A DNA stretch of 64,000 nt. Origin: Eubacteriales bacterium. Its GTDB lineage: Bacteria; Bacillota; Clostridia; Lachnospirales; Lachnospiraceae. Shown in pieces: positions 1 to 64,000 of this stretch (positions are counted from its first letter, which is position 1; the number at the start of each line of letters is the position of its first letter). The translations under genes and the position numbers were made by a program. The notes under the pieces are model-generated. The model had not been told where the DNA came from. It saw only the letters and a list, made by a program, of their open reading frames with translations, and made no database searches. The stretch spans positions 29,156-93,155 of the forward strand of contig JAZHVT010000003.1 of assembly GCA_036453145.1 (NCBI GenBank), read 5' to 3'.

Positions 1-1
1 A

Positions 2-184
2 GCGGTCATAGAGAGGGCCGCAGCCGGACGCGGAGGAAGTCTCACGATCTCGGAGACTCCGGCAGAAATCGAAAACGGCTTCATCCTGCGCTACGGCGGT
101 ATTGAAGAAAACTGCACGCTGGAGGCGCTGTTCGACGACAGACTTGACGAGCTGCGCGACAGAGTGCGCGAGGTACTTTGGTAA
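2..184 (+). CDS. ntpE: V/A-type ATP synthase subunit E, C-terminal part (truncated by window start)
   Basis: Hand translation of the frame starting at 2: ...EIENGFILRYGGIEENCTLEALFDDRLDELRDRVREVLW*, a typical subunit E C-terminus; lies directly upstream of subunit C. Confidence 0.85.
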   Translation, partial: AVIERAAAGRGGSLTISETPAEIENGFILRYGGIEENCTLEALFDDRLDELRDRVREVLW

Positions 185-199
185 AGAAGGAGTTCACGG

Positions 200-1171
200 A
201 TGGGTGATAACAGCTATATATATGCAGTTGCGAGGATCCGTGTGAAGGAAAAATATCTCCTTTCTGACGCCGATGTCAGCCAGATGGCAGGAATGCCGGA
301 TGCGAAGACAGTCATGGCGTATCTTACAGACCGGGGCTGGGGAGACTCGGGAGCGGCGATGACCGCGGACTCGATGCTCGCAGCCGAGGAGGAAAAGACC
401 CGGAAGCTCGTCCAGGAGCTCCGGATCGATCAGAGCGTATTTGACCTTCTGTCCTATCCGCAGCTGTACCACAATCTGAAGACAGGAATCAAGGAGATCT
501 GCACTTCAGAGAAAAATGAAAAAGCCTTTTATCCGGATGAACGCTATGGACGCGAACAGATTCTGAAGATTCTTGAGGATAAAAACTGGAAGGCCCTTCC
601 GGAGCATATGCGTGAGGCGGCCGAGAGAGCATATGAGACGATGCTGAAGACGCGCGACGGTCAGAAATGCGATATCATTGTTGATCGCGCCTGCCTTGAG
701 GCAATGGAGCAGGCAGGCAAGAAGTCAAAGCACCGCGTCCTCAGGGATTATGAGGAGTCAACGGTAGCGGTCACAGATATCAAGATCGCGGCGCGCGCCC
801 AGAAAACAGGGAAGAACCTCGCATTTCTGAAGGAAGCGCTGGCGCCCTGCGACCAGCTGGATGTGCGTCGGCTTGCGATCGCGGCCTCGGAAGGTCAGGA
901 GACGCTTCTCACATATCTGGAGGAACATGGCTTCGGGGAGGCTGCCGATGCGCTGAAGGAGTCGCCGTCCGCGTTTGAGCGCTGGTGCGACAACCGTCTT
1001 ATTGAGACGATCCGCCCCCAGAAGACGAATCCGGCATCCATGGGACCGGTCATTGCCTATTACCTGGCCCGTCAGAATGAAATCAAGACGGTTCGGATCA
1101 TCCTCACAGCGAAGGCCAACGGCTTTTCGGAGGAAGCGACCCGGGAAAGGGTAAGGGAAATGTATGTATAA
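200..1171 (+). CDS. ntpC: V/A-type ATP synthase subunit C
   Basis: 323 aa, YIYAVARIRVKE N-terminus and YLARQNEIKTVRIIL C-terminus; SD AAGGAG; operon position. Confidence 0.92.
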   Translation: MGDNSYIYAVARIRVKEKYLLSDADVSQMAGMPDAKTVMAYLTDRGWGDSGAAMTADSMLAAEEEKTRKLVQELRIDQSVFDLLSYPQLYHNLKTGIKEICTSEKNEKAFYPDERYGREQILKILEDKNWKALPEHMREAAERAYETMLKTRDGQKCDIIVDRACLEAMEQAGKKSKHRVLRDYEESTVAVTDIKIAARAQKTGKNLAFLKEALAPCDQLDVRRLAIAASEGQETLLTYLEEHGFGEAADALKESPSAFERWCDNRLIETIRPQKTNPASMGPVIAYYLARQNEIKTVRIILTAKANGFSEEATRERVREMYV

Positions 1172-1493
1172 GATTGCGGTCATGGGTGATTACGACAGCA
1201 TTTACGGCTTTGCGGCACTCGGCCTCACGACATTTCCGATAGATATGGACGGAGACATGGAGGAGGCCGCGAAAAAGCTGCGGACGATTGCGGCAAATGA
1301 TTACGGTGTGATTTACATCACGGAGGCACTCGCCGCAAAGCTGAAGAAGGAGATCGACCGGTACTCAGATCAGCTGATGCCGGCAATCATTCTGATCCCG
1401 GGTGTCAGCGGCAATACAGGAGCCGGAGTAAATCAGGTAAAGAAATCTGTTGAACAGGCGGTCGGTTCAGACATTCTGTTCAGCAATAACTGA
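1164..1493 (+). CDS. ntpG: V/A-type ATP synthase subunit F
   Basis: 109 aa, [18 protein letters not shown] and PAIILIPG motifs; overlaps ntpC by 8 nt. Confidence 0.92.
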
Positions 1494-1516
1494 GCAAACG
1501 AAAGGCATTGATAGAC

Positions 1517-3286
1517 ATGAGCACTGGAACAATCATTAAAGTTGCGGGCCCGCTGGTCGTCGCAGGTGGTATGCGCGACGCAAATATGTTTGACGTCGTG
1601 CGTGTCTCCCGTGAGCGTCTGATCGGTGAGATCATCGAAATGCACGGTGACAAGGCCTCGATTCAGGTATATGAGGAGACACAGGGACTCGGACCGGGTG
1701 AGCCGGTTGAATCTACAAATGAGCCGCTCTCAGTTGAGCTCGGCCCCGGTCTGATCGGTTCGATCTATGATGGAATTCAGCGTCCATTGAACAAGATCAT
1801 GGAGAAGACGCACAGCAACCTGCTGTCGCGCGGCGTCGAGGTACCTGCTCTCGATCATGAGAAGAAGTGGCAGTTCAATGCGACGGCGAATATCGGTGAT
1901 GAGGTTGTTGCCGGCGATATCCTCGGAACGGTTGAGGAGACACAGGTCGTCACACAGAAGATCATGGTCCCGGTCGGCACAGAGGGGAAAATCGTCAGCA
2001 TTCAGTCGGGCAGCTTCACGATCGATGAGACAATCGCGACGGTTCAGACGAAGAATGGTCTGAAGAACCTGACAATGATGCAGAAATGGCCGGTACGTAA
2101 GGGACGTCCGTACGCGAAGAAGCTTCCGCCGGACATGCCGCTTGTCACAGGACAGCGAGTTATCGACGCATTCTTCCCGATCGCAAAGGGAGGCACGGCG
2201 GCGATCCCGGGTCCGTTCGGCTCAGGCAAGACAGTCACGCAGCATCAGCTCGCAAAATGGGCAGAGGCGGATATCGTCATCTATATCGGCTGCGGCGAGC
2301 GCGGCAATGAGATGACCGATGTTCTGAACGAGTTCCCGGAGCTCAAGGACCCGCGCACCGGTGAATCCCTGATGCAGAGAACCGTTCTGATTGCAAATAC
2401 ATCCGATATGCCGGTTGCGGCCCGTGAGGCATCGATCTACACCGGTATCACAATGGCGGAATATTTCCGCGACATGGGCTATTCCGTGGCCCTCATGGCT
2501 GACTCTACATCGCGCTGGGCTGAGGCTCTGCGTGAGATGTCCGGCCGTCTCGAGGAGATGCCCGGCGAGGAAGGCTATCCGGCTTATCTCGGTTCCCGTC
2601 TCGCGCAGTTCTATGAGCGGGCAGGCCGTGTCATTTCACTCGGCAAGGAAGGGAGAGAGGGATCACTTTCCGCGATCGGAGCCGTGTCTCCTCCGGGCGG
2701 TGATATTTCCGAGCCGGTCTCACAGGCAACACTTCGTATTGTCAAGGTCTTCTGGGGTCTCGACGCGAACCTCGCTTATCAGCGCCATTTCCCGGCGATC
2801 AACTGGCTGACATCCTACAGTCTGTATCTCGATGATATGGAGCCGTGGTTTAACAAGCATGTCGATCCGGCATGGATGGAGACCCGCCAGCATCTGATGA
2901 GCCTTCTGCAGGATGAGGCCAACCTGAACGAAATCGTCAAGATGGTCGGTATGGATGCGCTCTCTCCGCAGGACCGTCTGAAAATGGAGACCGCGCGGTC
3001 AATTCGTGAGGACTTCCTGCATCAGAACTCCTTCGACGAGATCGATACGTACACGTCTCTGAAGAAGCAGTTCTACATGATGCGTCTGGTGTATGCATTT
3101 TATGAGCAGGGCACGAAGGCACTTGCGCAGGGTGCGAGCATCAACGATGTCGTCAAGCTGCCTGTCCGCGAGGAAATCGGACGTTATAAGTACACGCATG
3201 AGGACGAGATCGGCGAGCGCTACGCAAAGATTACGGAGGATCTGGCGACGCAGATGGCGAATACAATCGGAAAGGAGGACCTGTGA
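1517..3286 (+). CDS. ntpA: V/A-type ATP synthase subunit A (catalytic)
   Basis: Walker [30 protein letters not shown]; no intein. ATG 1517 preferred over TTG 1508 on SD spacing. Confidence 0.97.
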
Positions 3287-3289
3287 TCC

Positions 3290-4660
3290 ATGGCTAAGGA
3301 ATATCGTACAATTCAGGAAGTCGCGGGACCTCTGATGCTGGTGAGAGGTGTTGAGAACGTAAAGTACAACGAGCTCGGCGAAATCGAGCTGGCTTCCGGT
3401 GAGACAAGAAAATGCAAGGTCCTCGAGGTGGACGGCGACAAGGCTCTCGTCCAGCTCTTTGAGTCCGCGACAGGTATCAACCTCTCCAACTCAAAGGTCA
3501 GATTCCTGGGACGGGCAATGGAGCTTGGCGTGTCGGAGGACATGCTCGGGCGCGTCTTCGACGGCATGGGCCGTACGATTGACGGCGGCCCGGAGATCCT
3601 TCCGGACAAGCGCATGGACATCAACGGTCTGCCGATGAACCCGGCGGCGAGAGCATATCCGTCGGAGTTCATTCAGACAGGTGTTTCCGCGATCGACGGA
3701 CTGAACACGCTGGTCCGCGGCCAGAAGCTGCCGATTTTCTCGGCCTCCGGTCTTCCGCACAACCAGCTGGCTGCACAGATCGCGCGTCAGGCGAAGGTCC
3801 GCGGAACCGATGAGCCGTTCGCCGTCGTCTTCGCGGCGATGGGCATCACCTTCGAGGAGGCGAATTTCTTCCAGGAATCCTTCCGGGAGACAGGCGCGAT
3901 CGACAGAACGGTGCTGTTCATCAACCTCGCCAACGACCCGGCTGTCGAGCGTATTTCGACGCCGCGTATGGCACTGACAGCGGCAGAGTACCTTGCATTT
4001 GAAAAGGATATGCACGTGCTCGTCATTATGACGGATATCACAAACTACGCGGATGCGCTCCGCGAGGTCTCCGCGGCCCGCAAGGAGGTCCCGGGACGCC
4101 GCGGATATCCGGGCTATATGTACACGGACCTCGCTCAGCTGTACGAACGCGCCGGCCGCCAGAGAGGAAAGAAGGGCTCGATCACACTGATCCCGATCCT
4201 GACCATGCCAGAGGACGATAAGACGCACCCGATCCCCGACCTTACCGGATATATCACAGAGGGCCAGGTCATTCTGTCAAGAGAGCTCTATCGGAAGGGC
4301 ATCAAGCCGCCGATCGATGTTCTGCCGTCCCTGTCCCGTCTGAAGGATAAGGGTATCGGCGAGGGAAAGACAAGAGCAGATCATGCGGCGACTATGAACC
4401 AGCTCTTTGCGGCGTATGCGCGCGGCAAGGACGCGAAGGAGCTCATGACAATTCTCGGCGAGGCCGCTCTGACGGATATCGATCTTCTGTACGCGAAATT
4501 CGCGGATGAATTCGAGAAGCGGTATGTGAATCAGGGGTATAAGACAGACCGCAGCATCGAGGAGACGCTCGATCTTGGCTGGGACCTTCTGAGAATCCTT
4601 CCGAGATCCGAGCTGAAGAGAATTCCGGACGCGATGCTTGACGAATATTACGAGCGTTAA
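3290..4660 (+). CDS. ntpB: V/A-type ATP synthase subunit B
   Basis: [45 protein letters not shown]. Confidence 0.97.
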
Positions 4661-4666
4661 CTACGA

Positions 4667-4797
4667 GTCGGGCGTGTTCACAGGCGCAGATAAAAGATAT
4701 GCTTGCATATCTTTTTGAGAGCGCCTGTGAACGCATCCGACGACAGTCGGAGCATCTTGCGCAGAATGCGCAAGATGAAAAGTCCGACGAGACTGTC
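4667..4797. repeat. Tandem pair of long palindromes (REP-like) between ntpB and ntpD
   Basis: Hairpin 1: GTTCACAGGCGC(4676-87)/GCGCCTGTGAAC(4721-32) enclosing AAAAGATATGC-TT-GCATATCTTTT. Hairpin 2: CATCTTGCGCA-GAA-TGCGCAAGATG (4753-77) enclosed by GACAGTC/GACTGTC. Confidence 0.8.
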
Positions 4798-4819
4798 AGA
4801 ACCCTAAAGGAGAGTAATC

Positions 4820-5485
4820 TTGGCAAGTATAACTGTCAGCCCTACCCGGATGGAGCTCACTCGTCTTAAGAAGAAGCTTGTGACGGCCGTGAAGGGGCAC
4901 CGTCTTCTGAAGGACAAGCGGGACGAGCTCATGCGTGAGTTCCTCGATCTTGTCCGGGAGGATATGGAGCTCCGCGTGAAGGTCGAGAAGGGCATAAAGG
5001 ACGCAAACAGAAATTTCGTTCTCGCGAAAGCAGGCATGTCAGAGGAGACACTTCGCGCGGCTCTGATGGCACCAAAGCAGGAAGTTTATCTGAAACAGGA
5101 TAAAAAGAATGTAATGAGTGTTGACATCCCGGTTTTTGACTACGATACTAGAACAGCGGACAAAAATGATATATATTCCTATGGTTTTGCTTTTACGTCC
5201 GGTGATCTGGACGGCGCTGTTCAGTCTCTGTCAGATATTCTGCCGGATATGCTGAAGCTCGCAGAGGTTGAAAAATCCTGTCAGCTGATGGCGTCCGAGA
5301 TCGAGAAGACCAGGCGCCGCGTCAACGCGCTGGAGCATGTGATCATTCCGGAGACCCAGGAGGGAATCCGGTACATCACGATGAAGCTGGATGAAAATGA
5401 GCGAAGCACACAGGTCCGCCTGATGAAGATCAAAGACATGATGCTGGAGGACGCTCATAAATACAGTGAAAAAGAGAATTATTAA
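4820..5485 (+). CDS. ntpD: V/A-type ATP synthase subunit D
   Basis: TTG start after AAGGAG; PTRMELTRLK, KGHRLLKDKRDEL, EIEKTRRRVNALEHV. Confidence 0.96.
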   Translation: MASITVSPTRMELTRLKKKLVTAVKGHRLLKDKRDELMREFLDLVREDMELRVKVEKGIKDANRNFVLAKAGMSEETLRAALMAPKQEVYLKQDKKNVMSVDIPVFDYDTRTADKNDIYSYGFAFTSGDLDGAVQSLSDILPDMLKLAEVEKSCQLMASEIEKTRRRVNALEHVIIPETQEGIRYITMKLDENERSTQVRLMKIKDMMLEDAHKYSEKENY

Positions 5486-8054
5486 GTATATCGCCTTGTT
5501 TGCTATATTCTGCGGCGGAGTGGCGCTGTTTTCGAATTTATTTTTTATCAGCCGCCAACAGACCCTGTCAGCGTCGGATCTTACAGATCCGACGCTTCCT
5601 GTCGTGTGTATCGATATTGACGGGAACAAAATCGATCAGCTAAGCGGGTTCACCTCGGAGATGAACGCCAAGGACATGCGCGATGCGTTGATCCCGATTT
5701 CTTCCAAGAGGTCAGTGACCATATCCTACAAGGCGTACAAGAACACGATCCGTTCTGTGTCCTATGAGGTGACAACGCCGGATACCGGTGAGGTTGTTGA
5801 AAATGCAAAGATCGGCAACTTTACGTCGGACGGGGATTACATGACGGCGTCGTTCACGCTGAGCAAGCCGATTCTGATGAACCGCGAGTATCCGATCTGC
5901 TTTACGATTCAGACTGACGAGACAACCGTCTATTACTATGCGAATCTGATTCAGCGCTCTGACCCTGTCACGAGCAACTATGTGCAGTTCGTCTATGACT
6001 TCTATCAGAACAGTCTGAATGCGGAGACATCCGCCGATCTGAATTCGTATCTTGAGACGGACAACACGATCACAAACAATACGTATACGAATGTCAACCT
6101 GCAATCGACGCTGAAGCAGGTCAGCTGGGGCTCACTCGCTCCGACTCTGTTCCGCAAGGCGGTCCCGAAGATCACAGAGATCAACGACAATACCTGCTCT
6201 ATGACAAATGAATACATTCTGAGCGCCACGAACGATGCAGGAGAGACCGAGTACTATCGCGTCACGGAATTCTACCGGATGCGCTACTACAACAGCAAAA
6301 TGTATCTGCTCAATTTCACAAGAGATGCGGAGCAGATCTTTGACGGCAGCAGCGGGGCGGCGGTCACGGCCTCCGGCGTCAATCTCGGAATTGCCAGCAA
6401 GTCCGTCCAGTATATGTCGGATGATGCCGGCGATCTGGTTGCATTTGTCCAGAATGGTGCTCTGTGGGAATTCAACTCATCGACGGAGAAGCTGTCGGAG
6501 GTGTTTTCATTTACGGACGGGACATCGGCGGACGAGCGGTACGACAATACGGACTGCGATATCAAGCTCATCAGAACGTACGAGGGCGGCGGACTGGACT
6601 TCATGGTCTACGGCTATATGAGCCGCGGAGAGCATGAGGGGCAGATGGGCATCATGGTGTGCCACTACAACGCAGAATCGTCGGTTGTAACGGAGAAGGT
6701 CTTTATTCCGTACAACAAGTCCTGGCAGCTGCTGAAGCATGATATTGCCCGCCTTTCCTATATGAATACGGACGGTGACGTCTACCTCTATCTGGACCGC
6801 AGTCTGTACCGGATCAAGAACGGGACAAACCAGGCGGAGACGCTGCTTACGGATATCACGCCGGAGTGCTTTGTTGCGAATACGGACAATAACATGATCG
6901 CGTACCAGAACGAGATGAAGGAAAATGCATCCCAGACGGTCACGGTCATGGACCTTGACAACGGAAAGACGAAGACCATCAGCGCGGGCAGCGGACAGTA
7001 CATCAAGGCGCTCGGCTTCTTCGGGGATGACTTCATGTATGGCGTCGCGAACCAGTCGGACCTTGTCACAGACACGTCGGGAGCAGTGACATTTCCGATG
7101 TGTGAGCTGAAGGTCGAGTCATTTGACGGAACGGTGAAGAAGGACTACAAGGCGGATGGCATCTATGTCACGGGTGTGACGATGGAGCCGGGCCTCGCGG
7201 AGCTTACGCGCGCGACGAAGAACAGTGACGGAAGCTATGCGGCGACGAGCGATGACACGATTCTGAACAGCTCTGCCGGAGCGGCTTCGTCGGTCACGGT
7301 CTCGACAAGCAATACGACGCGGCAGGGAACGACGGTCACGCTTGCGATGGCATCGACAGTCACAAACCTGAAGCCGACGGTCGGGAGCTTCCAGGTCCAG
7401 TATGCCGGCAGTGAGTCGGCGGACCTCAACCTCGGCAGCGACAGCGGAGATTACTATTACGTCTACGCGTACGGCGGTCTGCAGGGCATCTACTCGTCGG
7501 CGGCAGAGGCAGTTACAACGGCGGACGCTGATGTCGGCACGGTCGTGGATTCGGAGGGCCAGTATGTCTATGAGCGCGGCGCGAGAGCGACGAAGGCCGA
7601 GCTGAATAACGATGATATTCCGTCGGCATTCCTGTCCGGAGAGACAAATGCGGACAAGCTGCAGAGCATGCTCGATGAGGCGGCTGCCTCGTCATCCGGC
7701 AGTACGGCGTCTCAGGCCGAGTCAGCGGCAGAGAGCACGGACAGCGCGGCGGCAGAGTCTTCCGCGTCTTCGGGCTCATCCTCAGGCTCCGATACGCGTG
7801 TGATCAATCTGACGGGTTGCACGCTCGACGAAGTACTCTACGAGGTATCGCAGGGACGCGCTGTTGCGACAAGACTTGCGGACGGGTCGGCGGCCGTGAT
7901 CGTCGGCTATGACCAGTACAACACGCGGCTCTATAACTTCAGCACCGGTGAGCACTATTACATGGGCATGAACGACTCGACGGCGAGCATGCAGGCGGCC
8001 GGGAATATCTTTATCTCTTATGTTGCGCCGCAGGCGACGCTGAAGGATGGCTGA
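5466..8054 (+). CDS. Large membrane-anchored extracytoplasmic protein of unknown function (862 aa)
   Basis: Long ORF with host-like codon use; N-terminal basic-hydrophobic anchor, beta-rich middle, Ser/Ala linker, C-terminal segment resembling a peptidase C39-like fold (VIVGYD). Confidence 0.85.
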   Translation: MKKRIIKYIALFAIFCGGVALFSNLFFISRQQTLSASDLTDPTLPVVCIDIDGNKIDQLSGFTSEMNAKDMRDALIPISSKRSVTISYKAYKNTIRSVSYEVTTPDTGEVVENAKIGNFTSDGDYMTASFTLSKPILMNREYPICFTIQTDETTVYYYANLIQRSDPVTSNYVQFVYDFYQNSLNAETSADLNSYLETDNTITNNTYTNVNLQSTLKQVSWGSLAPTLFRKAVPKITEINDNTCSMTNEYILSATNDAGETEYYRVTEFYRMRYYNSKMYLLNFTRDAEQIFDGSSGAAVTASGVNLGIASKSVQYMSDDAGDLVAFVQNGALWEFNSSTEKLSEVFSFTDGTSADERYDNTDCDIKLIRTYEGGGLDFMVYGYMSRGEHEGQMGIMVCHYNAESSVVTEKVFIPYNKSWQLLKHDIARLSYMNTDGDVYLYLDRSLYRIKNGTNQAETLLTDITPECFVANTDNNMIAYQNEMKENASQTVTVMDLDNGKTKTISAGSGQYIKALGFFGDDFMYGVANQSDLVTDTSGAVTFPMCELKVESFDGTVKKDYKADGIYVTGVTMEPGLAELTRATKNSDGSYAATSDDTILNSSAGAASSVTVSTSNTTRQGTTVTLAMASTVTNLKPTVGSFQVQYAGSESADLNLGSDSGDYYYVYAYGGLQGIYSSAAEAVTTADADVGTVVDSEGQYVYERGARATKAELNNDDIPSAFLSGETNADKLQSMLDEAAASSSGSTASQAESAAESTDSAAAESSASSGSSSGSDTRVINLTGCTLDEVLYEVSQGRAVATRLADGSAAVIVGYDQYNTRLYNFSTGEHYYMGMNDSTASMQAAGNIFISYVAPQATLKDG

Positions 8055-8089
8055 GCGACTTGAACCTGTTTAAAAATGAATTGTCAGCG

Positions 8090-8132
8090 GGCGGACCGCT
8101 GCCGGATGTTTTCCGGCGGCGGTCCGCCTTTT
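8090..8132 (+). terminator. Intrinsic terminator closing the ATPase/862-aa operon
   Basis: GGCGGACCGCTGCCGGA-TGTTT-TCCGGCGGCGGTCCGCC followed by TTTT. Confidence 0.8.
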
Positions 8133-8204
8133 CTGTATGCAGGCGGCTGTGCATTTTTTGTGAATAAAATGTGTACAAAAAAGTATTTTTATCGGGTATA
8201 TGCC

Positions 8205-8264
8205 TTGACTCATGTCGGGTTTATGTCTATCATAATCTCTATGCATCAGAAATATCAGAAATTC
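8205..8264 (+). promoter_or_regulatory. sigmaA promoter of the liv operon with a downstream CodY-like box
   Basis: TTGACT-17-TATCAT; AAATATCAGAAATTC (8250-64) matches 11/15 of AATTTTCWGAAAATT. Confidence 0.55.
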
Positions 8265-8394
8265 TGCTTGAAACATAAGAACAACTGATGAAAATCAGCG
8301 ATTCGCAGCTTCTGATAAGAATTTGTAATGGATGGCAGAACCATTCGTTCTGATATGAGGTGCGGTTATTATTTCCAAAGGAGGAGAGTATATT

Positions 8395-9702
8395 ATGGAA
8401 ATGAGGAAATTCACAAGCCTTGTGCTGGCGGCAGCCATGGGTGCGGGTCTTCTCGCAGGCTGCGGCAGCTCTTCATCAACATCTTCATCTGCAGCTTCAT
8501 CAACAAGCACGGCAGCATCCGTTGTGACAGACACAACATCAGCTGCTGCATCAACAGCAGGCACAACAACGACAGCCTCCAGCGGCGACACATTCAAGAT
8601 CGGTGTGATCGGACCGCTCACAGGCGGCGCTTCCGCATACGGCACAGCCGTTCTCTACGGCGCGCAGGTCGCGGCAAATGAGATCAACGCAGCAGGCGGT
8701 ATCAACGGCTATCAGGTCGAGATCGTCTCCGCAGATGATGAGAACGACGCGCAGAAGTCTGTTAACTGCTACAATACACTGAAGGACAAGGGCATGCAGA
8801 TCCTTGCAGGAACAGTCACATCCAACCCGTGCATCGCAGTTGCCGATTACACGAAGGAAGACAACATGTTCCAGATCACACCGTCCGGCTCCGCCGAGAA
8901 GTGCATTGCGAACGACAACGTCTTCCGTACATGCTTCGCTGATCCGGAGCAGGGTACACTTTCCGCTGACTACATGAGCGAGAACAAGCTTGGCAAGAAG
9001 GTCGGTATCATCTACGATCAGTCCGATTCCTATTCTTCAGGCATCCATGATGCATTTGTCAAGGAAGCAAAGAAGGACGGCCTCGATGTCGTATCTGATG
9101 AGGCGTTCAACGCAGACAACAAGACAGACTTCTCTGTCCAGATCCAGGCTGCTCAGGATGCAGGCGCTGACATCCTCTTCCTTCCGTTCTACTACACAGA
9201 GGCTTCCCTCGTTCTGCAGCAGGCGAAGAAGATGAATTACTCACCGCTGTTCTTCGGCTGCGACGGTATGGATGGTATCCTTACGGTCGATGGCTTTGAC
9301 AAGAGCCTTGCAGAGGGCCTGATGCTGATGGCTCCGTTCTCCGCTTCCGCGACAGACGAGAAGACACAGGCATTCGATACGGCTTATGAGAAGCTGTCCG
9401 GCGGCGAGGCTCCGAACCAGTTCGGCGCTGATGAGTACGATACACTGTACGCGATCAAGGCTGCTGCCGAGAAGGAAAATGTCACTCCGTCCATGAGCGT
9501 CTCCGATATCTGCGAGGCCATGAAGAAGGGCATGACAGAGATCCAGATCTCCGGCCTGACATCTGATTCCATCACATGGGACAAGTCCGGCGCTCCGACA
9601 AAGAGCCCGCGTGTCTACGTCATCAAGAACGGCGAGTACGTCGAGGAGTCAACCTCCTCTGATTCTGCAGCGACATCTACTACAGCATCCGCTGCTTCAT
9701 GA
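8395..9702 (+). CDS. livK: Branched-chain amino acid ABC transporter substrate-binding lipoprotein
   Basis: Lipobox LLAGC, KIGVIGPLTG, leucine-binding protein family motifs; strong SD AGGAGG. Confidence 0.9.
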   Translation: MEMRKFTSLVLAAAMGAGLLAGCGSSSSTSSSAASSTSTAASVVTDTTSAAASTAGTTTTASSGDTFKIGVIGPLTGGASAYGTAVLYGAQVAANEINAAGGINGYQVEIVSADDENDAQKSVNCYNTLKDKGMQILAGTVTSNPCIAVADYTKEDNMFQITPSGSAEKCIANDNVFRTCFADPEQGTLSADYMSENKLGKKVGIIYDQSDSYSSGIHDAFVKEAKKDGLDVVSDEAFNADNKTDFSVQIQAAQDAGADILFLPFYYTEASLVLQQAKKMNYSPLFFGCDGMDGILTVDGFDKSLAEGLMLMAPFSASATDEKTQAFDTAYEKLSGGEAPNQFGADEYDTLYAIKAAAEKENVTPSMSVSDICEAMKKGMTEIQISGLTSDSITWDKSGAPTKSPRVYVIKNGEYVEESTSSDSAATSTTASAAS

Positions 9703-9730
9703 CGGGAAGCACGAGCTTAATATAATTACA

Positions 9731-9844
9731 GAAGCTGCCGCGCCGGCCTGGTCCGACGCGGCAGCTTCAGCCAATTTTAACCCATTGAAAGCGGCTTCGA
9801 AGAGTTTCGAGGCCAGGCTTCGAATCATTTCGAACTGCTTTCAA
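9731..9844. other. Two intercistronic hairpins between livK and livH
   Basis: GAAGCTGCCGCG/CGCGGCAGCTTC 12-bp perfect stem (9731-68), then TTGAAAGC...GCTTTCAA (9785-9844) with four internal TTCGA units. Confidence 0.6.
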
Positions 9845-9873
9845 TACACTGAAGACAAAGGTCCGGTAAAACT

Positions 9874-10758
9874 ATGAACTTTCTGAATTATCTGATCAGC
9901 GGCATCAGCCTCGGCGCCGTTTACGCGATCATCGCTCTGGGCTACACGATGGTCTACGGTATTGCCAATATGCTGAACTTCGCGCACGGCGATTTCATCA
10001 TGGTCGGAAGCTATATCATTTATGTGCTCGTCTCGAGTCAGGGCATGAACCCGATCGTCGCGCTTCTCATTTCCATTGTGTGCTGTGCGGCTATTGGCGT
10101 TATCACAGAGAAGGTCGCGTATAAACCGCTCCGGAACGCCAAATCCCGTCTTGCCGTCTTAATCACGGCAATCGGTGTCAGCTACTTCCTTGAGAACGGG
10201 GCGCTCCTCATTTTCGGGTCTAACACCAAGGCCTTTCCGTCCATCGTGACATGGTCGGGAATTACACTGTTCGGCGGACGTGTCAAGATCCAGGGCACGA
10301 CGATTGTGACAATTCTCGCGTCCGTCATCATTCTCGTCGTCCTTCAGTGGTTTGTGCACAAGACAAAGGAAGGCCAGGCGATGCTCGCTGTCGCTGAGAA
10401 CTACGGAACAGCCACGCTGATGGGCGTCAACGTCAACCACACGATTTCCATCACGTTCCTGATCGGCTCGGGCCTTGCGGCGATCGCGGGCGCGCTCATG
10501 TGCAGCGCGTATCCGTCTCTGACGCCGTACACGGGTGCTATGCCGGGCATCAAGGCATTTGTCGCGGCCGTTCTCGGAGGAATCGGCTCGATCCCCGGCG
10601 CCATGATCGGAGGCATTCTGCTCGGTGTCATCGAGAACCTGAGCAAGGCATACATTTCGTCACAGCTCTCCGACGCAATCGTATTCAGTATCCTGATCAT
10701 CGTTCTGCTTGTGAAGCCTACGGGCATCCTCGGCAAGAAGGTTCAGGTAAAGGTCTGA
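9874..10758 (+). CDS. livH: BCAA ABC transporter permease
   Basis: GYTMVYGIANMLNFAHG, KAFVAAVLGGIGS. Confidence 0.95.
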   Translation: MNFLNYLISGISLGAVYAIIALGYTMVYGIANMLNFAHGDFIMVGSYIIYVLVSSQGMNPIVALLISIVCCAAIGVITEKVAYKPLRNAKSRLAVLITAIGVSYFLENGALLIFGSNTKAFPSIVTWSGITLFGGRVKIQGTTIVTILASVIILVVLQWFVHKTKEGQAMLAVAENYGTATLMGVNVNHTISITFLIGSGLAAIAGALMCSAYPSLTPYTGAMPGIKAFVAAVLGGIGSIPGAMIGGILLGVIENLSKAYISSQLSDAIVFSILIIVLLVKPTGILGKKVQVKV

Positions 10759-10773
10759 CGGAGGGAGCACTTT

Positions 10774-11865
10774 ATGAGCAAAACGAAGACATTGTCAAAA
10801 ACCGGCAGGGATCATCTGATCACCTACGGAATGGTTATCATTATTTACATTGTTGTTGAGATCCTGCTGCATGCGGGCCTGCTCAACAACCAGATGCAGG
10901 GACTTCTTGTTCCGGTCTGCTATTACTCGATCTGCGCAGTAGCCCTGAACCTCTGCGTCGGTATTCTCGGTGAGCTGTCGCTCGGCCACGCGGGCTTCAT
11001 GTGCGTCGGCGCGTTCGCGAGCGCGATCTGGTCTTATCAGATGCAGAGCACATCGATGCCGGCCGGACTCCGGTTCTTCATCGCGTTCCTGATCGGTATC
11101 GCGGCGGCCATGATTATCGGCGTGATCATCGGTATTCCGGTTCTTCGTCTGGACGGCGATTACCTCGCCATCGTGACGCTCGCATTCGGCGAGATCATCA
11201 AGAACCTGAACAGTGCGCTGTTCCTCGGCATCGACAGCAAGGGCATCCATATGTCTCTCAAATCAGCGATTTATCTGAACCTTGAGGACGGCGTGGACCC
11301 GATTGTCAATGGTGCGCAGGGTATTGCGGGAACTCCGCGCGACGCGAATTTCACGATCGCGGTCATTGTGCTTCTCATTTCCCTGTTTGTTGTCCAGAAC
11401 CTGATCGATTCCCGTGACGGACGCGCTATCATGGCCATCCGTGACAACCGGATCGCAGCGGAGGCGACAGGCATCAATATCACGAAATACAAGATGCTTG
11501 CATTTGTCATTTCAGCGGGCATCGCGGGAGCGGCAGGCGTTCTCTACTCGCACAATATTTCAACACTTGTGTCCCAGTCCCAGTACTTCGGCTACAACGT
11601 GTCGATCCTGATTCTCGTCTATGTCGTTCTCGGCGGCATCGGAAATATGCGCGGATCTGTCATCGCGACGGCTATCCTCTACATTCTTCCGGAGCTGCTC
11701 CGCGGACTTAACAAGTACCGTATGTTCGTGTACTCGATTGTCCTCATCGTCATGATGCTGCTCAACTGGGCTCCGGCCGCGGTCATGTTCCGCAAGAAGC
11801 TGTTCGCACGTTTCAGGAAAAATGAAAACACCACTGAAGGAGGTCACGGAAATGGCGCTGCTTGA
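10774..11865 (+). CDS. livM: BCAA ABC transporter permease
   Basis: GELSLGHAGF, LRLDGDYLAIVTLAFGEII, GRAIMAIRDN. Confidence 0.95.
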   Translation: MSKTKTLSKTGRDHLITYGMVIIIYIVVEILLHAGLLNNQMQGLLVPVCYYSICAVALNLCVGILGELSLGHAGFMCVGAFASAIWSYQMQSTSMPAGLRFFIAFLIGIAAAMIIGVIIGIPVLRLDGDYLAIVTLAFGEIIKNLNSALFLGIDSKGIHMSLKSAIYLNLEDGVDPIVNGAQGIAGTPRDANFTIAVIVLLISLFVVQNLIDSRDGRAIMAIRDNRIAAEATGINITKYKMLAFVISAGIAGAAGVLYSHNISTLVSQSQYFGYNVSILILVYVVLGGIGNMRGSVIATAILYILPELLRGLNKYRMFVYSIVLIVMMLLNWAPAAVMFRKKLFARFRKNENTTEGGHGNGAA

Positions 11866-12613
11866 TGTTACAAATCTGAGTATCCGCTTCGGCGGCCTTC
11901 TGGCTGTCGATGATTTTGAGCTTCATATCAACAAGGGCGAGCTCTACGGCCTGATCGGGCCGAACGGCGCCGGCAAGACGACCGTCTTCAATATGCTGAC
12001 AGGCGTCTATAAGCCGACAACGGGCATCATTAAGCTCGACGGCCTGGACATCACCGGTCACAAGACGACGGAGATCAACAAGGACGGCATCGCCCGTACA
12101 TTCCAGAACATCCGTCTCTTTGATCAGATGTCCGTTATCGACAACGTCAAGGTCGGACTGCACAACCACTACAAGTACAGCAGCATCTCGGGAATCCTCA
12201 AGCTTCCGGGAAGCCGCAGGGTTGAGAAGGAGATCGACGAGAAGGCCATGGAGCTTCTCGGCGTCTTCGGCATGCAGAACGTCCGCGATGAGCTCTCGAC
12301 GAATCTTCCGTACGGCCAGCAGAGAAAGCTGGAGATCGCCCGTGCGCTCGCGACGGAACCAAAGCTTCTGCTTCTCGATGAGCCGGCCGCCGGTATGAAC
12401 CCGAATGAGACGAAGGAGCTGATGGAAACGATCGCGTTCATCCGCGAGAAGTTCGGAATCACGATTCTTCTCATTGAGCACGACATGAAGCTTGTCTCCG
12501 GTATCTGTGAGAAGCTGACAGTCCTGAACTTCGGCCGCATCCTGGCACAGGGCGCGACGAAGGAGGTTCTGGGCAATCCGGAGGTCATCAAGGCATATCT
12601 GGGAAATGAATAA
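11852..12613 (+). CDS. livG: BCAA ABC transporter ATP-binding protein
   Basis: GPNGAGKTT, LPYGQQRKLEIARAL, LDEPAAG; ATG 11852 follows GGAGG. Confidence 0.95.
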   Translation: MALLDVTNLSIRFGGLLAVDDFELHINKGELYGLIGPNGAGKTTVFNMLTGVYKPTTGIIKLDGLDITGHKTTEINKDGIARTFQNIRLFDQMSVIDNVKVGLHNHYKYSSISGILKLPGSRRVEKEIDEKAMELLGVFGMQNVRDELSTNLPYGQQRKLEIARALATEPKLLLLDEPAAGMNPNETKELMETIAFIREKFGITILLIEHDMKLVSGICEKLTVLNFGRILAQGATKEVLGNPEVIKAYLGNE

Positions 12614-12629
12614 CGGACGGAGATTAGAT

Positions 12630-13343
12630 ATGGAAACTATTCTTAAGGTGGAGAACCTTCAGGTCAGCTACGGCATGATCAAGGCGCTGAAGGGCATCTC
12701 ATTTGAAGTAAATAAGGGAGAGATCGTCGCCCTGATCGGCTCGAACGGAGCCGGAAAGACGACGACGCTGCACTCGATCTCGGGACTGATCCCGACGGCG
12801 GGCGGCCGCATCCTCTACAAGGGACAGGACCTGACGAAGGTTCCGGGACACAAGATCGTCGGCATGGGCATCGCACAGGTTCCGGAGGGACGTCGTGTCT
12901 TCGCGGGTATGTCCGTTCTGAACAACCTGAAGCTCGGCGCGTACACACGGAAGGACAAGAACGAGATCGCGGAGACGCTCGAGTATGTCTACAAGCGCTT
13001 CCCGCGTCTCAAGGAGAGACAGAACCAGCTGGCCGGCACGCTGTCCGGCGGCGAGCAGCAGATGCTCGCGATGGGACGCGCGCTGATGTCCCATCCGGAC
13101 ATCGTCCTCATGGACGAGCCGTCCATGGGTCTCTCTCCGCTTCTTGTCAATGAAATCTTCGATATCATCGAGCAGATCCACAGTGAGGGGACGACGGTCC
13201 TTCTTGTCGAGCAGAACGCGAAGAAGGCGCTCTCGATCGCGGACCGTGCCTACGTGCTTGAGACTGGAAAGATCACGCTGTCCGGCGACGCGAAGGATCT
13301 GCTGAATAACGATCAGGTCAGAAAAGCGTATCTCGGCGAATAA
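12630..13343 (+). CDS. livF: BCAA ABC transporter ATP-binding protein
   Basis: GSNGAGKTT, LSGGEQQMLAMGRAL, MDEPSMGL. Confidence 0.95.
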   Translation: METILKVENLQVSYGMIKALKGISFEVNKGEIVALIGSNGAGKTTTLHSISGLIPTAGGRILYKGQDLTKVPGHKIVGMGIAQVPEGRRVFAGMSVLNNLKLGAYTRKDKNEIAETLEYVYKRFPRLKERQNQLAGTLSGGEQQMLAMGRALMSHPDIVLMDEPSMGLSPLLVNEIFDIIEQIHSEGTTVLLVEQNAKKALSIADRAYVLETGKITLSGDAKDLLNNDQVRKAYLGE

Positions 13344-13353
13344 TGGAGGGACG

Positions 13354-13989
13354 ATGATGAACCAGAAGATAGTGATCGCGATTAACCGCGAGTATGGCAG
13401 CGGCGGACGGACCATCGGAGAAATGCTGGCCCGCGAGCTGAATATCGGCTACTATGACAAGGACATTTACAAGATGGCGTCTGAGGTCTCGGGAATCAAC
13501 GAGGCGCTTTTTGTCGAGGCGTCTGAGGATTTCCGCGGCACGCCGCTCTTCAGGAGCTCTGACCCGTATACAGGGAGTCTGATCGGCCCTGAGAGCAGCG
13601 AATTTACATCGAGAAAAAATCTGTTCGCTTATCAGGCGAAGACAATCAAGGCGCTTTCGGAGAAGGAAGCCTGCGTCATCGTGGGAAAGGCTGCAGGCTT
13701 TGTCCTGAAAAATGAACCGAACCTCGTCCGTGTCTTTGTGCACGCCCCGTACTGGTTCCTCCGTCAGGAGGCGGCAAAGCGCAATTCCCTGACAGACAAG
13801 GAGCTCAACCGGTACATCGAGAAGGAAAATAAAAGGCGCGCAGACTACAATTATTACTACACAGGCGAGAAGTGGGACGACGCCCACAACTACGATCTGT
13901 GCGTGGACGCATCAAAGCTCGGCTTTGAGAAATGCGTAAAAATCATTGAGGGATACATGAAGGTCCGCTTCGATGGTCTTCAGTTCTGA
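13354..13989 (+). CDS. Cytidylate kinase-like family protein
   Basis: IAINREYGSGGRTIG..LARELNIGYYD and CVIVGKAA, YDLCVDAS motifs. Confidence 0.8.
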   Translation: MMNQKIVIAINREYGSGGRTIGEMLARELNIGYYDKDIYKMASEVSGINEALFVEASEDFRGTPLFRSSDPYTGSLIGPESSEFTSRKNLFAYQAKTIKALSEKEACVIVGKAAGFVLKNEPNLVRVFVHAPYWFLRQEAAKRNSLTDKELNRYIEKENKRRADYNYYYTGEKWDDAHNYDLCVDASKLGFEKCVKIIEGYMKVRFDGLQF

Positions 13990-14069
13990 CGGACGGCTTT
14001 TCTTTCCGCGGAATCTATGGTATGATTCGATGGTTAAAATGAAGTAATAGCAGCGAGGAGAGCATCGAA

Positions 14070-15461
14070 ATGGAGAAGCTTGTTACAGTAAGAGATATCT
14101 ATAAGGACAGGGAGAAATACCTGGACAAGAAGATCTCGATCGGCGGCTGGGTCCGCTCGATCCGCGATTCGAAGACATTCGGGTTCATGGTTGTTCATGA
14201 CGGCACGTATTTCAATACGCTGCAGGTTGTGTTCCACGACGGAATGAGCAATTTCAGCGAGATCGCGCATCTGAATGTCGGCACGGCGGTCATCGTACGC
14301 GGCACACTTGTTGCGACGCCGCAGGCGAAGCAGCCGTTTGAGATCCAGGCTGATGAGGTGGACATTGAGGGACCGTCAAGTCCGGATTATCCGCTGCAGA
14401 AGAAGCGCCACACGCTCGAGTATCTGCGCACCATGCCGCATCTCCGCGCGCGCACAAATACATTCCAGGCGACATTCCGTGTCCGCTCACTGATCGCCTA
14501 CGCGATTCACAAGTTCTTCCAGGAGCGCGGCTTCGTCTACGTTCACACACCGCTGATCACGGCGTCCGATGCAGAGGGTGCCGGAGAGATGTTCCAGGTC
14601 ACGACGCTTGATCTTGAGCACCTTCCGAAGAATGAGGACGGCACGGTCGATTACAGCAAGGATTTCTTCGGAACAGAGACAAATCTCACGGTTTCCGGCC
14701 AGCTGCAGGGCGAGACCTTCGCGCAGGCCTTCCGCAACATCTACACCTTCGGACCGACGTTCCGCGCCGAGAACTCCAACACGACGCGCCACGCGGCAGA
14801 GTTCTGGATGATCGAGCCGGAGATTGCGTTCGCTGATCTTGAGGATGACATGGACCTCGCTGAGGATATGCTGAAGTATATCATCAACTACGTTCTCGAG
14901 AACGCACCGGAGGAAATGCAGTTCTTTAATTCATTTGTCGACAAGGGACTGCTCGAGAGACTTAAGCATGTCGCGTCCTCTGACTTCGAGCGTGTCGATT
15001 ACACGGATGCGATCGATATTCTCCAGAAGTCCGGCGAGAAATTCGAGTACAAGCCGGAGTGGGGCAAGGAGCTCCAGACGGAGCACGAGAGATATCTCAC
15101 GGAGAAGGTCTTCAAGAAGCCGATCTTCGTCATCAACTTCCCGAAGGACTGCAAGGCGTTCTATATGAAGCAGAACCCGGATGGAAAGACGGTCGCGGCG
15201 ATGGACTGCCTCGTCCCGGGAATCGGCGAGATCATGGGCGGCTCCGAGCGTGAGGCTGATCTTGAGAAGCTCACAAAGCGTATGAAGGAGCTGAACATGA
15301 GCATGGACCAGTACGATTTCTATCTCGATCTCCGCAGATACGGCAGCTGCCGTCATGCGGGCTATGGCCTCGGCTTTGAGCGCTGCGTCATGTATCTGAC
15401 AGGCATGCAGAACATCAGAGACGTCCTTCCGTATCCGAGAACGGTCGGAAGCCTCGTATAA
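14070..15461 (+). CDS. asnS: Asparagine--tRNA ligase
   Basis: OB-fold [40 protein letters not shown]. Confidence 0.97.
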
Positions 15462-15620
15462 TGTAATTATTCAGCACCTCTTGGGAAACTGATGAAATCC
15501 GGACGGAGAGCTTGCTCGCCGGACGGTTCCATCAGTTTCCCAAGGGGCGGACAAGCGGTGAAGCCGCTCTGTTCGCCCACAACGAAGAGCGCGAAGCGTT
15601 CTGAGTATAGGGCTGAATAA
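15460..15620. repeat. REP-like family A element, copy 1 (composite palindrome)
   Basis: Begins AATGTAATTATTCAGCACC and ends GGGCTGAATAA; internal 15-bp IR CTTGGGAAACTGATG/CATCAGTTTCCCAAG; first 55 nt match 47/55 with 37059-37113. Confidence 0.8.
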
Positions 15621-15625
15621 AATCG

Positions 15626-15669
15626 AAAAAAAGGAGCGTTCCGCTGAGTGTGCGGAGCGCTCCTTTTTT
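15626..15669. terminator. Intrinsic (bidirectional-type) terminator after asnS
   Basis: AAAAAAAGGAGCGTTCCGC-loop-GCGGAGCGCTCCTTTTTT. Confidence 0.85.
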
Positions 15670-15961
15670 GAAGCGGCACAGATTGAGAATGCCTGGCATT
15701 ATTGCGTGGAAGCGGCTGTGGCAACGGTATTCCGTGCACTTTTATGGTTCGGAACCTTAAAAATGATAGCACAAGAAATGGAAACGGTAACATAGATTTT
15801 ACATATGCAATATGCACAATACACGGAGCGGCAAATTGTCAAAAGCTGAAGAAATTGAAATAAAGAACCGTAATATATTGCAAAAAAGTCTCGGAAGGCA
15901 TATAGTGAAGTCACTGGAGATGGAAACAATTCCACAAAGCAGTTCCAACGAGGTGATTCCT

Positions 15962-16195
15962 ATGACCGATCGTGAAAATGATGAATACAGAATTGATGAA
16001 TGGACAACATATGTCTGTGACAGTCTGAAGGCACACTGTGACTTCTATGACCGCTCGGAGACATACAGAATGGTCGATACGATCGATTATGATGATCACA
16101 CGGAGGCGGAGAGGCTCTGCGTGCTGTACGCAAAGGAGCTCACGAAGCCGCAAAGGGTATACACCGGTGTCGAGCCGCGCAGGTATGCCGTCTGA
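15962..16195 (+). CDS. Small hypothetical protein (77 aa)
   Basis: SD GAGGTGA before ATG 15962, promoter TTGCAA-17-TATAGT (15878-15906), terminator-like hairpin at about 16240-16279; no recognised motif. Confidence 0.6.
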   Translation: MTDRENDEYRIDEWTTYVCDSLKAHCDFYDRSETYRMVDTIDYDDHTEAERLCVLYAKELTKPQRVYTGVEPRRYAV

Positions 16196-16277
16196 ATCTG
16201 ACAGTTTTCTTTTTCATAATTTCCTTTTTTTCTCCTTCCGGGAGGCCTCTGCGGCAAGGCAGGGACCTCCCACTTTT

Positions 16278-16404
16278 TTCAGCACCGGACTTGGAACGCC
16301 TTGCGTTCCGAGATTATTACTATTTTTGCAGGATATCATACCGCTATGGTAAAATGAATTTGTTCGGCGAGGGACGCAACGCATTCCGGGTCCTGGCGCT
16401 GAAC
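16278..16404. repeat. REP-like family A inverted pair bracketing the exoA promoter
   Basis: TTCAGCACCGGACTTGGAACGCCTTGCGTTCC (16278-309) and the reverse complement of 16371-404 both resemble GTTCAGCACTCCGGACGCGGAACACTTCGCGTTCCC at 19686; promoter TTGCAG-18-TAAAAT (extended -10) lies between them. Confidence 0.6.
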
Positions 16405-16438
16405 GGCTGCAAATGAAATATGGATAGGAGGAGCAGGG

Positions 16439-17191
16439 ATGAAGTTCATTTCCTGGAATGTGAACGGCCTCAGGGCTGTGCTGAAGAAGAATTTCATGGA
16501 GACATTCACGGCACTTGATGCCGATATTTTCTGCCTGCAGGAGACGAAGATGCAGGAGGGGCAGGCGGCGCTTGACCTGCCGGGGTACGATCAGTATTTC
16601 AACTATGCGGAGAGAAAGGGATATTCGGGGACGGCTGTCTTTACAAGAAAGACGCCGCTGAATGTCACATACGGGCTCGGCATTCCGGAGCATGACACGG
16701 AGGGACGGGTCATCACGCTGGAGTATCCGGATTTTTATTTTATTACGGTCTATACGCCGAACGCGCAGGACGGCCTGAAGCGGATCGACTACCGGATGAA
16801 GTGGGAGGATGATTTTCTCGCCTATGTGAAGGGGCTCGATCAGAAGAAGCCGGTGATCTGGTGCGGCGATCTCAATGTCGCGCACGAGGAGATCGACCTG
16901 AAGAACCCGAAGGCGAACAGGGGGCATGCGGGGTTCTCTGATCAGGAGCGCGCGGCGATGACGAGAACGCTTGGCAGCGGCTTTATCGATACCTGGCGGT
17001 ATTTTCATCCGGACACGACAGGGGTCTATTCCTGGTGGTCCTATCGCTTCCATGCGCGGGAGCACAACGCCGGATGGCGCATCGACTATTTCATCTGCTC
17101 GGAGCGCCTCAAGGACAGACTTGTGAGTGCGGACATTCACACGGACATCATGGGGTCCGATCACTGCCCGGTCGAGCTGGTGGTCCGGTAA
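16439..17191 (+). CDS. exoA: Exodeoxyribonuclease III / AP endonuclease
   Basis: ISWNVNGLRA, CLQETK, YTPNA, GDLNVAH, WRIDYF, GSDHCPV. Confidence 0.96.
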   Translation: MKFISWNVNGLRAVLKKNFMETFTALDADIFCLQETKMQEGQAALDLPGYDQYFNYAERKGYSGTAVFTRKTPLNVTYGLGIPEHDTEGRVITLEYPDFYFITVYTPNAQDGLKRIDYRMKWEDDFLAYVKGLDQKKPVIWCGDLNVAHEEIDLKNPKANRGHAGFSDQERAAMTRTLGSGFIDTWRYFHPDTTGVYSWWSYRFHAREHNAGWRIDYFICSERLKDRLVSADIHTDIMGSDHCPVELVVR

Positions 17192-17329
17192 TATGGCTAT
17201 AACCCCACAGGCTTGCCCGTGGGTGCAGAAGAATACAGGGATATGTCTGGTACGCAAGGAATCTTATGGTACCGGACCTGTATGGCGAATTTGCACGAAG
17301 GCGCGTCTGCGTCTGGAAAGGAAAATGAA

Positions 17330-18445
17330 ATGTACGATTATCTGATTGTCGGCGCCGGCCTCTTTGGCTCGGTTTTTGCCGCGGAAGCTGTCAAAAGAGG
17401 AAAAAAGGTTCTTGTCGTGGACAGAAGACCGAATATCGCGGGAAATGTCTACACGGAAAACATCGAGGGAATTCAGGTTCACAAATACGGGGCGCACATC
17501 TTTCACACGAATGACAGGCGCGTCTGGTCCTATGTGAATTCATTTGCGGAATTCAATCGCTTCACGAATTCGCCGGTCGCAAATTACAAGGGCGAGCTCT
17601 ATTCGCTTCCGTTCAACATGTACACGTTTAATAAAATGTGGGGCGTTGTGACGCCTGAGGAAGCGGCTGCGAAGATCGAGGAGCAGAGACGCGAGGCCGG
17701 TATCACGGAGCCGAAGAATCTTGAGGAGCAGGCAATCAGTCTTGTCGGAACCGATATCTACGAGAAGCTGATCAAGGGATACACGGAGAAGCAGTGGGGA
17801 CGGCCGTGCACGGAGCTGCCGGCATTTATCATCCGCAGGCTTCCGGTCCGGTATACATTTGACAATAATTATTTCAATGCGCTCTATCAGGGAATTCCGA
17901 TCGGTGGTTACACGAAGATGGTCAGTCACATGCTGGAGGGCGCGGAGGTACGTCTCTCCTGCGATTATCTGAAAATGAGGGACGAGCTTGACGGGCTTGC
18001 GGACAGGGTGATCTACACCGGTCCGATCGACGAGTATTTCGGCTACAGCCTCGGGTGCCTTGAGTACCGCTCGGTCCGCTTTGAGACGGAGGTGCTGGAC
18101 AAGCCGAATTTCCAGGGCAACGCCGCTGTGAATTACACGGACCGCGAGACGCCGTGGACGCGGATCATCGAGCACAAGTGGTTTGAGTTCGGAAAGGACG
18201 AGGCGGGACATGACCTGCCGAAGACGGTCATATCCCGCGAATATTCGTCCGAGTGGAAGGTGGGCGACGAGCCGTACTATCCGGTCAATGACACAAAGAA
18301 CGGCGCGCTCTACCAGGAGTACAGGAAGCTCGCGGACCGCGAGAAGAACGTGCTTTTCGGCGGACGGCTCGGCGAGTACAAGTACTACGATATGGATAAG
18401 GTCATTGCGTCGGCGCTCGACGCAAGTGCCCGCGAGCTGGGCTGA
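17330..18445 (+). CDS. glf: UDP-galactopyranose mutase
   Basis: IVGAGLFG, HKYGAHIFHT, GRLGEYKYYDMD; ATG 17330 after GGAAAGGA. Confidence 0.95.
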   Translation: MYDYLIVGAGLFGSVFAAEAVKRGKKVLVVDRRPNIAGNVYTENIEGIQVHKYGAHIFHTNDRRVWSYVNSFAEFNRFTNSPVANYKGELYSLPFNMYTFNKMWGVVTPEEAAAKIEEQRREAGITEPKNLEEQAISLVGTDIYEKLIKGYTEKQWGRPCTELPAFIIRRLPVRYTFDNNYFNALYQGIPIGGYTKMVSHMLEGAEVRLSCDYLKMRDELDGLADRVIYTGPIDEYFGYSLGCLEYRSVRFETEVLDKPNFQGNAAVNYTDRETPWTRIIEHKWFEFGKDEAGHDLPKTVISREYSSEWKVGDEPYYPVNDTKNGALYQEYRKLADREKNVLFGGRLGEYKYYDMDKVIASALDASARELG

Positions 18446-18454
18446 GCTGTCTGC

Positions 18455-19657
18455 TCAGCCATGGGCCGGCGCGACGCTCGACGGGAGGTACTCGTGCACG
18501 GTCTTGTCGTCGAGATGCTCGCCGATGACGATCAGAACCTCCTGACCGGCCTCGGAGGGCTTCAGCTCGAGGCCGTCCCGCGTCGCGTTGACCTCGTACC
18601 ATGCAGGCCTGGACTCTGATTTTTCCGCGGCGGCAGTTTCCGAGGTTTCGACGGAGAAGCCGTCCTTCAGGCCTGCCTGGCTGGCCGGGATAAAGCCCTT
18701 GATCCGCATGATGTGGCCGCATTTTCTGTCGTTAAACATCTTTTTTACGGTCTCGCGCAGCTGAGCTGCCGTCATATGGACGTTGTAGCTGAACAGGGAG
18801 TCGAAGCCGTTTCCGTCCTCAAGAGGCATTTTCACGTGAGAGGAGAGGAGAATTCCCGCATCGGCGAGCGATCGGAGGTCATCGTCCGTGAAATCCTTCC
18901 AGTCCTTCAGGACGACGGCATTGTGTGGGTCGGGACGCTGCTGCCCCAGCGGCTTGCTGGCCGGCGCCTCATTGCCGACGACGCTGTGCAGGTCGGGATG
19001 CTGCATCTTCGCGGAGCGCGCAGAAGCATCCGAAGCACCTGAATGCGGATGCTCTTCTGCGGCTCCATTGCCCGCGGGGACTTCATTTTCCGGGAGAGAA
19101 AAACGGCGGCGGCACTTGAAGCGCTCCATCGCCCTGTTTAAATGAGCGACGGCACCGCGGATTTCCTCCGGCGACGCGTCTTCTGTGCGGCTTAAGATAA
19201 CCCGGCCGGCATCCGCCGTCTGCGAGACGAGCATGTATTCGGACTCGTCAGAGAGCTTCTCCGGGAGGCGTGCGTCGACGATTGCAAGGACGCTGCCGGG
19301 CTCATAGAGGCGGTCAATCGGATCATCGTGCAGGACGTCGAAGAATTCGTCGACATCGTAAATGCCTGAGGGCTCGACGATTACGCGCGTGTAGCCGAGC
19401 ATGCCGAGCGTGATGAGCTTTGTCTTGTATCTGCGCCGGTGGCAGTCGTAATCGCCGACGGGTGCCGTGACCATCTCGAGGTCGCAGTTGTCTCCGAGAA
19501 GGTCATTTAAGAGAAGCGCATCGACATTGATGGAGCCGTAGTCGTTCTCCAGGATGCAGACGCGCTCTCCCCTTGACAAAAGATACTTCGCATAGTGTCT
19601 GATAAATGTTGTTTTGCCGGATCCGAGAAATCCGGTGATGAGATCTATTTTCGGCAT
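18455..19657 (-). CDS. CobW/COG0523-like (G3E) GTPase
   Basis: LITGFLGSGKTT, ENDYG, VEPSGI, CobW-C-like RIKGF; canonical CxCC and NKxD motifs not seen. Confidence 0.85.
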   Translation of the reverse strand: MPKIDLITGFLGSGKTTFIRHYAKYLLSRGERVCILENDYGSINVDALLLNDLLGDNCDLEMVTAPVGDYDCHRRRYKTKLITLGMLGYTRVIVEPSGIYDVDEFFDVLHDDPIDRLYEPGSVLAIVDARLPEKLSDESEYMLVSQTADAGRVILSRTEDASPEEIRGAVAHLNRAMERFKCRRRFSLPENEVPAGNGAAEEHPHSGASDASARSAKMQHPDLHSVVGNEAPASKPLGQQRPDPHNAVVLKDWKDFTDDDLRSLADAGILLSSHVKMPLEDGNGFDSLFSYNVHMTAAQLRETVKKMFNDRKCGHIMRIKGFIPASQAGLKDGFSVETSETAAAEKSESRPAWYEVNATRDGLELKPSEAGQEVLIVIGEHLDDKTVHEYLPSSVAPAHG

Positions 19658-19680
19658 AAAACTCCTTTCAGAAAAATACA

Positions 19681-19743
19681 GTAATGTTCAGCACTCCGGA
19701 CGCGGAACACTTCGCGTTCCCTGCTGTGGGCTGAATAATTTAC
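19681..19743. repeat. REP-like family A element in the CobW-gene leader
   Basis: GTAATGTTCAGCAC...GGGCTGAATAATTTAC ends; internal GGAACACTTCGCGTTCC hairpin. Confidence 0.7.
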
Positions 19744-19888
19744 AGTTCGTCGAGCAGCAGATCGGCCTTTCCCTTGTGGTAATTGCCCGCGTACAGGAAC
19801 TGCGTTCTGCCGGACGACTCTCTCACATCATACAACAGAACTCCCTCCGAGGAACCCATAGCTGCTTAAAATCATTCCCGAAAATTTA

Positions 19889-19917
19889 TAGACATACGCG
19901 AACTTATGTTCTATAAT
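19889..19917 (+). promoter_or_regulatory. sigmaA promoter of rmuC-addB-addA with overlapping LexA (SOS) box
   Basis: TAGACA-17-TATAAT; the spacer contains CGAAC-TTAT-GTTC (GAAC-N4-GTTC at 19900-11). Confidence 0.8.
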
Positions 19918-19938
19918 AATCATACGATGCTCGCAGCG

Positions 19939-19992
19939 CCGCTCTGATATTCATGACCGCATGCGATTTTGAATGGCGTGTGAGCTGTAACG
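19939..19992 (+). repeat. REP-like family B element, rmuC leader copy
   Basis: 54 nt, 47/54 identical and ungapped to 28892-28945. Confidence 0.8.
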
Positions 19993-20013
19993 AAAAACGG
20001 AAGAGAGGACAAA

Positions 20014-21282
20014 ATGGGTACAGCTGAAATGATCTTCTTGTATGTATTGCTGCTGGTGGTCATTCTTCTTATGGTCACGATCCTGATCCGCCAGGGACGG
20101 CAGGGAGGCACGCTGCCGCCGGGAAGAGACAGCCATGACGAGCTGGTCCGCATCGCGCAGCGGGTCGAGAGCGGAAACCGCGCAAATCAGGAGGCGAGCG
20201 CGCAGCTCCGGGCAGAGGTGTCGGACGCGCTCCGGAAGGGACTGAAGACGCAGTCCGAGCAGCTCCTGAATGTGTCGAAGCTGCAGACAGACTCGCTCGT
20301 AAATCTGCAGGACCGCGTGATCCGCACGCTGCAGACGGAGACGGACCGCCTTCAGCAGTCCAACGAGGAAAAGCTTGAGGAGATCCGCGGCGTCGTCAGC
20401 GACAAGCTTGACCGGACGCTGAATGAACGGCTCGACTCGAATTTCAAGACGATCGGCGACCAGCTCGGGCGGCTGTACCGTTCCCTCGGCGAGCTGCAGT
20501 CTCTCTCGGAGGGAGTGACGGACCTGAACCGCACACTGTCCAACGTGAAGACGAGAGGAACCTGGGGTGAGGTCCAGCTGGGCCGGATTCTTGAGCAGAC
20601 GCTGACACACGCGCAGTACGATGAGAATGTCGCGACGAAGAGAAATTCGTCCGACCGGGTTGAATTTGCCATAAAATTCCCCGCACAGGACGGGACGGGC
20701 GATACGGTCTATCTGCCGATCGACTCGAAGTTCCCGGCGGACCTCTACAATCATATTCTGGATGCGTCTGATCAGGGCGATCAGGAGGCGCTGACGGCGG
20801 CTGTCACGGCGCTTAAGAACCGCATGCTGGATGAAGCCAGGACCATACGGGACAAGTACCTCGACCCGCCGCGCACGACGAATTACGCGATCATGTTCCT
20901 GCCGACGGAGGGGCTGTACGCGGAGGTCCTGCGGATCGAGGGTCTCTCTGAAAAATGCCAGAACCTTGGCATTCTCGTTGCGGGACCGACGACGATCACG
21001 GCGATTCTCAATTCTCTGCAGGCCGGCTTCCGCAGCATTGCGCTCTCACAGAAGAGCGTCGAGGTCATGAAAATGCTGGAGGCCGTGAAGGCCCAGTTCG
21101 GCCGGATGGATGAGGAAATCACAAGGACACAGAAGAAGCTGTCCGAGGCTGTGTCCTCGACGGACAAGCTTCATCACAGGACACAGATCATCACGCGCAG
21201 AATGCGGAATATCGGGGATATGGATATTGATGAGGCAAAATCGATACTGAACCTCGATGACGGACAGGATACAGACGGCTGA
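20014..21282 (+). CDS. rmuC: DNA recombination protein RmuC
   Basis: N-terminal TM and coiled coil; KTRGTWGEVQL, LPIDSKFP, AIMFLPTEGLY. Confidence 0.93.
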   Translation: MGTAEMIFLYVLLLVVILLMVTILIRQGRQGGTLPPGRDSHDELVRIAQRVESGNRANQEASAQLRAEVSDALRKGLKTQSEQLLNVSKLQTDSLVNLQDRVIRTLQTETDRLQQSNEEKLEEIRGVVSDKLDRTLNERLDSNFKTIGDQLGRLYRSLGELQSLSEGVTDLNRTLSNVKTRGTWGEVQLGRILEQTLTHAQYDENVATKRNSSDRVEFAIKFPAQDGTGDTVYLPIDSKFPADLYNHILDASDQGDQEALTAAVTALKNRMLDEARTIRDKYLDPPRTTNYAIMFLPTEGLYAEVLRIEGLSEKCQNLGILVAGPTTITAILNSLQAGFRSIALSQKSVEVMKMLEAVKAQFGRMDEEITRTQKKLSEAVSSTDKLHHRTQIITRRMRNIGDMDIDEAKSILNLDDGQDTDG

Positions 21283-21295
21283 GAAGGGAGAGGGT

Positions 21296-24200
21296 ATGGC
21301 GCTTACACTTTATACAGGCGGTTCCAGGGCCGGCAAGACGCACGCGGTCTTCGAACGCATCATCAGAGAGTCCATGCAGGAGCCGGGCAGGCGCTTTATC
21401 GTCATTGTCCCGGAGCAGTTTACGATGCAGACACAGAAAATGCTGGTCCGCCAGCATCCGCGCCACGGCATTCTCAATATCGATGTGCTCTCATTTAACA
21501 GACTGGCCTACCGCGTCTTTGCGGAGACCGGTGAGGAGAGCGAGGAGCTGCTCGAGGAGATCGGAAAGACATTCATTCTTGAGAAGATCGCGCTCGACAT
21601 GAAGAAAAAGCTTCCCTATTACGGGGCGACGCTGGCCAGGCCGCAGAATCTCGCCGAGATGAAGGCGCTGATCTCTGAGCTGATGCTGTACGATGTCACG
21701 CCGGAGCAGCTGGCCGGTGCGGTGACGGAGGAGGAGAGAGCAAAGAACAGTCCGTTCGCCATGAAAATTTCGGACACGGCAAATGTCTACTCCGAGTTCA
21801 GAAAGCGTCTTGCGGGAACGTACATGACGGCCGAGGAGGTGCCGGACCGCCTGGTCGACATCGTCGACCGGTCGGCGCTTGTCCGTGACTCCGTGGTCGC
21901 GCTCGACGGGTTTACGGGCTTTACACCGGTCCAGCTGAAGCTGATCGGAAAGCTGATGGACCTCGTGAAGGACATGTATGTGACGGTCACGCTGGACAGA
22001 TATGAGCAGCCGTTCGGACCTTATCGGAAGACAGGGCTCTTTGCGCTCAGTCACACGACGACGCAGGCGCTTAAGAAGCTCGCGGAGGAGCACCACGTGC
22101 AGGTGATGAGGCCTGTGTTCATTTCTGAAAATGAGCACAGCCGCCACGCGGATTCACCCGAGCTGCAGTTTCTCGAGGAGTCCTTATTCCGTGACAGGCA
22201 CCGCGGACACTGGCAGGGAGATCCGCATGATATCCGTGTATTTGCGGCGCAGAACCCGCGAAAGGAGATCGAGGAGGCTGCATTTGAGATCAGCCGCATG
22301 GTGCGCGAGGAGGGATACAGGTACCGCGATATTGCGGTCGTGACCGGGGATCTCGCCTCGTACGGCGATTATGTGCGGCAGGTCTTTTCGGAGTGGAAGA
22401 TCCCGTATTTCCTTGATCAGAAGCGGGCGCTTGTCAGCAATCCGTTCATCGAGTATCTGCGTGCCGCGATGCAGGCCTGTGCGGAGGATTACTCCTATGA
22501 GGGCATATTCCGCATGCTGAAGAGCGGAATGACGGATTTTACGTCTGATGAGATCGAGCATCTGGAGAACTATGTCATCGGCTGCGGAATCCGCGGCAAG
22601 AAGAAATGGCGGACGAAATTCATCCGGAGCTATCAGGGCGAGGACCCCGGAGAGGTTCCGATGCTCGATGCGGTGCGTGTGCGGCTTCTGGAGCTCATGG
22701 ACCCGCTCGCGGACGCGTTCGGGCGCCGCGGCGGGACCGTGCGCGAGAAGTCGGAGGCTGTCTATGATTTCTGCGTCCGGACCCATGCGGAGGAAAAGCT
22801 GCGCGCGAGGACGAAATGGTTTGAGGCAAATGGCCGGCCGGATCTTGCCAGAGAGTATGATCAGGTCTATCCGTATGTCTGCAATTTTCTTGATAAGCTG
22901 ACGGCTGTTCTCGGCGATGAGAAGATCTCGATGAAGAATTACCGGGCGCTCCTTGAGGCAGGCTTTGCGGAGGCGCGTGTCGCGATCATTCCGCCCGGAG
23001 CTGATCAGGTCATGGTCGGCGATGTTGAGAGAAGCCGGATCGGGGACGTGAAGGTCCTGTTCTTTGCAGGCGTCAATGAGGGCGTGATTCCGAAGCCGGT
23101 GAAGGGCGGAGGCGCGCTGAATGACGCGGACCGCGGTACACTCGGGGAGAGAAGCATCACACTGAAGCCGACTGCGCGTGAAAATCTCTATATCGAGCGG
23201 TTCTATCTCTACATGACGCTCGCGAAGCCTTCCCGGAGGCTCATTCTGATGTACAGCGCGGCTAATATGGCAGGTGAGATCATGAAGCCGGCCTATCTGA
23301 TCAGTGCTGTCAGACGCCTGTTTCCGAAGCTTCCGGAGGGACATGTCCTGACCGATATCAGACAGCGCTTCGAGCGGCCGGAGACGGGCGTGCGCCTCGT
23401 CACGGAGGGACTTGAGACAATTGACTCGAAGCCACTGACACCGGAATTCCTCGAGCTCTTCTCGTGGTATAAGCGCCAGCCGGCGTACGCTCGGAAGATG
23501 GATATCCTTCTTGAGGCGGCGGGCAGGAGGAAGCCGAAGGACTGCATCGGGCAGGCGGCTGCGGAGGCACTGTACGGCAGAAATCTGCACAATTCTGCGT
23601 CGCGTCTTGAGAAATTCTGCGCATGCAGGTTTGCTCATTTTCTGCAGTACGGGCTCAGGCTGAAGGAGCGGCCCGAATTTCTGTTCAATCCGATGGATCT
23701 CGGAACGGTCATGCACCGGTCGCTGGAGCTCTTTGCGGATTCAGCCGGATCGGACGGGGAGACCTGGCAGCGCCTCGCCGGGGATAATGCCATGAGAAAC
23801 GGCCGCGCGTCTGACAGCATGCGCCAGGCCGTCGCCGAGAGTGGGAGCGACGTGCTTCACGACACGGCCAGAAATGAGTATCAGATCAGACGCATGGAGC
23901 GGCTGATGTCTGCGACGGCGTGGGCACAGACGGAGCAGATCGTGGCGGGGGATTTCCTTCCGGCCGGGATGGAGACCGTATTTTCCGGAAATGAAGACCT
24001 TGAATCTGCGCGCATCAGGCTTCCGGGAGGGGCTGAGCTCACACTGACGGGCCGGATCGACCGGATCGATATCTGCGACGAGGACGGCGTGACGCTTGTC
24101 CGCGTCATTGACTATAAGACCGGAAGAAAGGAGTTCAGCCTGCGGGACGTCTACTACGGACTGCAGCTGCAGCTCGTCATTTACATGGAGGCGGCTCTCG

Positions 24201-24739
24201 AGCTGTTGAGAAAGCGGGGAAAGCACCCGGTACCGGCGGGCATCTTCTACTACCGGGTCATGGACCCCGTCGTCGCGTACCAGCCGGGAGAGACGACGGA
24301 TGAGCTGGCGAAGCGGATTCTGAAGGAGCTCATTCCGTCAGGCATTGTGATCGGCGACGAAAAGACGGCAGAGCATTTTGACCGCGCGCTGAAGGAGAGC
24401 GGGGCCGGATCGGATGTCGTGGCGGTAAGGAGAACAAAAAACGGAATCGCAAAGAACTCGCACCTGATATCTGCCGGTGACTACGGGACGGTCAGCTCCT
24501 ATGTCCGGCGGAAGGTGATGGATGCGGGCTGCGCGATTCTTTCGGGAAGTGCGGAGATCAATCCGTACGCGACGGCCGATCTCAAGGACACGGCGTGCAG
24601 GTTCTGTGAGTACAGGGGAATCTGCGGCTTTGACCGGCGGATACCGGGATATCAGTACCGTCTGATCGATAAACTGAGCCAGGACGATGCGGTTCTCAGG
24701 ATGGAGGAGGATGACGATGGCGATCAGCTGGACAAATGA
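21296..24739 (+). CDS. addB: Helicase-nuclease subunit AddB
   Basis: Degenerate Walker A GGSRAGKT, IVPEQFT, VVALDGF, nuclease GRIDRID..IDYKTG, Fe-S cysteines (C..CRF; CRFCEYRGIC). Confidence 0.93.
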   Translation: MALTLYTGGSRAGKTHAVFERIIRESMQEPGRRFIVIVPEQFTMQTQKMLVRQHPRHGILNIDVLSFNRLAYRVFAETGEESEELLEEIGKTFILEKIALDMKKKLPYYGATLARPQNLAEMKALISELMLYDVTPEQLAGAVTEEERAKNSPFAMKISDTANVYSEFRKRLAGTYMTAEEVPDRLVDIVDRSALVRDSVVALDGFTGFTPVQLKLIGKLMDLVKDMYVTVTLDRYEQPFGPYRKTGLFALSHTTTQALKKLAEEHHVQVMRPVFISENEHSRHADSPELQFLEESLFRDRHRGHWQGDPHDIRVFAAQNPRKEIEEAAFEISRMVREEGYRYRDIAVVTGDLASYGDYVRQVFSEWKIPYFLDQKRALVSNPFIEYLRAAMQACAEDYSYEGIFRMLKSGMTDFTSDEIEHLENYVIGCGIRGKKKWRTKFIRSYQGEDPGEVPMLDAVRVRLLELMDPLADAFGRRGGTVREKSEAVYDFCVRTHAEEKLRARTKWFEANGRPDLAREYDQVYPYVCNFLDKLTAVLGDEKISMKNYRALLEAGFAEARVAIIPPGADQVMVGDVERSRIGDVKVLFFAGVNEGVIPKPVKGGGALNDADRGTLGERSITLKPTARENLYIERFYLYMTLAKPSRRLILMYSAANMAGEIMKPAYLISAVRRLFPKLPEGHVLTDIRQRFERPETGVRLVTEGLETIDSKPLTPEFLELFSWYKRQPAYARKMDILLEAAGRRKPKDCIGQAAAEALYGRNLHNSASRLEKFCACRFAHFLQYGLRLKERPEFLFNPMDLGTVMHRSLELFADSAGSDGETWQRLAGDNAMRNGRASDSMRQAVAESGSDVLHDTARNEYQIRRMERLMSATAWAQTEQIVAGDFLPAGMETVFSGNEDLESARIRLPGGAELTLTGRIDRIDICDEDGVTLVRVIDYKTGRKEFSLRDVYYGLQLQLVIYMEAALELLRKRGKHPVPAGIFYYRVMDPVVAYQPGETTDELAKRILKELIPSGIVIGDEKTAEHFDRALKESGAGSDVVAVRRTKNGIAKNSHLISAGDYGTVSSYVRRKVMDAGCAILSGSAEINPYATADLKDTACRFCEYRGICGFDRRIPGYQYRLIDKLSQDDAVLRMEEDDDGDQLDK

Positions 24740-27700
24740 GCAGAAGTCGGTAATTCATACCCGCGGAAAAAATATCCTTGTCTCAGCGGCAGCGGGATCA
24801 GGCAAGACCGCGGTGCTCGTGGAGCGGATCATGTCCAGAATCACGAGTGATACGGACCCCGTCTCGATCGATGAGCTGCTGATTGTGACATTCACGAAGG
24901 CGGCAGCCGGAGAAATGAGGACCCGTATTCTAAGCCGGCTTGAGGATGCGGCGGAGCAGGACCCGGACAATGCGTACCTCGCGGACCAGGTCCGCCGTGT
25001 CGGCGGCGCTCAGATCACGACAATCGACGGCTTCTGCTCCTATGTTATTCGGAATTACGGCCAGTCCATCGGACTTGCGCCCGGCTTTCGCGTCGCGGAG
25101 GAGGGCGAGACAAAGCTGATGAAGAAGGATGCCGTGTCGGCTGTCCTCGAGGAGGCGTATGCGTCGGCTGATCCCGATGAACAGGAGAGATTCGGTGCAT
25201 TTGTCGAGACATTCGCGACAGGCAAGACAGATGCGTCTCTTGAAGACCTGATACTCCGCGTCTTCGAGGCCGCAGAGAGCAGTCCGGACCCGCAGGGCTG
25301 GCTTGAGCACTGCCACCATGAAAATGAAGCCTCCTCACCGGAGACGCTCCTTCAGACAGACTGGATGGGCATGTTCCGGGAGGCGGCGGAGGAGAACGCG
25401 GAGATGGCGCATTCCCTCGCGGAAAAGAACGCGGAGCTTGCGCACAGCCCGGAGGGACCGTCAGCCTACATTCCGACGGGAGATGCGTATGCAAGGCTCA
25501 CGGAGCATGTCCTCGCGGCCATTCGCGGCGACGACTTCTACCGGAAGACCCGCCTTGCGCTCTATGATACGGAGATTCCGCCTCTTGGCCGGAAGAAGCC
25601 GGCGGAGGGCGAGAATCCGGACCTCCGGGACACGTTCAAGGAGACGAGGGACGCTGTCAAGAAGATCATCGATGAGCTTAAGGAGCAGTACTTCTTCCTG
25701 CCTCCGGATGACGCGGCCGCAAGCCTCCGCGACGGAGCCGGTCCGCTCGATATGCTGCTCGATCTTGCGGAGCGCATGAGGGACCGCTACGCCGAGATGA
25801 AGGAGGAGAAGAATATTCTCGATTTCAGCGACCTTGAGCACAATGCGCTGCAGATTCTCAGGAAGGACGGCGAGCGGACATATGCGGCGCGCGAGCTCGC
25901 AGGGCAGTACCGGGAGGTCATGATCGACGAGTACCAGGACAGCAACTATCTGCAGGAGGCAATCCTCACGGCAGTGAGCCGGATTGAGGACGGCGAGCCC
26001 GACTATTTCTGCGTCGGCGATGTGAAGCAGAGCATCTACAGCTTCCGCCAGGCGCGGCCTAAGCTGTTTATGGAGAAATACCACAGCTACAAGGGAGGGA
26101 CAGAGAACGGGGTCAGGATCGATCTCCACCGGAACTTCAGGAGCCGGCGCGAGGTTGTCGATACGGTCAACGGCATCTTCCGGCAGATTATGCGGATCGA
26201 GGTCGGCGGTGTCGATTATGACGATGACGCGGCCCTTGTGAAGGGGGCAGTCTTCGCCGATACGGACGAACATCAGGCAGAGGATGCTGCGGCCGATTAC
26301 AGAACGGAGATCATGCCTGTCTTCACAAATGAGGACGCAGATCTCATGGACGATGCGGGATCGGCGTCTGCGAGGGAGCTTGAGGCGAGAGCTGTCGGAA
26401 CAAGAATCCGCCGGATGGTAGGCCATGAGAAGCTTCTCGACCAGAAGACAGGGGAACTCCGGCCCGTTCGATATGAGGATATTGTAATTCTTCTCCGGAC
26501 GACGGCGGAGTGGAGCGATGTGTTTATGCGCGTCCTCGACGGCATGCATATTCCCTGCTATACGTCGTCAAAGGAGGGCTATTTCGGCGCGATCGAGGTT
26601 GTGACTGTTCTCAATTATCTGCGGATTATCGACAATCCGCAGCAGGACATTCCGTTCACGGCTGTCCTCACATCGGCATTTGCGGGGCTTGAGGCGGAGG
26701 ACCTCGCGCGCGTCCGCGCAAGAGACGGGGCTGCGTCCTATTCCGGCAGCACGGAGCGGGCGAATGTCTCGATGTACGACGCTGCGCGCTTTTACGCCCT
26801 GCACGGAGAGGAGCCTGCACTCCGTGCAAGGCTTGAGGATTTCTTTGCATTTTTTGACAGCGTCCGCGCATCTGTGCATGACACGCCGCTTCATGAGCTG
26901 ATCGACAGAGTCATCACGGAGTCCGGCTTTGGCGAATATGCGGCGGCCCTTCCGGGCGGTCTGCAGAGGACAGTGAACCTCCGCATGCTGGTTGACAAGG
27001 CGATCGCGTTTGAGCACACGAGCTATATCGGCCTGTTTAACTTCGTCCGCTACATCGAGAACCTGCAGAAGGAAAATGTCGATTTCGGCGAGCTGAGCAC
27101 GATTACGGAGCATGAGGATGTCGTGAGAATCTACAGCATCCACAAGAGCAAGGGACTTGAATATCCCGTTGTCTTCGTGTGCGGCATGGGCAAGAAATTC
27201 AACACGCGCGAGCTGAAGGCCACTGTCCTGATTCATCCGGAGATGGGAGTCGCGTCTGATTACGTCGATTTCAGGCACCGCGTGAGAGTGCCGACGCTTA
27301 AGAAATGTGCCGTGAAGCAGCGGCTGCTCCGCGACAGGATCGGAGAGGAGCTGCGGGTCCTCTATGTTGCGCTCACGCGTGCGAAGCAGAAGCTGATCCT
27401 CACAGGCTCTCTGAAAAATGAGGAGAGCTTTGAGCACCTCTCATCGGATCTTCCGCTGTCAGAGCCGAAGCTCTCAGCCGGCTTTATTGTGCGGGCCGGT
27501 ACGTTCTGGGACTGGGTCATTCCGGCGGCGAAACGGATGCTGGATGCGGAGACCAGGGCAGGTCTTGCGCAGATGACGCCTGAGGAGAGAGAAAAAATGC
27601 TGATGCATGACGGAGGAAGAAGGCTCTCCGGGTCCTGCCTTGTCTTTACACCTGTCCGGCCGTCGGACCTCGCGGCGGACGAGGTTGATACGCAGGTGCG

Positions 27701-28739
27701 CCGGGCGGACGCGCTCACGGCTCTCGGAAGCGTGCGGTCGGCCCGGATCTATGACGCGGACATGCGCACTCTGATTAGCGAGAGGGCCTCCTGGACCTAT
27801 CCGTTTGCTGGCAGCGAGACGATTCCGGTCGAGGTCTCCGTCTCGGAGCTGAAGACCGGCCGCTACTCGGACAAGGACGAGGAATTTGCGGAAAATGACG
27901 ATATGGCCCGGCTCTATCCGGAGCCGGAGGACGAGGAGCCGACAGTGCCGGAGTTTATCCGGCAGCGGGATATGAGGCTGGCCGCCGCGGAAGCAGAAAT
28001 GCCTGGAGAGACAGCCGGCTCTGGAAAGAAGAAAACGTCAGGTGCAGCTGCACCGGTATCTGCAGAATCGGTTGCCGGTTCGCGGCGGAGCGTTTCGGGA
28101 GCAGCGGCGTCCGGCTCCACGCGCGGAACCGCATACCACAGAGTCATGCAGCTGATCTCATTTGCGGAGGCAGCTGCGGGCGGCGGAGAGACCGCGGCGT
28201 CCGCAGACCCAGGGACAACGGGCAGTGGAGAGCAGATCTCTTCTGCGGGTTCGAGGCCGGGAAGAGCTGAAGGGACAACTGACCGGGACAGAGTGTACCG
28301 GAATATTCTTGAACAGCTTGGAAAGCTGGAGAAGTCCGGAAAGATCAGTGCGGAGGAGGCCGGCCTCGTTGATCTGCGGCGCGTCGCGTCGATGGCGGCA
28401 AGTCCGATGGGAAGACGGATGGCAGAGGCCGAGAGGAGAGGTGATTTGTACAGAGAGCAGCCCTTCGTTCTCGGAGTCGCCGCGTCTGAAATCCGGAGTG
28501 AGTGGCCGGACGATGAGATGATCTTTGTACAGGGAATCATCGATGCATTCTTCTACGAGGAGGACGGAATCGTTCTGCTTGATTACAAGACGGACCGCGT
28601 GCGGAATCCGGAGGAGCTGGCAGACCGGTACCGCGTGCAGCTCACGCAGTACCGTGAGGCCCTTGAGCGCGTGACCGGCAAAGACGTGAAGGAGACATAT
28701 ATCTGGTCCTTCCGCCTCGGGCGGGCCATACTAATGTAA
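24717..28739 (+). CDS. addA: Helicase-nuclease subunit AddA
   Basis: SAAAGSGKT, TFTKAAA, IDEYQD, VGDVKQSIYSFR, HKSKGLEYP, YVALTRAK, QGIID..LLDYKT; ATG 24717 after GGAGGAGG. Confidence 0.95.
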   Translation: MAISWTNEQKSVIHTRGKNILVSAAAGSGKTAVLVERIMSRITSDTDPVSIDELLIVTFTKAAAGEMRTRILSRLEDAAEQDPDNAYLADQVRRVGGAQITTIDGFCSYVIRNYGQSIGLAPGFRVAEEGETKLMKKDAVSAVLEEAYASADPDEQERFGAFVETFATGKTDASLEDLILRVFEAAESSPDPQGWLEHCHHENEASSPETLLQTDWMGMFREAAEENAEMAHSLAEKNAELAHSPEGPSAYIPTGDAYARLTEHVLAAIRGDDFYRKTRLALYDTEIPPLGRKKPAEGENPDLRDTFKETRDAVKKIIDELKEQYFFLPPDDAAASLRDGAGPLDMLLDLAERMRDRYAEMKEEKNILDFSDLEHNALQILRKDGERTYAARELAGQYREVMIDEYQDSNYLQEAILTAVSRIEDGEPDYFCVGDVKQSIYSFRQARPKLFMEKYHSYKGGTENGVRIDLHRNFRSRREVVDTVNGIFRQIMRIEVGGVDYDDDAALVKGAVFADTDEHQAEDAAADYRTEIMPVFTNEDADLMDDAGSASARELEARAVGTRIRRMVGHEKLLDQKTGELRPVRYEDIVILLRTTAEWSDVFMRVLDGMHIPCYTSSKEGYFGAIEVVTVLNYLRIIDNPQQDIPFTAVLTSAFAGLEAEDLARVRARDGAASYSGSTERANVSMYDAARFYALHGEEPALRARLEDFFAFFDSVRASVHDTPLHELIDRVITESGFGEYAAALPGGLQRTVNLRMLVDKAIAFEHTSYIGLFNFVRYIENLQKENVDFGELSTITEHEDVVRIYSIHKSKGLEYPVVFVCGMGKKFNTRELKATVLIHPEMGVASDYVDFRHRVRVPTLKKCAVKQRLLRDRIGEELRVLYVALTRAKQKLILTGSLKNEESFEHLSSDLPLSEPKLSAGFIVRAGTFWDWVIPAAKRMLDAETRAGLAQMTPEEREKMLMHDGGRRLSGSCLVFTPVRPSDLAADEVDTQVRRADALTALGSVRSARIYDADMRTLISERASWTYPFAGSETIPVEVSVSELKTGRYSDKDEEFAENDDMARLYPEPEDEEPTVPEFIRQRDMRLAAAEAEMPGETAGSGKKKTSGAAAPVSAESVAGSRRSVSGAAASGSTRGTAYHRVMQLISFAEAAAGGGETAASADPGTTGSGEQISSAGSRPGRAEGTTDRDRVYRNILEQLGKLEKSGKISAEEAGLVDLRRVASMAASPMGRRMAEAERRGDLYREQPFVLGVAASEIRSEWPDDEMIFVQGIIDAFFYEEDGIVLLDYKTDRVRNPEELADRYRVQLTQYREALERVTGKDVKETYIWSFRLGRAILM

Positions 28740-28746
28740 GTCACAG

Positions 28747-28967
28747 ATTGCAGTTCACACGCTGTCAGACCTCGGAAAGCGGTCAGCGATATCAGGAGCG
28801 GTGAGGGCGTTATACGGAGGAGTCCGAAGATCACCCTGAGCCGCTGTGTCAGCGGCGAAGGGAAGCTGAGGAGGACGGAGTCTGCCCGATACCGCCCTGA
28901 TATTCGCGACCGCATGCGACTTTGGATGGCGTGTGAACAGTAACGTACATACGGTGTGAACTGTAGC
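28747..28967. repeat. REP-like family B inverted pair (REPIN-like) plus an extra half-site
   Basis: The reverse complement of 28747-28808 aligns to 28884-28944 (CCTGATAT..GACCGC...GCGTGTGAAC); a third GTGTGAACTG lies at 28954. Confidence 0.75.
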
Positions 28968-28978
28968 AGCCCCAGACC

Positions 28979-29007
28979 TTGCAAGATCTGCGCATTTTCG
29001 GTATATT
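28979..29007 (+). promoter_or_regulatory. sigmaA promoter of prfB
   Basis: TTGCAA-17-TATATT. Confidence 0.6.
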
Positions 29008-29088
29008 AAAAGGTACAGTCGCGACTTTTCGCGGCGAGTAAAATATCACAGATGCCTGCACAGACAGGCGCGAAAGAGGGTGAGACTA

Positions 29089-30229
29089 TTGGTAGAGTTA
29101 GATCCGATCAAGCTTGAACTGAATTCCTACGACCAGCCATTAGTTGAAATGAGGGACTCACTTTGACCTCGCTGTCAAAGAGAAGCGAATCCAGGAATTA
29201 AACAGAGAAATGGAAGATCCTCATTTCTGGGACAATCCGGATGAGGCGACAAAGAAGCAGAGACTTCTCGGAAATCTGAAGAACGATGTGGAGACGTACA
29301 ACAAGCTTGTCTCCGATCACGACGATATCCGGGACATGATCGAGATGGCCGACGAAGAGCCGGATCCGTCTATCGTTCCGGAGGTCGAGGAGATGTTCGA
29401 GGATTTCAAGAACAAATTCGAGACGCTCCGCATGAAGACACTGCTCTCCGGCGAGTATGACGAATGCAACGCAATCGTCACGCTTCACGCGGGCACGGGC
29501 GGAACAGAGGCCATGGACTGGACGAGCATGCTTTACCGCATGTACTCGAGGTGGGCGGAGTCCCACGGCTTCCAGGTTGAGGTCCTTGACAGCCTTGACG
29601 GCGACGAGGCGGGCCTGAAGTCTATCACGTTCCAGGTAAACGGCGAGAATGCGTACGGTCTTCTGAAGTCCGAGCACGGTGTACACCGGCTCGTCCGCAT
29701 CAGCCCGTTCAACGCGAACGGCAAGAGACAGACTTCATTTTCCGCATGCGAGGTCATGCCGGACATCGAGGAGGACATCGATATCGAAATTGATCCGAAG
29801 GATATCCGGATTGATACATACCGCTCATCCGGTGCCGGCGGCCAGCATATCAACAAGACATCGTCGGCAATCCGCATCACGCATTTCCCGACGGGAATTG
29901 TCGTCACATGCCAGAATGAGCGCTCGCAGTTCCAGAACAAGGACAAGGCGTTCCAGGAGCTGAAGATCAAGCTGTTCATGCTGAAGCAGCAGGAAAATGC
30001 GGAGAAGCTCGATGATATCCGCGGCAAGGTCACGGACATCGCCTGGGGCAACCAGATCCGCTCGTATTTCCTTCAGCCGTATCAGCTGATCAAGGATCTG
30101 CGGACGGGCGAAGAGCAGACCAATGCACAGAAGGTGCTCGATGGCGGCATCGATCCGTTCATCAATGCGTACCTCAAGTGGATTGCTCTTGGCAATAAGG
30201 ATCAGAAGGACAAGACGGAAGCGAGATAA
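29089..30229 (+). CDS. prfB: Peptide chain release factor 2, with programmed +1 frameshift
   Basis: TTG 29089 after GAGGGTGA gives 25 codons to CTT TGA C (29161-67) preceded by internal SD AGGG; the +1 frame joins ORF 29210-30229 carrying the SPF anticodon mimic and GAGGQ. Confidence 0.97.
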
Positions 30230-30324
30230 CACATACGTCCGGAGGCGGCTGCAGGTCATCAGTACCAGCGGACGCTGCCGGATCATCAGGAAGCCGGGCG
30301 GGATTCGGAAGAAAGGCTGAAAAT

Positions 30325-31548
30325 ATGATCAATATAGCAATTATGGGTTACGGCACCGTAGGTGCAGGCGTATTCAAGGTTCTCAAAATGAACAGCGAGG
30401 CGATCACACGCCGCGTTGGTCACAGACTGAATATCAAGTATGTTCTGGATCTCAGGGACTTCCCGGGCGATCCGGCTGAGGACGTACTGACACACGACTT
30501 CAATGATATCCTGAATGATGACTCCGTCAGCATTGTTGTGGAGACAATGGGAGGACTGAAGCCGGCGTATAATTTCACGAAGGAGCTGCTGCTTGCAGGC
30601 AAGAACGTCTGCACGTCCAACAAGGAGCTGGTCGCCGAGCACGGTGTTGAGCTTCGCTCCATCGCACACGATATGAGCTGCAATTATCTGTTCGAGGCGA
30701 GCTGCGGCGGCGGTATTCCGATCATCCGCGTCCTCAATTCATCGCTCACAGCCGAGGAGATCGAGGAAGTGACGGGTATCCTGAACGGCACGACGAATTA
30801 TATTCTGACGAGCATGACGCAGGAGGGCGCGGACTTCAACGACGCGCTCAAGGAGGCTCAGCAGAAGGGCTTTGCGGAGCTTCATCCGGAGGCTGATATC
30901 GAGGGAATGGATGCGTGCCGCAAGATCGCGATCCTCTCCTCTCTCGCATATGGCAAGCATGTTAATTACAATTACGTGCCGACAGAGGGAATCACGAATG
31001 TTGATGCGACAGATATCCGGTATGCAAAGCAGCTCGGCGTCGTCATCAAGCTTCTCGCGACGAGCCGCCGTGAGAAGGAGGGCACATGGGCGATGGTCGC
31101 GCCGATGATGATCGGCAGTGAAAACCCGCTCTCTGCTGTCGATGGCGTCATGAATGCGGTCATGGTCAAGGGCAATGCGGTCGGAACGACTATGTTTTAC
31201 GGCAGCGGTGCAGGCTCTCTTCCGACGGCAAGCGCTGTGTGCGGCGATGTAATCGATGCCGCAAAGCATCTTCATACGACGATCAAGACGGATTCCGGAA
31301 CCGGCGTTACGATGAGACTCATGAAGATTGACAATGTGGCGCGCCCGTTCTTTGTCCGCTTCAGCGGAACAGAGGATGAGGCAAGAGCAGCGTTCGGGGA
31401 TATTCATGATATCATCCGCCTTGATGGCGTGGACGGCGAGTTCGGCTTCCTTACACCGACCATGAAGGAGGGCGATTTCAAGGCTGCGGCAGAGAAGTCC
31501 GGCAAAGTGATCAAGTGGTACAGAAGAGGAAAGAAAGAAGAACAGTAA
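30325..31548 (+). CDS. hom: Homoserine dehydrogenase
   Basis: GYGTVGAG, TSNKELVA, EASCGGGIP, GILNGTTNYIL, DIEGMDACRK. Confidence 0.95.
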   Translation: MINIAIMGYGTVGAGVFKVLKMNSEAITRRVGHRLNIKYVLDLRDFPGDPAEDVLTHDFNDILNDDSVSIVVETMGGLKPAYNFTKELLLAGKNVCTSNKELVAEHGVELRSIAHDMSCNYLFEASCGGGIPIIRVLNSSLTAEEIEEVTGILNGTTNYILTSMTQEGADFNDALKEAQQKGFAELHPEADIEGMDACRKIAILSSLAYGKHVNYNYVPTEGITNVDATDIRYAKQLGVVIKLLATSRREKEGTWAMVAPMMIGSENPLSAVDGVMNAVMVKGNAVGTTMFYGSGAGSLPTASAVCGDVIDAAKHLHTTIKTDSGTGVTMRLMKIDNVARPFFVRFSGTEDEARAAFGDIHDIIRLDGVDGEFGFLTPTMKEGDFKAAAEKSGKVIKWYRRGKKEEQ

Positions 31549-32769
31549 ATGCTGACAGTCAAAAAGTTCGCCGGCTCTTCAGCCGGCTCACCGGAGCAGC
31601 TCCGGAACGTAGCCAGGCGGTGTATCGAGGACTATGAAAAGGGCGATGATATCGTTGCCGTTATTTCATCGGGTGATACGCTGGCCGGATCACTGAGGAA
31701 GCAGGCGGGCGTTATCAGCGATTCTCCTTCCAAGCGAGAGCTTGATATGCTTATGACGACGGGGGCACAGGGAACTGCGGCTCTCCTCGCCATGACACTC
31801 GAGTCACTCGGTGTGCGGGCCATCTCCCTCAACGCCTTTCAGGCGGGCATTCATGTGACGGGAAGGTATGGCGAGGCGCGTCTCAAGAAAATCGACGGAA
31901 CCCGGATTCTGGATGAGCTCGGGGACCGGACTGTAGTCGTTGTTGCCGGCGATCAGGGCGTGAATGCCTATCATGACCTCGCAACACTGGGGCCGGGAGG
32001 CAGTAATATAACGGCTGTTGAGCTCGCAGGGGCCCTGAAGGCTGACAGCTGCGAATATTATACGGATGTCGACGGCATCTATACAGCTGATCCGTCCATC
32101 TGTCCGAAGGCCCGTGTTCTCCGCGATGTGACATACGGGGAAATGATGGACCTGGCGACGCTCGGAACCGGAAGCATACAGCCGGAGTGTGTTGAGCGCG
32201 CGAAGAAATACGGAATTCCGCTTGTGATCCGCTCACTGGAGCACAGGACAGAAGGGACGATTGTCAGAGAGGAGACTGTTTTGGAGAAAAATCTGATCAG
32301 CGGAGTTGCGCTGGACAAGAAGACAGACCGCGTGTCTGTTCTCGGGCTCAGGGATGAGCCGGGCGTTGCGTACCGTCTGTTTGATATTCTTGCAAAGGCG
32401 CAGGTCAATGTGGACCAGATTCTTCAGTCTCTCGGTCATGACGGGTCTGAGGACATTTCATTTACATGCCCGGAGGACCAGGTGGAGAAGGCCGTGGAGA
32501 CGCTGGAAAACAGCCGTGAGAAGCTGCCGTTTACAAAAATAGATGTCGACAGGGACACGGCCAAGGTCATGGTGACAGGATCCGGCATGATCGGCCGTCC
32601 GGGAGTCGCCGCGAAGCTGTTTGAGGCGCTCTACAATGAGAATATTAATATTTCGATGATATCGACCTCGGAGTTCCGGATTACCTGCATTATCAGCAGA
32701 AAGGATGGCGAAAAGGCTGTGAATGCGATTCATGATGCCTTCAGCCTGGATAAGTCATTCGCAGAGTGA
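31549..32769 (+). CDS. Aspartate kinase homologue (LysC-type, two ACT domains) with degenerate catalytic motifs
   Basis: AK-like N-terminus (TDVDGIYTADP retained) plus two ACT domains; KFAGSS, SSGDTLAG, TGAQ, AGDQG and LGPGGSN replace canonical motifs. Confidence 0.85.
   Translation: MLTVKKFAGSSAGSPEQLRNVARRCIEDYEKGDDIVAVISSGDTLAGSLRKQAGVISDSPSKRELDMLMTTGAQGTAALLAMTLESLGVRAISLNAFQAGIHVTGRYGEARLKKIDGTRILDELGDRTVVVVAGDQGVNAYHDLATLGPGGSNITAVELAGALKADSCEYYTDVDGIYTADPSICPKARVLRDVTYGEMMDLATLGTGSIQPECVERAKKYGIPLVIRSLEHRTEGTIVREETVLEKNLISGVALDKKTDRVSVLGLRDEPGVAYRLFDILAKAQVNVDQILQSLGHDGSEDISFTCPEDQVEKAVETLENSREKLPFTKIDVDRDTAKVMVTGSGMIGRPGVAAKLFEALYNENINISMISTSEFRITCIISRKDGEKAVNAIHDAFSLDKSFAE
32281..32769 (+). 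CDS. Putative internally initiated beta (ACT-only) subunit, 162 aa
   Basis: In-frame TTG at 32281, 6 nt after AGGAG, at the position where LysC beta subunits start (LEKNLISGVA). Confidence 0.55.
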   Translation: MEKNLISGVALDKKTDRVSVLGLRDEPGVAYRLFDILAKAQVNVDQILQSLGHDGSEDISFTCPEDQVEKAVETLENSREKLPFTKIDVDRDTAKVMVTGSGMIGRPGVAAKLFEALYNENINISMISTSEFRITCIISRKDGEKAVNAIHDAFSLDKSFAE

Positions 32770-32856
32770 GCTGAGAATGCGCGGGTGGAAAAGAGCTCTC
32801 TGAGAGATCAAGATTGACAAACATATATTCGATATAACGGCGATATTTTGTCATAC

Positions 32857-32898
32857 GAGCCGGGAAGGCGGTCAGAAACCGCTTTCCCGGCTCTTTTT
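32857..32898 (+). terminator. Intrinsic terminator after the hom-AK operon
   Basis: GAGCCGGGAAGGCGGT/ACCGCTTTCCCGGCTC plus TTTTT. Confidence 0.85.
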
Positions 32899-32906
32899 AT
32901 CCCTTC

Positions 32907-32987
32907 ATGTAACACGAATGTAAAGTATATGTAAAATCTATGGTAATTAAAATTTCCGTTATGTAAAATAGAGGTATGCTATATAAT
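32907..32987 (+). promoter_or_regulatory. 11-bp periodic TGTAAH boxes (PhoP/OmpR-family-like) and -10 TATAAT
   Basis: ATGTAA at 32907, 32918 and 32929, ATGGTA at 32940, ATGTAA at 32961; TATAAT at 32982 with a poor -35. Confidence 0.7.
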
Positions 32988-33099
32988 ATCTGAGTAAAGC
33001 GGGCCTGTCACAGATCCCGTTTTTCAAAGGAAGGCTGAAGGAATATGGAAATTATCCGGGGCAATGAGGTCCCGGAGTCTGGGGAAAGGAGAACAGACC

Positions 33100-34851
33100 T
33101 TGTCTATTCTGAATTTTGTCGAGCTTTTCGGCGGCCTTGCATTTTTCCTGTATGGTATGACACTGATGTCCGGTTCATTGGAGAAGATGACGGGCGGCCA
33201 GCTCGAAAAAATGCTCAAGAAGGCAACTGACAACCCATGGAAGGGACTTCTTGTCGGAACGATCATCACGATTGCGATCCAGTCGTCATCCGCGACGACT
33301 GTCATGCTGGTCGGCTTCGTCAACTCCGGCATTATGGAGCTGCATCAGACGATCAGTGTCATCATGGGATCGGATATCGGCACAACACTGACAGCATGGA
33401 TTCTCTCACTGACAGGCATCGATGACTCGGCGAGCCCGGTGCTCTCGATGCTGAAGCCGGAAAATTTTTCGCTTGTGTTCGCGGTCGTCGGCATTTTACT
33501 GCTGATGGTCTCAAAGAAGCAGAAGCGGAAGGACCTCGGTACGATTCTGATCGGCTTCGCAATTCTTATGACGGGTATGTCGATGATGAGCTCGTCTATG
33601 AGTCCTCTCGCGAATGATCCGAAATTCCAGAATGCGCTTGTTGCGTTCAGCAACCCGGTGCTGGGTGTCCTGATCGGCGCGGTGATCACCGGTATCATTC
33701 AGAGCTCGGCGGCGTCCATCGGTATTCTGCAGTCCCTGTCCATGACGGGTCTCATTTCCTACAAGGTGGCCATTCCGATTATCATGGGATGTAATATCGG
33801 AACGTGCATGACGGCGATTCTCTCATCGATCGGTGTCAACCGCAAGGCAAAGCGCGTCGCGGCAGTCCATATTTCGATCAAGATCATCGGTACGATTTTC
33901 TGGCTGATTGTCTTTGAGGTATTAAATGCGATCTTCCATTTTGCAGTCCTGGACAGCATGGCGAACCCGGTCGGCATCGCGATCAGCCACACGATTTTCA
34001 ACCTGCTGACCATTCTTCTGCTGTTCCCGTTCCAGAAGCAGCTTGACAGACTTGCGCATATCATGATCAAGGATACGGAGGAGGAGCAGGAGCTCTTCCT
34101 TGATGAGCGCCTGATGGTGACGCCGTCGATCGCGGTTGCGGAATGTCAGAATGCGATGGACAAGATGGTCAGAAAGGCAAGCAAGGGTCTCGACGCGGCC
34201 ATCGATCTGCTGTACAACGGCTATTCGCAGGAGAAGTTCGATTTCGTCGGGAAAAATGAAAAGAAAATCGACTCCTACGAGGACCATATCGGCGCGTATC
34301 TCATGAAGCTGACGACGACCCAGCATCTGTCAGAGGCAGACAAGCGCGCGGCATCGACGATGCTTCATGGCATCGGAGAATTCGAGCGGCTCGCGGACCA
34401 TGCGCACTACATGGCAAAATCAGCGGAGGAGCTGAATGACAAGAAGATTCAGTTCTCGCCGCAGGCACAGGTGGAGCTGAAGAAGCTTCTTGAAGCGGTT
34501 CAGGAAATTTACATGCTTGCGGCCCAGTGCTATGAAAAGCAGGACCTCAGCGTGGCGAGAAGGATCGAGCCTCTGCAGGATGTCATCTCTGTGATCTGTG
34601 AGTCACTGAAGGAGCGCCATATCGAGCGGCTGGAGACAGGCGTATGTACGGCTGAGCAGGGCTTCATTTTTAATGATATTCTGTACAGCTGCGGGAGAAT
34701 TGCCGATCACAGCATGAACATTGCAGCCATCGTGCTCCGCATTGCGACGGCTTCGTCGGGCGAGGGCTACATGCACGACATCAAGAAGCACCATTCCCCG
34801 GAAAATGAGAAAATGTACGACGAGTACTACGAGAAATTCATGCCGGTATAA
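33100..34851 (+). CDS. Na+/phosphate cotransporter with C-terminal PhoU domains
   Basis: GGLAFFLYGM, two QSS repeats (IQSSSATT, IQSSAAS), GCNIGTC, PhoU ERLADH; TTG 33100 after AAGGAGA. Confidence 0.92.
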   Translation: MSILNFVELFGGLAFFLYGMTLMSGSLEKMTGGQLEKMLKKATDNPWKGLLVGTIITIAIQSSSATTVMLVGFVNSGIMELHQTISVIMGSDIGTTLTAWILSLTGIDDSASPVLSMLKPENFSLVFAVVGILLLMVSKKQKRKDLGTILIGFAILMTGMSMMSSSMSPLANDPKFQNALVAFSNPVLGVLIGAVITGIIQSSAASIGILQSLSMTGLISYKVAIPIIMGCNIGTCMTAILSSIGVNRKAKRVAAVHISIKIIGTIFWLIVFEVLNAIFHFAVLDSMANPVGIAISHTIFNLLTILLLFPFQKQLDRLAHIMIKDTEEEQELFLDERLMVTPSIAVAECQNAMDKMVRKASKGLDAAIDLLYNGYSQEKFDFVGKNEKKIDSYEDHIGAYLMKLTTTQHLSEADKRAASTMLHGIGEFERLADHAHYMAKSAEELNDKKIQFSPQAQVELKKLLEAVQEIYMLAAQCYEKQDLSVARRIEPLQDVISVICESLKERHIERLETGVCTAEQGFIFNDILYSCGRIADHSMNIAAIVLRIATASSGEGYMHDIKKHHSPENEKMYDEYYEKFMPV

Positions 34852-34857
34852 AACATC

Positions 34858-34893
34858 AAAAAAGAGCTTCCGCATATGCGGAGGCTCTTTTTT
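34858..34893. terminator. Bidirectional terminator
   Basis: AAAAAGAGCTTCCGC-ATAT-GCGGAGGCTCTTTTTT. Confidence 0.85.
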
Positions 34894-34944
34894 GATCGGG
34901 TAAGAACATTCGGCTATTGCGCCTGAAGCGGTGCCGCCCGGTCT

Positions 34945-35187
34945 TTATTCTGCTGCCGGAGCACCATTCTCCGGATGTGTCTCCTTGTAATCAAGGTAAT
35001 CGTTGACGGCCTTCTCGACAATGTCGGAGTCCATGCCATGGACCATAGCGGCCTCATCCAGGGACTCACCCTGAGATGCCGGGCATCCGAGGCAGTGCAT
35101 GCCCATGCTCATGAGAAGCGGTGCAATGTTGATGTCGACACGAAGAATGTCGCCGATTGTCATATCTTTTGTGATGTGCTGTGCCAT
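34945..35187 (-). CDS. DUF1858 domain protein
   Basis: [35 protein letters not shown]; SD GGAGG. Confidence 0.9.
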
Positions 35188-35313
35188 ATGTATCCCTCCG
35201 GAACTGATGTTTTATACGCTGTTATCCGCACGATATGCGGGACAGCTATGTGTCGTCGATAGATAGTGTCAGTATAAGCCTAAACCAGACCATTTTGCAA
35301 GGATTTATTTTGA

Positions 35314-35342
35314 TTGCATTTGTCATGAAGAGGGATTAGAAT
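35314..35342 (+). promoter_or_regulatory. sigmaA promoter of ferredoxin (divergent promoter for DUF1858 adjacent)
   Basis: TTGCAT-17-TAGAAT on +; TTGCAA-18-TATACT on - within about 35270-35300. Confidence 0.7.
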
Positions 35343-35384
35343 AGCGGTATAGCATTTATGCACAACTCAAGGAGGTAATAAATC

Positions 35385-35555
35385 ATGGCATATGTTATTT
35401 CTGATGAATGCGTCAGCTGCGGCACATGCGCAGGTGAGTGCCCGGTAGGAGCTATTTCTGAGGGCGATTCTCATTATGAGATCAATCCGGATGAGTGCGT
35501 TGAGTGCGGCACATGCGCAGCAGCATGTCCGACAGGCGCTATCTCCCAGGGCTGA
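35385..35555 (+). CDS. fdx: Clostridial-type 2[4Fe-4S] ferredoxin (56 aa; absent from the ORF track)
   Basis: MAYVISDECVSCGTCAGECPVGAISEGDSHYEINPDECVECGTCAAACPTGAISQG; two CxxCxxCxxxCP motifs; SD AAGGAGGT. Confidence 0.97.
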   Translation: MAYVISDECVSCGTCAGECPVGAISEGDSHYEINPDECVECGTCAAACPTGAISQG

Positions 35556-35571
35556 GATAAGCGTGAGACAG

Positions 35572-35610
35572 AAAAAGAGGACCGGTGCAAAGGCACCGGC
35601 CCTCTTTTTT
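35572..35610. terminator. Bidirectional terminator between fdx and mecA
   Basis: AAAAAGAGGACCGGTGC-AAAG-GCACCGGCCCTCTTTTTT. Confidence 0.85.
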
Positions 35611-36362
35611 TACAGCTCTCCGAGCTTTTCAACTGCGTTCCCTGAGACAACGATCTCCTCATGTTCACGGAGATGAGCTTCGCCGGCAGCGGAGAGCATC
35701 TCACTCTTGCCGTACTCGGACAGGGTGTTGCAGATTCTGTTGAAATCCTCCGGCGTGTGACTGCCCTGATGAACCGCGAGCAGATACTCCCCGGATTTCC
35801 GGATCCGGTACAGCGAGCTGTCCGACTTGAAGAAGCCGCGTAGCGCGCGGGAGCCCGCGATTACGGAATCGAGGTCCATGAACCGGAAGAGACGCAGAAG
35901 CTGTACGGGCTCTGTCCTGGTCTTGCCTGCAGACCGCGGTGTGCTGTCGGCGGGCATTCCTTTCTTAGCCTTAGTGCCTGCCTTTTTTGCGTCAAGCAGT
36001 CTGTGAAAAACATCGATCATATCGTCGGCGCCCTCGACATTCCAGTCGATTCCCTCATCGGCCTTTATGCTGGTCGGAGAGAACTTCGAGAAGCGGTTGT
36101 CGAGCTCGGCCGGATCATCGACACGCGTGATGATGAGCGTGAGTGCGTGCTCCGCCTCAGGAATTGCCTCGATCATGATCGGAATATTGTCGCCGGCACG
36201 GAATCCGAAACGGCGGTTTGCCTCGAGCATCATGTCGCGGAAAAGCTGCTTCGCCTTGTCAGAGCCATAGACGAGCTCCCCGATGTCGATGCTCCGGTCT
36301 GCCAGATCCTGGCTGGTCAGTGTGCACTTGATCTGATTATCATTGATTTTCTCTATCTTCAT
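35610..36362 (-). CDS. mecA: ClpCP adaptor protein MecA
   Basis: MKIEKINDNQIKCTL..DL..R, LFRDMM, MIEAIP, ICNTLSEYG, HLREHEE. Confidence 0.88.
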   Translation of the reverse strand: MKIEKINDNQIKCTLTSQDLADRSIDIGELVYGSDKAKQLFRDMMLEANRRFGFRAGDNIPIMIEAIPEAEHALTLIITRVDDPAELDNRFSKFSPTSIKADEGIDWNVEGADDMIDVFHRLLDAKKAGTKAKKGMPADSTPRSAGKTRTEPVQLLRLFRFMDLDSVIAGSRALRGFFKSDSSLYRIRKSGEYLLAVHQGSHTPEDFNRICNTLSEYGKSEMLSAAGEAHLREHEEIVVSGNAVEKLGEL

Positions 36363-36369
36363 GCCCGTA

Positions 36370-36398
36370 ATTATACGCCGGGAACATCTCCTTGTAAA
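36370..36398 (-). promoter_or_regulatory. sigmaA promoter placing the TSS at the mecA start codon (leaderless-type)
   Basis: Minus strand TTTACA-17-TATAAT-7 nt-ATG; no SD in the 7 nt (TACGGGC). Confidence 0.65.
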
Positions 36399-36638
36399 TG
36401 AGATGGGATCTTGTCAATATTCACAGAACTTTTTGCAGGATCTATTGGAGTTTCGAAAAATCCATTGCCAAATACCCCTGATCCGCTATAATCCAAGGCA
36501 CAGAAGCGCATCTGTTGTGACATGCGGCGCGGCACGGCCGGCTTCGCCGCAGAGGCAAGGGCGGAGATTTCTATCCGCGGGCCCGATACGTGGCAGTGCA
36601 GCGGAGAGGGCAGTTGTAAACTCACACGAGGAATCACA

Positions 36639-36872
36639 ATGGAAAAACAAAATCGTCAGGAAAAAGGACCGTACAGACAGTACCGCAGAGAGCTTCAGTC
36701 ACTGCGGGACGGCGGATGCAGGCTTTATTATCCCGGCGACCGGGAGATTACGCCGAAGCAGATGGCGGAAACGATGGCGTCGGACCTGGGAGCGACCTAC
36801 ATGCGTGATACCGTCTACGATCAGAAAGGGAGGCCGGTCGGAATACATTTTCAGAGAATTAACCTGGAATAA
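36639..36872 (+). CDS. Small hypothetical protein (77 aa)
   Basis: SD GAGGA, promoter TTGCCA-16-TATAAT (36465-92); C-terminal YMRD..YDQKG....HFQRI pattern looks like a conserved small clostridial protein (recollection, unverified). Confidence 0.65.
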   Translation: MEKQNRQEKGPYRQYRRELQSLRDGGCRLYYPGDREITPKQMAETMASDLGATYMRDTVYDQKGRPVGIHFQRINLE

Positions 36873-36990
36873 CAGAGCGGAGACTGCTGATTCCAGCTTT
36901 ATAACACGAAAACAGACATAGTAAGAATTACTGCGGGCAATAATAATTTCATAAGTAAAGACTGCCGCAAAATGGGCAGACTGACAGATG

Positions 36991-37058
36991 GAACCGTGTG
37001 GAAGGAAATTCCGGAAAATCTTTCCGGGGCGTGCATATGCCTTCACACGGTTCTTTTT
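36991..37058 (+). terminator. Long hairpin with U-tract
   Basis: GAACCGTGTG(GAAGG)...(CCTT)CACACGGTTC plus TTTTT. Confidence 0.65.
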
Positions 37059-37160
37059 GTAATTATTCAGCACCCCTCGGAAAAATGATGAAAGCCGGAC
37101 GAAGAGCAGGCTCTCCCTTCATCTTTCTCAATGCTCCGAGGGGTGCTGAATAATTACATT
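37059..37160. repeat. REP/MITE-like family A element with 22-bp perfect terminal IR
   Basis: GTAATTATTCAGCACCCCTCGG / CCGAGGGGTGCTGAATAATTAC; the reverse complement of 37142-60 is identical (19/19) to 15460-78. Confidence 0.85.
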
Positions 37161-37218
37161 TACGAAAGGTTCCATCCTTGGTATAATGATGCCAAATGCG
37201 AGGTTATAGATAAAGTAC

Positions 37219-38919
37219 ATGCAGAAAGCAGCCAGAAAGAAAAAGAAACCGATTCTGCCGGTTCTCCTGCTGGCAGTGATCGTAGCTGTCGCCGGGGGTG
37301 TCTATTATTATATCGACAGCAGGACTCCGTCGAAGAAGCATCTGAGCGCTCAGGAATATTTCGGAGGCTCGGACCAGTCCATGGCGGTTACCGCGGGAGG
37401 CGAGGTCACGAAGAACGCCGCAATCGTCTATGACGGCAAGACCTACATTTCCGAGGATGTCATCGCAGACAGAGTTGATCCTTCATTTTATTATGAAGAA
37501 AATGAAAAGCTTCTCGTCGTCACGACGCCGACACAGAAGACGACGCTGAACCTGACGGATGGCTCGTCTCCTGACAAGGAGGCGGAAATTCTGGACGGAA
37601 CCGTATATATTTCCGAGGATTTTCTGAAGCAATGGGCGGATGTGGAGGTCACGCAGTATGACAGCCCCACGCGGCTTGTCATCAAGTCGTCGTGGAATTA
37701 TCCGGCCGGAGACGTCTCAGAGGACGCAGCAATCCGAGAGTCGGCGGACATAAAGGCGCCGATTGTCAGGGACGTGTCCTCTGGCGATACGGTCCGGCTT
37801 CTTGACGTCAGCTCTGACGGAAGCGCGGAGGACGGCAAGCAGGACGGCTTCACGAAGGTTGAGTCAGACAACGGGTACGTCGGATACATCAGCGACTCAA
37901 GCATCACGAATATACGGGAATTGACGGAGGATCACACGAGCAGTATCGGGGATTACACGACAGTCGGATTTGACGGAAAGATCAACATGGTTTTTCACCA
38001 GACGACAAGTCAGGCATCAAACAACGCACTGTCCAGCTCGATCGCAAAGGTGACGGGCGTCAATGTCATCGCGCCAACGTGGTTTTTCCTTGACGACAAG
38101 GAGGGAGGCATTCAGGACCTCTCCAGCTCCGAGTATGTCGCGACAGCGCACAGCGCAGGCATGAAGGTGTGGGCGGTGCTCAATGACTTCGATGGAAATG
38201 TCGCTTCGTCCGATGATACGGCGGCATCTCTCTCGACGGACACATATCGGTCAAAAATTGTTGATACGGTAATGCAGTCCATCAAGGCGTCCGGCGCCGA
38301 TGGTCTTAACATCGACATGGAGCATGTGACGAAAAACAGTGTGAATGATTTTCTTGAGCTCGTGCGTGAATTTTCCGTCGAGTGCAGGAACGCCGGCATC
38401 GCACTGTCCGTCGACGATTATGTTCCTACATTTACGGGATATATGAACCGGGTGGAGCAGGCGAGAGTCTGCGACTATATTGTCACAATGTGCTATGATG
38501 AACACAGCACGGATTCTGAGGAAGCCGGGTCGGTCTCATCTCTGCCCTTCGTAAAGAAGGGAATCGAGGATACGCTGAAGATTGTTCCCGCCGAAAAAAT
38601 GATCGTTGCACTCCCGTTCTTCACGAGACTGTGGACGACAGCAGGCGGGAAGGTGACCAGCACGGCCTATGGAATGACAGATGCGGAGAATGCCGTATCG
38701 TCCATGGGCATGTCCGAGAAATGGGACGATCAGACCGGGCAGACATATTGCGAGCTGACATCCGGGGATACAAAATATCAGATGTGGCTTGAAAATGAGA
38801 AGTCCATCGGCCTTAAAATGGAGGCTGTGCAGGAGGCCGGCTGCGCCGGTGTTGCGGAGTGGAAGCTCGGCCTCGAGAAACAGGAAATCTGGGAGATTAT
38901 AAATAATTATCTGGCCTGA
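37219..38919 (+). CDS. Membrane-anchored glycoside hydrolase family 18 with SH3-like domain
   Basis: N-terminal TM, APTWF, DGLNIDME catalytic motif, MCYDEH, WKLGLE; promoter TTTACG-17-TATAAT (37159-87). Confidence 0.88.
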   Translation: MQKAARKKKKPILPVLLLAVIVAVAGGVYYYIDSRTPSKKHLSAQEYFGGSDQSMAVTAGGEVTKNAAIVYDGKTYISEDVIADRVDPSFYYEENEKLLVVTTPTQKTTLNLTDGSSPDKEAEILDGTVYISEDFLKQWADVEVTQYDSPTRLVIKSSWNYPAGDVSEDAAIRESADIKAPIVRDVSSGDTVRLLDVSSDGSAEDGKQDGFTKVESDNGYVGYISDSSITNIRELTEDHTSSIGDYTTVGFDGKINMVFHQTTSQASNNALSSSIAKVTGVNVIAPTWFFLDDKEGGIQDLSSSEYVATAHSAGMKVWAVLNDFDGNVASSDDTAASLSTDTYRSKIVDTVMQSIKASGADGLNIDMEHVTKNSVNDFLELVREFSVECRNAGIALSVDDYVPTFTGYMNRVEQARVCDYIVTMCYDEHSTDSEEAGSVSSLPFVKKGIEDTLKIVPAEKMIVALPFFTRLWTTAGGKVTSTAYGMTDAENAVSSMGMSEKWDDQTGQTYCELTSGDTKYQMWLENEKSIGLKMEAVQEAGCAGVAEWKLGLEKQEIWEIINNYLA

Positions 38920-38946
38920 ACGGCCCGGGCGGAAAGGAGTTGCCAA

Positions 38947-39921
38947 GTGGCAGATTATTCAATGTTCAAGCAGCAGTTCAAGGGGTTTGACAGGGACGAG
39001 GTCCTCAGCTATATCCATCAGAAGGAAGAGGAGATGGCTGCGAAGGAGGAATCTCTGAAGCAGGAGATCAGCAAGCGCGACAAGATCATTTCAGAGCTGA
39101 AGACGCGCATCATCCTGAAGGACGATCAGGTTGAGCAGCTGAGAGCTGAGATCGACACGAAGTACAAGAAATATATCGACACATACAGCCAGATCAGCGA
39201 TCTCGCTTACGAAGCAAAGATGAGGGGAGAACAGCTTGTAAACGACGCGACGGTCAAGGCAAACAAGATGCGCACGGATGCGGAAAATGAGGCCAGAGCA
39301 AAGGTCGACACCGCGAGCGCGCAGGCTGAGAAGACCATGAGCGACGCGGACGCAAAGGCGCAGACGACTGTGAAGGATGCGGACGCGAAGGCAAAGCAGA
39401 CGGTCGAAGAGGCGGATTCACGCGCAAAGCTTACGCTTGATGACGCAAACCGCAAGGCACAGAAGAAGCTCGACGATGCGGATGCAGAGGCAAAGCGCCG
39501 TGTTGCCTCTGTCGAGAGCGTCATTGACGCAAAGCTGACGGACGGCAGAAAGCGCTACAGCGCAGTCCATGATGAGATGAACGATATTGTCCGGATGTTC
39601 AACCAGATCCAGAGAAAGTTCATGCAGTCCTATAAGGAGGTCCATGAGATTATCAACAGCATGCCGGAGGCATTTGACGATGCGGAGCTGAGTGATGAGG
39701 ATGAGCTGGACGACGAGAACGATGACGAGCTTCAGGCGATCAGCTCAGGCTTCAGCCTGGATGACCTCGACGAGGAGGCGGATGAGCTCGATCTGGATGA
39801 TGACAGCGACGATGAGAACAATACTGACACAAAGCGCGGGGACGCGGATGATGATGACAAGCCGTCACCTGACAATGACAGCAAGACGATTGATATCACG
39901 TCCATCGGCGCTGCGAACTGA
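38947..39921 (+). CDS. DivIVA-like coiled-coil protein with acidic tail
   Basis: FKQQFKGFDRDEVLSYI (DivIVA-type N-terminus), 11-residue A..KA repeats, Asp/Glu-rich C-terminus; GTG after AAAGGAG. Confidence 0.7.
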   Translation: MADYSMFKQQFKGFDRDEVLSYIHQKEEEMAAKEESLKQEISKRDKIISELKTRIILKDDQVEQLRAEIDTKYKKYIDTYSQISDLAYEAKMRGEQLVNDATVKANKMRTDAENEARAKVDTASAQAEKTMSDADAKAQTTVKDADAKAKQTVEEADSRAKLTLDDANRKAQKKLDDADAEAKRRVASVESVIDAKLTDGRKRYSAVHDEMNDIVRMFNQIQRKFMQSYKEVHEIINSMPEAFDDAELSDEDELDDENDDELQAISSGFSLDDLDEEADELDLDDDSDDENNTDTKRGDADDDDKPSPDNDSKTIDITSIGAAN

Positions 39922-39930
39922 GGCGCTGCC

Positions 39931-41121
39931 ATGAAGACAGAAATCGTAAAAATTGATCCGAAGGCTATTGACGAGGCGGTGATTGCCCACGCGGGAGATA
40001 TACTGAAGCGCGGCGGGCTGGTTGCATTTCCTACAGAGACGGTCTATGGGCTCGGCGGAGATGCGCTGAACCCGGATGCGTCCCGGAAGATCTATGCGGC
40101 CAAGGGAAGACCATCTGACAATCCGCTGATTGTTCACATTGCGGACATGGAGCACCTGGAGGCAATCGCGGAGACTGTTCCTGACAATGCGCGGCGTCTG
40201 GCTGCGGCCTACTGGCCGGGACCGCTCACGATGATCTTCAACAAGAAGGCGATTGTGCCCTATGAGACGACGGGTGGCCTCGATACGGTGGCTGTCCGCA
40301 TGCCGTCCGATCCGATCGCGGCTGCGCTCATCCGCGCGGAGGGCGGCTATATTGCTGCTCCGAGTGCGAACACATCGGGACGTCCGTCGCCGACGACCGC
40401 GAGGCACGTCATTGATGATCTCGATGGCAGAATTGATATGATTATTGACGGCGGCGGTGTCGTGAAGATCGGTGTCGAGTCGACGATTGTCGACTTTACG
40501 GACACTGTTCCGACGATTCTGCGGCCGGGATACATCAATCTTGATATGCTGGAGCAGGTACTCGGAGAGGTGAAGATCGATCCGGGTATTCTTGATGCCA
40601 ATGCGAACAAGGGCATACGGCCGAAGGCGCCGGGCATGCGCTACAGACATTACGCGCCGAAGGCGGATATGACGATTGTCGAGGGCGAGGAGAACGCAGT
40701 TGTAGCGAAGATCACAGCGCTCGCGCGCGAGGCAGCGGAGGCAGGAAAGAAGGTCGGCATTATTGCGACCGTCACGACGGGCGGCCGCTATGCGGATGCG
40801 CTCCGGCCGTATCTCCTGGCAGGAAAATGGGAGAATGCATACGCGGACTTCGCGGAACCGTCTGCGGAGGGCGGCGCGGAGGCGGGACAGACCGCCTCAG
40901 GTCCTTCGGACGGAAAGAAGAAGGGCAGTGTTGATATCCGTGATATAGGAACGCGCGATGATGACCGGACGATTGCCCGGCATCTCTTCGCGGAGCTTCG
41001 TCAGTTTGATGACGACGGGGTGGATGTCATTTTCTCGGAGGCATTCGAGACACCGCGGATGGGAATGGCAATTATGAACCGGCTGAAGAAGGCAGCCGGA
41101 CAGAAGCTTATCAGAGTATAA
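39931..41121 (+). CDS. sua5: L-threonylcarbamoyladenylate synthase (Sua5 type)
   Basis: [39 protein letters not shown]; extra ~40-aa loop in the SUA5 domain. Confidence 0.95.
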
Positions 41122-41134
41122 GATAGGAGAGCGT

Positions 41135-41764
41135 ATGGGAAAGGTTACATTCATGGATCACCCGCTGATCAGACATAAGATCGGCATCATCAGAAACAAG
41201 AATACGGGCACGAAGGAGTTCCGTGAGATCATCTCGGAGATCGCGATGCTCGAGTGCTATGAGGCGACGAGAAATCTGCCGCTCAAGGACGTGGAGATCG
41301 AGACACCGATCGCAAAGACGACGGTCAAGGAGCTGGCAGGCAAGAAGCTTGCGATCGTTCCGATCCTGAGAGCCGGCATCGGTATGGTCTCCGGCATGCA
41401 GGCCCTTCTTCCGGCCGCGAAGGTCGGTCACATTGGCATGTACCGTGATCCGGAGACGCTGAAGCCTGTCGAGTATTACTGCAAGCTTCCGGCGGATATC
41501 GAGGAGAGAGACGTATTTGTCGTCGACCCGATGCTTGCGACCGGCGGAAGCGCCTGCGACGCAATTACGCAGCTGAAGAAGCACGGCTGCCGGAAGATCT
41601 CATTTCTGTGCATTATCGCGGCACCGGAGGGTCTCGAGAGGCTCAAGAAGGAGCATCCGGATGTCGATATCATCATCGGTGAGATGGATGATCATCTGAA
41701 TGATGACGGATATATCGTCCCGGGCCTCGGAGATGCCGGAGACCGCATATTCGGAACAAAATAA
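41135..41764 (+). CDS. upp: Uracil phosphoribosyltransferase
   Basis: [27 protein letters not shown]. Confidence 0.97.
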
Positions 41765-41858
41765 TTTCTGCCCGGAGGCTGTCCGGTGCATGCCGGACGA
41801 GGCCGGACAAGACGCGCATACGCCCGCCGCGCGGGAGGCGCGAGGAAGGAATGTGTCT

Positions 41859-42344
41859 ATGAGCGACAAGAGGACGGATTATCTGAGCTGGGACGAATAT
41901 TTCATGGGCGTTGCATTTCTGTCCGGCATGCGGTCGAAGGACCCGCACACGCAGGTCGGCTGCTGCATCGTGAGCCCGGACAACAAGATTCTGTCCATGG
42001 GCTACAACGGCTTTCCGAAGGGCTGCTCCGATGATGAGTTTCCGTGGAGCAGGGAGGGTGCACCGCTCGATAACAAATATTTTTACACGACGCACAGCGA
42101 GCTGAACGCGATTCTGAATTACAGGGGCGGCAGTCTTGAGGGCGCGAAGCTCTATGTATCGCTGTTTCCGTGCAATGAGTGCGCGAAGGCGATTATTCAG
42201 GCGGGAATCCGTACCGTCGTCTATGACAGCGACAAATACAAAAATGAGGACAGCACGATCGCGTCGAAGCGCATGTTTGATGCGGCCGGGGTCCGGTACT
42301 ATCAGTACACAAGGACCGGAAGAGAGATCAGACTGACGGTCTGA
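41859..42344 (+). CDS. dCMP deaminase (ComEB-like)
   Basis: SWDEYFM, HSELNAI, PCNECAK; ATG 41859 after AGGAAGGA. Confidence 0.92.
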   Translation: MSDKRTDYLSWDEYFMGVAFLSGMRSKDPHTQVGCCIVSPDNKILSMGYNGFPKGCSDDEFPWSREGAPLDNKYFYTTHSELNAILNYRGGSLEGAKLYVSLFPCNECAKAIIQAGIRTVVYDSDKYKNEDSTIASKRMFDAAGVRYYQYTRTGREIRLTV

Positions 42345-42453
42345 GGAGACTTCATTTTTCATAAGGGTATGTCTGCCGTAAGTACGCGGCTTTCCATACA
42401 AGGGCCTCCTGATTCAGGTGTGGAGGTCACTAAATCATAAGGAGTTTTTCAAA

Positions 42454-43902
42454 ATGGCAAAAGACAAGAAAATGGTCGAGTCGATTACCGCTCGCGATGT
42501 GGATTTCGCGCAGTGGTACACAGACGTGGTCAAAAAGGCGGAGCTGACAGGTTACACTTCCGTCAAGGGCTGCATGGTGTTCAAGCCCGCCGGCTATGCG
42601 CTCTGGGAGAACATCCGGAACGAGCTGGACAGGCGGTTCAAGGAGACCGGCGTTCAGAACGTGTATCTTCCGATGCTGATCCCGGAGTCACTTCTTGACA
42701 AGGAGAAGGACCACGTCGAGGGCTTCGCTCCCGAGGTCGCGTGGGTCACAGAAGGCGGTCTTGAGAAGCTGCCTGAGAGAATGTGCGTCCGTCCGACATC
42801 TGAGACGCTGTTCTGCGACCTGTACTCAAAGGACATTCAGTCCTACAGAGATCTCCCGAAGGTCTACAATCAGTGGTGCTCGGTTCTCCGCTGGGAGAAG
42901 ACGACTCGTCCGTTCCTCCGCTCGAGAGAGTTCCTGTGGCAGGAGGGCCACACGGCGCACGCGACAGCTGAGGAGGCTGAGGCGCGCACTGTGCAGATGC
43001 TGAACCTCTATGCGGATTTTGCGGAGGATTTCCTCGCGATCCCGGTGCTTCGCGGTCAGAAGACAGACAAGGAGAAGTTTGCCGGCGCTGTCTCAACCTA
43101 TACGATCGAGGCGCTGATGCATGACGGCAAGGCACTTCAGTCGGGCACGAGCCACAACTTCGGTGACGGCTTCGCGAAGGCGTTCGGCATTCAGTACACA
43201 GACAAGGACAACAAGCTGAAGTATGTCTACCAGACGTCCTGGGGCATGACGACAAGAATGATCGGCGCGATCATCATGGTCCACGGCGATGATGACGGCC
43301 TTGTTCTTCCGCCGAAGGTTGCTCCGACGCAGGTCGTGGTGATCCCGATCCGTCAGAACGCAGAGGGCATTCTTGACAAGGCAAATGAAATTGCCGATAC
43401 ACTGAAGAAGGCGGGTCTCCGCGTGAAGCTCGATGACTCCGACCGCTCACCGGGCTGGAAGTTCGCTGATCAGGAAATGAGAGGCTTCCCGCTCCGCATC
43501 GAGATCGGCCCGAAGGATATGGAGCAGGGCCAGTGTGTTCTTGTCCGCCGCGATACACGCGAGAAGACTGTCGTGAAAATTGAGGATGCCGCGGCAGCAT
43601 CCGCAAAGATGCTCGACACGATTCAGCATGATATGTTCGAGCGCGCAAAGAAATTCCGCGACGAGCACATCTATGAGGCGGATACCTATGAGGAGTTCGT
43701 CGATACGGCGAACAACAAGCCGGGCTTCATTTTCGCACCGTGGTGCGGCGATGTCGAGTGTGAGAACAAGATCAAGGAGGACCTTGCCGTCACATCGAGA
43801 TGCATCCCGTTCGGCGACAGCAGAATTCCGAAGGATGGCGCAAGATGCGTCTGCTGCGGAAAGCCGGCGAAAAAGATGGTTTACTGGGGCAAGGCGTATT
43901 GA
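42454..43902 (+). CDS. proS: Proline--tRNA ligase (archaeal/eukaryote-like type)
   Basis: [36 protein letters not shown]; ATG 42454 after AAGGAG. Confidence 0.96.
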
Positions 43903-43932
43903 TACTGTGTGCCTCAGTCTGAAGCAGTGATG

Positions 43933-43964
43933 AGTCCCGCCCGCCTTGTGCGGCGGGACTTTTT
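43933..43964 (+). terminator. Intrinsic terminator after proS
   Basis: AGTCCCGCC...GGCGGGACT plus TTTT. Confidence 0.75.
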
Positions 43965-44008
43965 AAGATAGTGCGGAAGGAAACTGGTGTCATCGGAGGG
44001 AAAGAGAA

Positions 44009-45352
44009 GTGAAGCTGAAATTACCGGCTAAGGTGAAATACATACTGGATATTCTGCGCGAGAACGGGTATGAGGCGTATGTTGTCGGCGGCTGTGTCCG
44101 CGATTCCGTCCTCGCGAAGAAGCCGAATGACTGGGATATCACGACGTCTGCACTCCCGGAGCAGGTCAAGGCGTGCTTCCGGCGGACGGTCGACACAGGC
44201 ATTCAGCACGGGACGGTCACTGTCCTTGTCGGCGACTCGTCATTTGAGGTCACGACATACAGAATAGACGGGGAGTATTCCGACGGACGTCATCCGGACA
44301 GCGTGACATTTACGGGCAGGCTTGCGGATGACCTGCGAAGGCGCGACTTCACGATCAATGCCATGGCCTACAACGAGGAGGACGGGCTGGTTGATCTCTA
44401 CGGAGGCATGAACGATCTGCAGGAGCGCGTGATCCGCTGCGTCGGAAATCCCGACGAGCGGTTCGACGAGGACGCACTCCGCATCATGCGGGCTGTCCGG
44501 TTTGCAGCCCAGCTTGATTTCCGCATAGACAAGGCAACCTATGACGCGATTGCCTCGCACGCGGATGATCTGCACAAGGTGAGCGCGGAGCGGATCCGCG
44601 TGGAGCTCGTGAAGCTTCTCATTTCCGATCACCCGGAGCGGTTCATGGACCTCTACGAGCTCGGCATGACGCATGTGATCCTCCCCGAATTTGATATCTG
44701 CATGCACACGCCGCAGAACTCAATCTATCATATCTGGCATGTCGGGGAGCATATCGTGCACGCTATGTGCGAGGTGCCGGCTGACACCGTGCTCCGCGTC
44801 ACAATGCTGCTCCACGATATCGGAAAACCGAATGTCAGATGGACGGACAGCCTCGGGAGAGACCATTTCAAGGGACACGCGCGTGTGAGCGCGGAGATGG
44901 CTGACGGGATCCTGCGGAGACTGAAGTTCGACAATGATACGCGAAGAAAATGCGTGAACCTCATCCGCTGGCACGATCTGCGGCCGAAGGCGGAGCCTGC
45001 TGACGTGAGGCGAACGATGTATACCGTAGGACCGGAGAATTTTGAGGATTTTCTTGCCGTGCAGTGGGCCGACAATATGGCGAAGAGCAGCTATATCAGG
45101 GATAAGGCGCTCAAACAGCTCAGCCGCATTTATGATGTGTACAGACAGATTGTAGAGAACGGGGACTGCCTCAGCATTCGTGACCTCGCGATTAACGGAC
45201 GTGATCTGACGGAGATCGGAATCCGCGGCAAAGAGGTGGGCAATATTCTTGAGGCGTGCCTCATGTGCGTGCTGCGGAATCCGGCCATGAATGATCATGA
45301 GCTTCTGATGATGTATGCCCGACAGCGGGTCGAGCAGATTCTGAGGGCATGA
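44009..45352 (+). CDS. cca: CCA tRNA nucleotidyltransferase with HD domain
   Basis: VGGCVRD, DWDITTS, DLRRRDFTINAM, EDALRIMRA, LLHDIGK. Confidence 0.92.
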   Translation: MKLKLPAKVKYILDILRENGYEAYVVGGCVRDSVLAKKPNDWDITTSALPEQVKACFRRTVDTGIQHGTVTVLVGDSSFEVTTYRIDGEYSDGRHPDSVTFTGRLADDLRRRDFTINAMAYNEEDGLVDLYGGMNDLQERVIRCVGNPDERFDEDALRIMRAVRFAAQLDFRIDKATYDAIASHADDLHKVSAERIRVELVKLLISDHPERFMDLYELGMTHVILPEFDICMHTPQNSIYHIWHVGEHIVHAMCEVPADTVLRVTMLLHDIGKPNVRWTDSLGRDHFKGHARVSAEMADGILRRLKFDNDTRRKCVNLIRWHDLRPKAEPADVRRTMYTVGPENFEDFLAVQWADNMAKSSYIRDKALKQLSRIYDVYRQIVENGDCLSIRDLAINGRDLTEIGIRGKEVGNILEACLMCVLRNPAMNDHELLMMYARQRVEQILRA

Positions 45353-45467
45353 AGATACACTGAGCACGGCGAGCCCGCGCCCCGCGGAGCGCCTCTGCTG
45401 CGGCGCGGGAAATGCAGACACCAGAGACCATGAGAGAGCATGCAACAGATAGGATGGAGGCCTGAGA

Positions 45468-46178
45468 ATGGGAGTCAGAAAAACAAAGCAGGAGACAGAC
45501 GGAGAACTGGAAAAGAAGAAGGAGCTCTGTCTCGAGGTGATCCGGAGGCTGAAGAAGGAATATCCGCTGGCTCCGTGCACACTGAGCTATGACAAGGCGT
45601 GGCAGCTCCTTGTGAGCGTGCGGCTCGCGGCCCAGTGCACCGACAAGCGCGTCGATATGGTCACGCCGAAGCTGTATGAAAAATATCCGACGGTCGCAGC
45701 TCTTGCGGCCGCGGACCCGGCGGACATCGAGGAGATCGTGCGGCCGTGCGGCCTGGGTCACTCCAAGGCGAGGGACATCTCCGCATGCATGCGGGTGCTT
45801 CACGAGAAATACCATGACCATTGCCCGGATACATTCAAGGAGCTGCTTGCGCTTCCGGGAGTCGGAAGAAAAAGCGCAAATCTTGTCATGGGCGATGTCT
45901 TCGGGAAGCCTGCGATCGTGACAGATACGCACTGCATCCGCCTCAGCAACCTGATCGGACTTGTCGATGGCATTAAGGAACCGGCGAAGGTGGAGAAAGA
46001 GCTCTGGAAGATTGTTCCGCCTGAGGAGGGCAGTGATCTCTGCCACCGGTTTGTATACCACGGAAGAGCAGTCTGCATCGCAAGGCGCCCGCAGTGCGGC
46101 AGGTGCTGTCTTCGTGACATCTGCCGCTATGCGCTTGAAAATGGAGCTGCGGAAAAAGCCGGGAACGAGGCAGAATAA
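45468..46178 (+). CDS. nth: Endonuclease III
   Basis: LAAQCTD, HhH LPGVGRKSAN, TDTH, C-x6-C-x2-C-x5-C Fe-S motif. Confidence 0.93.
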   Translation: MGVRKTKQETDGELEKKKELCLEVIRRLKKEYPLAPCTLSYDKAWQLLVSVRLAAQCTDKRVDMVTPKLYEKYPTVAALAAADPADIEEIVRPCGLGHSKARDISACMRVLHEKYHDHCPDTFKELLALPGVGRKSANLVMGDVFGKPAIVTDTHCIRLSNLIGLVDGIKEPAKVEKELWKIVPPEEGSDLCHRFVYHGRAVCIARRPQCGRCCLRDICRYALENGAAEKAGNEAE

Positions 46179-46229
46179 GACTCGCCCGGGAGACAGAGAA
46201 TGAGCCGATACAGGCACAGAGAGGTATAT

Positions 46230-46724
46230 ATGCTGAATGTAGTATTGCATGAGCCGGAGCAGCCGGGAAATACAGGAACCATCGGGCGGAGCTGCGTGTG
46301 CAGCGGCACAGCGCTCCATCTGATCGAGCCGCTGGGATTTCATTTGACGGACCGGTATATAAAGCGGGCGGGGCTCGATTACTGGAACCGGCTCAGCGTG
46401 ACGCGCTATATGAACTACGAGACATTTATGGAGAAACATCCCGGGGCCAGAGTCTGGTATGTGACGACAAAGGCCAGACAGTCCTACACAGATGTGTCAT
46501 ATCACGACGGTGATTTTCTTATGTTCGGCAAGGAGAGCGCGGGAATTCCGGAGGAGATTCTCGTGGAGCATCCGGATTCCTGCATCCGGATCCCGATGAT
46601 GCCGGGAGAACGGTCACTGAATCTGTCGAACTCCGTCTCGATCGTCCTGTTTGAGGCGCTTCGCCAGCTCGGCTTCCCCGGCATGCAGACAGAGGGAAAT
46701 CTGCACCACCTGAGCTGGGATTGA
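46230..46724 (+). CDS. trmL: tRNA (cytidine/uridine-34 2'-O)-methyltransferase
   Basis: SPOUT motifs: KRAGLDYW, FGKESAG, RSLNLSNS. Confidence 0.92.
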   Translation: MLNVVLHEPEQPGNTGTIGRSCVCSGTALHLIEPLGFHLTDRYIKRAGLDYWNRLSVTRYMNYETFMEKHPGARVWYVTTKARQSYTDVSYHDGDFLMFGKESAGIPEEILVEHPDSCIRIPMMPGERSLNLSNSVSIVLFEALRQLGFPGMQTEGNLHHLSWD

Positions 46725-46739
46725 CCCTTCACTGGAACC

Positions 46740-46768
46740 TTGACATCGCGTGGCGCGGAACGTATAGT
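46740..46768 (+). promoter_or_regulatory. sigmaA promoter of pgm
   Basis: TTGACA-17-TATAGT. Confidence 0.75.
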
Positions 46769-46865
46769 TTAAGCAGGTGATTGTGCATACGAAAGGCTCA
46801 CGTGAACAGGGGTCTGTCGTTGAAAATTCACAAAACAACTATACAAAGAAGGGATGGTAATCAAT

Positions 46866-48548
46866 ATGTATCAGGATGAGTACAGGCGCTGGCTTGCAGC
46901 GGACCTCGAGGACTTTGACCTGAAGAGAGAGCTTGAAACGATCAAGGACGATGACGATGCGATCAAGGACCGCTTCGCAGTCGCGCTTCAGTTTGGTACG
47001 GCGGGTCTCCGCGGAACGCTTGGCGCCGGCACAAACCGCATGAACATCTGGGTAGTCCGTCAGGCTACACAGGGCGTTGCAGACTGGGTCAAGACACAGG
47101 GCGGTACACAGACGGTTGCCATCAGCTACGACAGCCGCCTGAAGGGCTCTACATTTGCGAAGGATGCCGCAGGCGTTCTGGCTGCAAACGGCATCAAGGT
47201 CCGCATTTATGACGCACTTATGCCGGTTCCGGCCCTCTCCTTCGCAACCCGCTATTACAAATGCAATGCCGGCATCATGGTGACGGCGTCCCATAACCCG
47301 GCGAAATACAACGGCTACAAGGCGTATGGACCGGATGGCTGCCAGATGACAGACGACGCGGTGGCGGTAGTCTATGATCAGATCCAGAAGACGGATGTTC
47401 TCACAGGTGCAAAATACATCAGCTTCGCAGAGGGCGTCGAGCGCGGCCTGATCCGCTTTGTCGGCGATGACTGCAAGGCAGCGTTCTATGAGGCAATTGA
47501 GAAATGCCAGGTCCGTCCGGGACTTGCGAAGACGGCCGGACTGAAGCTCGTCTACTCACCGCTGAACGGCACAGGCCTTATTCCTGTCACGCATGTCCTC
47601 AAGGATATCGGCGTCACGGATGTGACGATCGTTCCGGAGCAGGAATATCCGAACGGCTATTTCACGACATGCCCGTATCCGAACCCGGAGATCTTTGAGG
47701 CTCTTGAGAAGGGCCTTGAGCTGGCGAAGAAGGAAGGCGCGGATCTGATGCTTGCAACAGATCCGGACGCAGACCGCGTCGGCATCGCGATGAAGTGCCC
47801 GGACGGCTCCTATGAGCTGGTCTCCGGCAATGAGATGGGTGTTCTTCTTCTTGATTACATCTGCGCAGGCAGAATCGAGAAGGGAACGATGCCGAAGAAT
47901 CCGGTCGCTGTCAAGTCGATCGTCTCCACACCGCTCGCCGACAAGGTTGCGGAGCACTACGGCGTTGAGCTTCGCCATACACTCACGGGCTTCAAGTGGA
48001 TCGGTGATCAGATCGCAAATCTCGAGGCAGCCGGTGAGGTTGACCGGTTCATCTTCGGCTTCGAGGAGAGCTACGGATATCTGGCCGGACCGTATGTCCG
48101 CGACAAGGATGCAGTCGTTGCATCCATGCTGATCTGCGAGATGGCTGCATACTACAGAAGCATCGGCTCCTCCATCAAGCAGAGACTCGAGGAGATCTAT
48201 GCGCAGTACGGCCGCTATCTGAACAAGGTCGACAGCTATGAATTCCCGGGACTTTCCGGCATGGATAAGATGAAGAGCATCATGGATGATCTCCGCAAGA
48301 ATCCGCCGAAGGATTTCTCAGGAGACAAGGTTGTGTCCGTCACGGATTATTCAAAGCCGGAGACGACAGGCCTTCCGAAGGCCAATGTCCTGACCTATGG
48401 TCTTGAGGACGGCGCAACGGTCGTCATCCGTCCGTCAGGAACAGAGCCCAAGATCAAGACATATTTCACGACGCTCGGGAAGAACCTCGAGGAAGCTCAG
48501 GCAGAGAAGGATAAGCTGACGGAGGCGATCGGACCGCTTCTCAGCTGA
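46866..48548 (+). CDS. pgm: Phosphoglucomutase/phosphomannomutase
   Basis: FGTAGLRG, TASHNP, DPDADR, FEESYG, RPSGTEPK. Confidence 0.94.
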   Translation: MYQDEYRRWLAADLEDFDLKRELETIKDDDDAIKDRFAVALQFGTAGLRGTLGAGTNRMNIWVVRQATQGVADWVKTQGGTQTVAISYDSRLKGSTFAKDAAGVLAANGIKVRIYDALMPVPALSFATRYYKCNAGIMVTASHNPAKYNGYKAYGPDGCQMTDDAVAVVYDQIQKTDVLTGAKYISFAEGVERGLIRFVGDDCKAAFYEAIEKCQVRPGLAKTAGLKLVYSPLNGTGLIPVTHVLKDIGVTDVTIVPEQEYPNGYFTTCPYPNPEIFEALEKGLELAKKEGADLMLATDPDADRVGIAMKCPDGSYELVSGNEMGVLLLDYICAGRIEKGTMPKNPVAVKSIVSTPLADKVAEHYGVELRHTLTGFKWIGDQIANLEAAGEVDRFIFGFEESYGYLAGPYVRDKDAVVASMLICEMAAYYRSIGSSIKQRLEEIYAQYGRYLNKVDSYEFPGLSGMDKMKSIMDDLRKNPPKDFSGDKVVSVTDYSKPETTGLPKANVLTYGLEDGATVVIRPSGTEPKIKTYFTTLGKNLEEAQAEKDKLTEAIGPLLS

Positions 48549-48590
48549 GAGGATGATACTCCGGATCTGGAACGCTTAGCGTTTCTCGTT

Positions 48591-48619
48591 AGGGGCTGCC
48601 GCTGTGCGGCAGCCCCTTT
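48591..48619 (+). terminator. Intrinsic terminator after pgm
   Basis: AGGGGCTGCCGC/GCGGCAGCCCCT plus TT. Confidence 0.75.
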
Positions 48620-48728
48620 GTGCACTGTGCACGAAATGCTTGACAGCATGGGGGCCGTGCGCTATAAATATAGAGTCTGTTATTATCTGTCAGGAATGAT
48701 GGAATTATTCAGGAGGATATAATACATT

Positions 48729-49004
48729 ATGAATAAAGTTGAATTAAGCGCAGCAATTGCCAATGAGACCGGCCTTTCCAGAAAGGACGCAGAGGCTGCT
48801 GTTAAGGCATTTGTTGATGTTGTTACAGAAGAGCTGAAGAAGGGCGGCAAGGTACAGCTTGTCGGCTTCGGAACATTTGAGATCTCTGAGAGAGCAGCCC
48901 GTGAGGGACGTAATCCGCAGACGGGTGCATCTATGGAGATCAAGGCTTCCAAGGCACCCAAGTTCAAGGCTGGCAAGGCACTGAAGGACGCTGTCAACGA
49001 GTAA
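48729..49004 (+). CDS. hup: DNA-binding protein HU
   Basis: [28 protein letters not shown]; promoter TTGACA-17-TATAAA (48640-68). Confidence 0.97.
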
Positions 49005-49022
49005 TTCATAGTCCGGGATAAG

Positions 49023-49057
49023 AAAAGAGCTGCTGTGTATGACAGCAGCTCTTTTTT
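49023..49057 (+). terminator. Intrinsic terminator after hup
   Basis: AAAAGAGCTGCTGT/ACAGCAGCTCTTTTTT. Confidence 0.85.
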
Positions 49058-49091
49058 GAACGATGAACCCGGCCGGTGAGGAGAATCAGGC

Positions 49092-49331
49092 ATGAGATTA
49101 GATAAATATCTGAAGGTATCGAGACTGATCAAGAGGCGTACTGTGGCGAACGAGGCATGTGATGCCGGCCGTGTGACAGTCAATGACAGGCCGGTCAAGG
49201 CGTCGTATGACGTGAAGGTCGGGGATGTGATCGAGATCCGCTTTGGTGAGAAGACGGTTCGTGTCGCGGTCACGGATATCCAGGACACAACCAAGAAGGA
49301 AAACGCCGCCGATATGTACAGGTACGTCTGA
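49092..49331 (+). CDS. yabO: S4-domain RNA-binding protein (YabO/RqcP)
   Basis: MRLDKYLKVSRLIKRRTVANEACDAGRV. Confidence 0.95.
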   Translation: MRLDKYLKVSRLIKRRTVANEACDAGRVTVNDRPVKASYDVKVGDVIEIRFGEKTVRVAVTDIQDTTKKENAADMYRYV

Positions 49332-49332
49332 A

Positions 49333-49704
49333 ATGAGCAGGACAAGGAGTTCGGAACACCGGCGCACGTCTTCCGGTAAGGGGAAAAAGAGCGGAAAGAG
49401 ACGCTCCTCCCGTATGCGGGTCACGAGAGAGAACCGGATTACCATGCTGGTTGTCACGCTCGTGGTCTGTCTGCTCTGTATCGTTCTGTTTGTCCAGGCA
49501 TGCCACATGAAGAAGCAGCTTAGAGCCGGTGAATCGGAGGCGGCTGCGCTCAGCTCCGAGATTTCGGCGGAGCGGGAGCGGACAAAAAGTATTGAGTCCC
49601 TGCGCGAGCAGATGTCAAGTGATGAGTATATCGAGCAGGAGGCAAGAGAGCGGCTGGGTCTTGCCGAGAGCGATGAGATTTTGTTCAGGGCGGATGATTC
49701 ATGA
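49333..49704 (+). CDS. divIC: Septum formation initiator (DivIC/FtsL family)
   Basis: Basic N-terminus, one TM, coiled coil, SDEYIEQEARERLGL. Confidence 0.85.
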   Translation: MSRTRSSEHRRTSSGKGKKSGKRRSSRMRVTRENRITMLVVTLVVCLLCIVLFVQACHMKKQLRAGESEAAALSSEISAERERTKSIESLREQMSSDEYIEQEARERLGLAESDEILFRADDS

Positions 49705-51140
49705 GAGAAACATTGGAGAAGGTAAAACAGCTGATCAGGGAAACCGGTATGCTCCGGAATTGTACGCACGTTGTTGCCGGCGTGTCGGGCGGAGCAGACT
49801 CGGTTTTCCTTTTTTATGCGCTGAGACAGCTGGAGAGTGAGTACGGTTTCCGTCTTCATATTGTTCATGTCAACCACGAGATTCGCGGCGCAGAGGCGGA
49901 TGAGGACGAGCAGTTTGTGCGGGACCTGTGCGGGAAGTACGGAGTTCCGCTTGCTGTCCGCCGCAGGAATATTCCGGAGCTCGCTCGGCAGCAGGGAATG
50001 ACCCTTGAGGAGGCCGGCCGATACGCCCGGTATGAGATATTCCATGAGGAAGCGCGGAAGCTTGACGGAGACGTGCGCATTGCACTGGCGCACCATCAGA
50101 ATGATGTCGCGGAGACTCTGCTGTTTCAGATGGCGAGAGGCTGCAGCCTTGACGGGATGGCCTCGATCCGCCCGGTGAGGGACAATGTAATTCGCCCTCT
50201 TCTTGCTGTGACGAAGGAGGAAATCCTTGCGTATCTGACTGAGAGAAGCATTCCGTGGCGCGAGGATTCGACAAATGCAGACAACGACGCCGTAAGAAAC
50301 AGGCTCCGGCACGATGTGATCCCGTATCTGATCAGGGAGATCAATGCGGGGACGGTCTCTCATTTTGCGGCGGAGGCTGCGGACTGTGCGGAGGCTGCGG
50401 ATTTTATCAGAGAGGAGGCTGCGCGGCGGGCCGGGCGGTATGTCTCCTGCGGCAGCGCGGAGAACTGCGATTATGTGATTTCAGATGGCATTCAGGAAGA
50501 GCTCGATATTCTGAGAAGAGAAATCATAAGGCAGACCCTGGCTCGCCTTACGGGATCGCTGAAGGACATTTCGCGGGTCCATATCGTGGGTGTCGACGGG
50601 CTGTTTCGTCACTCCGCCGGTGCGGAGCTTGATCTGCCATACGGACTTGTGGCAGAGAGGGACAGGACAGGCGTACATCTCCGGCGAAGAGAGCGGGGCA
50701 ACGAGTATGTCCCCTGCAGCGGCGAAGGCACGCAGAAGCGCGTGGCCCCGCTCCTTCCCGAGACAGCGGAGACGTTTGGCGGATACGCATTTTCAGCGGA
50801 GCTGATTTCGAGGGAGGACGGTGCGATCCCGGAAAAAAGATATACGAAATGGTTTGACTATGATACAATAAACACGTTCTCCATGACGATCCGATATCGG
50901 GAACCCGGCGATTTTCTGACGGTAAATGCAGAGGGCGGCCGGAAGAAGCTGTCCGATTATTTTACGGATGAAAAGGTCCCCGTACAGCTGAGAGACAGGA
51001 TTCCTGTTCTTGCGTCCGGAAAGGAGATTATCTGGATCGTCGGTATGCGGATCGGATATCGGTTCCGGGTTTCTCCGGAGACGAAGCGCGTTCTTTCGGT
51101 GACGGCGGTGCAGCGGCCGGAGCAGGAGGACCCTGACTGA
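49701..51140 (+). CDS. tilS: tRNA(Ile)-lysidine synthetase
   Basis: GVSGGADS, VNHEIRG, HHQNDVAET, IRPLL, RNRLRH. Confidence 0.95.
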   Translation: MRETLEKVKQLIRETGMLRNCTHVVAGVSGGADSVFLFYALRQLESEYGFRLHIVHVNHEIRGAEADEDEQFVRDLCGKYGVPLAVRRRNIPELARQQGMTLEEAGRYARYEIFHEEARKLDGDVRIALAHHQNDVAETLLFQMARGCSLDGMASIRPVRDNVIRPLLAVTKEEILAYLTERSIPWREDSTNADNDAVRNRLRHDVIPYLIREINAGTVSHFAAEAADCAEAADFIREEAARRAGRYVSCGSAENCDYVISDGIQEELDILRREIIRQTLARLTGSLKDISRVHIVGVDGLFRHSAGAELDLPYGLVAERDRTGVHLRRRERGNEYVPCSGEGTQKRVAPLLPETAETFGGYAFSAELISREDGAIPEKRYTKWFDYDTINTFSMTIRYREPGDFLTVNAEGGRKKLSDYFTDEKVPVQLRDRIPVLASGKEIIWIVGMRIGYRFRVSPETKRVLSVTAVQRPEQEDPD

Positions 51141-51249
51141 AATCGGTTTTACAAAATCCGGCGGCTTTTATTTTCTGTTTCACAGAAGAGGGATTGCGCA
51201 CGGGTAGAAACAATATATAAATCATACAAGAAAAGAGGAAACCTTCGAT

Positions 51250-51780
51250 ATGAGCGATAATATCAAAGTCCTGATCAGCGCGGAAAAGGTGGATGCCCGC
51301 ATCAGAGAAATTGCGGCCCAGATCAATGAGGACTACAAGGGCAGATCCATTCACATGATTTCTATTTTGAAGGGCGGCGCGTATTTCATGACGGAGCTGT
51401 CGAAGTATATCTCAGAGGATATTCCCGTGACCTTTGACTTCATGCAGGTTTCAAGCTATGGGAACGGAACGGAGTCGAGCGGCCACATCAAATTCACGAA
51501 GGACCTTGACGAGAGTATTCAGGGCAGAGACGTGATTATTGTGGAGGATATTATCGATACAGGGCATACGCTTTTTTACCTGATGGACCTTCTTGCGGAA
51601 AGAAAGCCTGCGTCCGTGAAGCTCTGCACGCTTCTGGACAAGCCGGGAAGAAGAGTCAGGGATGTCAAGGTGGATTATGAGGGATTCCGGATCGATGACC
51701 TCTTCGTCGTCGGCTGCGGCATGGACTATGCGCAGAAGTACAGGAACCTTCCTTATATCGGAGTTATTGAAACGGAGTAA
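51250..51780 (+). CDS. hpt: Hypoxanthine phosphoribosyltransferase
   Basis: ILKGG, VEDIIDTGHT, FVVGCGMDYAQKYRNLPY. Confidence 0.96.
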   Translation: MSDNIKVLISAEKVDARIREIAAQINEDYKGRSIHMISILKGGAYFMTELSKYISEDIPVTFDFMQVSSYGNGTESSGHIKFTKDLDESIQGRDVIIVEDIIDTGHTLFYLMDLLAERKPASVKLCTLLDKPGRRVRDVKVDYEGFRIDDLFVVGCGMDYAQKYRNLPYIGVIETE

Positions 51781-51785
51781 ATGCA

Positions 51786-53621
51786 TTGAATCAGAACCAG
51801 AACCAGCCAAAACCTTCCAGAAGCATCGCACTGTATCTTGTGCTGATCCTTATTTTTCTGGCAGGATTTTTCTATCTCTCGGGACGCACGAGATCAACAT
51901 CGGATTACACCTATGCGCAGTTCAAGAAGGCGCTTGCAGCCGGGGATGTTGATTCCGTCACGATTCGTCCGAATTCTGAGGTGCCGACCGGTCAGGTGAC
52001 CGCTGTGCTCTCAGACGGGCGGAGCCGCAGCTTCTATGACACGGATGTCAATGCGGTCAAGGACATGCTCGAGAATGATTACAGCGATGTGTCTGTATAC
52101 GTCGATGATGTCCAGTCCGATTTTCCGGTCCTCATGACTGTCATATCGGTCGCGGCTGTTATCATTTTCATGATTGTGTTCTTTGTCATGATGACAAGGG
52201 CACAGGCCGGGGGCGGCGCGAATGCCCAGATGATGAATTTCGGGCGGAGCCGCGCGCAGCGCATGGACGGAAAGCAGAATCCGATTACATTCAAGGATGT
52301 AGCGGGTCTTGAGGAGGAGAAGCAGGATCTCGAGGAGATTGTCGATTTCCTGAAGAATCCGACGAAATACACCAATGTGGGCGCGAGAATTCCCAAGGGC
52401 GTTCTTCTTGTCGGCCCTCCGGGAACAGGCAAGACGCTGATTGCGAAGGCGGTCGCCGGCGAGGCCGGTGTCCCATTCTATTCGATTTCCGGCTCTGATT
52501 TCGTCGAGATGTTCGTCGGCGTCGGTGCGAGCCGTGTCCGCGACCTGTTCGAGGAAGCAAAGAAGAACCATCCGTGCATTATCTTTATCGATGAGATCGA
52601 TGCGGTGGCCAGACGGCGCGGCGCAGGTCTCGGCGGCGGTCACGATGAGAGAGAGCAGACGCTCAACCAGATGCTCGTTGAGATGGACGGTTTTTCGGCA
52701 AATGAAGGAATCATCGTCATGGCTGCAACGAACCGGGTCGATATTCTGGACCCTGCGATTTTAAGACCCGGCCGCTTTGACCGCAAGGTGTCAGTCGGCA
52801 TGCCCGATGTCAAGGGCAGGGAGGAGATTCTGACTGTTCACGCGCAGGGCAAGCCGCTCGCCGATGACGTCGATCTGAAGCAGATTGCACAGACGACGGC
52901 CGGATTTTCGGGGGCGGACCTCGAGAACCTTCTGAACGAGGCTGCAATCGGAGCGGCGAGAGAAAACAGACCGTTCATCCGTCAGGATGATATAAAGGCT
53001 GCATTTGTCAAGGTCGGAATCGGCGCGGAGAAAAAGAGCAAGGTTATTTCCGAGAAGGACAAGCGGATCACTGCATACCATGAATCCGGTCACGCGATTC
53101 TGTTCCATGTGCTTCCGGATGTCGGGCCGGTCTATTCTGTCTCCATCATTCCGACAGGAATGGGAGCAGCCGGATACACGATGCCGCTTCCGGAGCGCGA
53201 TGAGCTCTTTAATACGCGCGGAAGAATGATGCAGGACATCATGGTCGCCATGGGAGGCCGTGTCGCTGAGGAGCTGATCTTTGACGACATCACGACCGGT
53301 GCGTCGCAGGACCTCAAGCAGGCGACGCAGGAGGCGCGGGAGATGGTCACAAAGTACGGCTTTTCGTCTGTGATCGGCCCGGTCTCTTACGATGATTCCG
53401 GTGAGGTCTTTATCGGCAGAGACTTTGAGAAGACGCAGAGCTACAGCCAGCACACGGCGGAGGAAATCGATGACGAGGTCAGAAAGATCCTCGAGAAGTG
53501 CTACTCTGAGGCGAAGCGGATCATCAGTGAGCACAGGGACGTTCTTGACGCGAGCGCCGCACTGCTGCTTAAGAAAGAGAAGATCGGCAGAGAGGAATTT
53601 GAGGCTCTGTTTCAGAATTGA
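51786..53621 (+). CDS. ftsH: ATP-dependent zinc metalloprotease FtsH
   Basis: Two TMs, [19 protein letters not shown]-type SRH ([10 protein letters not shown]), HESGH. Confidence 0.97.
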
Positions 53622-53643
53622 TTGAATTAATTAGGGGAGTGCC

Positions 53644-55752
53644 ATGGGCATAGATATGGCAGAAGACGGCGCGTCGAGAGTCCAGCAGTATGTGTCTCTC
53701 ATGCGTCCATTGTTCAAGAAACGGGCGGTTTTCAGCGATGAGAGCCGCTTTTACAGAGAACCGTTTGAACCGAAGCCGGGCGACAACGTGACGGTCAGAA
53801 TCCGGACTCTGCGGAATAATGTAGATGAGGTGTGGTTTATCAGCGGAGCGATGCGTGAGCTGATGCACGTCGGTGAGACGAGCGAGGGCTTTGACTACTA
53901 CGAGTATACGCTTCCGGTCGGAGAGGATCCGATCTCTTATTATTTTGAGCTGCGGGTCGGCAATATGTCCTGCTATTACAACAAGCTCGGAATCACGAGG
54001 GACCTCTCCGTACGAAATTCATTCAGAATCTGCCCGGGCTTTACGACACCGGAATGGGCGCGCGGGGCAGTCATGTATCAGATTTATACGGACCGGTTCT
54101 GCAACGGTGATCCGGCAAATGATGTTGTCGATAACGAGTATTTCTATCTCGGCGGCTATGCGCGCCATGTCGACGACTGGAACCAGGTCCCTTCCAATAT
54201 GGATGTGCGGAATTTCTACGGCGGAGATCTCCTCGGGGTTGAAAAGAAGCTCGATTACCTGCAGGACCTCGGCGTGCAGGTCATTTACCTGAACCCGATC
54301 TTTGTCTCTCCGTCGAACCACAAATATGACATTCAGGACTACGACCATGTGGATCCTCATTTTGCGTGCATTGTCAAGGACGGAGGCGAGCCTCTGAAGG
54401 ACGGAGACACGTCAAACGGGGACGCGACGATGTATATCCAGCGCGTGACGGATCCGATCAACCTCGATGCGTCGAATTCGTACTTTGCGCATTTATGTCA
54501 GGAAATCCATCGCCGCGGCATGAAGGTCATTCTGGACGGCGTGTTCAACCACTGCGGCTCGTTCAACAAATGGATGGACAGAGAGCGCATTTACGAGCAG
54601 CACGGCGGCTACGCGAAGGGCGCCTATATCGATGCGGACAGTCCGTACAGGACATTCTTCCGGTTCAATAATGAGCATGCGTGGCCTTACAACGAGTTCT
54701 ACGACGGCTGGTGGGGAAATGAAACGCTCCCGAAGCTGAACTATGAGGACAGCCCGAAGCTCGTCGAGTATATCCTGAACATAGGCAGAAAGTGGGTTTC
54801 TCCGCCATACTGCGCGGACGGCTGGAGACTTGATGTCGCGGCTGACCTCGGTATGAGTGCTGAGTACAACCATCATTTCTGGAAAATGTTCCGAAAGGCG
54901 GTCAAGGAGGCCAATCCGAACGCGATTATTCTTGCCGAGCACTACGGCGAGACCTATGACTGGCTGAAGGGCGACGAGTGGGACACGGTCATGAACTACG
55001 ATGCGTTCATGGAGCCGGTCTCCTGGTTTCTGACAGGCATGGAGAAGCACAGCGACCAGTTCCGCGAGGACCTTCTCGGAAACGGCGAGGCGTTCCGTGA
55101 CGCGATGACGTATCATATGGCGAGCTTCATGGCACCGTCGATTCAGTGCGCGATGAATGAGCTTGACAATCATGATCACTCCAGGTTCCTCACGAGGACG
55201 AACCATTACGTCGGCCGTGTCAACCATCTCGGTGCAGAGGCGGCATCCGTCAACATCAATCCTGCGGTCATGCGGGAGGCTGTCCTGATGCAGATGACAT
55301 TTGTCGGGGCACCGACTGTCTACTACGGAGATGAGGCGGGCGTCGTAGGATTTACGGACCCGGACAACAGACGCACCTATCCGTGGGGGCGTGAGGACAA
55401 GGAGATGCTGGATTTCTACAAGCGTGCAATCCGCCTGCACAAGAAATACAAAACATTCTCAGAAGGGTCCACGAAGGACCTGTGCAGCGGCTATCACAGT
55501 GTTGTCTATGGACGATTTTCCGATGAGGAGCAGTTCGTCATCGCCGTGAATTCCGGCGAGCAGCCGATTGCGCTGGAGATTCCGGTCTGGGAGACCGGTG
55601 TCACGCGCACGTCCAATACGAAGATGACACAGCTTCTGACAACGTGGAAGGACGGCGTGTCTGAGGAGTCTGTCGAGCACGATGTCATTGCCGGCATTCT
55701 GACGCTGGATATGAGAGCTTATGAGGCGGTCGTTCTCTACAGACACGACTGA
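53644..55752 (+). CDS. Cytoplasmic glycoside hydrolase family 13 (neopullulanase/cyclomaltodextrinase-like)
   Basis: MYQIYTDRF, LDGVFNH, DGWRLDVA, AEHY, LDNHD, YYGDEAG. Confidence 0.92.
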   Translation: MGIDMAEDGASRVQQYVSLMRPLFKKRAVFSDESRFYREPFEPKPGDNVTVRIRTLRNNVDEVWFISGAMRELMHVGETSEGFDYYEYTLPVGEDPISYYFELRVGNMSCYYNKLGITRDLSVRNSFRICPGFTTPEWARGAVMYQIYTDRFCNGDPANDVVDNEYFYLGGYARHVDDWNQVPSNMDVRNFYGGDLLGVEKKLDYLQDLGVQVIYLNPIFVSPSNHKYDIQDYDHVDPHFACIVKDGGEPLKDGDTSNGDATMYIQRVTDPINLDASNSYFAHLCQEIHRRGMKVILDGVFNHCGSFNKWMDRERIYEQHGGYAKGAYIDADSPYRTFFRFNNEHAWPYNEFYDGWWGNETLPKLNYEDSPKLVEYILNIGRKWVSPPYCADGWRLDVAADLGMSAEYNHHFWKMFRKAVKEANPNAIILAEHYGETYDWLKGDEWDTVMNYDAFMEPVSWFLTGMEKHSDQFREDLLGNGEAFRDAMTYHMASFMAPSIQCAMNELDNHDHSRFLTRTNHYVGRVNHLGAEAASVNINPAVMREAVLMQMTFVGAPTVYYGDEAGVVGFTDPDNRRTYPWGREDKEMLDFYKRAIRLHKKYKTFSEGSTKDLCSGYHSVVYGRFSDEEQFVIAVNSGEQPIALEIPVWETGVTRTSNTKMTQLLTTWKDGVSEESVEHDVIAGILTLDMRAYEAVVLYRHD

Positions 55753-55807
55753 CACTTGAATAATAAAGACCCGGACCTGTTTCCCGGGACCTGCAGGCGC
55801 TGCAGGT

Positions 55808-56554
55808 TCAGCGGGACATGTCCGGGCCTTTTTCTGTGCTCTCGTAAAATGCGCACATTGTTGTTATAACGTAGGGGATAATCCAGAGAAGCCCGAGGCC
55901 GAGTGTGATGACAGCAAGAAGCACCCAGCCTATGAAGCTGATGCAGGTGAGGAAGAACTTCCATTTCTGCCCGCGCATCAGGCGGCGCGATTGCTTCATG
56001 GCCACTGTCGTCGGAAGAGAGCCGCCGCAGTCGAGAAGAACAAACACAGTCATGGCATATGTCAGGAGAAAGAGGATGGCTGCGATGAACAAAGCCGCGC
56101 CGATTACGGCTGATATGACTGCTGCCAGCGGATGGTCTTTTATCTGCCCGAGAGCAATCAGAAACGGAACCATGGGGATGATCCGCACGGCTCCCGAGAT
56201 GATGCCGAAGAGAACAAAGCGGTCCGGCTGCATCCGGAAGACGGTCAGAAGCGAGCTGAAGGAGGTCTCCCTTCCGCGCAGCATCTGAAGAAAATGATAA
56301 CCGGCTCCCCAGACAAACAGCGAGATCAGGACCTGCATGATAAATGCGATTCCTGCTCCCGATATGACCTCTGCGACACTGGCGGATTTCATGACGGCCG
56401 CAAGAATGGCTGCCGCGATCATATGCAGTGCGATCAGCACGGCGGGATAAGCCACACTCTCGCCCCAGCGGCCCTCGAGCGCGCCGCGACTCTGTTCCTT
56501 TAAAAGACTGATTGAACCTGTTTTCATCGGATCGTTACCGTCTGTACCTTTCAT
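55808..56554 (-). CDS. DUF975 family membrane protein
   Basis: LKEQSRGALEGRW and SRRLMRGQKWKFF..SFIGW..LWIIPY motifs; multiple TMs. Confidence 0.8.
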   Translation of the reverse strand: MKGTDGNDPMKTGSISLLKEQSRGALEGRWGESVAYPAVLIALHMIAAAILAAVMKSASVAEVISGAGIAFIMQVLISLFVWGAGYHFLQMLRGRETSFSSLLTVFRMQPDRFVLFGIISGAVRIIPMVPFLIALGQIKDHPLAAVISAVIGAALFIAAILFLLTYAMTVFVLLDCGGSLPTTVAMKQSRRLMRGQKWKFFLTCISFIGWVLLAVITLGLGLLWIIPYVITTMCAFYESTEKGPDMSR

Positions 56555-56627
56555 TTTTTGTGATCAAGTGAGCTGCGCCCGCGTCAGACGGGCTTTGCAG
56601 CGGACGCGGCGGCCTGTCTGCTCTGTG

Positions 56628-57416
56628 TCAGACAAGCCCTCCGTCGCCGCTGAGTCCTCCGAGACCGGAGGGAAGCGTGCCGTCTGAAGAGGCACCGGAG
56701 GATGAGCTTCCTTCGGATGAAGAGTCTGCACCCTCGGACGGGTTGACGCTCTCTGATGAGGAATCTGCACCGCCGGCAGCGCTTCCTTCATTTTCCGAGG
56801 AAGAGGCGGCGCTTTCTGAGGAGCTGTCGGCGGATCCTGCTGACTGCCCTGTCAGTGCGCTGTACAGCCGTTTTTCGACATTTGTCTCGAACTCCGATAC
56901 GGAATCAGCATCTGAAAAATCGGTTACCTGCGCCTCCTTCACAGCGTAATCCCAGACGCCTGTTGATACGAGTGTGACCGCGCTGACGGCAATGACGGCG
57001 GCGGACAGGATGATGCCTGCAGCATTCAGGGCAATGGCGACGGATGCCATCGGGCTGAGCCTTCTGCGGCGGGAGAGAAGGGCAAATATGAGCCCGAGTC
57101 CCCCGAGAAAGATGGAGGTGCCGAAGATGATGCCGAGCAGGGAGCAGATTCCGCAGAGGAGCGCGGCCTTTGCCATGCCGTTCGGCTCGTGGTTCCGGCG
57201 GATCTCCGGGTCAAAGCGGTCAGGGTCCTGCTCATAGTGGCCGGTCCCGTTGAAATCGTCGAAAGGCGACTCGGAGTAAGGGCTCAGAAATGAGCCGCGC
57301 CAGGGATCGGCGAATGGGTCTGTCTGCTCGCTCTCGCGGTTTCTGAGCTCGGGATTGTGCTCGGCGTTGGCGCTGTCGCTCTGGTCGTACTGGTCTGATT
57401 CGTGAAAAAGTCCCAT
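56628..57416 (-). CDS. DUF4190-like membrane protein with Ser/Gly-rich tail
   Basis: GMAKAALLCGICSLLG two-TM motif; ATG 57416 after AGGAG. Confidence 0.7.
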   Translation of the reverse strand: MGLFHESDQYDQSDSANAEHNPELRNRESEQTDPFADPWRGSFLSPYSESPFDDFNGTGHYEQDPDRFDPEIRRNHEPNGMAKAALLCGICSLLGIIFGTSIFLGGLGLIFALLSRRRRLSPMASVAIALNAAGIILSAAVIAVSAVTLVSTGVWDYAVKEAQVTDFSDADSVSEFETNVEKRLYSALTGQSAGSADSSSESAASSSENEGSAAGGADSSSESVNPSEGADSSSEGSSSSGASSDGTLPSGLGGLSGDGGLV

Positions 57417-57531
57417 GAAAAATCTCCTGCCTGGGGTTGCCTGCAATAGTGTATACATTTAGCAGTATAACACTTGCGTCGGATTGTGGTACAATTATTA
57501 TAAAGAAGATTCAATGGAGCTCGGGAGAAAC

Positions 57532-58206
57532 ATGAAGGACAAGTCACTGGCAAATAACAGTTATCTGACAATACAGACGCTGCAGCGCATGCCTTATTAT
57601 CTGCAGTATCTGAAGAAGGCGAAGGCTGAGGGGCGGACCGATGTATCGGCATCGGCGATTGCCGCGGAGCTCCAGCTCAATGATGTGCTTGTGCGCAAGG
57701 ATATTGCGGCAGTAAGCTCGACAGGCGGAAGACCGAAGGCCGGCTTCAACGTCTGCACACTGATCCGGGACATCGAGCAGTACATGGGTTACCATACGAC
57801 GAAGGAAACCGTTCTCGTCGGGGCCGGGTCTCTTGGCAAGGCCCTGCTCCGAAACCGGGAGTTTGATATGTACGGGCTGAAGATTGTAGCAGCCTTCGAT
57901 GTCCGTAGGAGTCTGATCCACAAGAAAATCAACGGAGTAGAGGTCTATTCGCTTGCAAAGCTCAAGAATTTCTGCCTTCGCCAGAATATACAGATCGGAA
58001 TCATCACGGTGCCGGCAGAGGCCGCGCAGGACGTGGCAAACCGGCTCGTAGACGGCGGCATACAGGCAATCTGGAACTTTGCGTTCGTGAAGCTGCAGGT
58101 GCCGGACCACGTTCTTGTACAGAATGAAGATCTCGCGTCCTCACTTGCGATGCTGTCGCAGCATCTGCGTCTTGCGAACGAGATGGGAGAGAGCTGGATC
58201 GAGTGA
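57532..58206 (+). CDS. rex: Redox-sensing transcriptional repressor Rex (divergent paralogue-like)
   Basis: TLQRMPYYL, VRKDI, Rossmann GAGSLG, IWNFA; start uncertain (57514 or 57532). Confidence 0.88.
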   Translation: MKDKSLANNSYLTIQTLQRMPYYLQYLKKAKAEGRTDVSASAIAAELQLNDVLVRKDIAAVSSTGGRPKAGFNVCTLIRDIEQYMGYHTTKETVLVGAGSLGKALLRNREFDMYGLKIVAAFDVRRSLIHKKINGVEVYSLAKLKNFCLRQNIQIGIITVPAEAAQDVANRLVDGGIQAIWNFAFVKLQVPDHVLVQNEDLASSLAMLSQHLRLANEMGESWIE

Positions 58207-58251
58207 GAAAAATTTAATTTTTGCTGTTTTAGAGCATGATCTCGGCAGTGG

Positions 58252-58287
58252 ATGCGGAGCGCACCAAATGGTGCACTCCGCATTTTT
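58252..58287 (+). terminator. Intrinsic terminator after rex
   Basis: ATGCGGAG(CGCACC)/(GGTGCA)CTCCGCAT plus TTTT. Confidence 0.75.
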
Positions 58288-58380
58288 GAATTTTAGCGAG
58301 GAAAAGTGCCGAAAAATACAGTAAATATGGGAAAAAATGAAGGCTGCCCCGCAAAAATCGTACTGAAATAGTCGGATTTA

Positions 58381-58447
58381 ATCGATATTACGATATCGAT
58401 ATTTTCACAGGTTTGCCTTGTTTAACTAAAAGCGGTTGTGCTATTCT
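58381..58447 (+). promoter_or_regulatory. Palindromic operator candidate and fumC promoter
   Basis: ATCGATAT-TACG-ATATCGAT (58381-400); TTGTTT-18-TATTCT with extended TG. Confidence 0.5.
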
Positions 58448-58544
58448 GGGAACAGACATGACATTGAGAGAGCTCGTTTTCATTTTCAAAGCAGCTCCCG
58501 CAGCGGTATATGAACTGTCAATCCAGTCAAAGAGGAGAAAAACA

Positions 58545-59921
58545 ATGGACTATCGCTTAGAGCATGATTCACTCGGAGAGGTAAAGGTGCCGGCAGATAA
58601 GTACTGGGGTGCCCAGACCGAGCGCAGCCACGAAAATTTCAGAATCGGCGTCGGCATTGAGACAATGCCCCGTGAGATCACACACGCCTTCGGCATCCTG
58701 AAGAAGGCGGCGGCACAGGCCAATCACAGCCTGAAGCCGGAGAAGATGACGGACGAGAAGCTCGCCGCGATCTCGAAGGCATGCGATGAGGTTATTTCCG
58801 GAGAGCTGAACGACAACTTCCCGCTCGTCGTATGGCAGACAGGCTCGGGCACACAGTCCAATATGAACACGAACGAGGTCATTGCGAACCGCGCAAATGA
58901 GATTGCGGGCAAGAAGCTCTGCCATCCGAATGATGATGTCAATATGAGCCAGTCCTCGAACGATACATTCCCGACGGCCATGCACATCGCAGCTGTCATC
59001 GCTCTCGAGGACAAGCTGCTCCCGTCCGCGGAGGCACTTATTGATGCGTTCAAGAAGCTTGAGGCTGAAAATGAGGGCATCGTCAAGTCAGGCCGTACAC
59101 ATCTTCAGGACGCTGTTCCGATCAGGTTCTCACAGGAGATCAGCGGCTGGAGATCTTCTCTTGAGAAGGACGTTGAGCTTGTGAAGCTCGCGCTGAAGCC
59201 GCTCAAGGCTCTGGCACTCGGCGGCACGGCTGTCGGCACAGGCCTCAATGCGCCGGAGGGCTTTGCAAAGCTCGTTGCTGAAAGAGTTTCCGCTCTGACA
59301 GGCAAGGATTTCTACACGGCGGAGAACAAGTTCCACGCGCTGACATCCAAGGATGAAATCGTATTTGCGCACGGCGCTGTCAAGGCAATGGCCTGCGATA
59401 TGATGAAGATCGCTAATGACGTCCGCTGGCTTGCATCCGGCCCGCGTCTCGGTCTCGGTGAGATCACAATCCCTGCCAATGAGCCGGGCTCCTCGATCAT
59501 GCCGGGCAAGGTCAATCCGACACAGTGCGAGCAGGTCACGATGGTTGCTGTTCAGGTTATCGGCAACGATGTCGCCGTCGGTATGGCGGCATCCCAGGGC
59601 AACTTCGAGCTGAATGTGTTCATGCCGGTCATGGCATATAACTTCCTGCAGTCCTGCCGTCTCCTCGCCGAGTCCATGACATCGTTCAAGGACAAGTGCG
59701 TTGTCGGCATCAAGGCAAACAAGCAGAAGATGCATGACAATCTCCACAACTCACTGATGCTTGTCACAGCCCTCAACCCGTACATCGGATATGAGAAGGC
59801 TGCAAAGACATCTCAGCTGGCATTCAAGGAGAACATCTCCCTCAAGGAGGCGTGCGTGAAGCTCGGCTTCCTGACACCGGAAAAATTTGATGAGGTTTTC
59901 CATCCGGAAAACATGGCGTAA
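58545..59921 (+). CDS. fumC: Class II fumarate hydratase
   Basis: WQTGSGTQSNMN, SQSSND, GRTHLQDA, signature GSSIMPGKVNPTQCE; SD GAGGAG. Confidence 0.96.
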   Translation: MDYRLEHDSLGEVKVPADKYWGAQTERSHENFRIGVGIETMPREITHAFGILKKAAAQANHSLKPEKMTDEKLAAISKACDEVISGELNDNFPLVVWQTGSGTQSNMNTNEVIANRANEIAGKKLCHPNDDVNMSQSSNDTFPTAMHIAAVIALEDKLLPSAEALIDAFKKLEAENEGIVKSGRTHLQDAVPIRFSQEISGWRSSLEKDVELVKLALKPLKALALGGTAVGTGLNAPEGFAKLVAERVSALTGKDFYTAENKFHALTSKDEIVFAHGAVKAMACDMMKIANDVRWLASGPRLGLGEITIPANEPGSSIMPGKVNPTQCEQVTMVAVQVIGNDVAVGMAASQGNFELNVFMPVMAYNFLQSCRLLAESMTSFKDKCVVGIKANKQKMHDNLHNSLMLVTALNPYIGYEKAAKTSQLAFKENISLKEACVKLGFLTPEKFDEVFHPENMA

Positions 59922-59927
59922 GACCTG

Positions 59928-59966
59928 GCCGGACGCCGCGGGACTGATCCGGCGGCGCCGGCTTTA
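59928..59966 (+). terminator. Hairpin with weak U-tract after fumC
   Basis: GCCGGACGCCG...CGGCGCCGGC followed only by TTTATT. Confidence 0.5.
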
Positions 59967-60053
59967 TTACATAGAGAACCCCGTATCATGCGCTGCATGA
60001 CATGCGTTCTATATACATACAAGACAACCAAATTGTAGAAAGGAAATCAAACT

Positions 60054-60848
60054 ATGGTCTACAGTTATTTTCCAGGCTGCACTTTGAAGAACAAAGCCAA
60101 GGACCTGGACGCATACGGACGTGCGGCCGCGAAGGCACTCGGTGCTGAGCTGGAAGAAATTCCGGAATGGCAGTGCTGCGGCGGCGTATATCCGCTGAGC
60201 CACGACGAGATTGCAATCAAGCTTTCGTCTGTCCGTGCCCTCGCGTCCGCAAGAGACGCCGGACATGACCTTGTTACCATCTGCTCCGCGTGCCACAACG
60301 TGATCAAGCGGGTAAATGACGACATGGCGAATGACGAGTATGTCTCGACACGCGCTAACAACTATCTCAAGGCAGACGGCATTGAGTATCACGGTGAGAC
60401 GCGCGTTATTCATTTCCTGGAGCTGCTTCGCGATGATATCGGCTACGACAAGGTCAAGGCGGCTGTCAAGAATCCGCTGAAGGGCCAGAAGATCGGTGCG
60501 TACTACGGATGTCTTCTGCTTCGTCCGTCACAGGTTATGGCGATGGACAATGCCGAGAATCCGACCATCATTGAGGACCTGATCAAGGCAGTGGGCGCAA
60601 CACCGGTTGTTTACGCACAGCGCAATGAGTGCTGCGGAGCGTACCTCACGATGGAGGACAGCTCTGTTCCGGAAAAGCGCGTGAAGTCGATTCTTGAAAA
60701 TGCGAAGGCTAACGGTGCCGACACGGTTGTCACAGCGTGCCCGCTCTGCTACTACAATCTGAAGAAGCATTCCGAAGGCACGGGCGTCACCGTGAGATAT
60801 TTCACGGAAGTTCTTGCCGAGGCTCTCGGCGTAAAGGAGGAAATGTAA
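60054..60848 (+). CDS. hdrB: Heterodisulfide reductase subunit B-like (two CCG domains)
   Basis: YFPGC..WQCCGG..TICSAC and YYGCL..ECCGA..TACPLC. Confidence 0.92.
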   Translation: MVYSYFPGCTLKNKAKDLDAYGRAAAKALGAELEEIPEWQCCGGVYPLSHDEIAIKLSSVRALASARDAGHDLVTICSACHNVIKRVNDDMANDEYVSTRANNYLKADGIEYHGETRVIHFLELLRDDIGYDKVKAAVKNPLKGQKIGAYYGCLLLRPSQVMAMDNAENPTIIEDLIKAVGATPVVYAQRNECCGAYLTMEDSSVPEKRVKSILENAKANGADTVVTACPLCYYNLKKHSEGTGVTVRYFTEVLAEALGVKEEM

Positions 60849-61240
60849 TGGCCTCTAATTACGAAGTTACGAAAGACGAAATTCTGGCGATCAGCGGTGT
60901 CAACCCGCTCAAGTGCATGCAGTGCGGCAAGTGCTCCGGCACATGCCCGGCTTATGACGAGATGGAATACCATCCGAACCAGTTCGTCCTCATGGTCGAG
61001 CGCGGTGAGATCGACAAGCTCATGGCATCGAAGTCCATTTACAAATGCATGTCCTGCATGGCCTGCATCGAGAGATGCCCGCGCCAGGTTGAGCCCGCGA
61101 AGCTCGTTGAGGCGATCCGCCTCGCAGTGATCCGCAAGCAGGGGCAGAACCATCTCATTCCGGACGATGTTCCGGCAAAGCTTGATCCGGATCTGCCGCA
61201 GCAGGCACTGGTCAGCGCATTCCGCAAGTATACAAAGTAA
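60848..61240 (+). CDS. hdrC: Heterodisulfide reductase subunit C-like (2x[4Fe-4S])
   Basis: CMQCGKCSGTCP and CMSCMACIERCP; TAATG coupling to hdrB. Confidence 0.9.
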   Translation: MASNYEVTKDEILAISGVNPLKCMQCGKCSGTCPAYDEMEYHPNQFVLMVERGEIDKLMASKSIYKCMSCMACIERCPRQVEPAKLVEAIRLAVIRKQGQNHLIPDDVPAKLDPDLPQQALVSAFRKYTK

Positions 61241-61252
61241 AGGAGAAATACA

Positions 61253-63259
61253 ATGCAAAGAATTGGCGTATTTGTCTGCCATTGCGGTACGAACATTGCG
61301 GCGACAGTTGATGTCAAGGCAGTGGCCAAGGCAATGGAAAAAGAGCCGGGTGTGGTTTTCTCCACGGATTACACATATATGTGCTCCGAGGCCGGACAGA
61401 CACTGGTTCAGGATTCCATCAAGAAGTATGGCCTGACAGGTGTTGTCATCTGCTCCTGCTCTCCGCATATGCATGAGCTGACATTCCAGAAGGCTATCGC
61501 AAAGGCCGGTCTGAACCCGTACATGCTCGAAATCGCGAACATCCGTGAGCAGTGCTCCTGGGTCACGAAGGATATCAAGGTTGCGACGGAGAAGGCTATT
61601 GTCCTTGCCCGCGCAGCAGTCGCTAAGGTTGTTCTGAACAGCCCGCTGACATCCGGTACGACACAGGTCACGAAGAGAGCTCTTGTCATCGGCGGCGGTA
61701 TCGCCGGCATGCAGACGGCACTCGATATTGCAGAGGCCGGCTTCAAGGTTGACCTCGTCGAGAAGAACCCGTCAATCGGCGGCAAGATGGCTCAGCTCGA
61801 CAAGACATTCCCGACGCTTGACTGCGCATCCTGCATCGTCACACCGAAGATGGTTGATGTCGGCCAGAACGAGAATATTCGTATTCTTTCCTATTCGGAA
61901 GTCTCAGAGGTCAGTGGCTTCGTCGGAAACTTCGACGTGAAGATCAAGCGCAAGGCGCGCTACGTCGATGAGGACAAGTGCACGGGCTGCGGTGCCTGCA
62001 CAGAGAAATGTCCGATGAAGAAGATCCCGAACGAGTTCAACCACGACCTGAACAACAGGTCCTGCATTTACATCCCGTTCGCACAGGCTGTCCCGAAGGT
62101 CGCGACAATCGATCCGAGATACTGCCTCATGCTGAACAAGGGCAAGTGCGGTATCTGCTCCAAGGTCTGCCAGGCCGGCGCCATCAACTACAAGGCGAAG
62201 GACGAGTACCTCGAGGAGAAGTACGGCGCAATCGTCGTTGCGACAGGCTATGAGCAGATCAAGGTTGACAAGTATGATGAGTACGCATACTCCCAGAGTC
62301 CGGATGTCGTCACATCCCTCGAGTATGAGCGTCTCATGAACGCGGCAGGACCGACGAACGGTCATCTGCTCCGCCCGTCTGACGGCAAGGAGCCGAAGAA
62401 GATCGTCTGGATTCAGTGCGTGGGCTCCCGTGAGACCTGCGATCCGACCAAGGGTCCGGCAAGAGGTAAGCCGTACTGCTCCAAGGTCTGCTGCATGTAC
62501 ACGGCAAAGCAGGCGATCCTCACCAAGGACCACTATCCGGATACAGACCTCTACGTCTTCTACATCGATGTCCGTACACCGGGCAAGAACTTCGATGAGT
62601 TCTACCGCCGCGCGGTTGAGCAGTACAACGTCCACTACATCAAGGGCCAGGTCGGCAAGGTCACTCCTGAGAACGGCAAGCTGATGGTTCAGGGCTCTGA
62701 TCTTCTTCTCGGTGAACAGGTCCATATCGAGGCGGATATGGTTGTCCTCTCCGCTGCCATTGAGCCGAGCCCGACGGCAAGACCGCTCGCGACAATGCTC
62801 ACGACGCAGATGGATACGAACGACTTCTTTACAGAGGCCCATCCGAAGCTTCGTCCGGTCGAGTCAGCGACAGCAGGTATCTTTCTTTCAGGTATGTGCC
62901 AGGGACCGAAGGATATCCCGGAGACAGTTGCACAGGCTTCCGCGGCAGCGGCAAAGGTCATCGGTCTCCTCTGCAAGAAGGAACTGAAGAACAACGCGTG
63001 CGTCGCTCATCCGAATGAGATGATGTGCAACGGCTGCTCACAGTGCCAGGGTGTCTGCCCGTACGGCGCGATCACATACGTTGAGAAGGAATTCAGAATG
63101 CCGGATCGCACGACGAAGGTTCGCCGCGTCGCTCAGGTCAATGAGGCCGTCTGCCAGGGCTGCGGTGCCTGCACGGTTACCTGCCCGTCCGGAGCTATGG
63201 ACCTCAGAGGCTTCTCGAACCAGGAAATCATGGCGGAGGTAGATGCAATATGTCAGTAA
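61253..63259 (+). CDS. hdrA: Heterodisulfide reductase subunit A-like flavoprotein
   Basis: GVFVCHCG, NIREQCSW, GGGIAG, KTFPTLDC, inserted ferredoxin domain, IQCVGSR, YCSKVCCM, C-terminal ferredoxin. Confidence 0.95.
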   Translation: MQRIGVFVCHCGTNIAATVDVKAVAKAMEKEPGVVFSTDYTYMCSEAGQTLVQDSIKKYGLTGVVICSCSPHMHELTFQKAIAKAGLNPYMLEIANIREQCSWVTKDIKVATEKAIVLARAAVAKVVLNSPLTSGTTQVTKRALVIGGGIAGMQTALDIAEAGFKVDLVEKNPSIGGKMAQLDKTFPTLDCASCIVTPKMVDVGQNENIRILSYSEVSEVSGFVGNFDVKIKRKARYVDEDKCTGCGACTEKCPMKKIPNEFNHDLNNRSCIYIPFAQAVPKVATIDPRYCLMLNKGKCGICSKVCQAGAINYKAKDEYLEEKYGAIVVATGYEQIKVDKYDEYAYSQSPDVVTSLEYERLMNAAGPTNGHLLRPSDGKEPKKIVWIQCVGSRETCDPTKGPARGKPYCSKVCCMYTAKQAILTKDHYPDTDLYVFYIDVRTPGKNFDEFYRRAVEQYNVHYIKGQVGKVTPENGKLMVQGSDLLLGEQVHIEADMVVLSAAIEPSPTARPLATMLTTQMDTNDFFTEAHPKLRPVESATAGIFLSGMCQGPKDIPETVAQASAAAAKVIGLLCKKELKNNACVAHPNEMMCNGCSQCQGVCPYGAITYVEKEFRMPDRTTKVRRVAQVNEAVCQGCGACTVTCPSGAMDLRGFSNQEIMAEVDAICQ

Positions 63260-63696
63260 ATGAAAACAAAGAGTGGAAGCCGCTGATCGTGGCGTTCTGC
63301 TGCAACTGGTGCTCTTATTCCGGTGCTGACACGGCCGGCAACAACCGCGCGTCCTACCCGGATAACGTCAAGATCATCCGCGTTCCGTGCTCCTGCCGTA
63401 TCAACCCGCTGTTTATCCTGAGAGCGTTCCAGAGAGGCGCTGACGGCGTCCTTGTCATGGGCTGCCATCCGGGTGACTGCCATTACACAACGGGAAATTA
63501 TCATACAAGACGGCGTATGACCCTTCTGTTCTCTATGCTGAATTACCTCGGCGTCGAGAGCGCGCGCACCCGCGTTGAGTGGGTATCCGCTGCAGAGGGT
63601 GCAAGATTTGCCGAGGTCGTCACGGATTTCACGAAGACGATCGAGGAGCTTGGTGAAAATCGCAGACTGGAGGATTTGAGATGCAAGACGAACTGA
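63250..63696 (+). CDS. flxD: MvhD/FlxD-type [2Fe-2S] subunit
   Basis: AFCCNWCSY, RVPCSCR, GCHPGDCHY. Confidence 0.9.
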   Translation: MSVNENKEWKPLIVAFCCNWCSYSGADTAGNNRASYPDNVKIIRVPCSCRINPLFILRAFQRGADGVLVMGCHPGDCHYTTGNYHTRRRMTLLFSMLNYLGVESARTRVEWVSAAEGARFAEVVTDFTKTIEELGENRRLEDLRCKTN

Positions 63697-64000
63697 TAAG
63701 GCGTGCCTGTGAGCTTCTTGAGGATGGTACGGTAAATCGGGTACTCGGCTGGCAGAAGGGCCAGTTCGTGTACGACATCACACCGGCTGTCTTCACGAGC
63801 GTAGAGGAAGTCAAGAATAATTTCGTTTACAATGATTTCTGCGGCGCAAACCTGTCCAAGTATCTGCGCTCGGAATCTGAGAAGGAGGGCAAGGTCCTCG
63901 TTTTCCTGAAGCCGTGCGATACATACAGCTTCAACCAGCTGCTCACGGAGTACAAGATCCACCGCGACAATGTGTATGCGGTCGGTATCGAGTGCTACGG
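63681..64000 (+). CDS. FlxC-like Fe-S protein, N-terminal part (truncated by window end)
   Basis: ATG 63681 after GGAGGA: MQDELIRRACELLEDGTVNRVLGWQKG...CGANLSKYL...FLKPCDTYSFNQLL; follows flxD as in hdr-flx clusters. Confidence 0.75.
   Translation, partial: MQDELIRRACELLEDGTVNRVLGWQKGQFVYDITPAVFTSVEEVKNNFVYNDFCGANLSKYLRSESEKEGKVLVFLKPCDTYSFNQLLTEYKIHRDNVYAVGIECY

Follow-up and report, generated by a model that had tools for sequence, protein, structure and literature searches.

The aspartate kinase (AK) homologue linked to hom in Chordicoccus, a lineage of gut and rumen Lachnospiraceae, has probably ceased to act as an aspartate kinase and, judging from its sequence and those of its relatives, appears to be kept as a folded ACT protein that likely senses amino acids. 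The gene lies on the forward strand of the window, the whole 64,000-nucleotide stretch of DNA that was analysed, at 31549..32769 (+), and runs from ATG to TGA as a full-length ORF of 406 aa, exactly as an initial sequence-only reading had stated. It is preceded by prfB (release factor 2; 29161..30229, +), recognised by its ORF, its synteny and a +1 frameshift site (CTTTGAC at 29161), and by hom (30325..31548, +), which encodes a 407-aa homoserine dehydrogenase with intact catalytic motifs. The TAA stop codon of hom directly abuts the ATG of the AK gene (TAAATG, 31546..31551, +), so that translational coupling is likely. A strong intrinsic-terminator-like hairpin (32857..32893, +) with a 16-bp stem, 11 G-C pairs and a T run ends the hom-AK unit, and no Rfam match for a regulatory RNA was found in 28000-37500. 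Because the block addB-addA-prfB-hom-AK-DUF1858-MecA is common to the window and to relatives with a canonical AK, horizontal acquisition was rejected; likewise, the presence of the same protein in many independent assemblies rules out an assembly or sequencing artefact. Vertically inherited and in the same genomic position, the gene is the orthologue of the LysC-type (alpha2beta2-like) aspartate kinase that Lachnospiraceae encode next to hom. Its transcription is weakly indicated by wastewater cDNA-library contigs (at least 97% identity; ambiguous library labels, low depth) that span hom, the hom/AK junction and part of the AK gene; among bovine metatranscriptome contigs, the only coverage was of prfB, which is conserved, and it came from other organisms.

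By family and fold, the protein still resembles the enzyme from which it derives. Pfam places an AA_kinase domain at residues 1-229, followed by two ACT domains; by alignment, the kinase-like part comprises residues 1-245 (31549..32283, +) and the ACT pair residues 246-406 (32284..32766, +). Its best PDB sequence matches are AKs, and Foldseek returned the alpha2beta2 AKs 5YEI and 3AB2 as the structures closest to its AF2 model (TM 0.82-0.90; pLDDT 88.5, from an underlying alignment in which canonical AKs predominate). In the order of its domains, in length and in predicted fold the protein matches LysC-type alpha2beta2 AKs (C. glutamicum 3AAW/3AB2, P. aeruginosa 5YEI), and the gene adjoins hom as in canonical Lachnospiraceae AKs. 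The protein exceeds the cut-offs of the NCBIfam equivalog NF005155 (437, cut-off 346) and of NF005154 (400, cut-off 376); it remains below that of TIGR00656 (338, cut-off 402). Canonical relatives reach 560-565 and 444-455 on curated families, the latter for TIGR00656. In both NCBI and JGI it carries the name 'aspartate kinase'.

The active site, in contrast to that of LysC-type AKs, is largely rewritten. Residues were mapped against canonical Lachnospiraceae AKs and E. coli AKIII (sequence identical to 2J0W), with functional roles of AKIII and MjAK residues as given in PMC4142519: AKIII E119 and R198 hold the amino and carboxylate groups of aspartate, K8 and D202 are catalytic, and the Asp and Arg of the DPR motif (MjAK D239, R241) bind nucleotide. 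Three of the four mutagenesis-defined AKIII residues are replaced (E119 by A73, R198 by P149, D202 by N153), and K8 alone is kept, as K6. Along the kinase-like domain, alignment revealed the following changes, all on the + strand: KFGGTS to KFAGSS, with loss of the first KFGG glycine (G8A, 31570-72); SAMGKTTD to SSGDTLAG (residues 40-47, 31666-31689); TTGEQ to TTGAQ (E73A, AKIII E119, 31765-67); TGFQG to AGDQG (F135D, AKIII F184, 31951-53); TLGRGGSDTT to TLGPGGSNIT (R149P, AKIII R198, 31993-95; D153N, AKIII D202, 32005-07); DPR to DPS, which removes the nucleotide-binding Arg (R183S, 32095-97); and GAGVLHNRS to GTGSIQPEC (residues 209-213, SIQPE, 32173-32187). Every motif change claimed in the sequence-only reading is therefore real by alignment with canonical AKs and AKIII, with nucleotide positions confirmed, and the replacements do reach the aspartate-binding Glu and Arg and the essential Asp. 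Among 150 diverse AKs taken as 50%-identity representatives, 140-145 retain the K/E/R/D tetrad residues. A cluster of 44 AKs (P0275) that otherwise look canonical has the same Asp-to-Asn change at the D153 position, so that this single change may be tolerated. The protein still has K6, the second loop glycine, the GG of TLGxGG, TDVDG, YTADP and D181-P182, and may therefore still bind nucleotide or have a residual or altered chemistry. On this residue pattern, the protein is most likely non-catalytic.

To quantify how far the protein departs from its family, we took as invariant the 178 columns in which 165 canonical relatives show at least 98% conservation. The protein deviates at 46 of them (36 of 115 in the kinase domain, 10 of 63 in the ACT part), whereas canonical sequences deviate at 0.5 on average and at no more than 12; in the kinase domain, about one in three of the columns that are invariant elsewhere is altered, and change at invariant columns is far above chance. 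In Tajima relative-rate tests, 102 unique changes in the degenerate AK stood against 23 in a canonical relative (p=1.6e-12), i.e. ~4.4 times as many. As PrfB (13 vs 18) and Hom (19 vs 22) were clock-like, the acceleration is specific to the AK gene. Comparison of the window with the sister lineage L001 gave the same picture, with 65% identity for AK (kinase 58%, ACT 78%) as against 90% for Hom and 89% for PrfB, while canonical AKs are 76-81% identical although the Hom/PrfB distance between them is much greater. These data show that the protein changed in a burst in an ancestral lineage.

That burst is over, and the gene is now under strong purifying selection along its whole length. An intact ORF was present in 11 of 11 independent assemblies from three species-level lineages, stops and frameshifts were also absent from the 65%-identical sister, and alleles within the window's own lineage showed synonymous differences only. 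dN/dS was 0.02-0.03 in the kinase-like and ACT parts alike, with neutrality rejected at P<=1e-19; for the kinase-like domain it was 0.025-0.028, with 8 nonsynonymous vs 77 synonymous differences (P=7e-37 under neutrality). The kinase-like part is as constrained as the ACT part, although a domain serving purely as a scaffold could be expected to vary more. The earlier view that the gene is retained rather than decaying is thus borne out: catalytic and aspartate-binding residues are gone from a reading frame that selection maintains, and the pattern named as evidence of simple decay, dN/dS near 1 with frameshifts in sister strains, was looked for and is absent.

Relatives of the window allowed the losses to be placed in time. 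After the split from the sister protein (P0003), the window lineage lost G8, T46, D47, E73, F135 and D153, and the sister lost G9, S11, G150, S152 and T172-V174; although the Hom proteins are 90% identical, the sister's replacements differ from those of the window at at least 15 active-site positions. Such differing losses argue against a shared new enzyme and are expected if catalysis was already dispensable. Over the same interval, almost no ACT invariant columns changed in the two lineages (0 and 1). Searching with the slowly evolving Hom uncovered L038 and a second clade (L039/L040) that had degenerated independently; the latter keeps K6, G8, G9, D153 and LHNR and is changed mainly at aspartate-binding residues. 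In L041 the gene is deleted, and L042 has a canonical AK. A metagenome scan added only one further near-identical locus, and no separate cluster of similarly degenerate AKs emerged when 1.84 billion representatives were searched with a profile. P0004 and P0121, considered as possible relatives, proved to be canonical AKs in which an internal block is duplicated.

A kinase that still uses ATP on a different, non-amino-acid substrate and has kept its ACT regulation could account for part of this pattern: the whole kinase-like domain evolves at very low dN/dS, K6 and the nucleotide-site motifs TDVDG and YTADP are present, and the emphasis on aspartate-binding residues in L039/L040 is that of a specificity switch. 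However, the catalytic Asp is now Asn, the phosphate loop reads KFAG, and the DPR Arg has been lost along with the original VLHNR sequence; moreover, no new active site is conserved within the clade, given the sister's divergence, and the two independent degenerate clades are not convergent in residue type. We therefore regard such neofunctionalisation as unlikely.

In the ACT part, the residues A274, Q293, I368, S374 and E375 are kept and correspond to CgAK A279, Q298, I375, S381 and E382, which are tabulated as feedback-deregulating mutation sites (review PMC10464499). D269, G272, M347 and N367 (CgAK D274, G277, M354 and N374) are kept as well. Set against these are the 10 changes at canonical-invariant positions and the fixed, clade-specific replacements F275Y, S341M, V343T, M348I, N350R, M357L, I376F and V380C. 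The description of the ACT domains as intact accordingly holds for the feedback-site residues and not for the domains throughout. The sequence also contains a site (32266..32283, +) from which a beta-like product with only the ACT domains might be translated, with an SD-like AGAGAGGAG at 32266-32274 located 6 nt ahead of a TTG at 32281-32283 (codon 245). At this codon, canonical relatives have GTG, the whole clade of the window TTG and the second degenerate clade ATG; the residue aligned with it in C. glutamicum LysC is V250, the GTG start of the beta subunit. Kept feedback-site residues and an in-frame SD and start codon at the CgAK V250 position are thus shared with C. glutamicum LysC.

Conservation of this start and of the SD-like sequence, together with ACT invariant positions that have been stable since the initial burst, would also fit selection acting mainly on the ACT-only product or on operon structure, with the full-length dead kinase as a by-product. 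The constraint on the kinase-like half (dN/dS 0.025) would be unexpected if only the 3' half mattered, and an ACT-only truncation of the gene was seen in no lineage; this makes the by-product explanation a rather poor prospect. It is also improbable that the cell still relies on this protein for its aspartate kinase activity, by way of an unusual active site. Its NF005155 score, its NCBI name, the classic hom-AK operon, strong purifying selection and the lack of another AK in the ~84 kb examined all speak for continued activity. Against it stand Ala and Pro in place of the aspartate-holding Glu and Arg and Asn in place of the catalytic Asp, at positions kept in nearly all of the diverse AK representatives, a TIGR00656 score that falls short where canonical relatives pass, an acceleration confined to this gene, and a relative that deleted the gene and kept hom. 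A pseudogene in early decay, suggested by the many lost invariant residues and by loss of the gene in one relative, is refuted by the intact ORFs and by a dN/dS of 0.02-0.07 at dS 0.34-0.68, neither a disrupted frame nor a dN/dS near 1, the marks of a unitary pseudogene, having been found.

The sequence-only reading had further proposed that the degenerate AK supplies feedback to Hom in trans because Hom itself has only a degenerate ACT-like tail. The ThrA-type aspartokinase-homoserine dehydrogenase, in which AK-type ACT domains are coupled to Hom for threonine control, serves as a model for this idea; there, however, a single polypeptide includes an active kinase, whereas the present case involves two genes and a degenerate kinase. 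The tail is indeed degenerate, as the C-terminal part of Hom has no Pfam ACT match and its NCBIfam match ends at profile position 360/430. The same tail occurs in relatives with a canonical AK and is thus not special to this genome. In addition, L041 keeps hom without an adjacent AK, and in the sister lineage the hom-AK junction is a 140-nt gap, so the tight stop/start arrangement is not kept. On these comparisons, feedback on Hom in trans is not supported. hom itself evolves at a normal rate (dN/dS 0.013-0.015), and a literature search for trans-acting ACT regulators of Hom returned nothing relevant. Pfam searches of the window and ~10 kb beyond each end (~84 kb in total, including 30 further large ORFs) detected no second AK, and no asd, dap or thr genes were found in the same ~84 kb.

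Under our preferred explanation of a retained ACT protein without AK activity, aspartate phosphorylation would have been lost from the protein, and the pathway would be fed by an AK encoded elsewhere in the genome or by uptake. The protein would act as an amino-acid sensor of the Thr and/or Lys type through its ACT domains, with the dead kinase domain serving as an oligomerisation or output scaffold. A complex of the degenerate alpha form with the beta form would then probably modulate another protein of the aspartate pathway, for which the co-transcribed Hom and, alternatively, another AK are candidates. More tentatively, and less probably than not, the hom-linked AK of this group of Lachnospiraceae may have a second, non-catalytic job that outlasts redundant catalysis, for example as a Thr/Lys-sensing allosteric subunit of Hom or of another AK. 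If true, this would explain why a dead or re-tooled AK is kept under purifying selection in two independent lineages, and would make it a HisZ-like regulatory pseudoenzyme of the aspartate pathway, with a degenerate-alpha/beta pair from one gene.

HisZ is an inactive paralogue of histidyl-tRNA synthetase that serves as the regulatory subunit of the short ATP-phosphoribosyltransferase and gives end-product feedback. Like HisZ, the degenerate AK descends from an active enzyme, has lost catalytic residues and is kept by selection. HisZ, however, arose by duplication and has a proven partner, whereas in the present case the loss of catalytic residues struck the orthologue itself. ACT-only ligand sensors that act on a catalytic partner include the AK beta subunit and IlvN/IlvH of acetohydroxyacid synthase. 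The putative beta-like internal start is a point of likeness to these subunits, while the full, selected kinase-like domain ahead of the ACT pair sets the protein apart. Full-text literature searches found no AK-derived pseudoenzyme, in agreement with the earlier statement that no such system has been described; if the preferred explanation is true, this would be the first.

The clade is narrow and the function of the protein putative, and the value of the finding is therefore moderate. It has a practical side, as the 'aspartate kinase' name and the passed equivalog HMM mean that Chordicoccus and its relatives would be credited, in genome-scale models, with an AK step of which this protein is probably incapable. 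Chordicoccus lives in the rumen, and cattle are already inoculated with one of its species (PMC11747079). For the family, close relatives in which the hom-linked AK is active, degenerate but kept (twice), or deleted represent a natural experiment, and these three outcomes bear on how allosteric enzymes become pure regulators.

The AK-like gene (AK, aspartate kinase; 31549..32769, + strand) runs from ATG to TGA and encodes 406 aa, with limits and length as in the sequence-only reading. It is directly abutted by hom (30325..31548, +), the junction reading TAAATG, and is followed by a strong terminator-like hairpin at 32857-32893. Upstream of the pair, prfB carries its usual frameshift site, CTTTGAC, at 29161; this is a classic +1 programmed frameshift (CTT TGA C), and the ORF at 29210-30229 is only the post-frameshift portion. 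The block addB-addA-prfB-hom-AK-(...)-DUF1858-MecA is common to the window, to relatives with a canonical AK (L003-L007) and to the nearest relatives of the window gene (L001, L002, L008, L009, L028, L030-L035). The AK-like gene is thus the orthologue of the normal AK, and a stray paralogue is ruled out by this shared block. In some canonical-AK relatives the hom position is held by a Metalloenzyme/PhosphMutase-family gene (L006:6776-7972, L007:6743-7972), which may encode an alternative homoserine-kinase-type enzyme. A Na/Pi cotransporter gene (33064-34851), whose product has a PhoU domain, separates the AK-like gene from DUF1858 in the window clade and in sister lineage L001. That position lacks it in L003-L007, L039, L040, L041 and L042. 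The insertion is specific to the degenerate-AK clade and sits behind its own terminator-separated gap. The sole other aspartate-related gene noticed within the window encodes an aspartase/fumarase-class lyase (Lyase_1 and FumaraseC_C; 58413-59921) and adjoins heterodisulfide-reductase-like Fe-S genes. ORFs at 5466-8054 (862 aa), 38947-39921 (324 aa) and 56628-57458 (- strand, 276 aa) had no Pfam match at E<=1e-5; gene calls at the corresponding places exist in the related contigs L036 for the first (862 aa), L030 and L031 for the second (319-324 aa) and L037 for the third (276 aa).

Alignments against canonical AKs of Lachnospiraceae and against E. coli AKIII (reference sequence 100% identical to PDB 2J0W) bore out the motif replacements in the window protein that had been listed from the sequence. 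KFGGTS reads KFAGSS, SAMGKTTD reads SSGDTLAG, TTGEQ reads TTGAQ, TGFQG reads AGDQG, TLGRGGSDTT reads TLGPGGSNIT, DPR reads DPS and GAGVLHNRS reads GTGSIQPEC. While AKIII K8 is retained as K6, E119, F184, R198 and D202 correspond to A73, D135, P149 and N153. Mutagenesis evidence summarised with the C. acetobutylicum AK structure gives AKIII K8 and D202 a role in catalysis, whereas E119 and R198 bind aspartate by its alpha-amino and alpha-carboxylate groups; in the M. jannaschii enzyme, the nucleotide is bound by D239 and R241 of the DPR motif (PMC4142519). Across 165 canonical relatives, 178 alignment columns are conserved at 98% or more; the window protein departs from 46 of these (36/115 in the kinase domain, 10/63 in the ACT part) and canonical sequences from 0.5 on average and 12 at most, so that the motif changes are far beyond chance. 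It scored 437 bits against NF005155 (canonical relatives, 560-565) and 338 against TIGR00656, under the cut-off of 402 (canonical relatives, 444-455). Pfam assigned residues 1-229 to an AA_kinase domain followed by two ACT domains, and the closest solved structures by sequence were AKs of Synechocystis, C. glutamicum and P. aeruginosa (E-values 1e-111 to 1e-87). An AlphaFold2 model from a 45-sequence alignment (mean pLDDT 88.5) superposed best on the alpha2beta2 AKs 5YEI and 3AB2 (TM 0.82-0.90); with an alignment mostly of canonical AKs, it mainly shows that the sequence holds nothing against an AK fold.

Comparison with L001 revealed that the AK-like protein has diverged far more than its neighbours, with 65% identity (kinase part 58%, ACT part 78%) versus 89% for PrfB and 90% for Hom. 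Canonical AKs are 76-81% identical (kinase part 80-85%) between genomes with PrfB at 66-80% and Hom at 52%. Tajima relative-rate tests with canonical L003 as ingroup and L010 as outgroup counted 102 unique AK changes in the window versus 23 in L003 (p=1.6e-12; kinase part 72 vs 12, ACT part 30 vs 11), whereas PrfB (13 vs 18) and Hom (19 vs 22) were clock-like. The burst of change is gene-specific and struck the active site. Changes common to the window protein and P0003, the AK-like protein of L001, affect 31 invariant positions (21 kinase, 10 ACT), including R149, R183 and the VLHNR block. Once the two lineages had parted, further canonical kinase-domain residues were lost independently, 15 in the window (among them G8, T46, D47, E73, F135 and D153) and 17 in P0003 (among them G9, S11, G150, S152 and T172-D173-V174), compared to 0 and 1 in the ACT part, and the two proteins differ at 15 or more active-site positions although Hom is 90% identical. 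Such different losses are what one expects if catalysis was already gone in the common ancestor, and fit poorly with a new enzymatic activity common to both.

Since fast evolution of the AK-like protein could hide relatives from AK-based searches, we used the slow-evolving Hom as the query and inspected the adjacent genes. The degenerate protein of the window is also present in L038 (Hom 88% identical), whereas L039 and L040 (Hom 75-76%) carry another, different degenerate hom-linked AK (L039:6249-7460; L040:1584-2804), which is 83% identical between the two and matches the window protein at 51-56% and a canonical AK at 60-61%. Its motifs are KFGGACTAS, xPMxET, ASGDP, TG(C/T)TG, TLGAGGSDAM and DP(L/E). 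Aspartate-binding residues are lost (E73D, Q74P, F135C/T, R149A, DPR to DPL/DPE), but the catalytic Lys and Asp and the glycine loop (K6, G8, G9, D153) as well as LHNR are retained, and this AK could represent a specificity switch, not a dead enzyme. A re-tooled kinase ranks first among the rivals and is likelier for this second clade than for the window protein. In L042 the AK is canonical (2/178 invariant columns differ), while L041 (4001-5340) lacks an AK gene here, a terminator and DUF1858 coming straight after prfB-hom; that lineage has deleted its hom-linked AK. A neighbour-joining tree built from 124 Hom proteins (100 bootstrap replicates) gave each degenerate clade 100% support, and their common ancestor included canonical-AK-linked Homs in 98/100 replicates, indicating two independent degenerations. 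The second clade also evolved faster in AK (98 vs 17 unique changes, p=4e-14) than in Hom (20 vs 25), with an L039-L040 dN/dS of 0.067 at near-saturated dS, and 20 kinase-domain positions are altered in both clades versus 12.4 expected (p=8e-4).

The ACT half looks functional from its residues. CgAK (C. glutamicum LysC) D274, G277, A279, Q298 and M354 correspond to D269, G272, A274, Q293 and M347, and N374, I375, S381 and E382 to N367, I368, S374 and E375, all of which are kept; D274, G277, M354 and N374 are positions that we take to belong to the effector site. A279, Q298, I375, S381 and E382 are tabulated as sites of feedback-deregulating mutations (PMC10464499). The view of the ACT domains as intact thus holds for the feedback sites and not for the 10 changed invariant columns. 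Eight replacements at canonical-invariant ACT positions are common to the window and P0003 and clade-specific (F275Y, S341M/F, V343T, M348I/V, N350R, M357L, I376F, V380C), which points to a ligand or interface that changed in the ancestor and has stayed fixed since. The C. glutamicum LysC residue matching codon 245 is V250, the GTG start of the beta subunit. Four canonical relatives have GTG at this codon, all window-clade members TTG and the second degenerate clade ATG, and a AGGGAGGAG-like stretch always precedes it. That it stays an initiation codon while the amino acid varies (V, L, M) suggests, on sequence grounds, continued synthesis of an ACT-only beta-like product. Selection chiefly on this internal product ranks second among the rivals; the kinase-like and ACT halves are, in comparisons with the window, under equal constraint (dN/dS 0.025-0.028 and 0.016-0.042).

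An unusual but still-active AK comes third. The residues at AKIII K8, E119, R198 and D202 are present in 140-145 of 150 diverse 50%-identity AK representatives, yet the D-to-N change alone should not be over-weighted, because it also occurs in P0275, an otherwise canonical-looking cluster (44 members) with a shortened ACT1. Elsewhere in the database, the AK-like representatives P0223 (E to A, R to K, D to E, DPR to NPL) and P0292 (R to I) are altered as well, and AK degeneration may be recurrent and scattered. In two database 'aspartate kinases', P0004 (488 aa) and P0121 (529 aa), a stretch of some 90-125 kinase-domain residues is repeated exactly within the protein, likely through an assembly artefact or recent tandem duplication. 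Simple decay, the weakest rival, is refuted by orthologue dN/dS far below 1 and the lack of frame disruption, in agreement with the initial view of a retained gene: all 11 copies from independent assemblies are intact 1221-nt ORFs, window-lineage alleles show up to 7 synonymous and 0 nonsynonymous differences, and between three species-level lineages (window; RUG094/L002/L028; RUG611/L009) dS is 0.34-0.68, dN 0.012-0.024 and dN/dS 0.02-0.07 (hom, same genome pairs, 0.013-0.015). In the kinase-like domain, 8 differences fall on 548 nonsynonymous sites and 77 on 187 synonymous ones (neutrality P=7e-37). Low-depth contigs of ambiguously labelled cDNA libraries cover the hom/AK junction and part of the AK-like gene, weakly indicating its transcription.

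Taken together, the sequence evidence leads us to favour, with moderate confidence, a window protein that would no longer phosphorylate aspartate but would be retained as an ACT protein that senses amino acids, with the dead kinase domain as its scaffold; probably partnered with a beta-like product, it would act on another protein of the aspartate pathway. As Hom is strongly conserved and the AK is deleted in L041, we infer a second, active AK elsewhere in the genome. Thr/Lys feedback on Hom in trans, as the sequence-only reading proposed, is possible: hom and the AK-like gene lie in one operon, and no ACT domain is recognisable in Hom. However, relatives with a normal AK have the same Hom tail, L041 has hom without an adjacent AK, and the sister lineage has a 140-nt spacer in place of the stop/start abutment. 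Pseudoenzymes turned regulators are a known kind, with HisZ as the textbook case; an AK-derived regulator would be a new variant, and a full-text literature search found no pseudoenzyme derived from aspartokinase (aspartate kinase). In practice, public databases label the window protein aspartate kinase: members of its 90% cluster, from Chordicoccus sp. (a Lachnospiraceae genus) and Lachnospiraceae or Eubacteriales MAGs, bear this name in NCBI. The identical sequence is present in rumen MAGs and in metagenomes from bioreactors, chicken gut, pig gut and wastewater. We read the pattern of canonical, degenerate and missing AKs as catalysis by the hom-locus AK having become dispensable in this group of Lachnospiraceae, with the gene deleted once and kept twice in altered form.

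Follow-up and report, generated by a model that had tools for sequence, protein, structure and literature searches.

Background

Among the closest described systems is the 'succinate operon' of Pseudoclostridium thermosuccinogenes, which was put forward together with a bifurcation proposal in a 2019 preprint (Koendjbiharie & van Kranenburg) and then in a 2020 paper (PMC7282089). The operon is co-regulated and increases about 4-fold in expression at low CO2 (PMC7282089). In tubeworm symbionts and Thioflavicoccus, tfrAB is interspersed with flxABCD-hdrABC in rTCA-cycle gene clusters (PMC6315080). A first-pass annotation of the locus presented here had implied that a fumarase-linked Hdr-Flx module was new; the operon and the bifurcation idea had in fact been published for P. 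thermosuccinogenes, and the tfrAB-flx-hdr linkage for the tubeworm symbionts and Thioflavicoccus.

Organization of the locus

The DNA analysed is a stretch of 64,000 nucleotides (the window) from a rumen Chordicoccus (Lachnospiraceae). It ends within an operon of ten genes, fumC-hdrBCA-flxDCBA-frdBA, of which it covers the first two-thirds; the encoded enzymes would catalyse the final two steps of the reductive branch that leads to succinate. Its genes fumC, hdrB, hdrC, hdrA and flxD/mvhD and the 5' end of flxC occupy 58545-64000 on the + strand in overlapping or near-abutting frames, and the window edge at 64000 falls inside flxC. The features are as follows.

57532..58206, + strand: rex, redox-sensing repressor Rex (NCBIfam NF003994, 272 bits against a cut-off of 130)
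58381..58400, + strand: perfect palindrome upstream of fumC, ATCGATAT-TACG-ATATCGAT, read from the sequence
58418..58447, + strand: promoter-like element, TTGTTT, 18-nt spacer and extended -10 TGcTATTCT, read from the sequence
58545..59921, + strand: fumC, class II fumarate hydratase, malate <-> fumarate (TIGR00979, 702 bits against a cut-off of 665)
59927..59963, + strand: GC-rich hairpin in the fumC-hdrB spacer (-33.2 kcal/mol, z -3.1)
60054..60848, + strand: hdrB-like gene with two CCG domains (PF02754 twice, for two CCG stretches)
60848..61240, + strand: hdrC-like 2x[4Fe-4S] ferredoxin subunit (Fer4_8/Fer4_17; TIGR03290, 61 bits, below cut-off)
61253..63259, + strand: hdrA, full-length FAD/Fe-S subunit (NF040770 HdrA2, 783 bits, model positions 1-641)
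63250..63696, + strand: flxD, MvhD-like [2Fe-2S] connector (PF02662 FlpD, E 4.4e-55)
63681..64000, + strand: flxC, 5' part only (100% identical to the N-terminus of L002:10432-11406)

Overlaps of 1 nt (hdrB/hdrC), 10 nt (hdrA/flxD) and 16 nt (flxD/flxC), with a single 12-nt gap between hdrC and hdrA, bear out the tight coupling that had been described. Past the window edge, near-identical metagenome contigs continue with the rest of flxC, then flxB, flxA, frdB and frdA, just as had been anticipated of flxB, flxA and soluble TfrAB/SdhAB-like genes. Of these, frdB encodes a 2Fe-2S/2x[4Fe-4S] protein and frdA a 540-aa TfrA/FrdA-like flavoprotein. The E-values of the family matches lie far outside the chance range, and the gene content, order and coordinates are confirmed as real, coherent and widespread.

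The genus of the organism is Chordicoccus: at the 90% level FrdA clusters with Chordicoccus furentiruminis WP_274939757.1, and the exact match of FlxB carries the name Chordicoccus sp. The expectation of succinate production agrees with PMC11889851, which, citing Gaffney 2023, gives succinic acid as the major product of C. furentiruminis.

Upstream elements and transcription

The neighbouring Rex may regulate the operon in response to NADH/NAD+. About 14 relatives have a Rex homologue adjoining the cluster on the downstream side; no canonical Rex box was found upstream of fumC within the window. The palindrome is a candidate operator and is kept as ATCGATATTACGGTATCGAT in relative L007, where the promoter-like element has the counterpart TTGTTTAAC...TGTGCTATAGT. 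Because a strict consensus promoter scan did not call this element, it is regarded as putative only. FumC itself comprises the Lyase_1 and FumaraseC_C domains, and its ribosome-binding site, GAGGAG, lies ahead of the ATG at 58545.

The fumC-hdrB spacer spans 132 nt in this lineage. As the first-pass annotation had noted, it holds a hairpin followed directly by a weak U-tract, CTTTATTACA, and a scan of the + strand found no promoter-like site in the spacer. Strains L001 and L006 keep the hairpin with base changes and a tail still poorer in T, while L008 and most relatives are missing it, making it lineage-specific; it probably acts as a leaky terminator or stabilises the mRNA. Rumen metatranscriptome contigs (59600-61065 and 59402-61587) cross the fumC-hdrB junction and read through the hairpin, although these are assembled contigs without strand information to which DNA carry-over may contribute. 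The flxA-frdBA spacer is also long here, at about 330 nt, with a repeat array within it. Given the two long spacers and the strong hairpin, separate transcription units are possible in this lineage.

Conservation among relatives

The suspected linkage of fumC to hdr-flx proved to be widely conserved. Of 51 species-level genomes with enough flank, 50 have the whole set of ten in collinear order, and the bearers include Lachnospiraceae, Oscillospiraceae, Acutalibacteraceae, Christensenellales-like bacteria, Treponema and Pyramidobacter. Spacers at the operon junctions of relatives are usually 10-30 nt, with a median fumC-hdrB gap of about 27 nt and a frdB start about 10 nt past the end of flxA. 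Directly upstream, 43/46 loci have an LDH-like MDH in which Arg replaces Gln102 of LDH, and directly downstream 50/67 have an AspT/YidE/YbjL-family transporter. The window lineage has rex upstream and neither mdh nor a transporter adjacent. No thiol-carrier or thiol-biosynthesis gene was found in the conserved block of 10-12 genes.

The redox subunits

Both CCG sites of HdrB are intact, as first reported (C9..C41C42G..C77xxC80 and C153..C193C194G..C229xxC232), with every one of the 10 Cys unchanged in 55/55 relatives; the two domains are predicted to form non-cubane [4Fe-4S] sites. HdrB scores 155 bits on the CoB_CoM_SS_B model and 153 bits on MFR_anch_SdhE, both below cut-off, and 137 bits against HdrB 8rvv_B. 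HdrC contains two CX2CX2CX3C motifs whose 8 Cys are all invariant (52/52). HdrA matches methanogen HdrA (8rvu_a and 5odc_A) with 670 bits over its full length, residues 3-666, and 55-57 of 57 relatives retain its cluster cysteines. In methanogen Hdr, the HdrA subunit is the site of bifurcation.

Turning to the Flx proteins, all 8 Cys of FlxD are invariant (60/60). The flxC fragment in the window has no family match by itself; the complete FlxC on contigs L001-L006 is a 324-aa Fe-S protein that has a Fer4_8 dicluster and, at its N-terminus, a weak resemblance to AsrA. Beyond the window, FlxB is ShyB/HydB-like (172 bits; Fer4_22) and FlxA is HydG/AsrB-like (NAD_binding_1 and DHODB_Fe-S_bind). 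These Flx matches agree with PMC10084766, in which the Flx subunits are described as homologous to those of the Pyrococcus soluble hydrogenase.

The best family match of FrdA is TfrA (358 bits), followed by SdhA/FrdA (286), and structure prediction gives it a fold nearest to that of E. coli FrdA 1kf6_A. All residues of the fumarate site are kept: in E. coli numbering, His232, Thr244, Glu245, Arg248, Arg287, His355 and Arg390 are invariant (80/80), while the covalent-FAD position His44 is occupied by Asn in 79/80, a substitution to be expected of a one-way fumarate reductase. FrdA-family enzymes with non-covalent FAD reduce fumarate and oxidise succinate poorly. No conserved Cys pair was found in FrdA, the best candidate being C370 alone (74/80). 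FrdB has 12 invariant Cys, arranged as CX4CX2C..C and two full CX2CX2CX3C motifs, and three ordinary Fe-S clusters account for all of them. By Pfam it has no CCG domain, and a TfrB-like FrdB-CCG fusion length is absent among its best 150 relatives; one natural FrdB-FrdA fusion was found (P0223, 727 aa). As FrdB has no CCG domain and FrdA no conserved Cys pair, it appears more likely that HdrBC transfers electrons directly to FrdBA than that a free disulfide shuttles between them.

Proposed mechanism

The explanation that we consider probable is an NADH-fed Hdr-Flx electron bifurcation driving quinone-free fumarate reduction. FumC would dehydrate malate to fumarate, and FlxA (FAD, NAD-binding, 2Fe-2S) would oxidise NADH, with electrons passing over the Fe-S clusters of FlxB and FlxC and the 2Fe-2S cluster of FlxD to the HdrA flavin. 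There each electron pair would be divided. One electron would travel uphill through the ferredoxin-like domains of HdrA to ferredoxin, and the other would take the downhill path, crossing HdrC and then both CCG clusters of HdrB to reach FrdB (2Fe-2S and two 4Fe-4S) and pass on to the non-covalent FAD of FrdA, where fumarate would be reduced to succinate. The net reaction would be 2 NADH + Fd(ox) + fumarate -> 2 NAD+ + Fd(red) + succinate. Rnf or a hydrogenase may then use the reduced ferredoxin, so that energy would be conserved in fumarate reduction with neither quinones nor a membrane anchor. The potentials are about -320 mV for NADH, +30 mV for fumarate/succinate and -400 to -500 mV for ferredoxin; the exergonic branch should therefore easily cover the cost of the endergonic one. 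That the Hdr-Flx and FrdBA proteins form one complex is our inference, as are bifurcation at the HdrA flavin and a direct hand-over of electrons from HdrB to FrdB in a 'split TfrAB / type-E Sdh' arrangement with no soluble thiol/disulfide couple. No biochemistry of this or any homologous complex was found in the literature searched, and no bacterial Flx-Hdr structure in the PDB.

Direct transfer must be weighed against a route in which FrdBA would oxidise a low-molecular-weight or protein dithiol and NADH-driven Flx-Hdr would re-reduce the disulfide at HdrB, also reducing ferredoxin. In its favour, the intact CCG motifs of HdrB correspond to the disulfide-reducing site of methanogen Hdr, which a true disulfide reductase would need, FrdA has methanogen TfrA as its best family match, the Flx-Hdr model in print involves a disulfide, that of DsrC (PMC10084766), and the P. 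thermosuccinogenes paper has the wording 'ferredoxin (and thiols)' (PMC7282089). However, TfrAB oxidises thiols at the very TfrB domain that FrdB lacks, the invariant FrdB cysteines are all accounted for by ordinary clusters, C370 of FrdA stands alone, none of the 150 best FrdB relatives has the length of such a TfrB-like fusion, and the conserved block is devoid of thiol genes. We regard a thiol shuttle as improbable. The first-pass interpretation is supported in part: its gene-level predictions have all held, but there is no support for its thiol:fumarate reductase-like enzyme regenerating a disulfide or for the implied novelty, and bifurcation itself stays putative. It is likewise unlikely that Flx and Hdr are a simple wire, supplying FrdBA with electrons taken from NADH alone or from NADH together with reduced ferredoxin, with no ferredoxin reduced and no energy conserved. 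NADH to fumarate is exergonic by itself, non-bifurcating contexts are also known for HdrA-family proteins, and ferredoxin reduction here is deduced. Yet HdrA is full length and retains every cluster cysteine found in the methanogen enzyme that bifurcates, including both ferredoxin-like domains, and it is hard to explain why seven redox subunits are kept across more than 50 species when one flavoprotein could suffice. In P. thermosuccinogenes, moreover, added H2 abolishes succinate formation, which the authors interpret as ferredoxin coupling (PMC7282089).

Operation in reverse, with succinate oxidised to fumarate and reduced ferredoxin helping NAD+ reduction (confurcation) in a succinate-consuming metabolism, could draw on the proposed reversibility of Desulfovibrio Flx-Hdr (PMC10084766). 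It is very unlikely here: FrdA has the Asn substitution, the genes found with it code for MDH, fumarase and a transporter of exporter type, and the cultured species of the genus excretes succinate (PMC11889851). Finally, the long junctions of this lineage (132 nt and about 330 nt) might be taken to mean that Hdr-Flx serves an unrelated acceptor, such as a DsrC-like protein, and that fumC and frdBA merely adjoin it. That reading is scarcely credible and comes close to being refuted by synteny, since collinearity with short spacers extends over many lineages and transcript contigs cross the fumC-hdrB junction.

Comparison with known systems

The operon is an already proposed, biochemically unproven design in a further bacterium. 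As judged from the published description, the P. thermosuccinogenes operon (CDQ83_RS03320-65) has a fumarate hydratase, seven Flx-Hdr genes and two fumarate reductase genes in the same order, and the same proposal of ferredoxin reduction coupled to NADH-driven fumarate reduction was made for it (PMC7282089). A putative succinate transporter comes next there, a place taken in the window's relatives by the AspT/YidE-type transporter, whereas the window lineage has rex upstream and neither transporter nor mdh adjacent. The hosts also differ, being a mesophilic rumen Lachnospiraceae here and a thermophilic Hungateiclostridiaceae there.

With Desulfovibrio vulgaris FlxABCD-HdrABC (Ramos et al. 2015, as summarised in PMC10084766), the seven subunit types are shared: Pyrococcus sulfhydrogenase-like FlxA/B/C, MvhD-like FlxD and HdrA/B/C. 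NADH is the proposed donor and ferredoxin the low-potential acceptor in both. In D. vulgaris, however, the DsrC disulfide serves as high-potential acceptor and an alcohol dehydrogenase is adjacent, while the partners here are fumC and frdBA in a fermenter; the order hdrBCA-flxDCBA differs as well.

HdrABC and MvhD are close to methanogen MvhAGD-HdrABC, with HdrA scoring 670 bits, but the operon has no hydrogenase and NADH would enter via FlxABC. Relative to methanogen TfrAB, FrdA has TfrA as its best family, and FrdB, which contains two full 4-Cys cluster motifs, corresponds to the 2Fe-2S/4Fe-4S region at the N-terminus of TfrB, yet both score below the TfrA/TfrB equivalog cut-offs. TfrB has CCG domains of its own and oxidises CoM-SH + CoB-SH; since FrdB is without them, those of HdrB are the sole CCG domains of the operon.

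Type E succinate:quinone oxidoreductase and Campylobacter MfrABE combine an SdhA/SdhB pair with an HdrB-like double-CCG SdhE and use no thiol substrate. HdrB of the window reaches nearly equal scores on the SdhE and HdrB models (153 and 155 bits), all scores here being far below the cut-offs. These enzymes are the precedent for direct transfer between HdrB-type and SdhB-type proteins, although they are membrane-associated, quinone-linked and without an HdrA/Flx module. In the tubeworm symbionts and Thioflavicoccus, likened here through the description in PMC6315080, the clusters belong to autotrophic Gammaproteobacteria and include kor genes; they share with the window operon a Tfr-like fumarate reductase linked to Flx-Hdr, for which the authors propose a direct electron-shuttling complex.

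Organization of the fumC-hdr-flx-frd operon

The window ends within an operon, fumC-hdrBCA-flxDCBA-frdBA, in which a fumarase gene is followed by the genes of a heterodisulfide reductase (Hdr) and Flx module and by those of a fumarate reductase-like pair. The genes that lie before the window's edge, together with the neighboring rex gene, are as follows.

Genes of the operon region inside the window
57532-58206, + strand: rex (NF003994, 272 bits)
58545-59921, + strand: fumC (TIGR00979, 702 bits against a curated cut-off of 664.75)
60054-60848, + strand: hdrB-like, with two CCG stretches
60848-61240, + strand: hdrC-like, a two-cluster ferredoxin, 2x[4Fe-4S]
61253-63259, + strand: hdrA (HdrA2 model, 783 bits)
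63250-63696, + strand: flxD, MvhD-type (PF02662, E 4e-55)
63681 to the window end, + strand: 5' part of flxC, an ORF running off the edge

FumC is a class II fumarate hydratase, as its full-length equivalog match is accompanied by the Lyase_1 (PF00206) and FumaraseC C-terminal (PF10415) domains. The two CCG motifs of HdrB read C9..C41C42G..C77xxC80 and C153..C193C194G..C229xxC232, and HdrA matches the methanogen HdrA chains of known structure, 8rvu_a and 5odc_A, over its full length with 670 bits. From hdrB onwards the reading frames are packed, with a 1-nt overlap between hdrB and hdrC, a gap of 12 nt between hdrC and hdrA, and then overlaps of 10 nt (hdrA/flxD) and 16 nt (flxD/flxC). The first-pass annotation had described these genes, the CCG motifs, their packing, and a fumC-hdrB spacer with a hairpin and no promoter; coordinates, family matches and a scan of the spacer confirm every element.

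An exact-sequence look-up with the MvhD-like protein retrieved six rumen or gut metagenome contigs (L001-L006), one of them 1.56 Mb long, which are essentially identical to the window across the operon region. On these contigs, the ORF cut off by the edge is a 324-amino acid Fe-S protein, FlxC, with a weak AsrA-like match. It is followed by flxB (342 amino acids; Fer4_22), whose best families are AsrA and the Pyrococcus sulfhydrogenase beta subunits ShyB (172 bits) and HydB (153 bits), and by flxA (275 amino acids; NAD_binding_1 and DHODB_Fe-S_bind), which scores 180 bits with HydG, 163 bits with ShyC and 204 bits with AsrB. After a spacer of about 330 nt come frdB (224-230 amino acids) and frdA (540 amino acids). 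The proposal that flxB, flxA and a soluble TfrAB- or SdhAB-like pair should be sought past base 64000 is thereby answered positively.

Flx subunits are defined as homologues of the gamma and beta subunits of the Pyrococcus soluble hydrogenase that lack a catalytic subunit (PMC10084766). In keeping with this, and mostly from the L001-L006 sequences, FlxA is of the NAD(P)H/FAD/2Fe-2S type, FlxB and FlxC are Fe-S proteins, FlxD is MvhD-like, and a hydrogenase catalytic subunit is absent. On the Hdr side, HdrA shows an FAD-binding fold with the full set of Fe-S cysteine motifs, HdrC has two [4Fe-4S] sites and HdrB its two CCG motifs; these cysteines are invariant across 52-57 relatives. The activity that defines FlxABCD-HdrABC is the NADH-dependent reduction of ferredoxin and a disulfide (DsrC). 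Among the solved structures searched, there were methanogen Hdr and classical complex II, and none of a bacterial Flx-Hdr or of the present fumarate reductase.

The fumarate reductase-like subunits

In public records, FrdA and FrdB are named merely "FAD-dependent oxidoreductase" or "2Fe-2S protein". FrdA scores higher with methanogen TfrA (358 bits, against a cut-off of 718) than with SdhA/FrdA (286 bits) or NadB (282 bits), and all three scores fall under the equivalog cut-offs. Aligned to 3p4p_A and 1kf6_A, it has the fumarate-site residues His232, Thr244, Glu245, Arg248, Arg287, His355 and Arg390 (E. coli numbering), so the dicarboxylate-binding and catalytic set is complete, and all seven are invariant in 80 of 80 relatives. 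In place of the histidine that binds FAD covalently in E. coli (His44), FrdA has Asn127, and asparagine is found in 79 of the 80 relatives. Within this family, a non-covalent FAD is a mark of fumarate reductases, not of succinate dehydrogenases. The C-terminal Succ_DH_flav_C domain (PF02910) was not detected in FrdA, where family models reach only to about position 426 of some 546-600; lacking both this domain and the histidine, the protein differs from SdhA/FrdA of the respiratory complex II type. An N-terminal extension of 90 residues is conserved, confidently modeled and devoid of cysteine. The AlphaFold model as a whole is only moderate (pLDDT 72) and was therefore used for fold class only; its nearest fold is E. 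coli FrdA (1kf6_A, TM about 0.6).

FrdB has the motif of a 2Fe-2S cluster and, twice, the full CX2CX2CX3C motif, and these three ordinary clusters take up all 12 of its invariant cysteines. Its similarity to TfrB/SdhB is confined to their N-terminal part (TfrB model positions 19-148), and it lacks a CCG domain (PF02754), unlike methanogen TfrB, in which an SdhB-like part is fused to two CCG domains. Judged by length, no such FrdB-CCG fusion occurs among the 150 best FrdB relatives, nor does the alignment of FrdA relatives contain a conserved cysteine pair. A natural fusion protein in the representative library (P0223, 727 amino acids), with FrdB at residues 3-212 and an FrdA-type FAD_binding_2 domain at 293-674, supports the view that the two proteins may act as one unit. 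Two other identities for FrdA were considered and rejected. APS reductase, by analogy with AprAB-Qmo, is disfavored by the absence of the AprA family among the 25 best NCBIfam matches listed; both it and L-aspartate oxidase are further opposed by the SdhB-like partner, the FrdB-FrdA fusion, and the presence of fumC, mdh and a dicarboxylate-type transporter in the operon.

Conservation and hosts

The family is large: a first search gave at least 8000 protein clusters, and a search with FrdA of one genome per species found at least 586 related stretches in as many scanned species-representative genomes; the 80 best loci were analyzed. In 50 of the 51 with enough upstream sequence, all ten genes, fumC-hdrB-hdrC-hdrA-flxD-flxC-flxB-flxA-frdB-frdA, are present in the same order and on the same strand, and in the sole exception (L032) fumC is replaced by unrelated genes. 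A gene of the lactate dehydrogenase (LDH) family lies directly upstream of fumC in 43 of 46 relatives, with an arginine at the LDH Gln102 position (GVARKPGQSR), by which LDH-like malate dehydrogenases are recognized. Directly downstream of frdA, 50 of 67 relatives have a transporter of the AspT/YidE/YbjL family (PF06826), which is absent there in the window lineage. The Corynebacterium succinate exporter SucE is a member of this family. With these two neighbors added, the ancestral block in full is mdh-fumC-hdrBCA-flxDCBA-frdBA-transporter, which by its predicted functions spans the route from oxaloacetate to exported succinate.

By their records, the hosts are Lachnospiraceae, Oscillospiraceae, Acutalibacteraceae, Ruminococcus, Christensenellales-like bacteria, Treponema and Pyramidobacter. 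The whole cluster also occurs, at 70-75% protein identity, in bins assigned to other phyla, namely one titled Bacteroides uniformis (L070) and three Treponema MAGs (L042, L055 and L062), with Pyramidobacter proteins P0058-P0060 as a further case. Horizontal transfer is the likely reason, or mis-binning where the Bacteroides bin is concerned. The exact FrdA shares a 90%-identity cluster with WP_274939757.1 of Chordicoccus furentiruminis, and the exact FlxB is labeled Chordicoccus sp. In the account of Gaffney et al. (2023) relayed in PMC11889851, C. furentiruminis is a steer isolate whose major fermentation product is succinic acid, so the succinate production anticipated by the first-pass annotation is borne out at the level of the genus.

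Spacers, transcription and regulation

The 132-nt fumC-hdrB spacer contains a hairpin (59927-59963, -33.2 kcal/mol, z -3.1) with a T-poor tail, CTTTATTACA, and the scan found no promoter-like site on its + strand. Strain variants retain the hairpin with a still shorter T-tract. Assembled bovine rumen metatranscriptome contigs, 95-99% identical to the window and covering 59600-61065 and 59402-61587, start within fumC and cross the spacer into hdrB, hdrC and hdrA. These contigs carry no strand information and may include DNA, and they therefore support read-through of the hairpin with moderate strength. Among the relatives, a median of about 27 nt separates fumC from hdrB, and frdB begins about 10 nt past flxA, so the long spacers are a local peculiarity of the window lineage. 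The flxA-frdB spacer of this lineage (about 330 nt; L002:13259-13607) holds 2.5 copies of a 43-nt tandem repeat, GGCCGCTTGCGGCCGAGCCTGGCCAGAGGACACCAAATCCAAC, each with a GC hairpin, and the array is flanked by the direct repeat GAAGTGCGGCTGGGCTGGATGC. Its length varies among strains L001, L003 and L006, which suggests copy-number variation of the repeat; the repeat is absent throughout the window.

Upstream of fumC, at 58381-58400, lies a perfect 8+4+8 palindrome, ATCGATAT-TACG-ATATCGAT, followed before the gene by a promoter-like TTGTTT...TGcTATTCT, and both elements are conserved in a relative's locus (L007). The palindrome is not a Rex box, and no canonical Rex box precedes fumC in the window. 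Allowing up to two mismatches, the Rex operator TTGTNAANNNNTTNACAA has two chance-level matches across the window, neither of them near fumC, and the looser TGTNA-N6-8-TNACA was matched upstream of fumC in only one (L039) of 53 loci. A Rex homologue nevertheless adjoins the cluster. In the window lineage it lies upstream, in about 12-14 other species downstream; the latter loci include L021, L024, L040, L043, L045, L049, L051, L065, L068, L078, L080 and L086. A TGTTA-N6-TAACA box lies upstream of mdh in 4 of 39 relatives and none occurs in the window; Rex control is thus plausible for some relatives and at most conjectural for the window.

The remainder of the window is ordinary chromosome, with a V/A-type ATPase, a branched-chain amino acid transporter, tRNA synthetases, AddAB, release factor 2, aspartate kinase and amylase. 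The genes at 200-5485 encode subunits C/AC39, A, B and D of the V/A-type ATPase, an ion-gradient-linked ATPase type, and those at 21257-28739 an AddB/AddA helicase-nuclease pair (1160 and 1350 amino acids), both ordinary recombination genes. Release factor 2 has a programmed +1 frameshift site, CTT TGA C, at 29161-29167 upstream of the ORF at 29210-30229, and its PCRF/RF-1 domains carry on in the next frame. Three ORFs have no Pfam match at E <= 1e-10: 5466-8054 (862 amino acids), 16214-17257 on the - strand (347 amino acids), which may be spurious, and 38947-39921 (324 amino acids).

Proposed mechanism and alternatives

In the proposed mechanism, NADH would be oxidized at FlxA and its electrons would pass through FlxB/C and FlxD to the flavin of HdrA. 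From there, one electron would go to ferredoxin and the other through HdrC, HdrB and FrdB to FrdA, which would reduce the fumarate supplied by FumC. The overall reaction would be 2 NADH + Fd(ox) + fumarate -> 2 NAD+ + Fd(red) + succinate. With textbook potentials near -320 mV for NADH, near +30 mV for fumarate/succinate and near -400 to -500 mV for ferredoxin, it is clearly exergonic. The sequences establish the gene content, the motifs and the synteny, whereas the formation of one complex, the bifurcation and a direct link from HdrB to FrdB are inferences from them.

How the electrons might reach FrdB is where the readings part. The first-pass annotation, right about gene content and pathway, had placed an intermediary disulfide between HdrB and a thiol:fumarate reductase-like enzyme. 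Such a thiol shuttle would be in line with the intact CCG motifs of HdrB and with the DsrC-dependent systems; the disulfide is nonetheless doubtful. In methanogen TfrAB, thiols are oxidized at the CCG domains of TfrB, whereas the present operon has CCG domains in HdrB only, so that a free FrdBA has no recognizable thiol-oxidizing site. The arrangement instead looks like a split version of TfrAB or of type-E SdhABE, its CCG subunit being shared with the HdrA-Flx bifurcating module, and HdrB itself reaches 155 bits with the HdrB model and almost as much, 153 bits, with that of SdhE. For these reasons, direct electron transfer from HdrBC to FrdB is ranked above the shuttle. It is quite possible, if somewhat short of probable, that FrdBA docks directly on HdrBC and that the two non-cubane CCG clusters of HdrB pass electrons on instead of reducing a disulfide.

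Three further alternatives are less likely than the proposed mechanism. The same genes could form a non-bifurcating wire from NADH to fumarate, against which speak the conserved cluster cysteines of a full-length HdrA. Reverse operation, from succinate, would use the same proteins and is unlikely in view of the near-invariant asparagine of FrdA. Coincidental adjacency of the modules, the least likely, may draw on the long spacers of the window lineage; on the other side stand the gene order of the relatives and their short gaps.

Implications

Succinate is the main propionate precursor in the rumen and gut, and it offers a sink for hydrogen other than methane. If the operon works as proposed, many abundant Clostridia would need neither menaquinone nor a membrane fumarate reductase to form succinate and would gain reduced ferredoxin, which would change their ATP and H2 balance as well as rumen redox models. 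It would also give bacterial Flx-Hdr a physiological high-potential acceptor outside the sulfate reducers, the gap flagged by the first-pass annotation for fermentative Clostridia. If direct docking holds true, fumarate would for the first time be the high-potential acceptor of a flavin-based electron-bifurcating enzyme, and hundreds of quinone-free gut and rumen Clostridia, with some Treponema and Pyramidobacter, would have a soluble, energy-conserving "fumarate respiration" in which energy is conserved through ferredoxin and Rnf or hydrogenase. The proposed system is widespread and relevant to rumen redox balance, and it can be tested in the cultured succinate producer C. furentiruminis.

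Relationship to known systems

The operon type and the bifurcation idea have already been proposed and are not new, so the novelty implied at first pass does not stand. In Pseudoclostridium thermosuccinogenes, a fumarate hydratase gene, the seven genes of Flx-Hdr, two genes for fumarate reductase and one for a putative succinate transporter make up a co-regulated "succinate operon", for which a coupling of fumarate reduction to the reduction of ferredoxin was put forward explicitly (PMC7282089). Compared with that paper's description, the window and L001-L006 together have the gene content of a succinate operon. A similar suggestion accompanies the tfrAB-flxABCD-hdrABC linkage in the rTCA clusters of tubeworm symbionts (PMC6315080), and a 2024 preprint associates HdrA with Sdh/Frd in Firmicutes. 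The literature searched contained no biochemical proof of a bifurcating fumarate reductase, the nearest being the P. thermosuccinogenes papers and the tubeworm-symbiont remark, and neither enzymatic nor structural work on these systems; the present operon is thus a further case of an already proposed kind. It differs from type E Sdh and MfrABE in having no membrane subunit in its cluster and in scoring 153 bits with NF042965 against a cut-off of 500. Added here to the published descriptions are an FrdBA pair without any thiol-oxidizing module, the asparagine-for-histidine change in FrdA, the mdh and transporter partners, and how widely and how strictly the block is conserved among bacteria of the rumen and gut.
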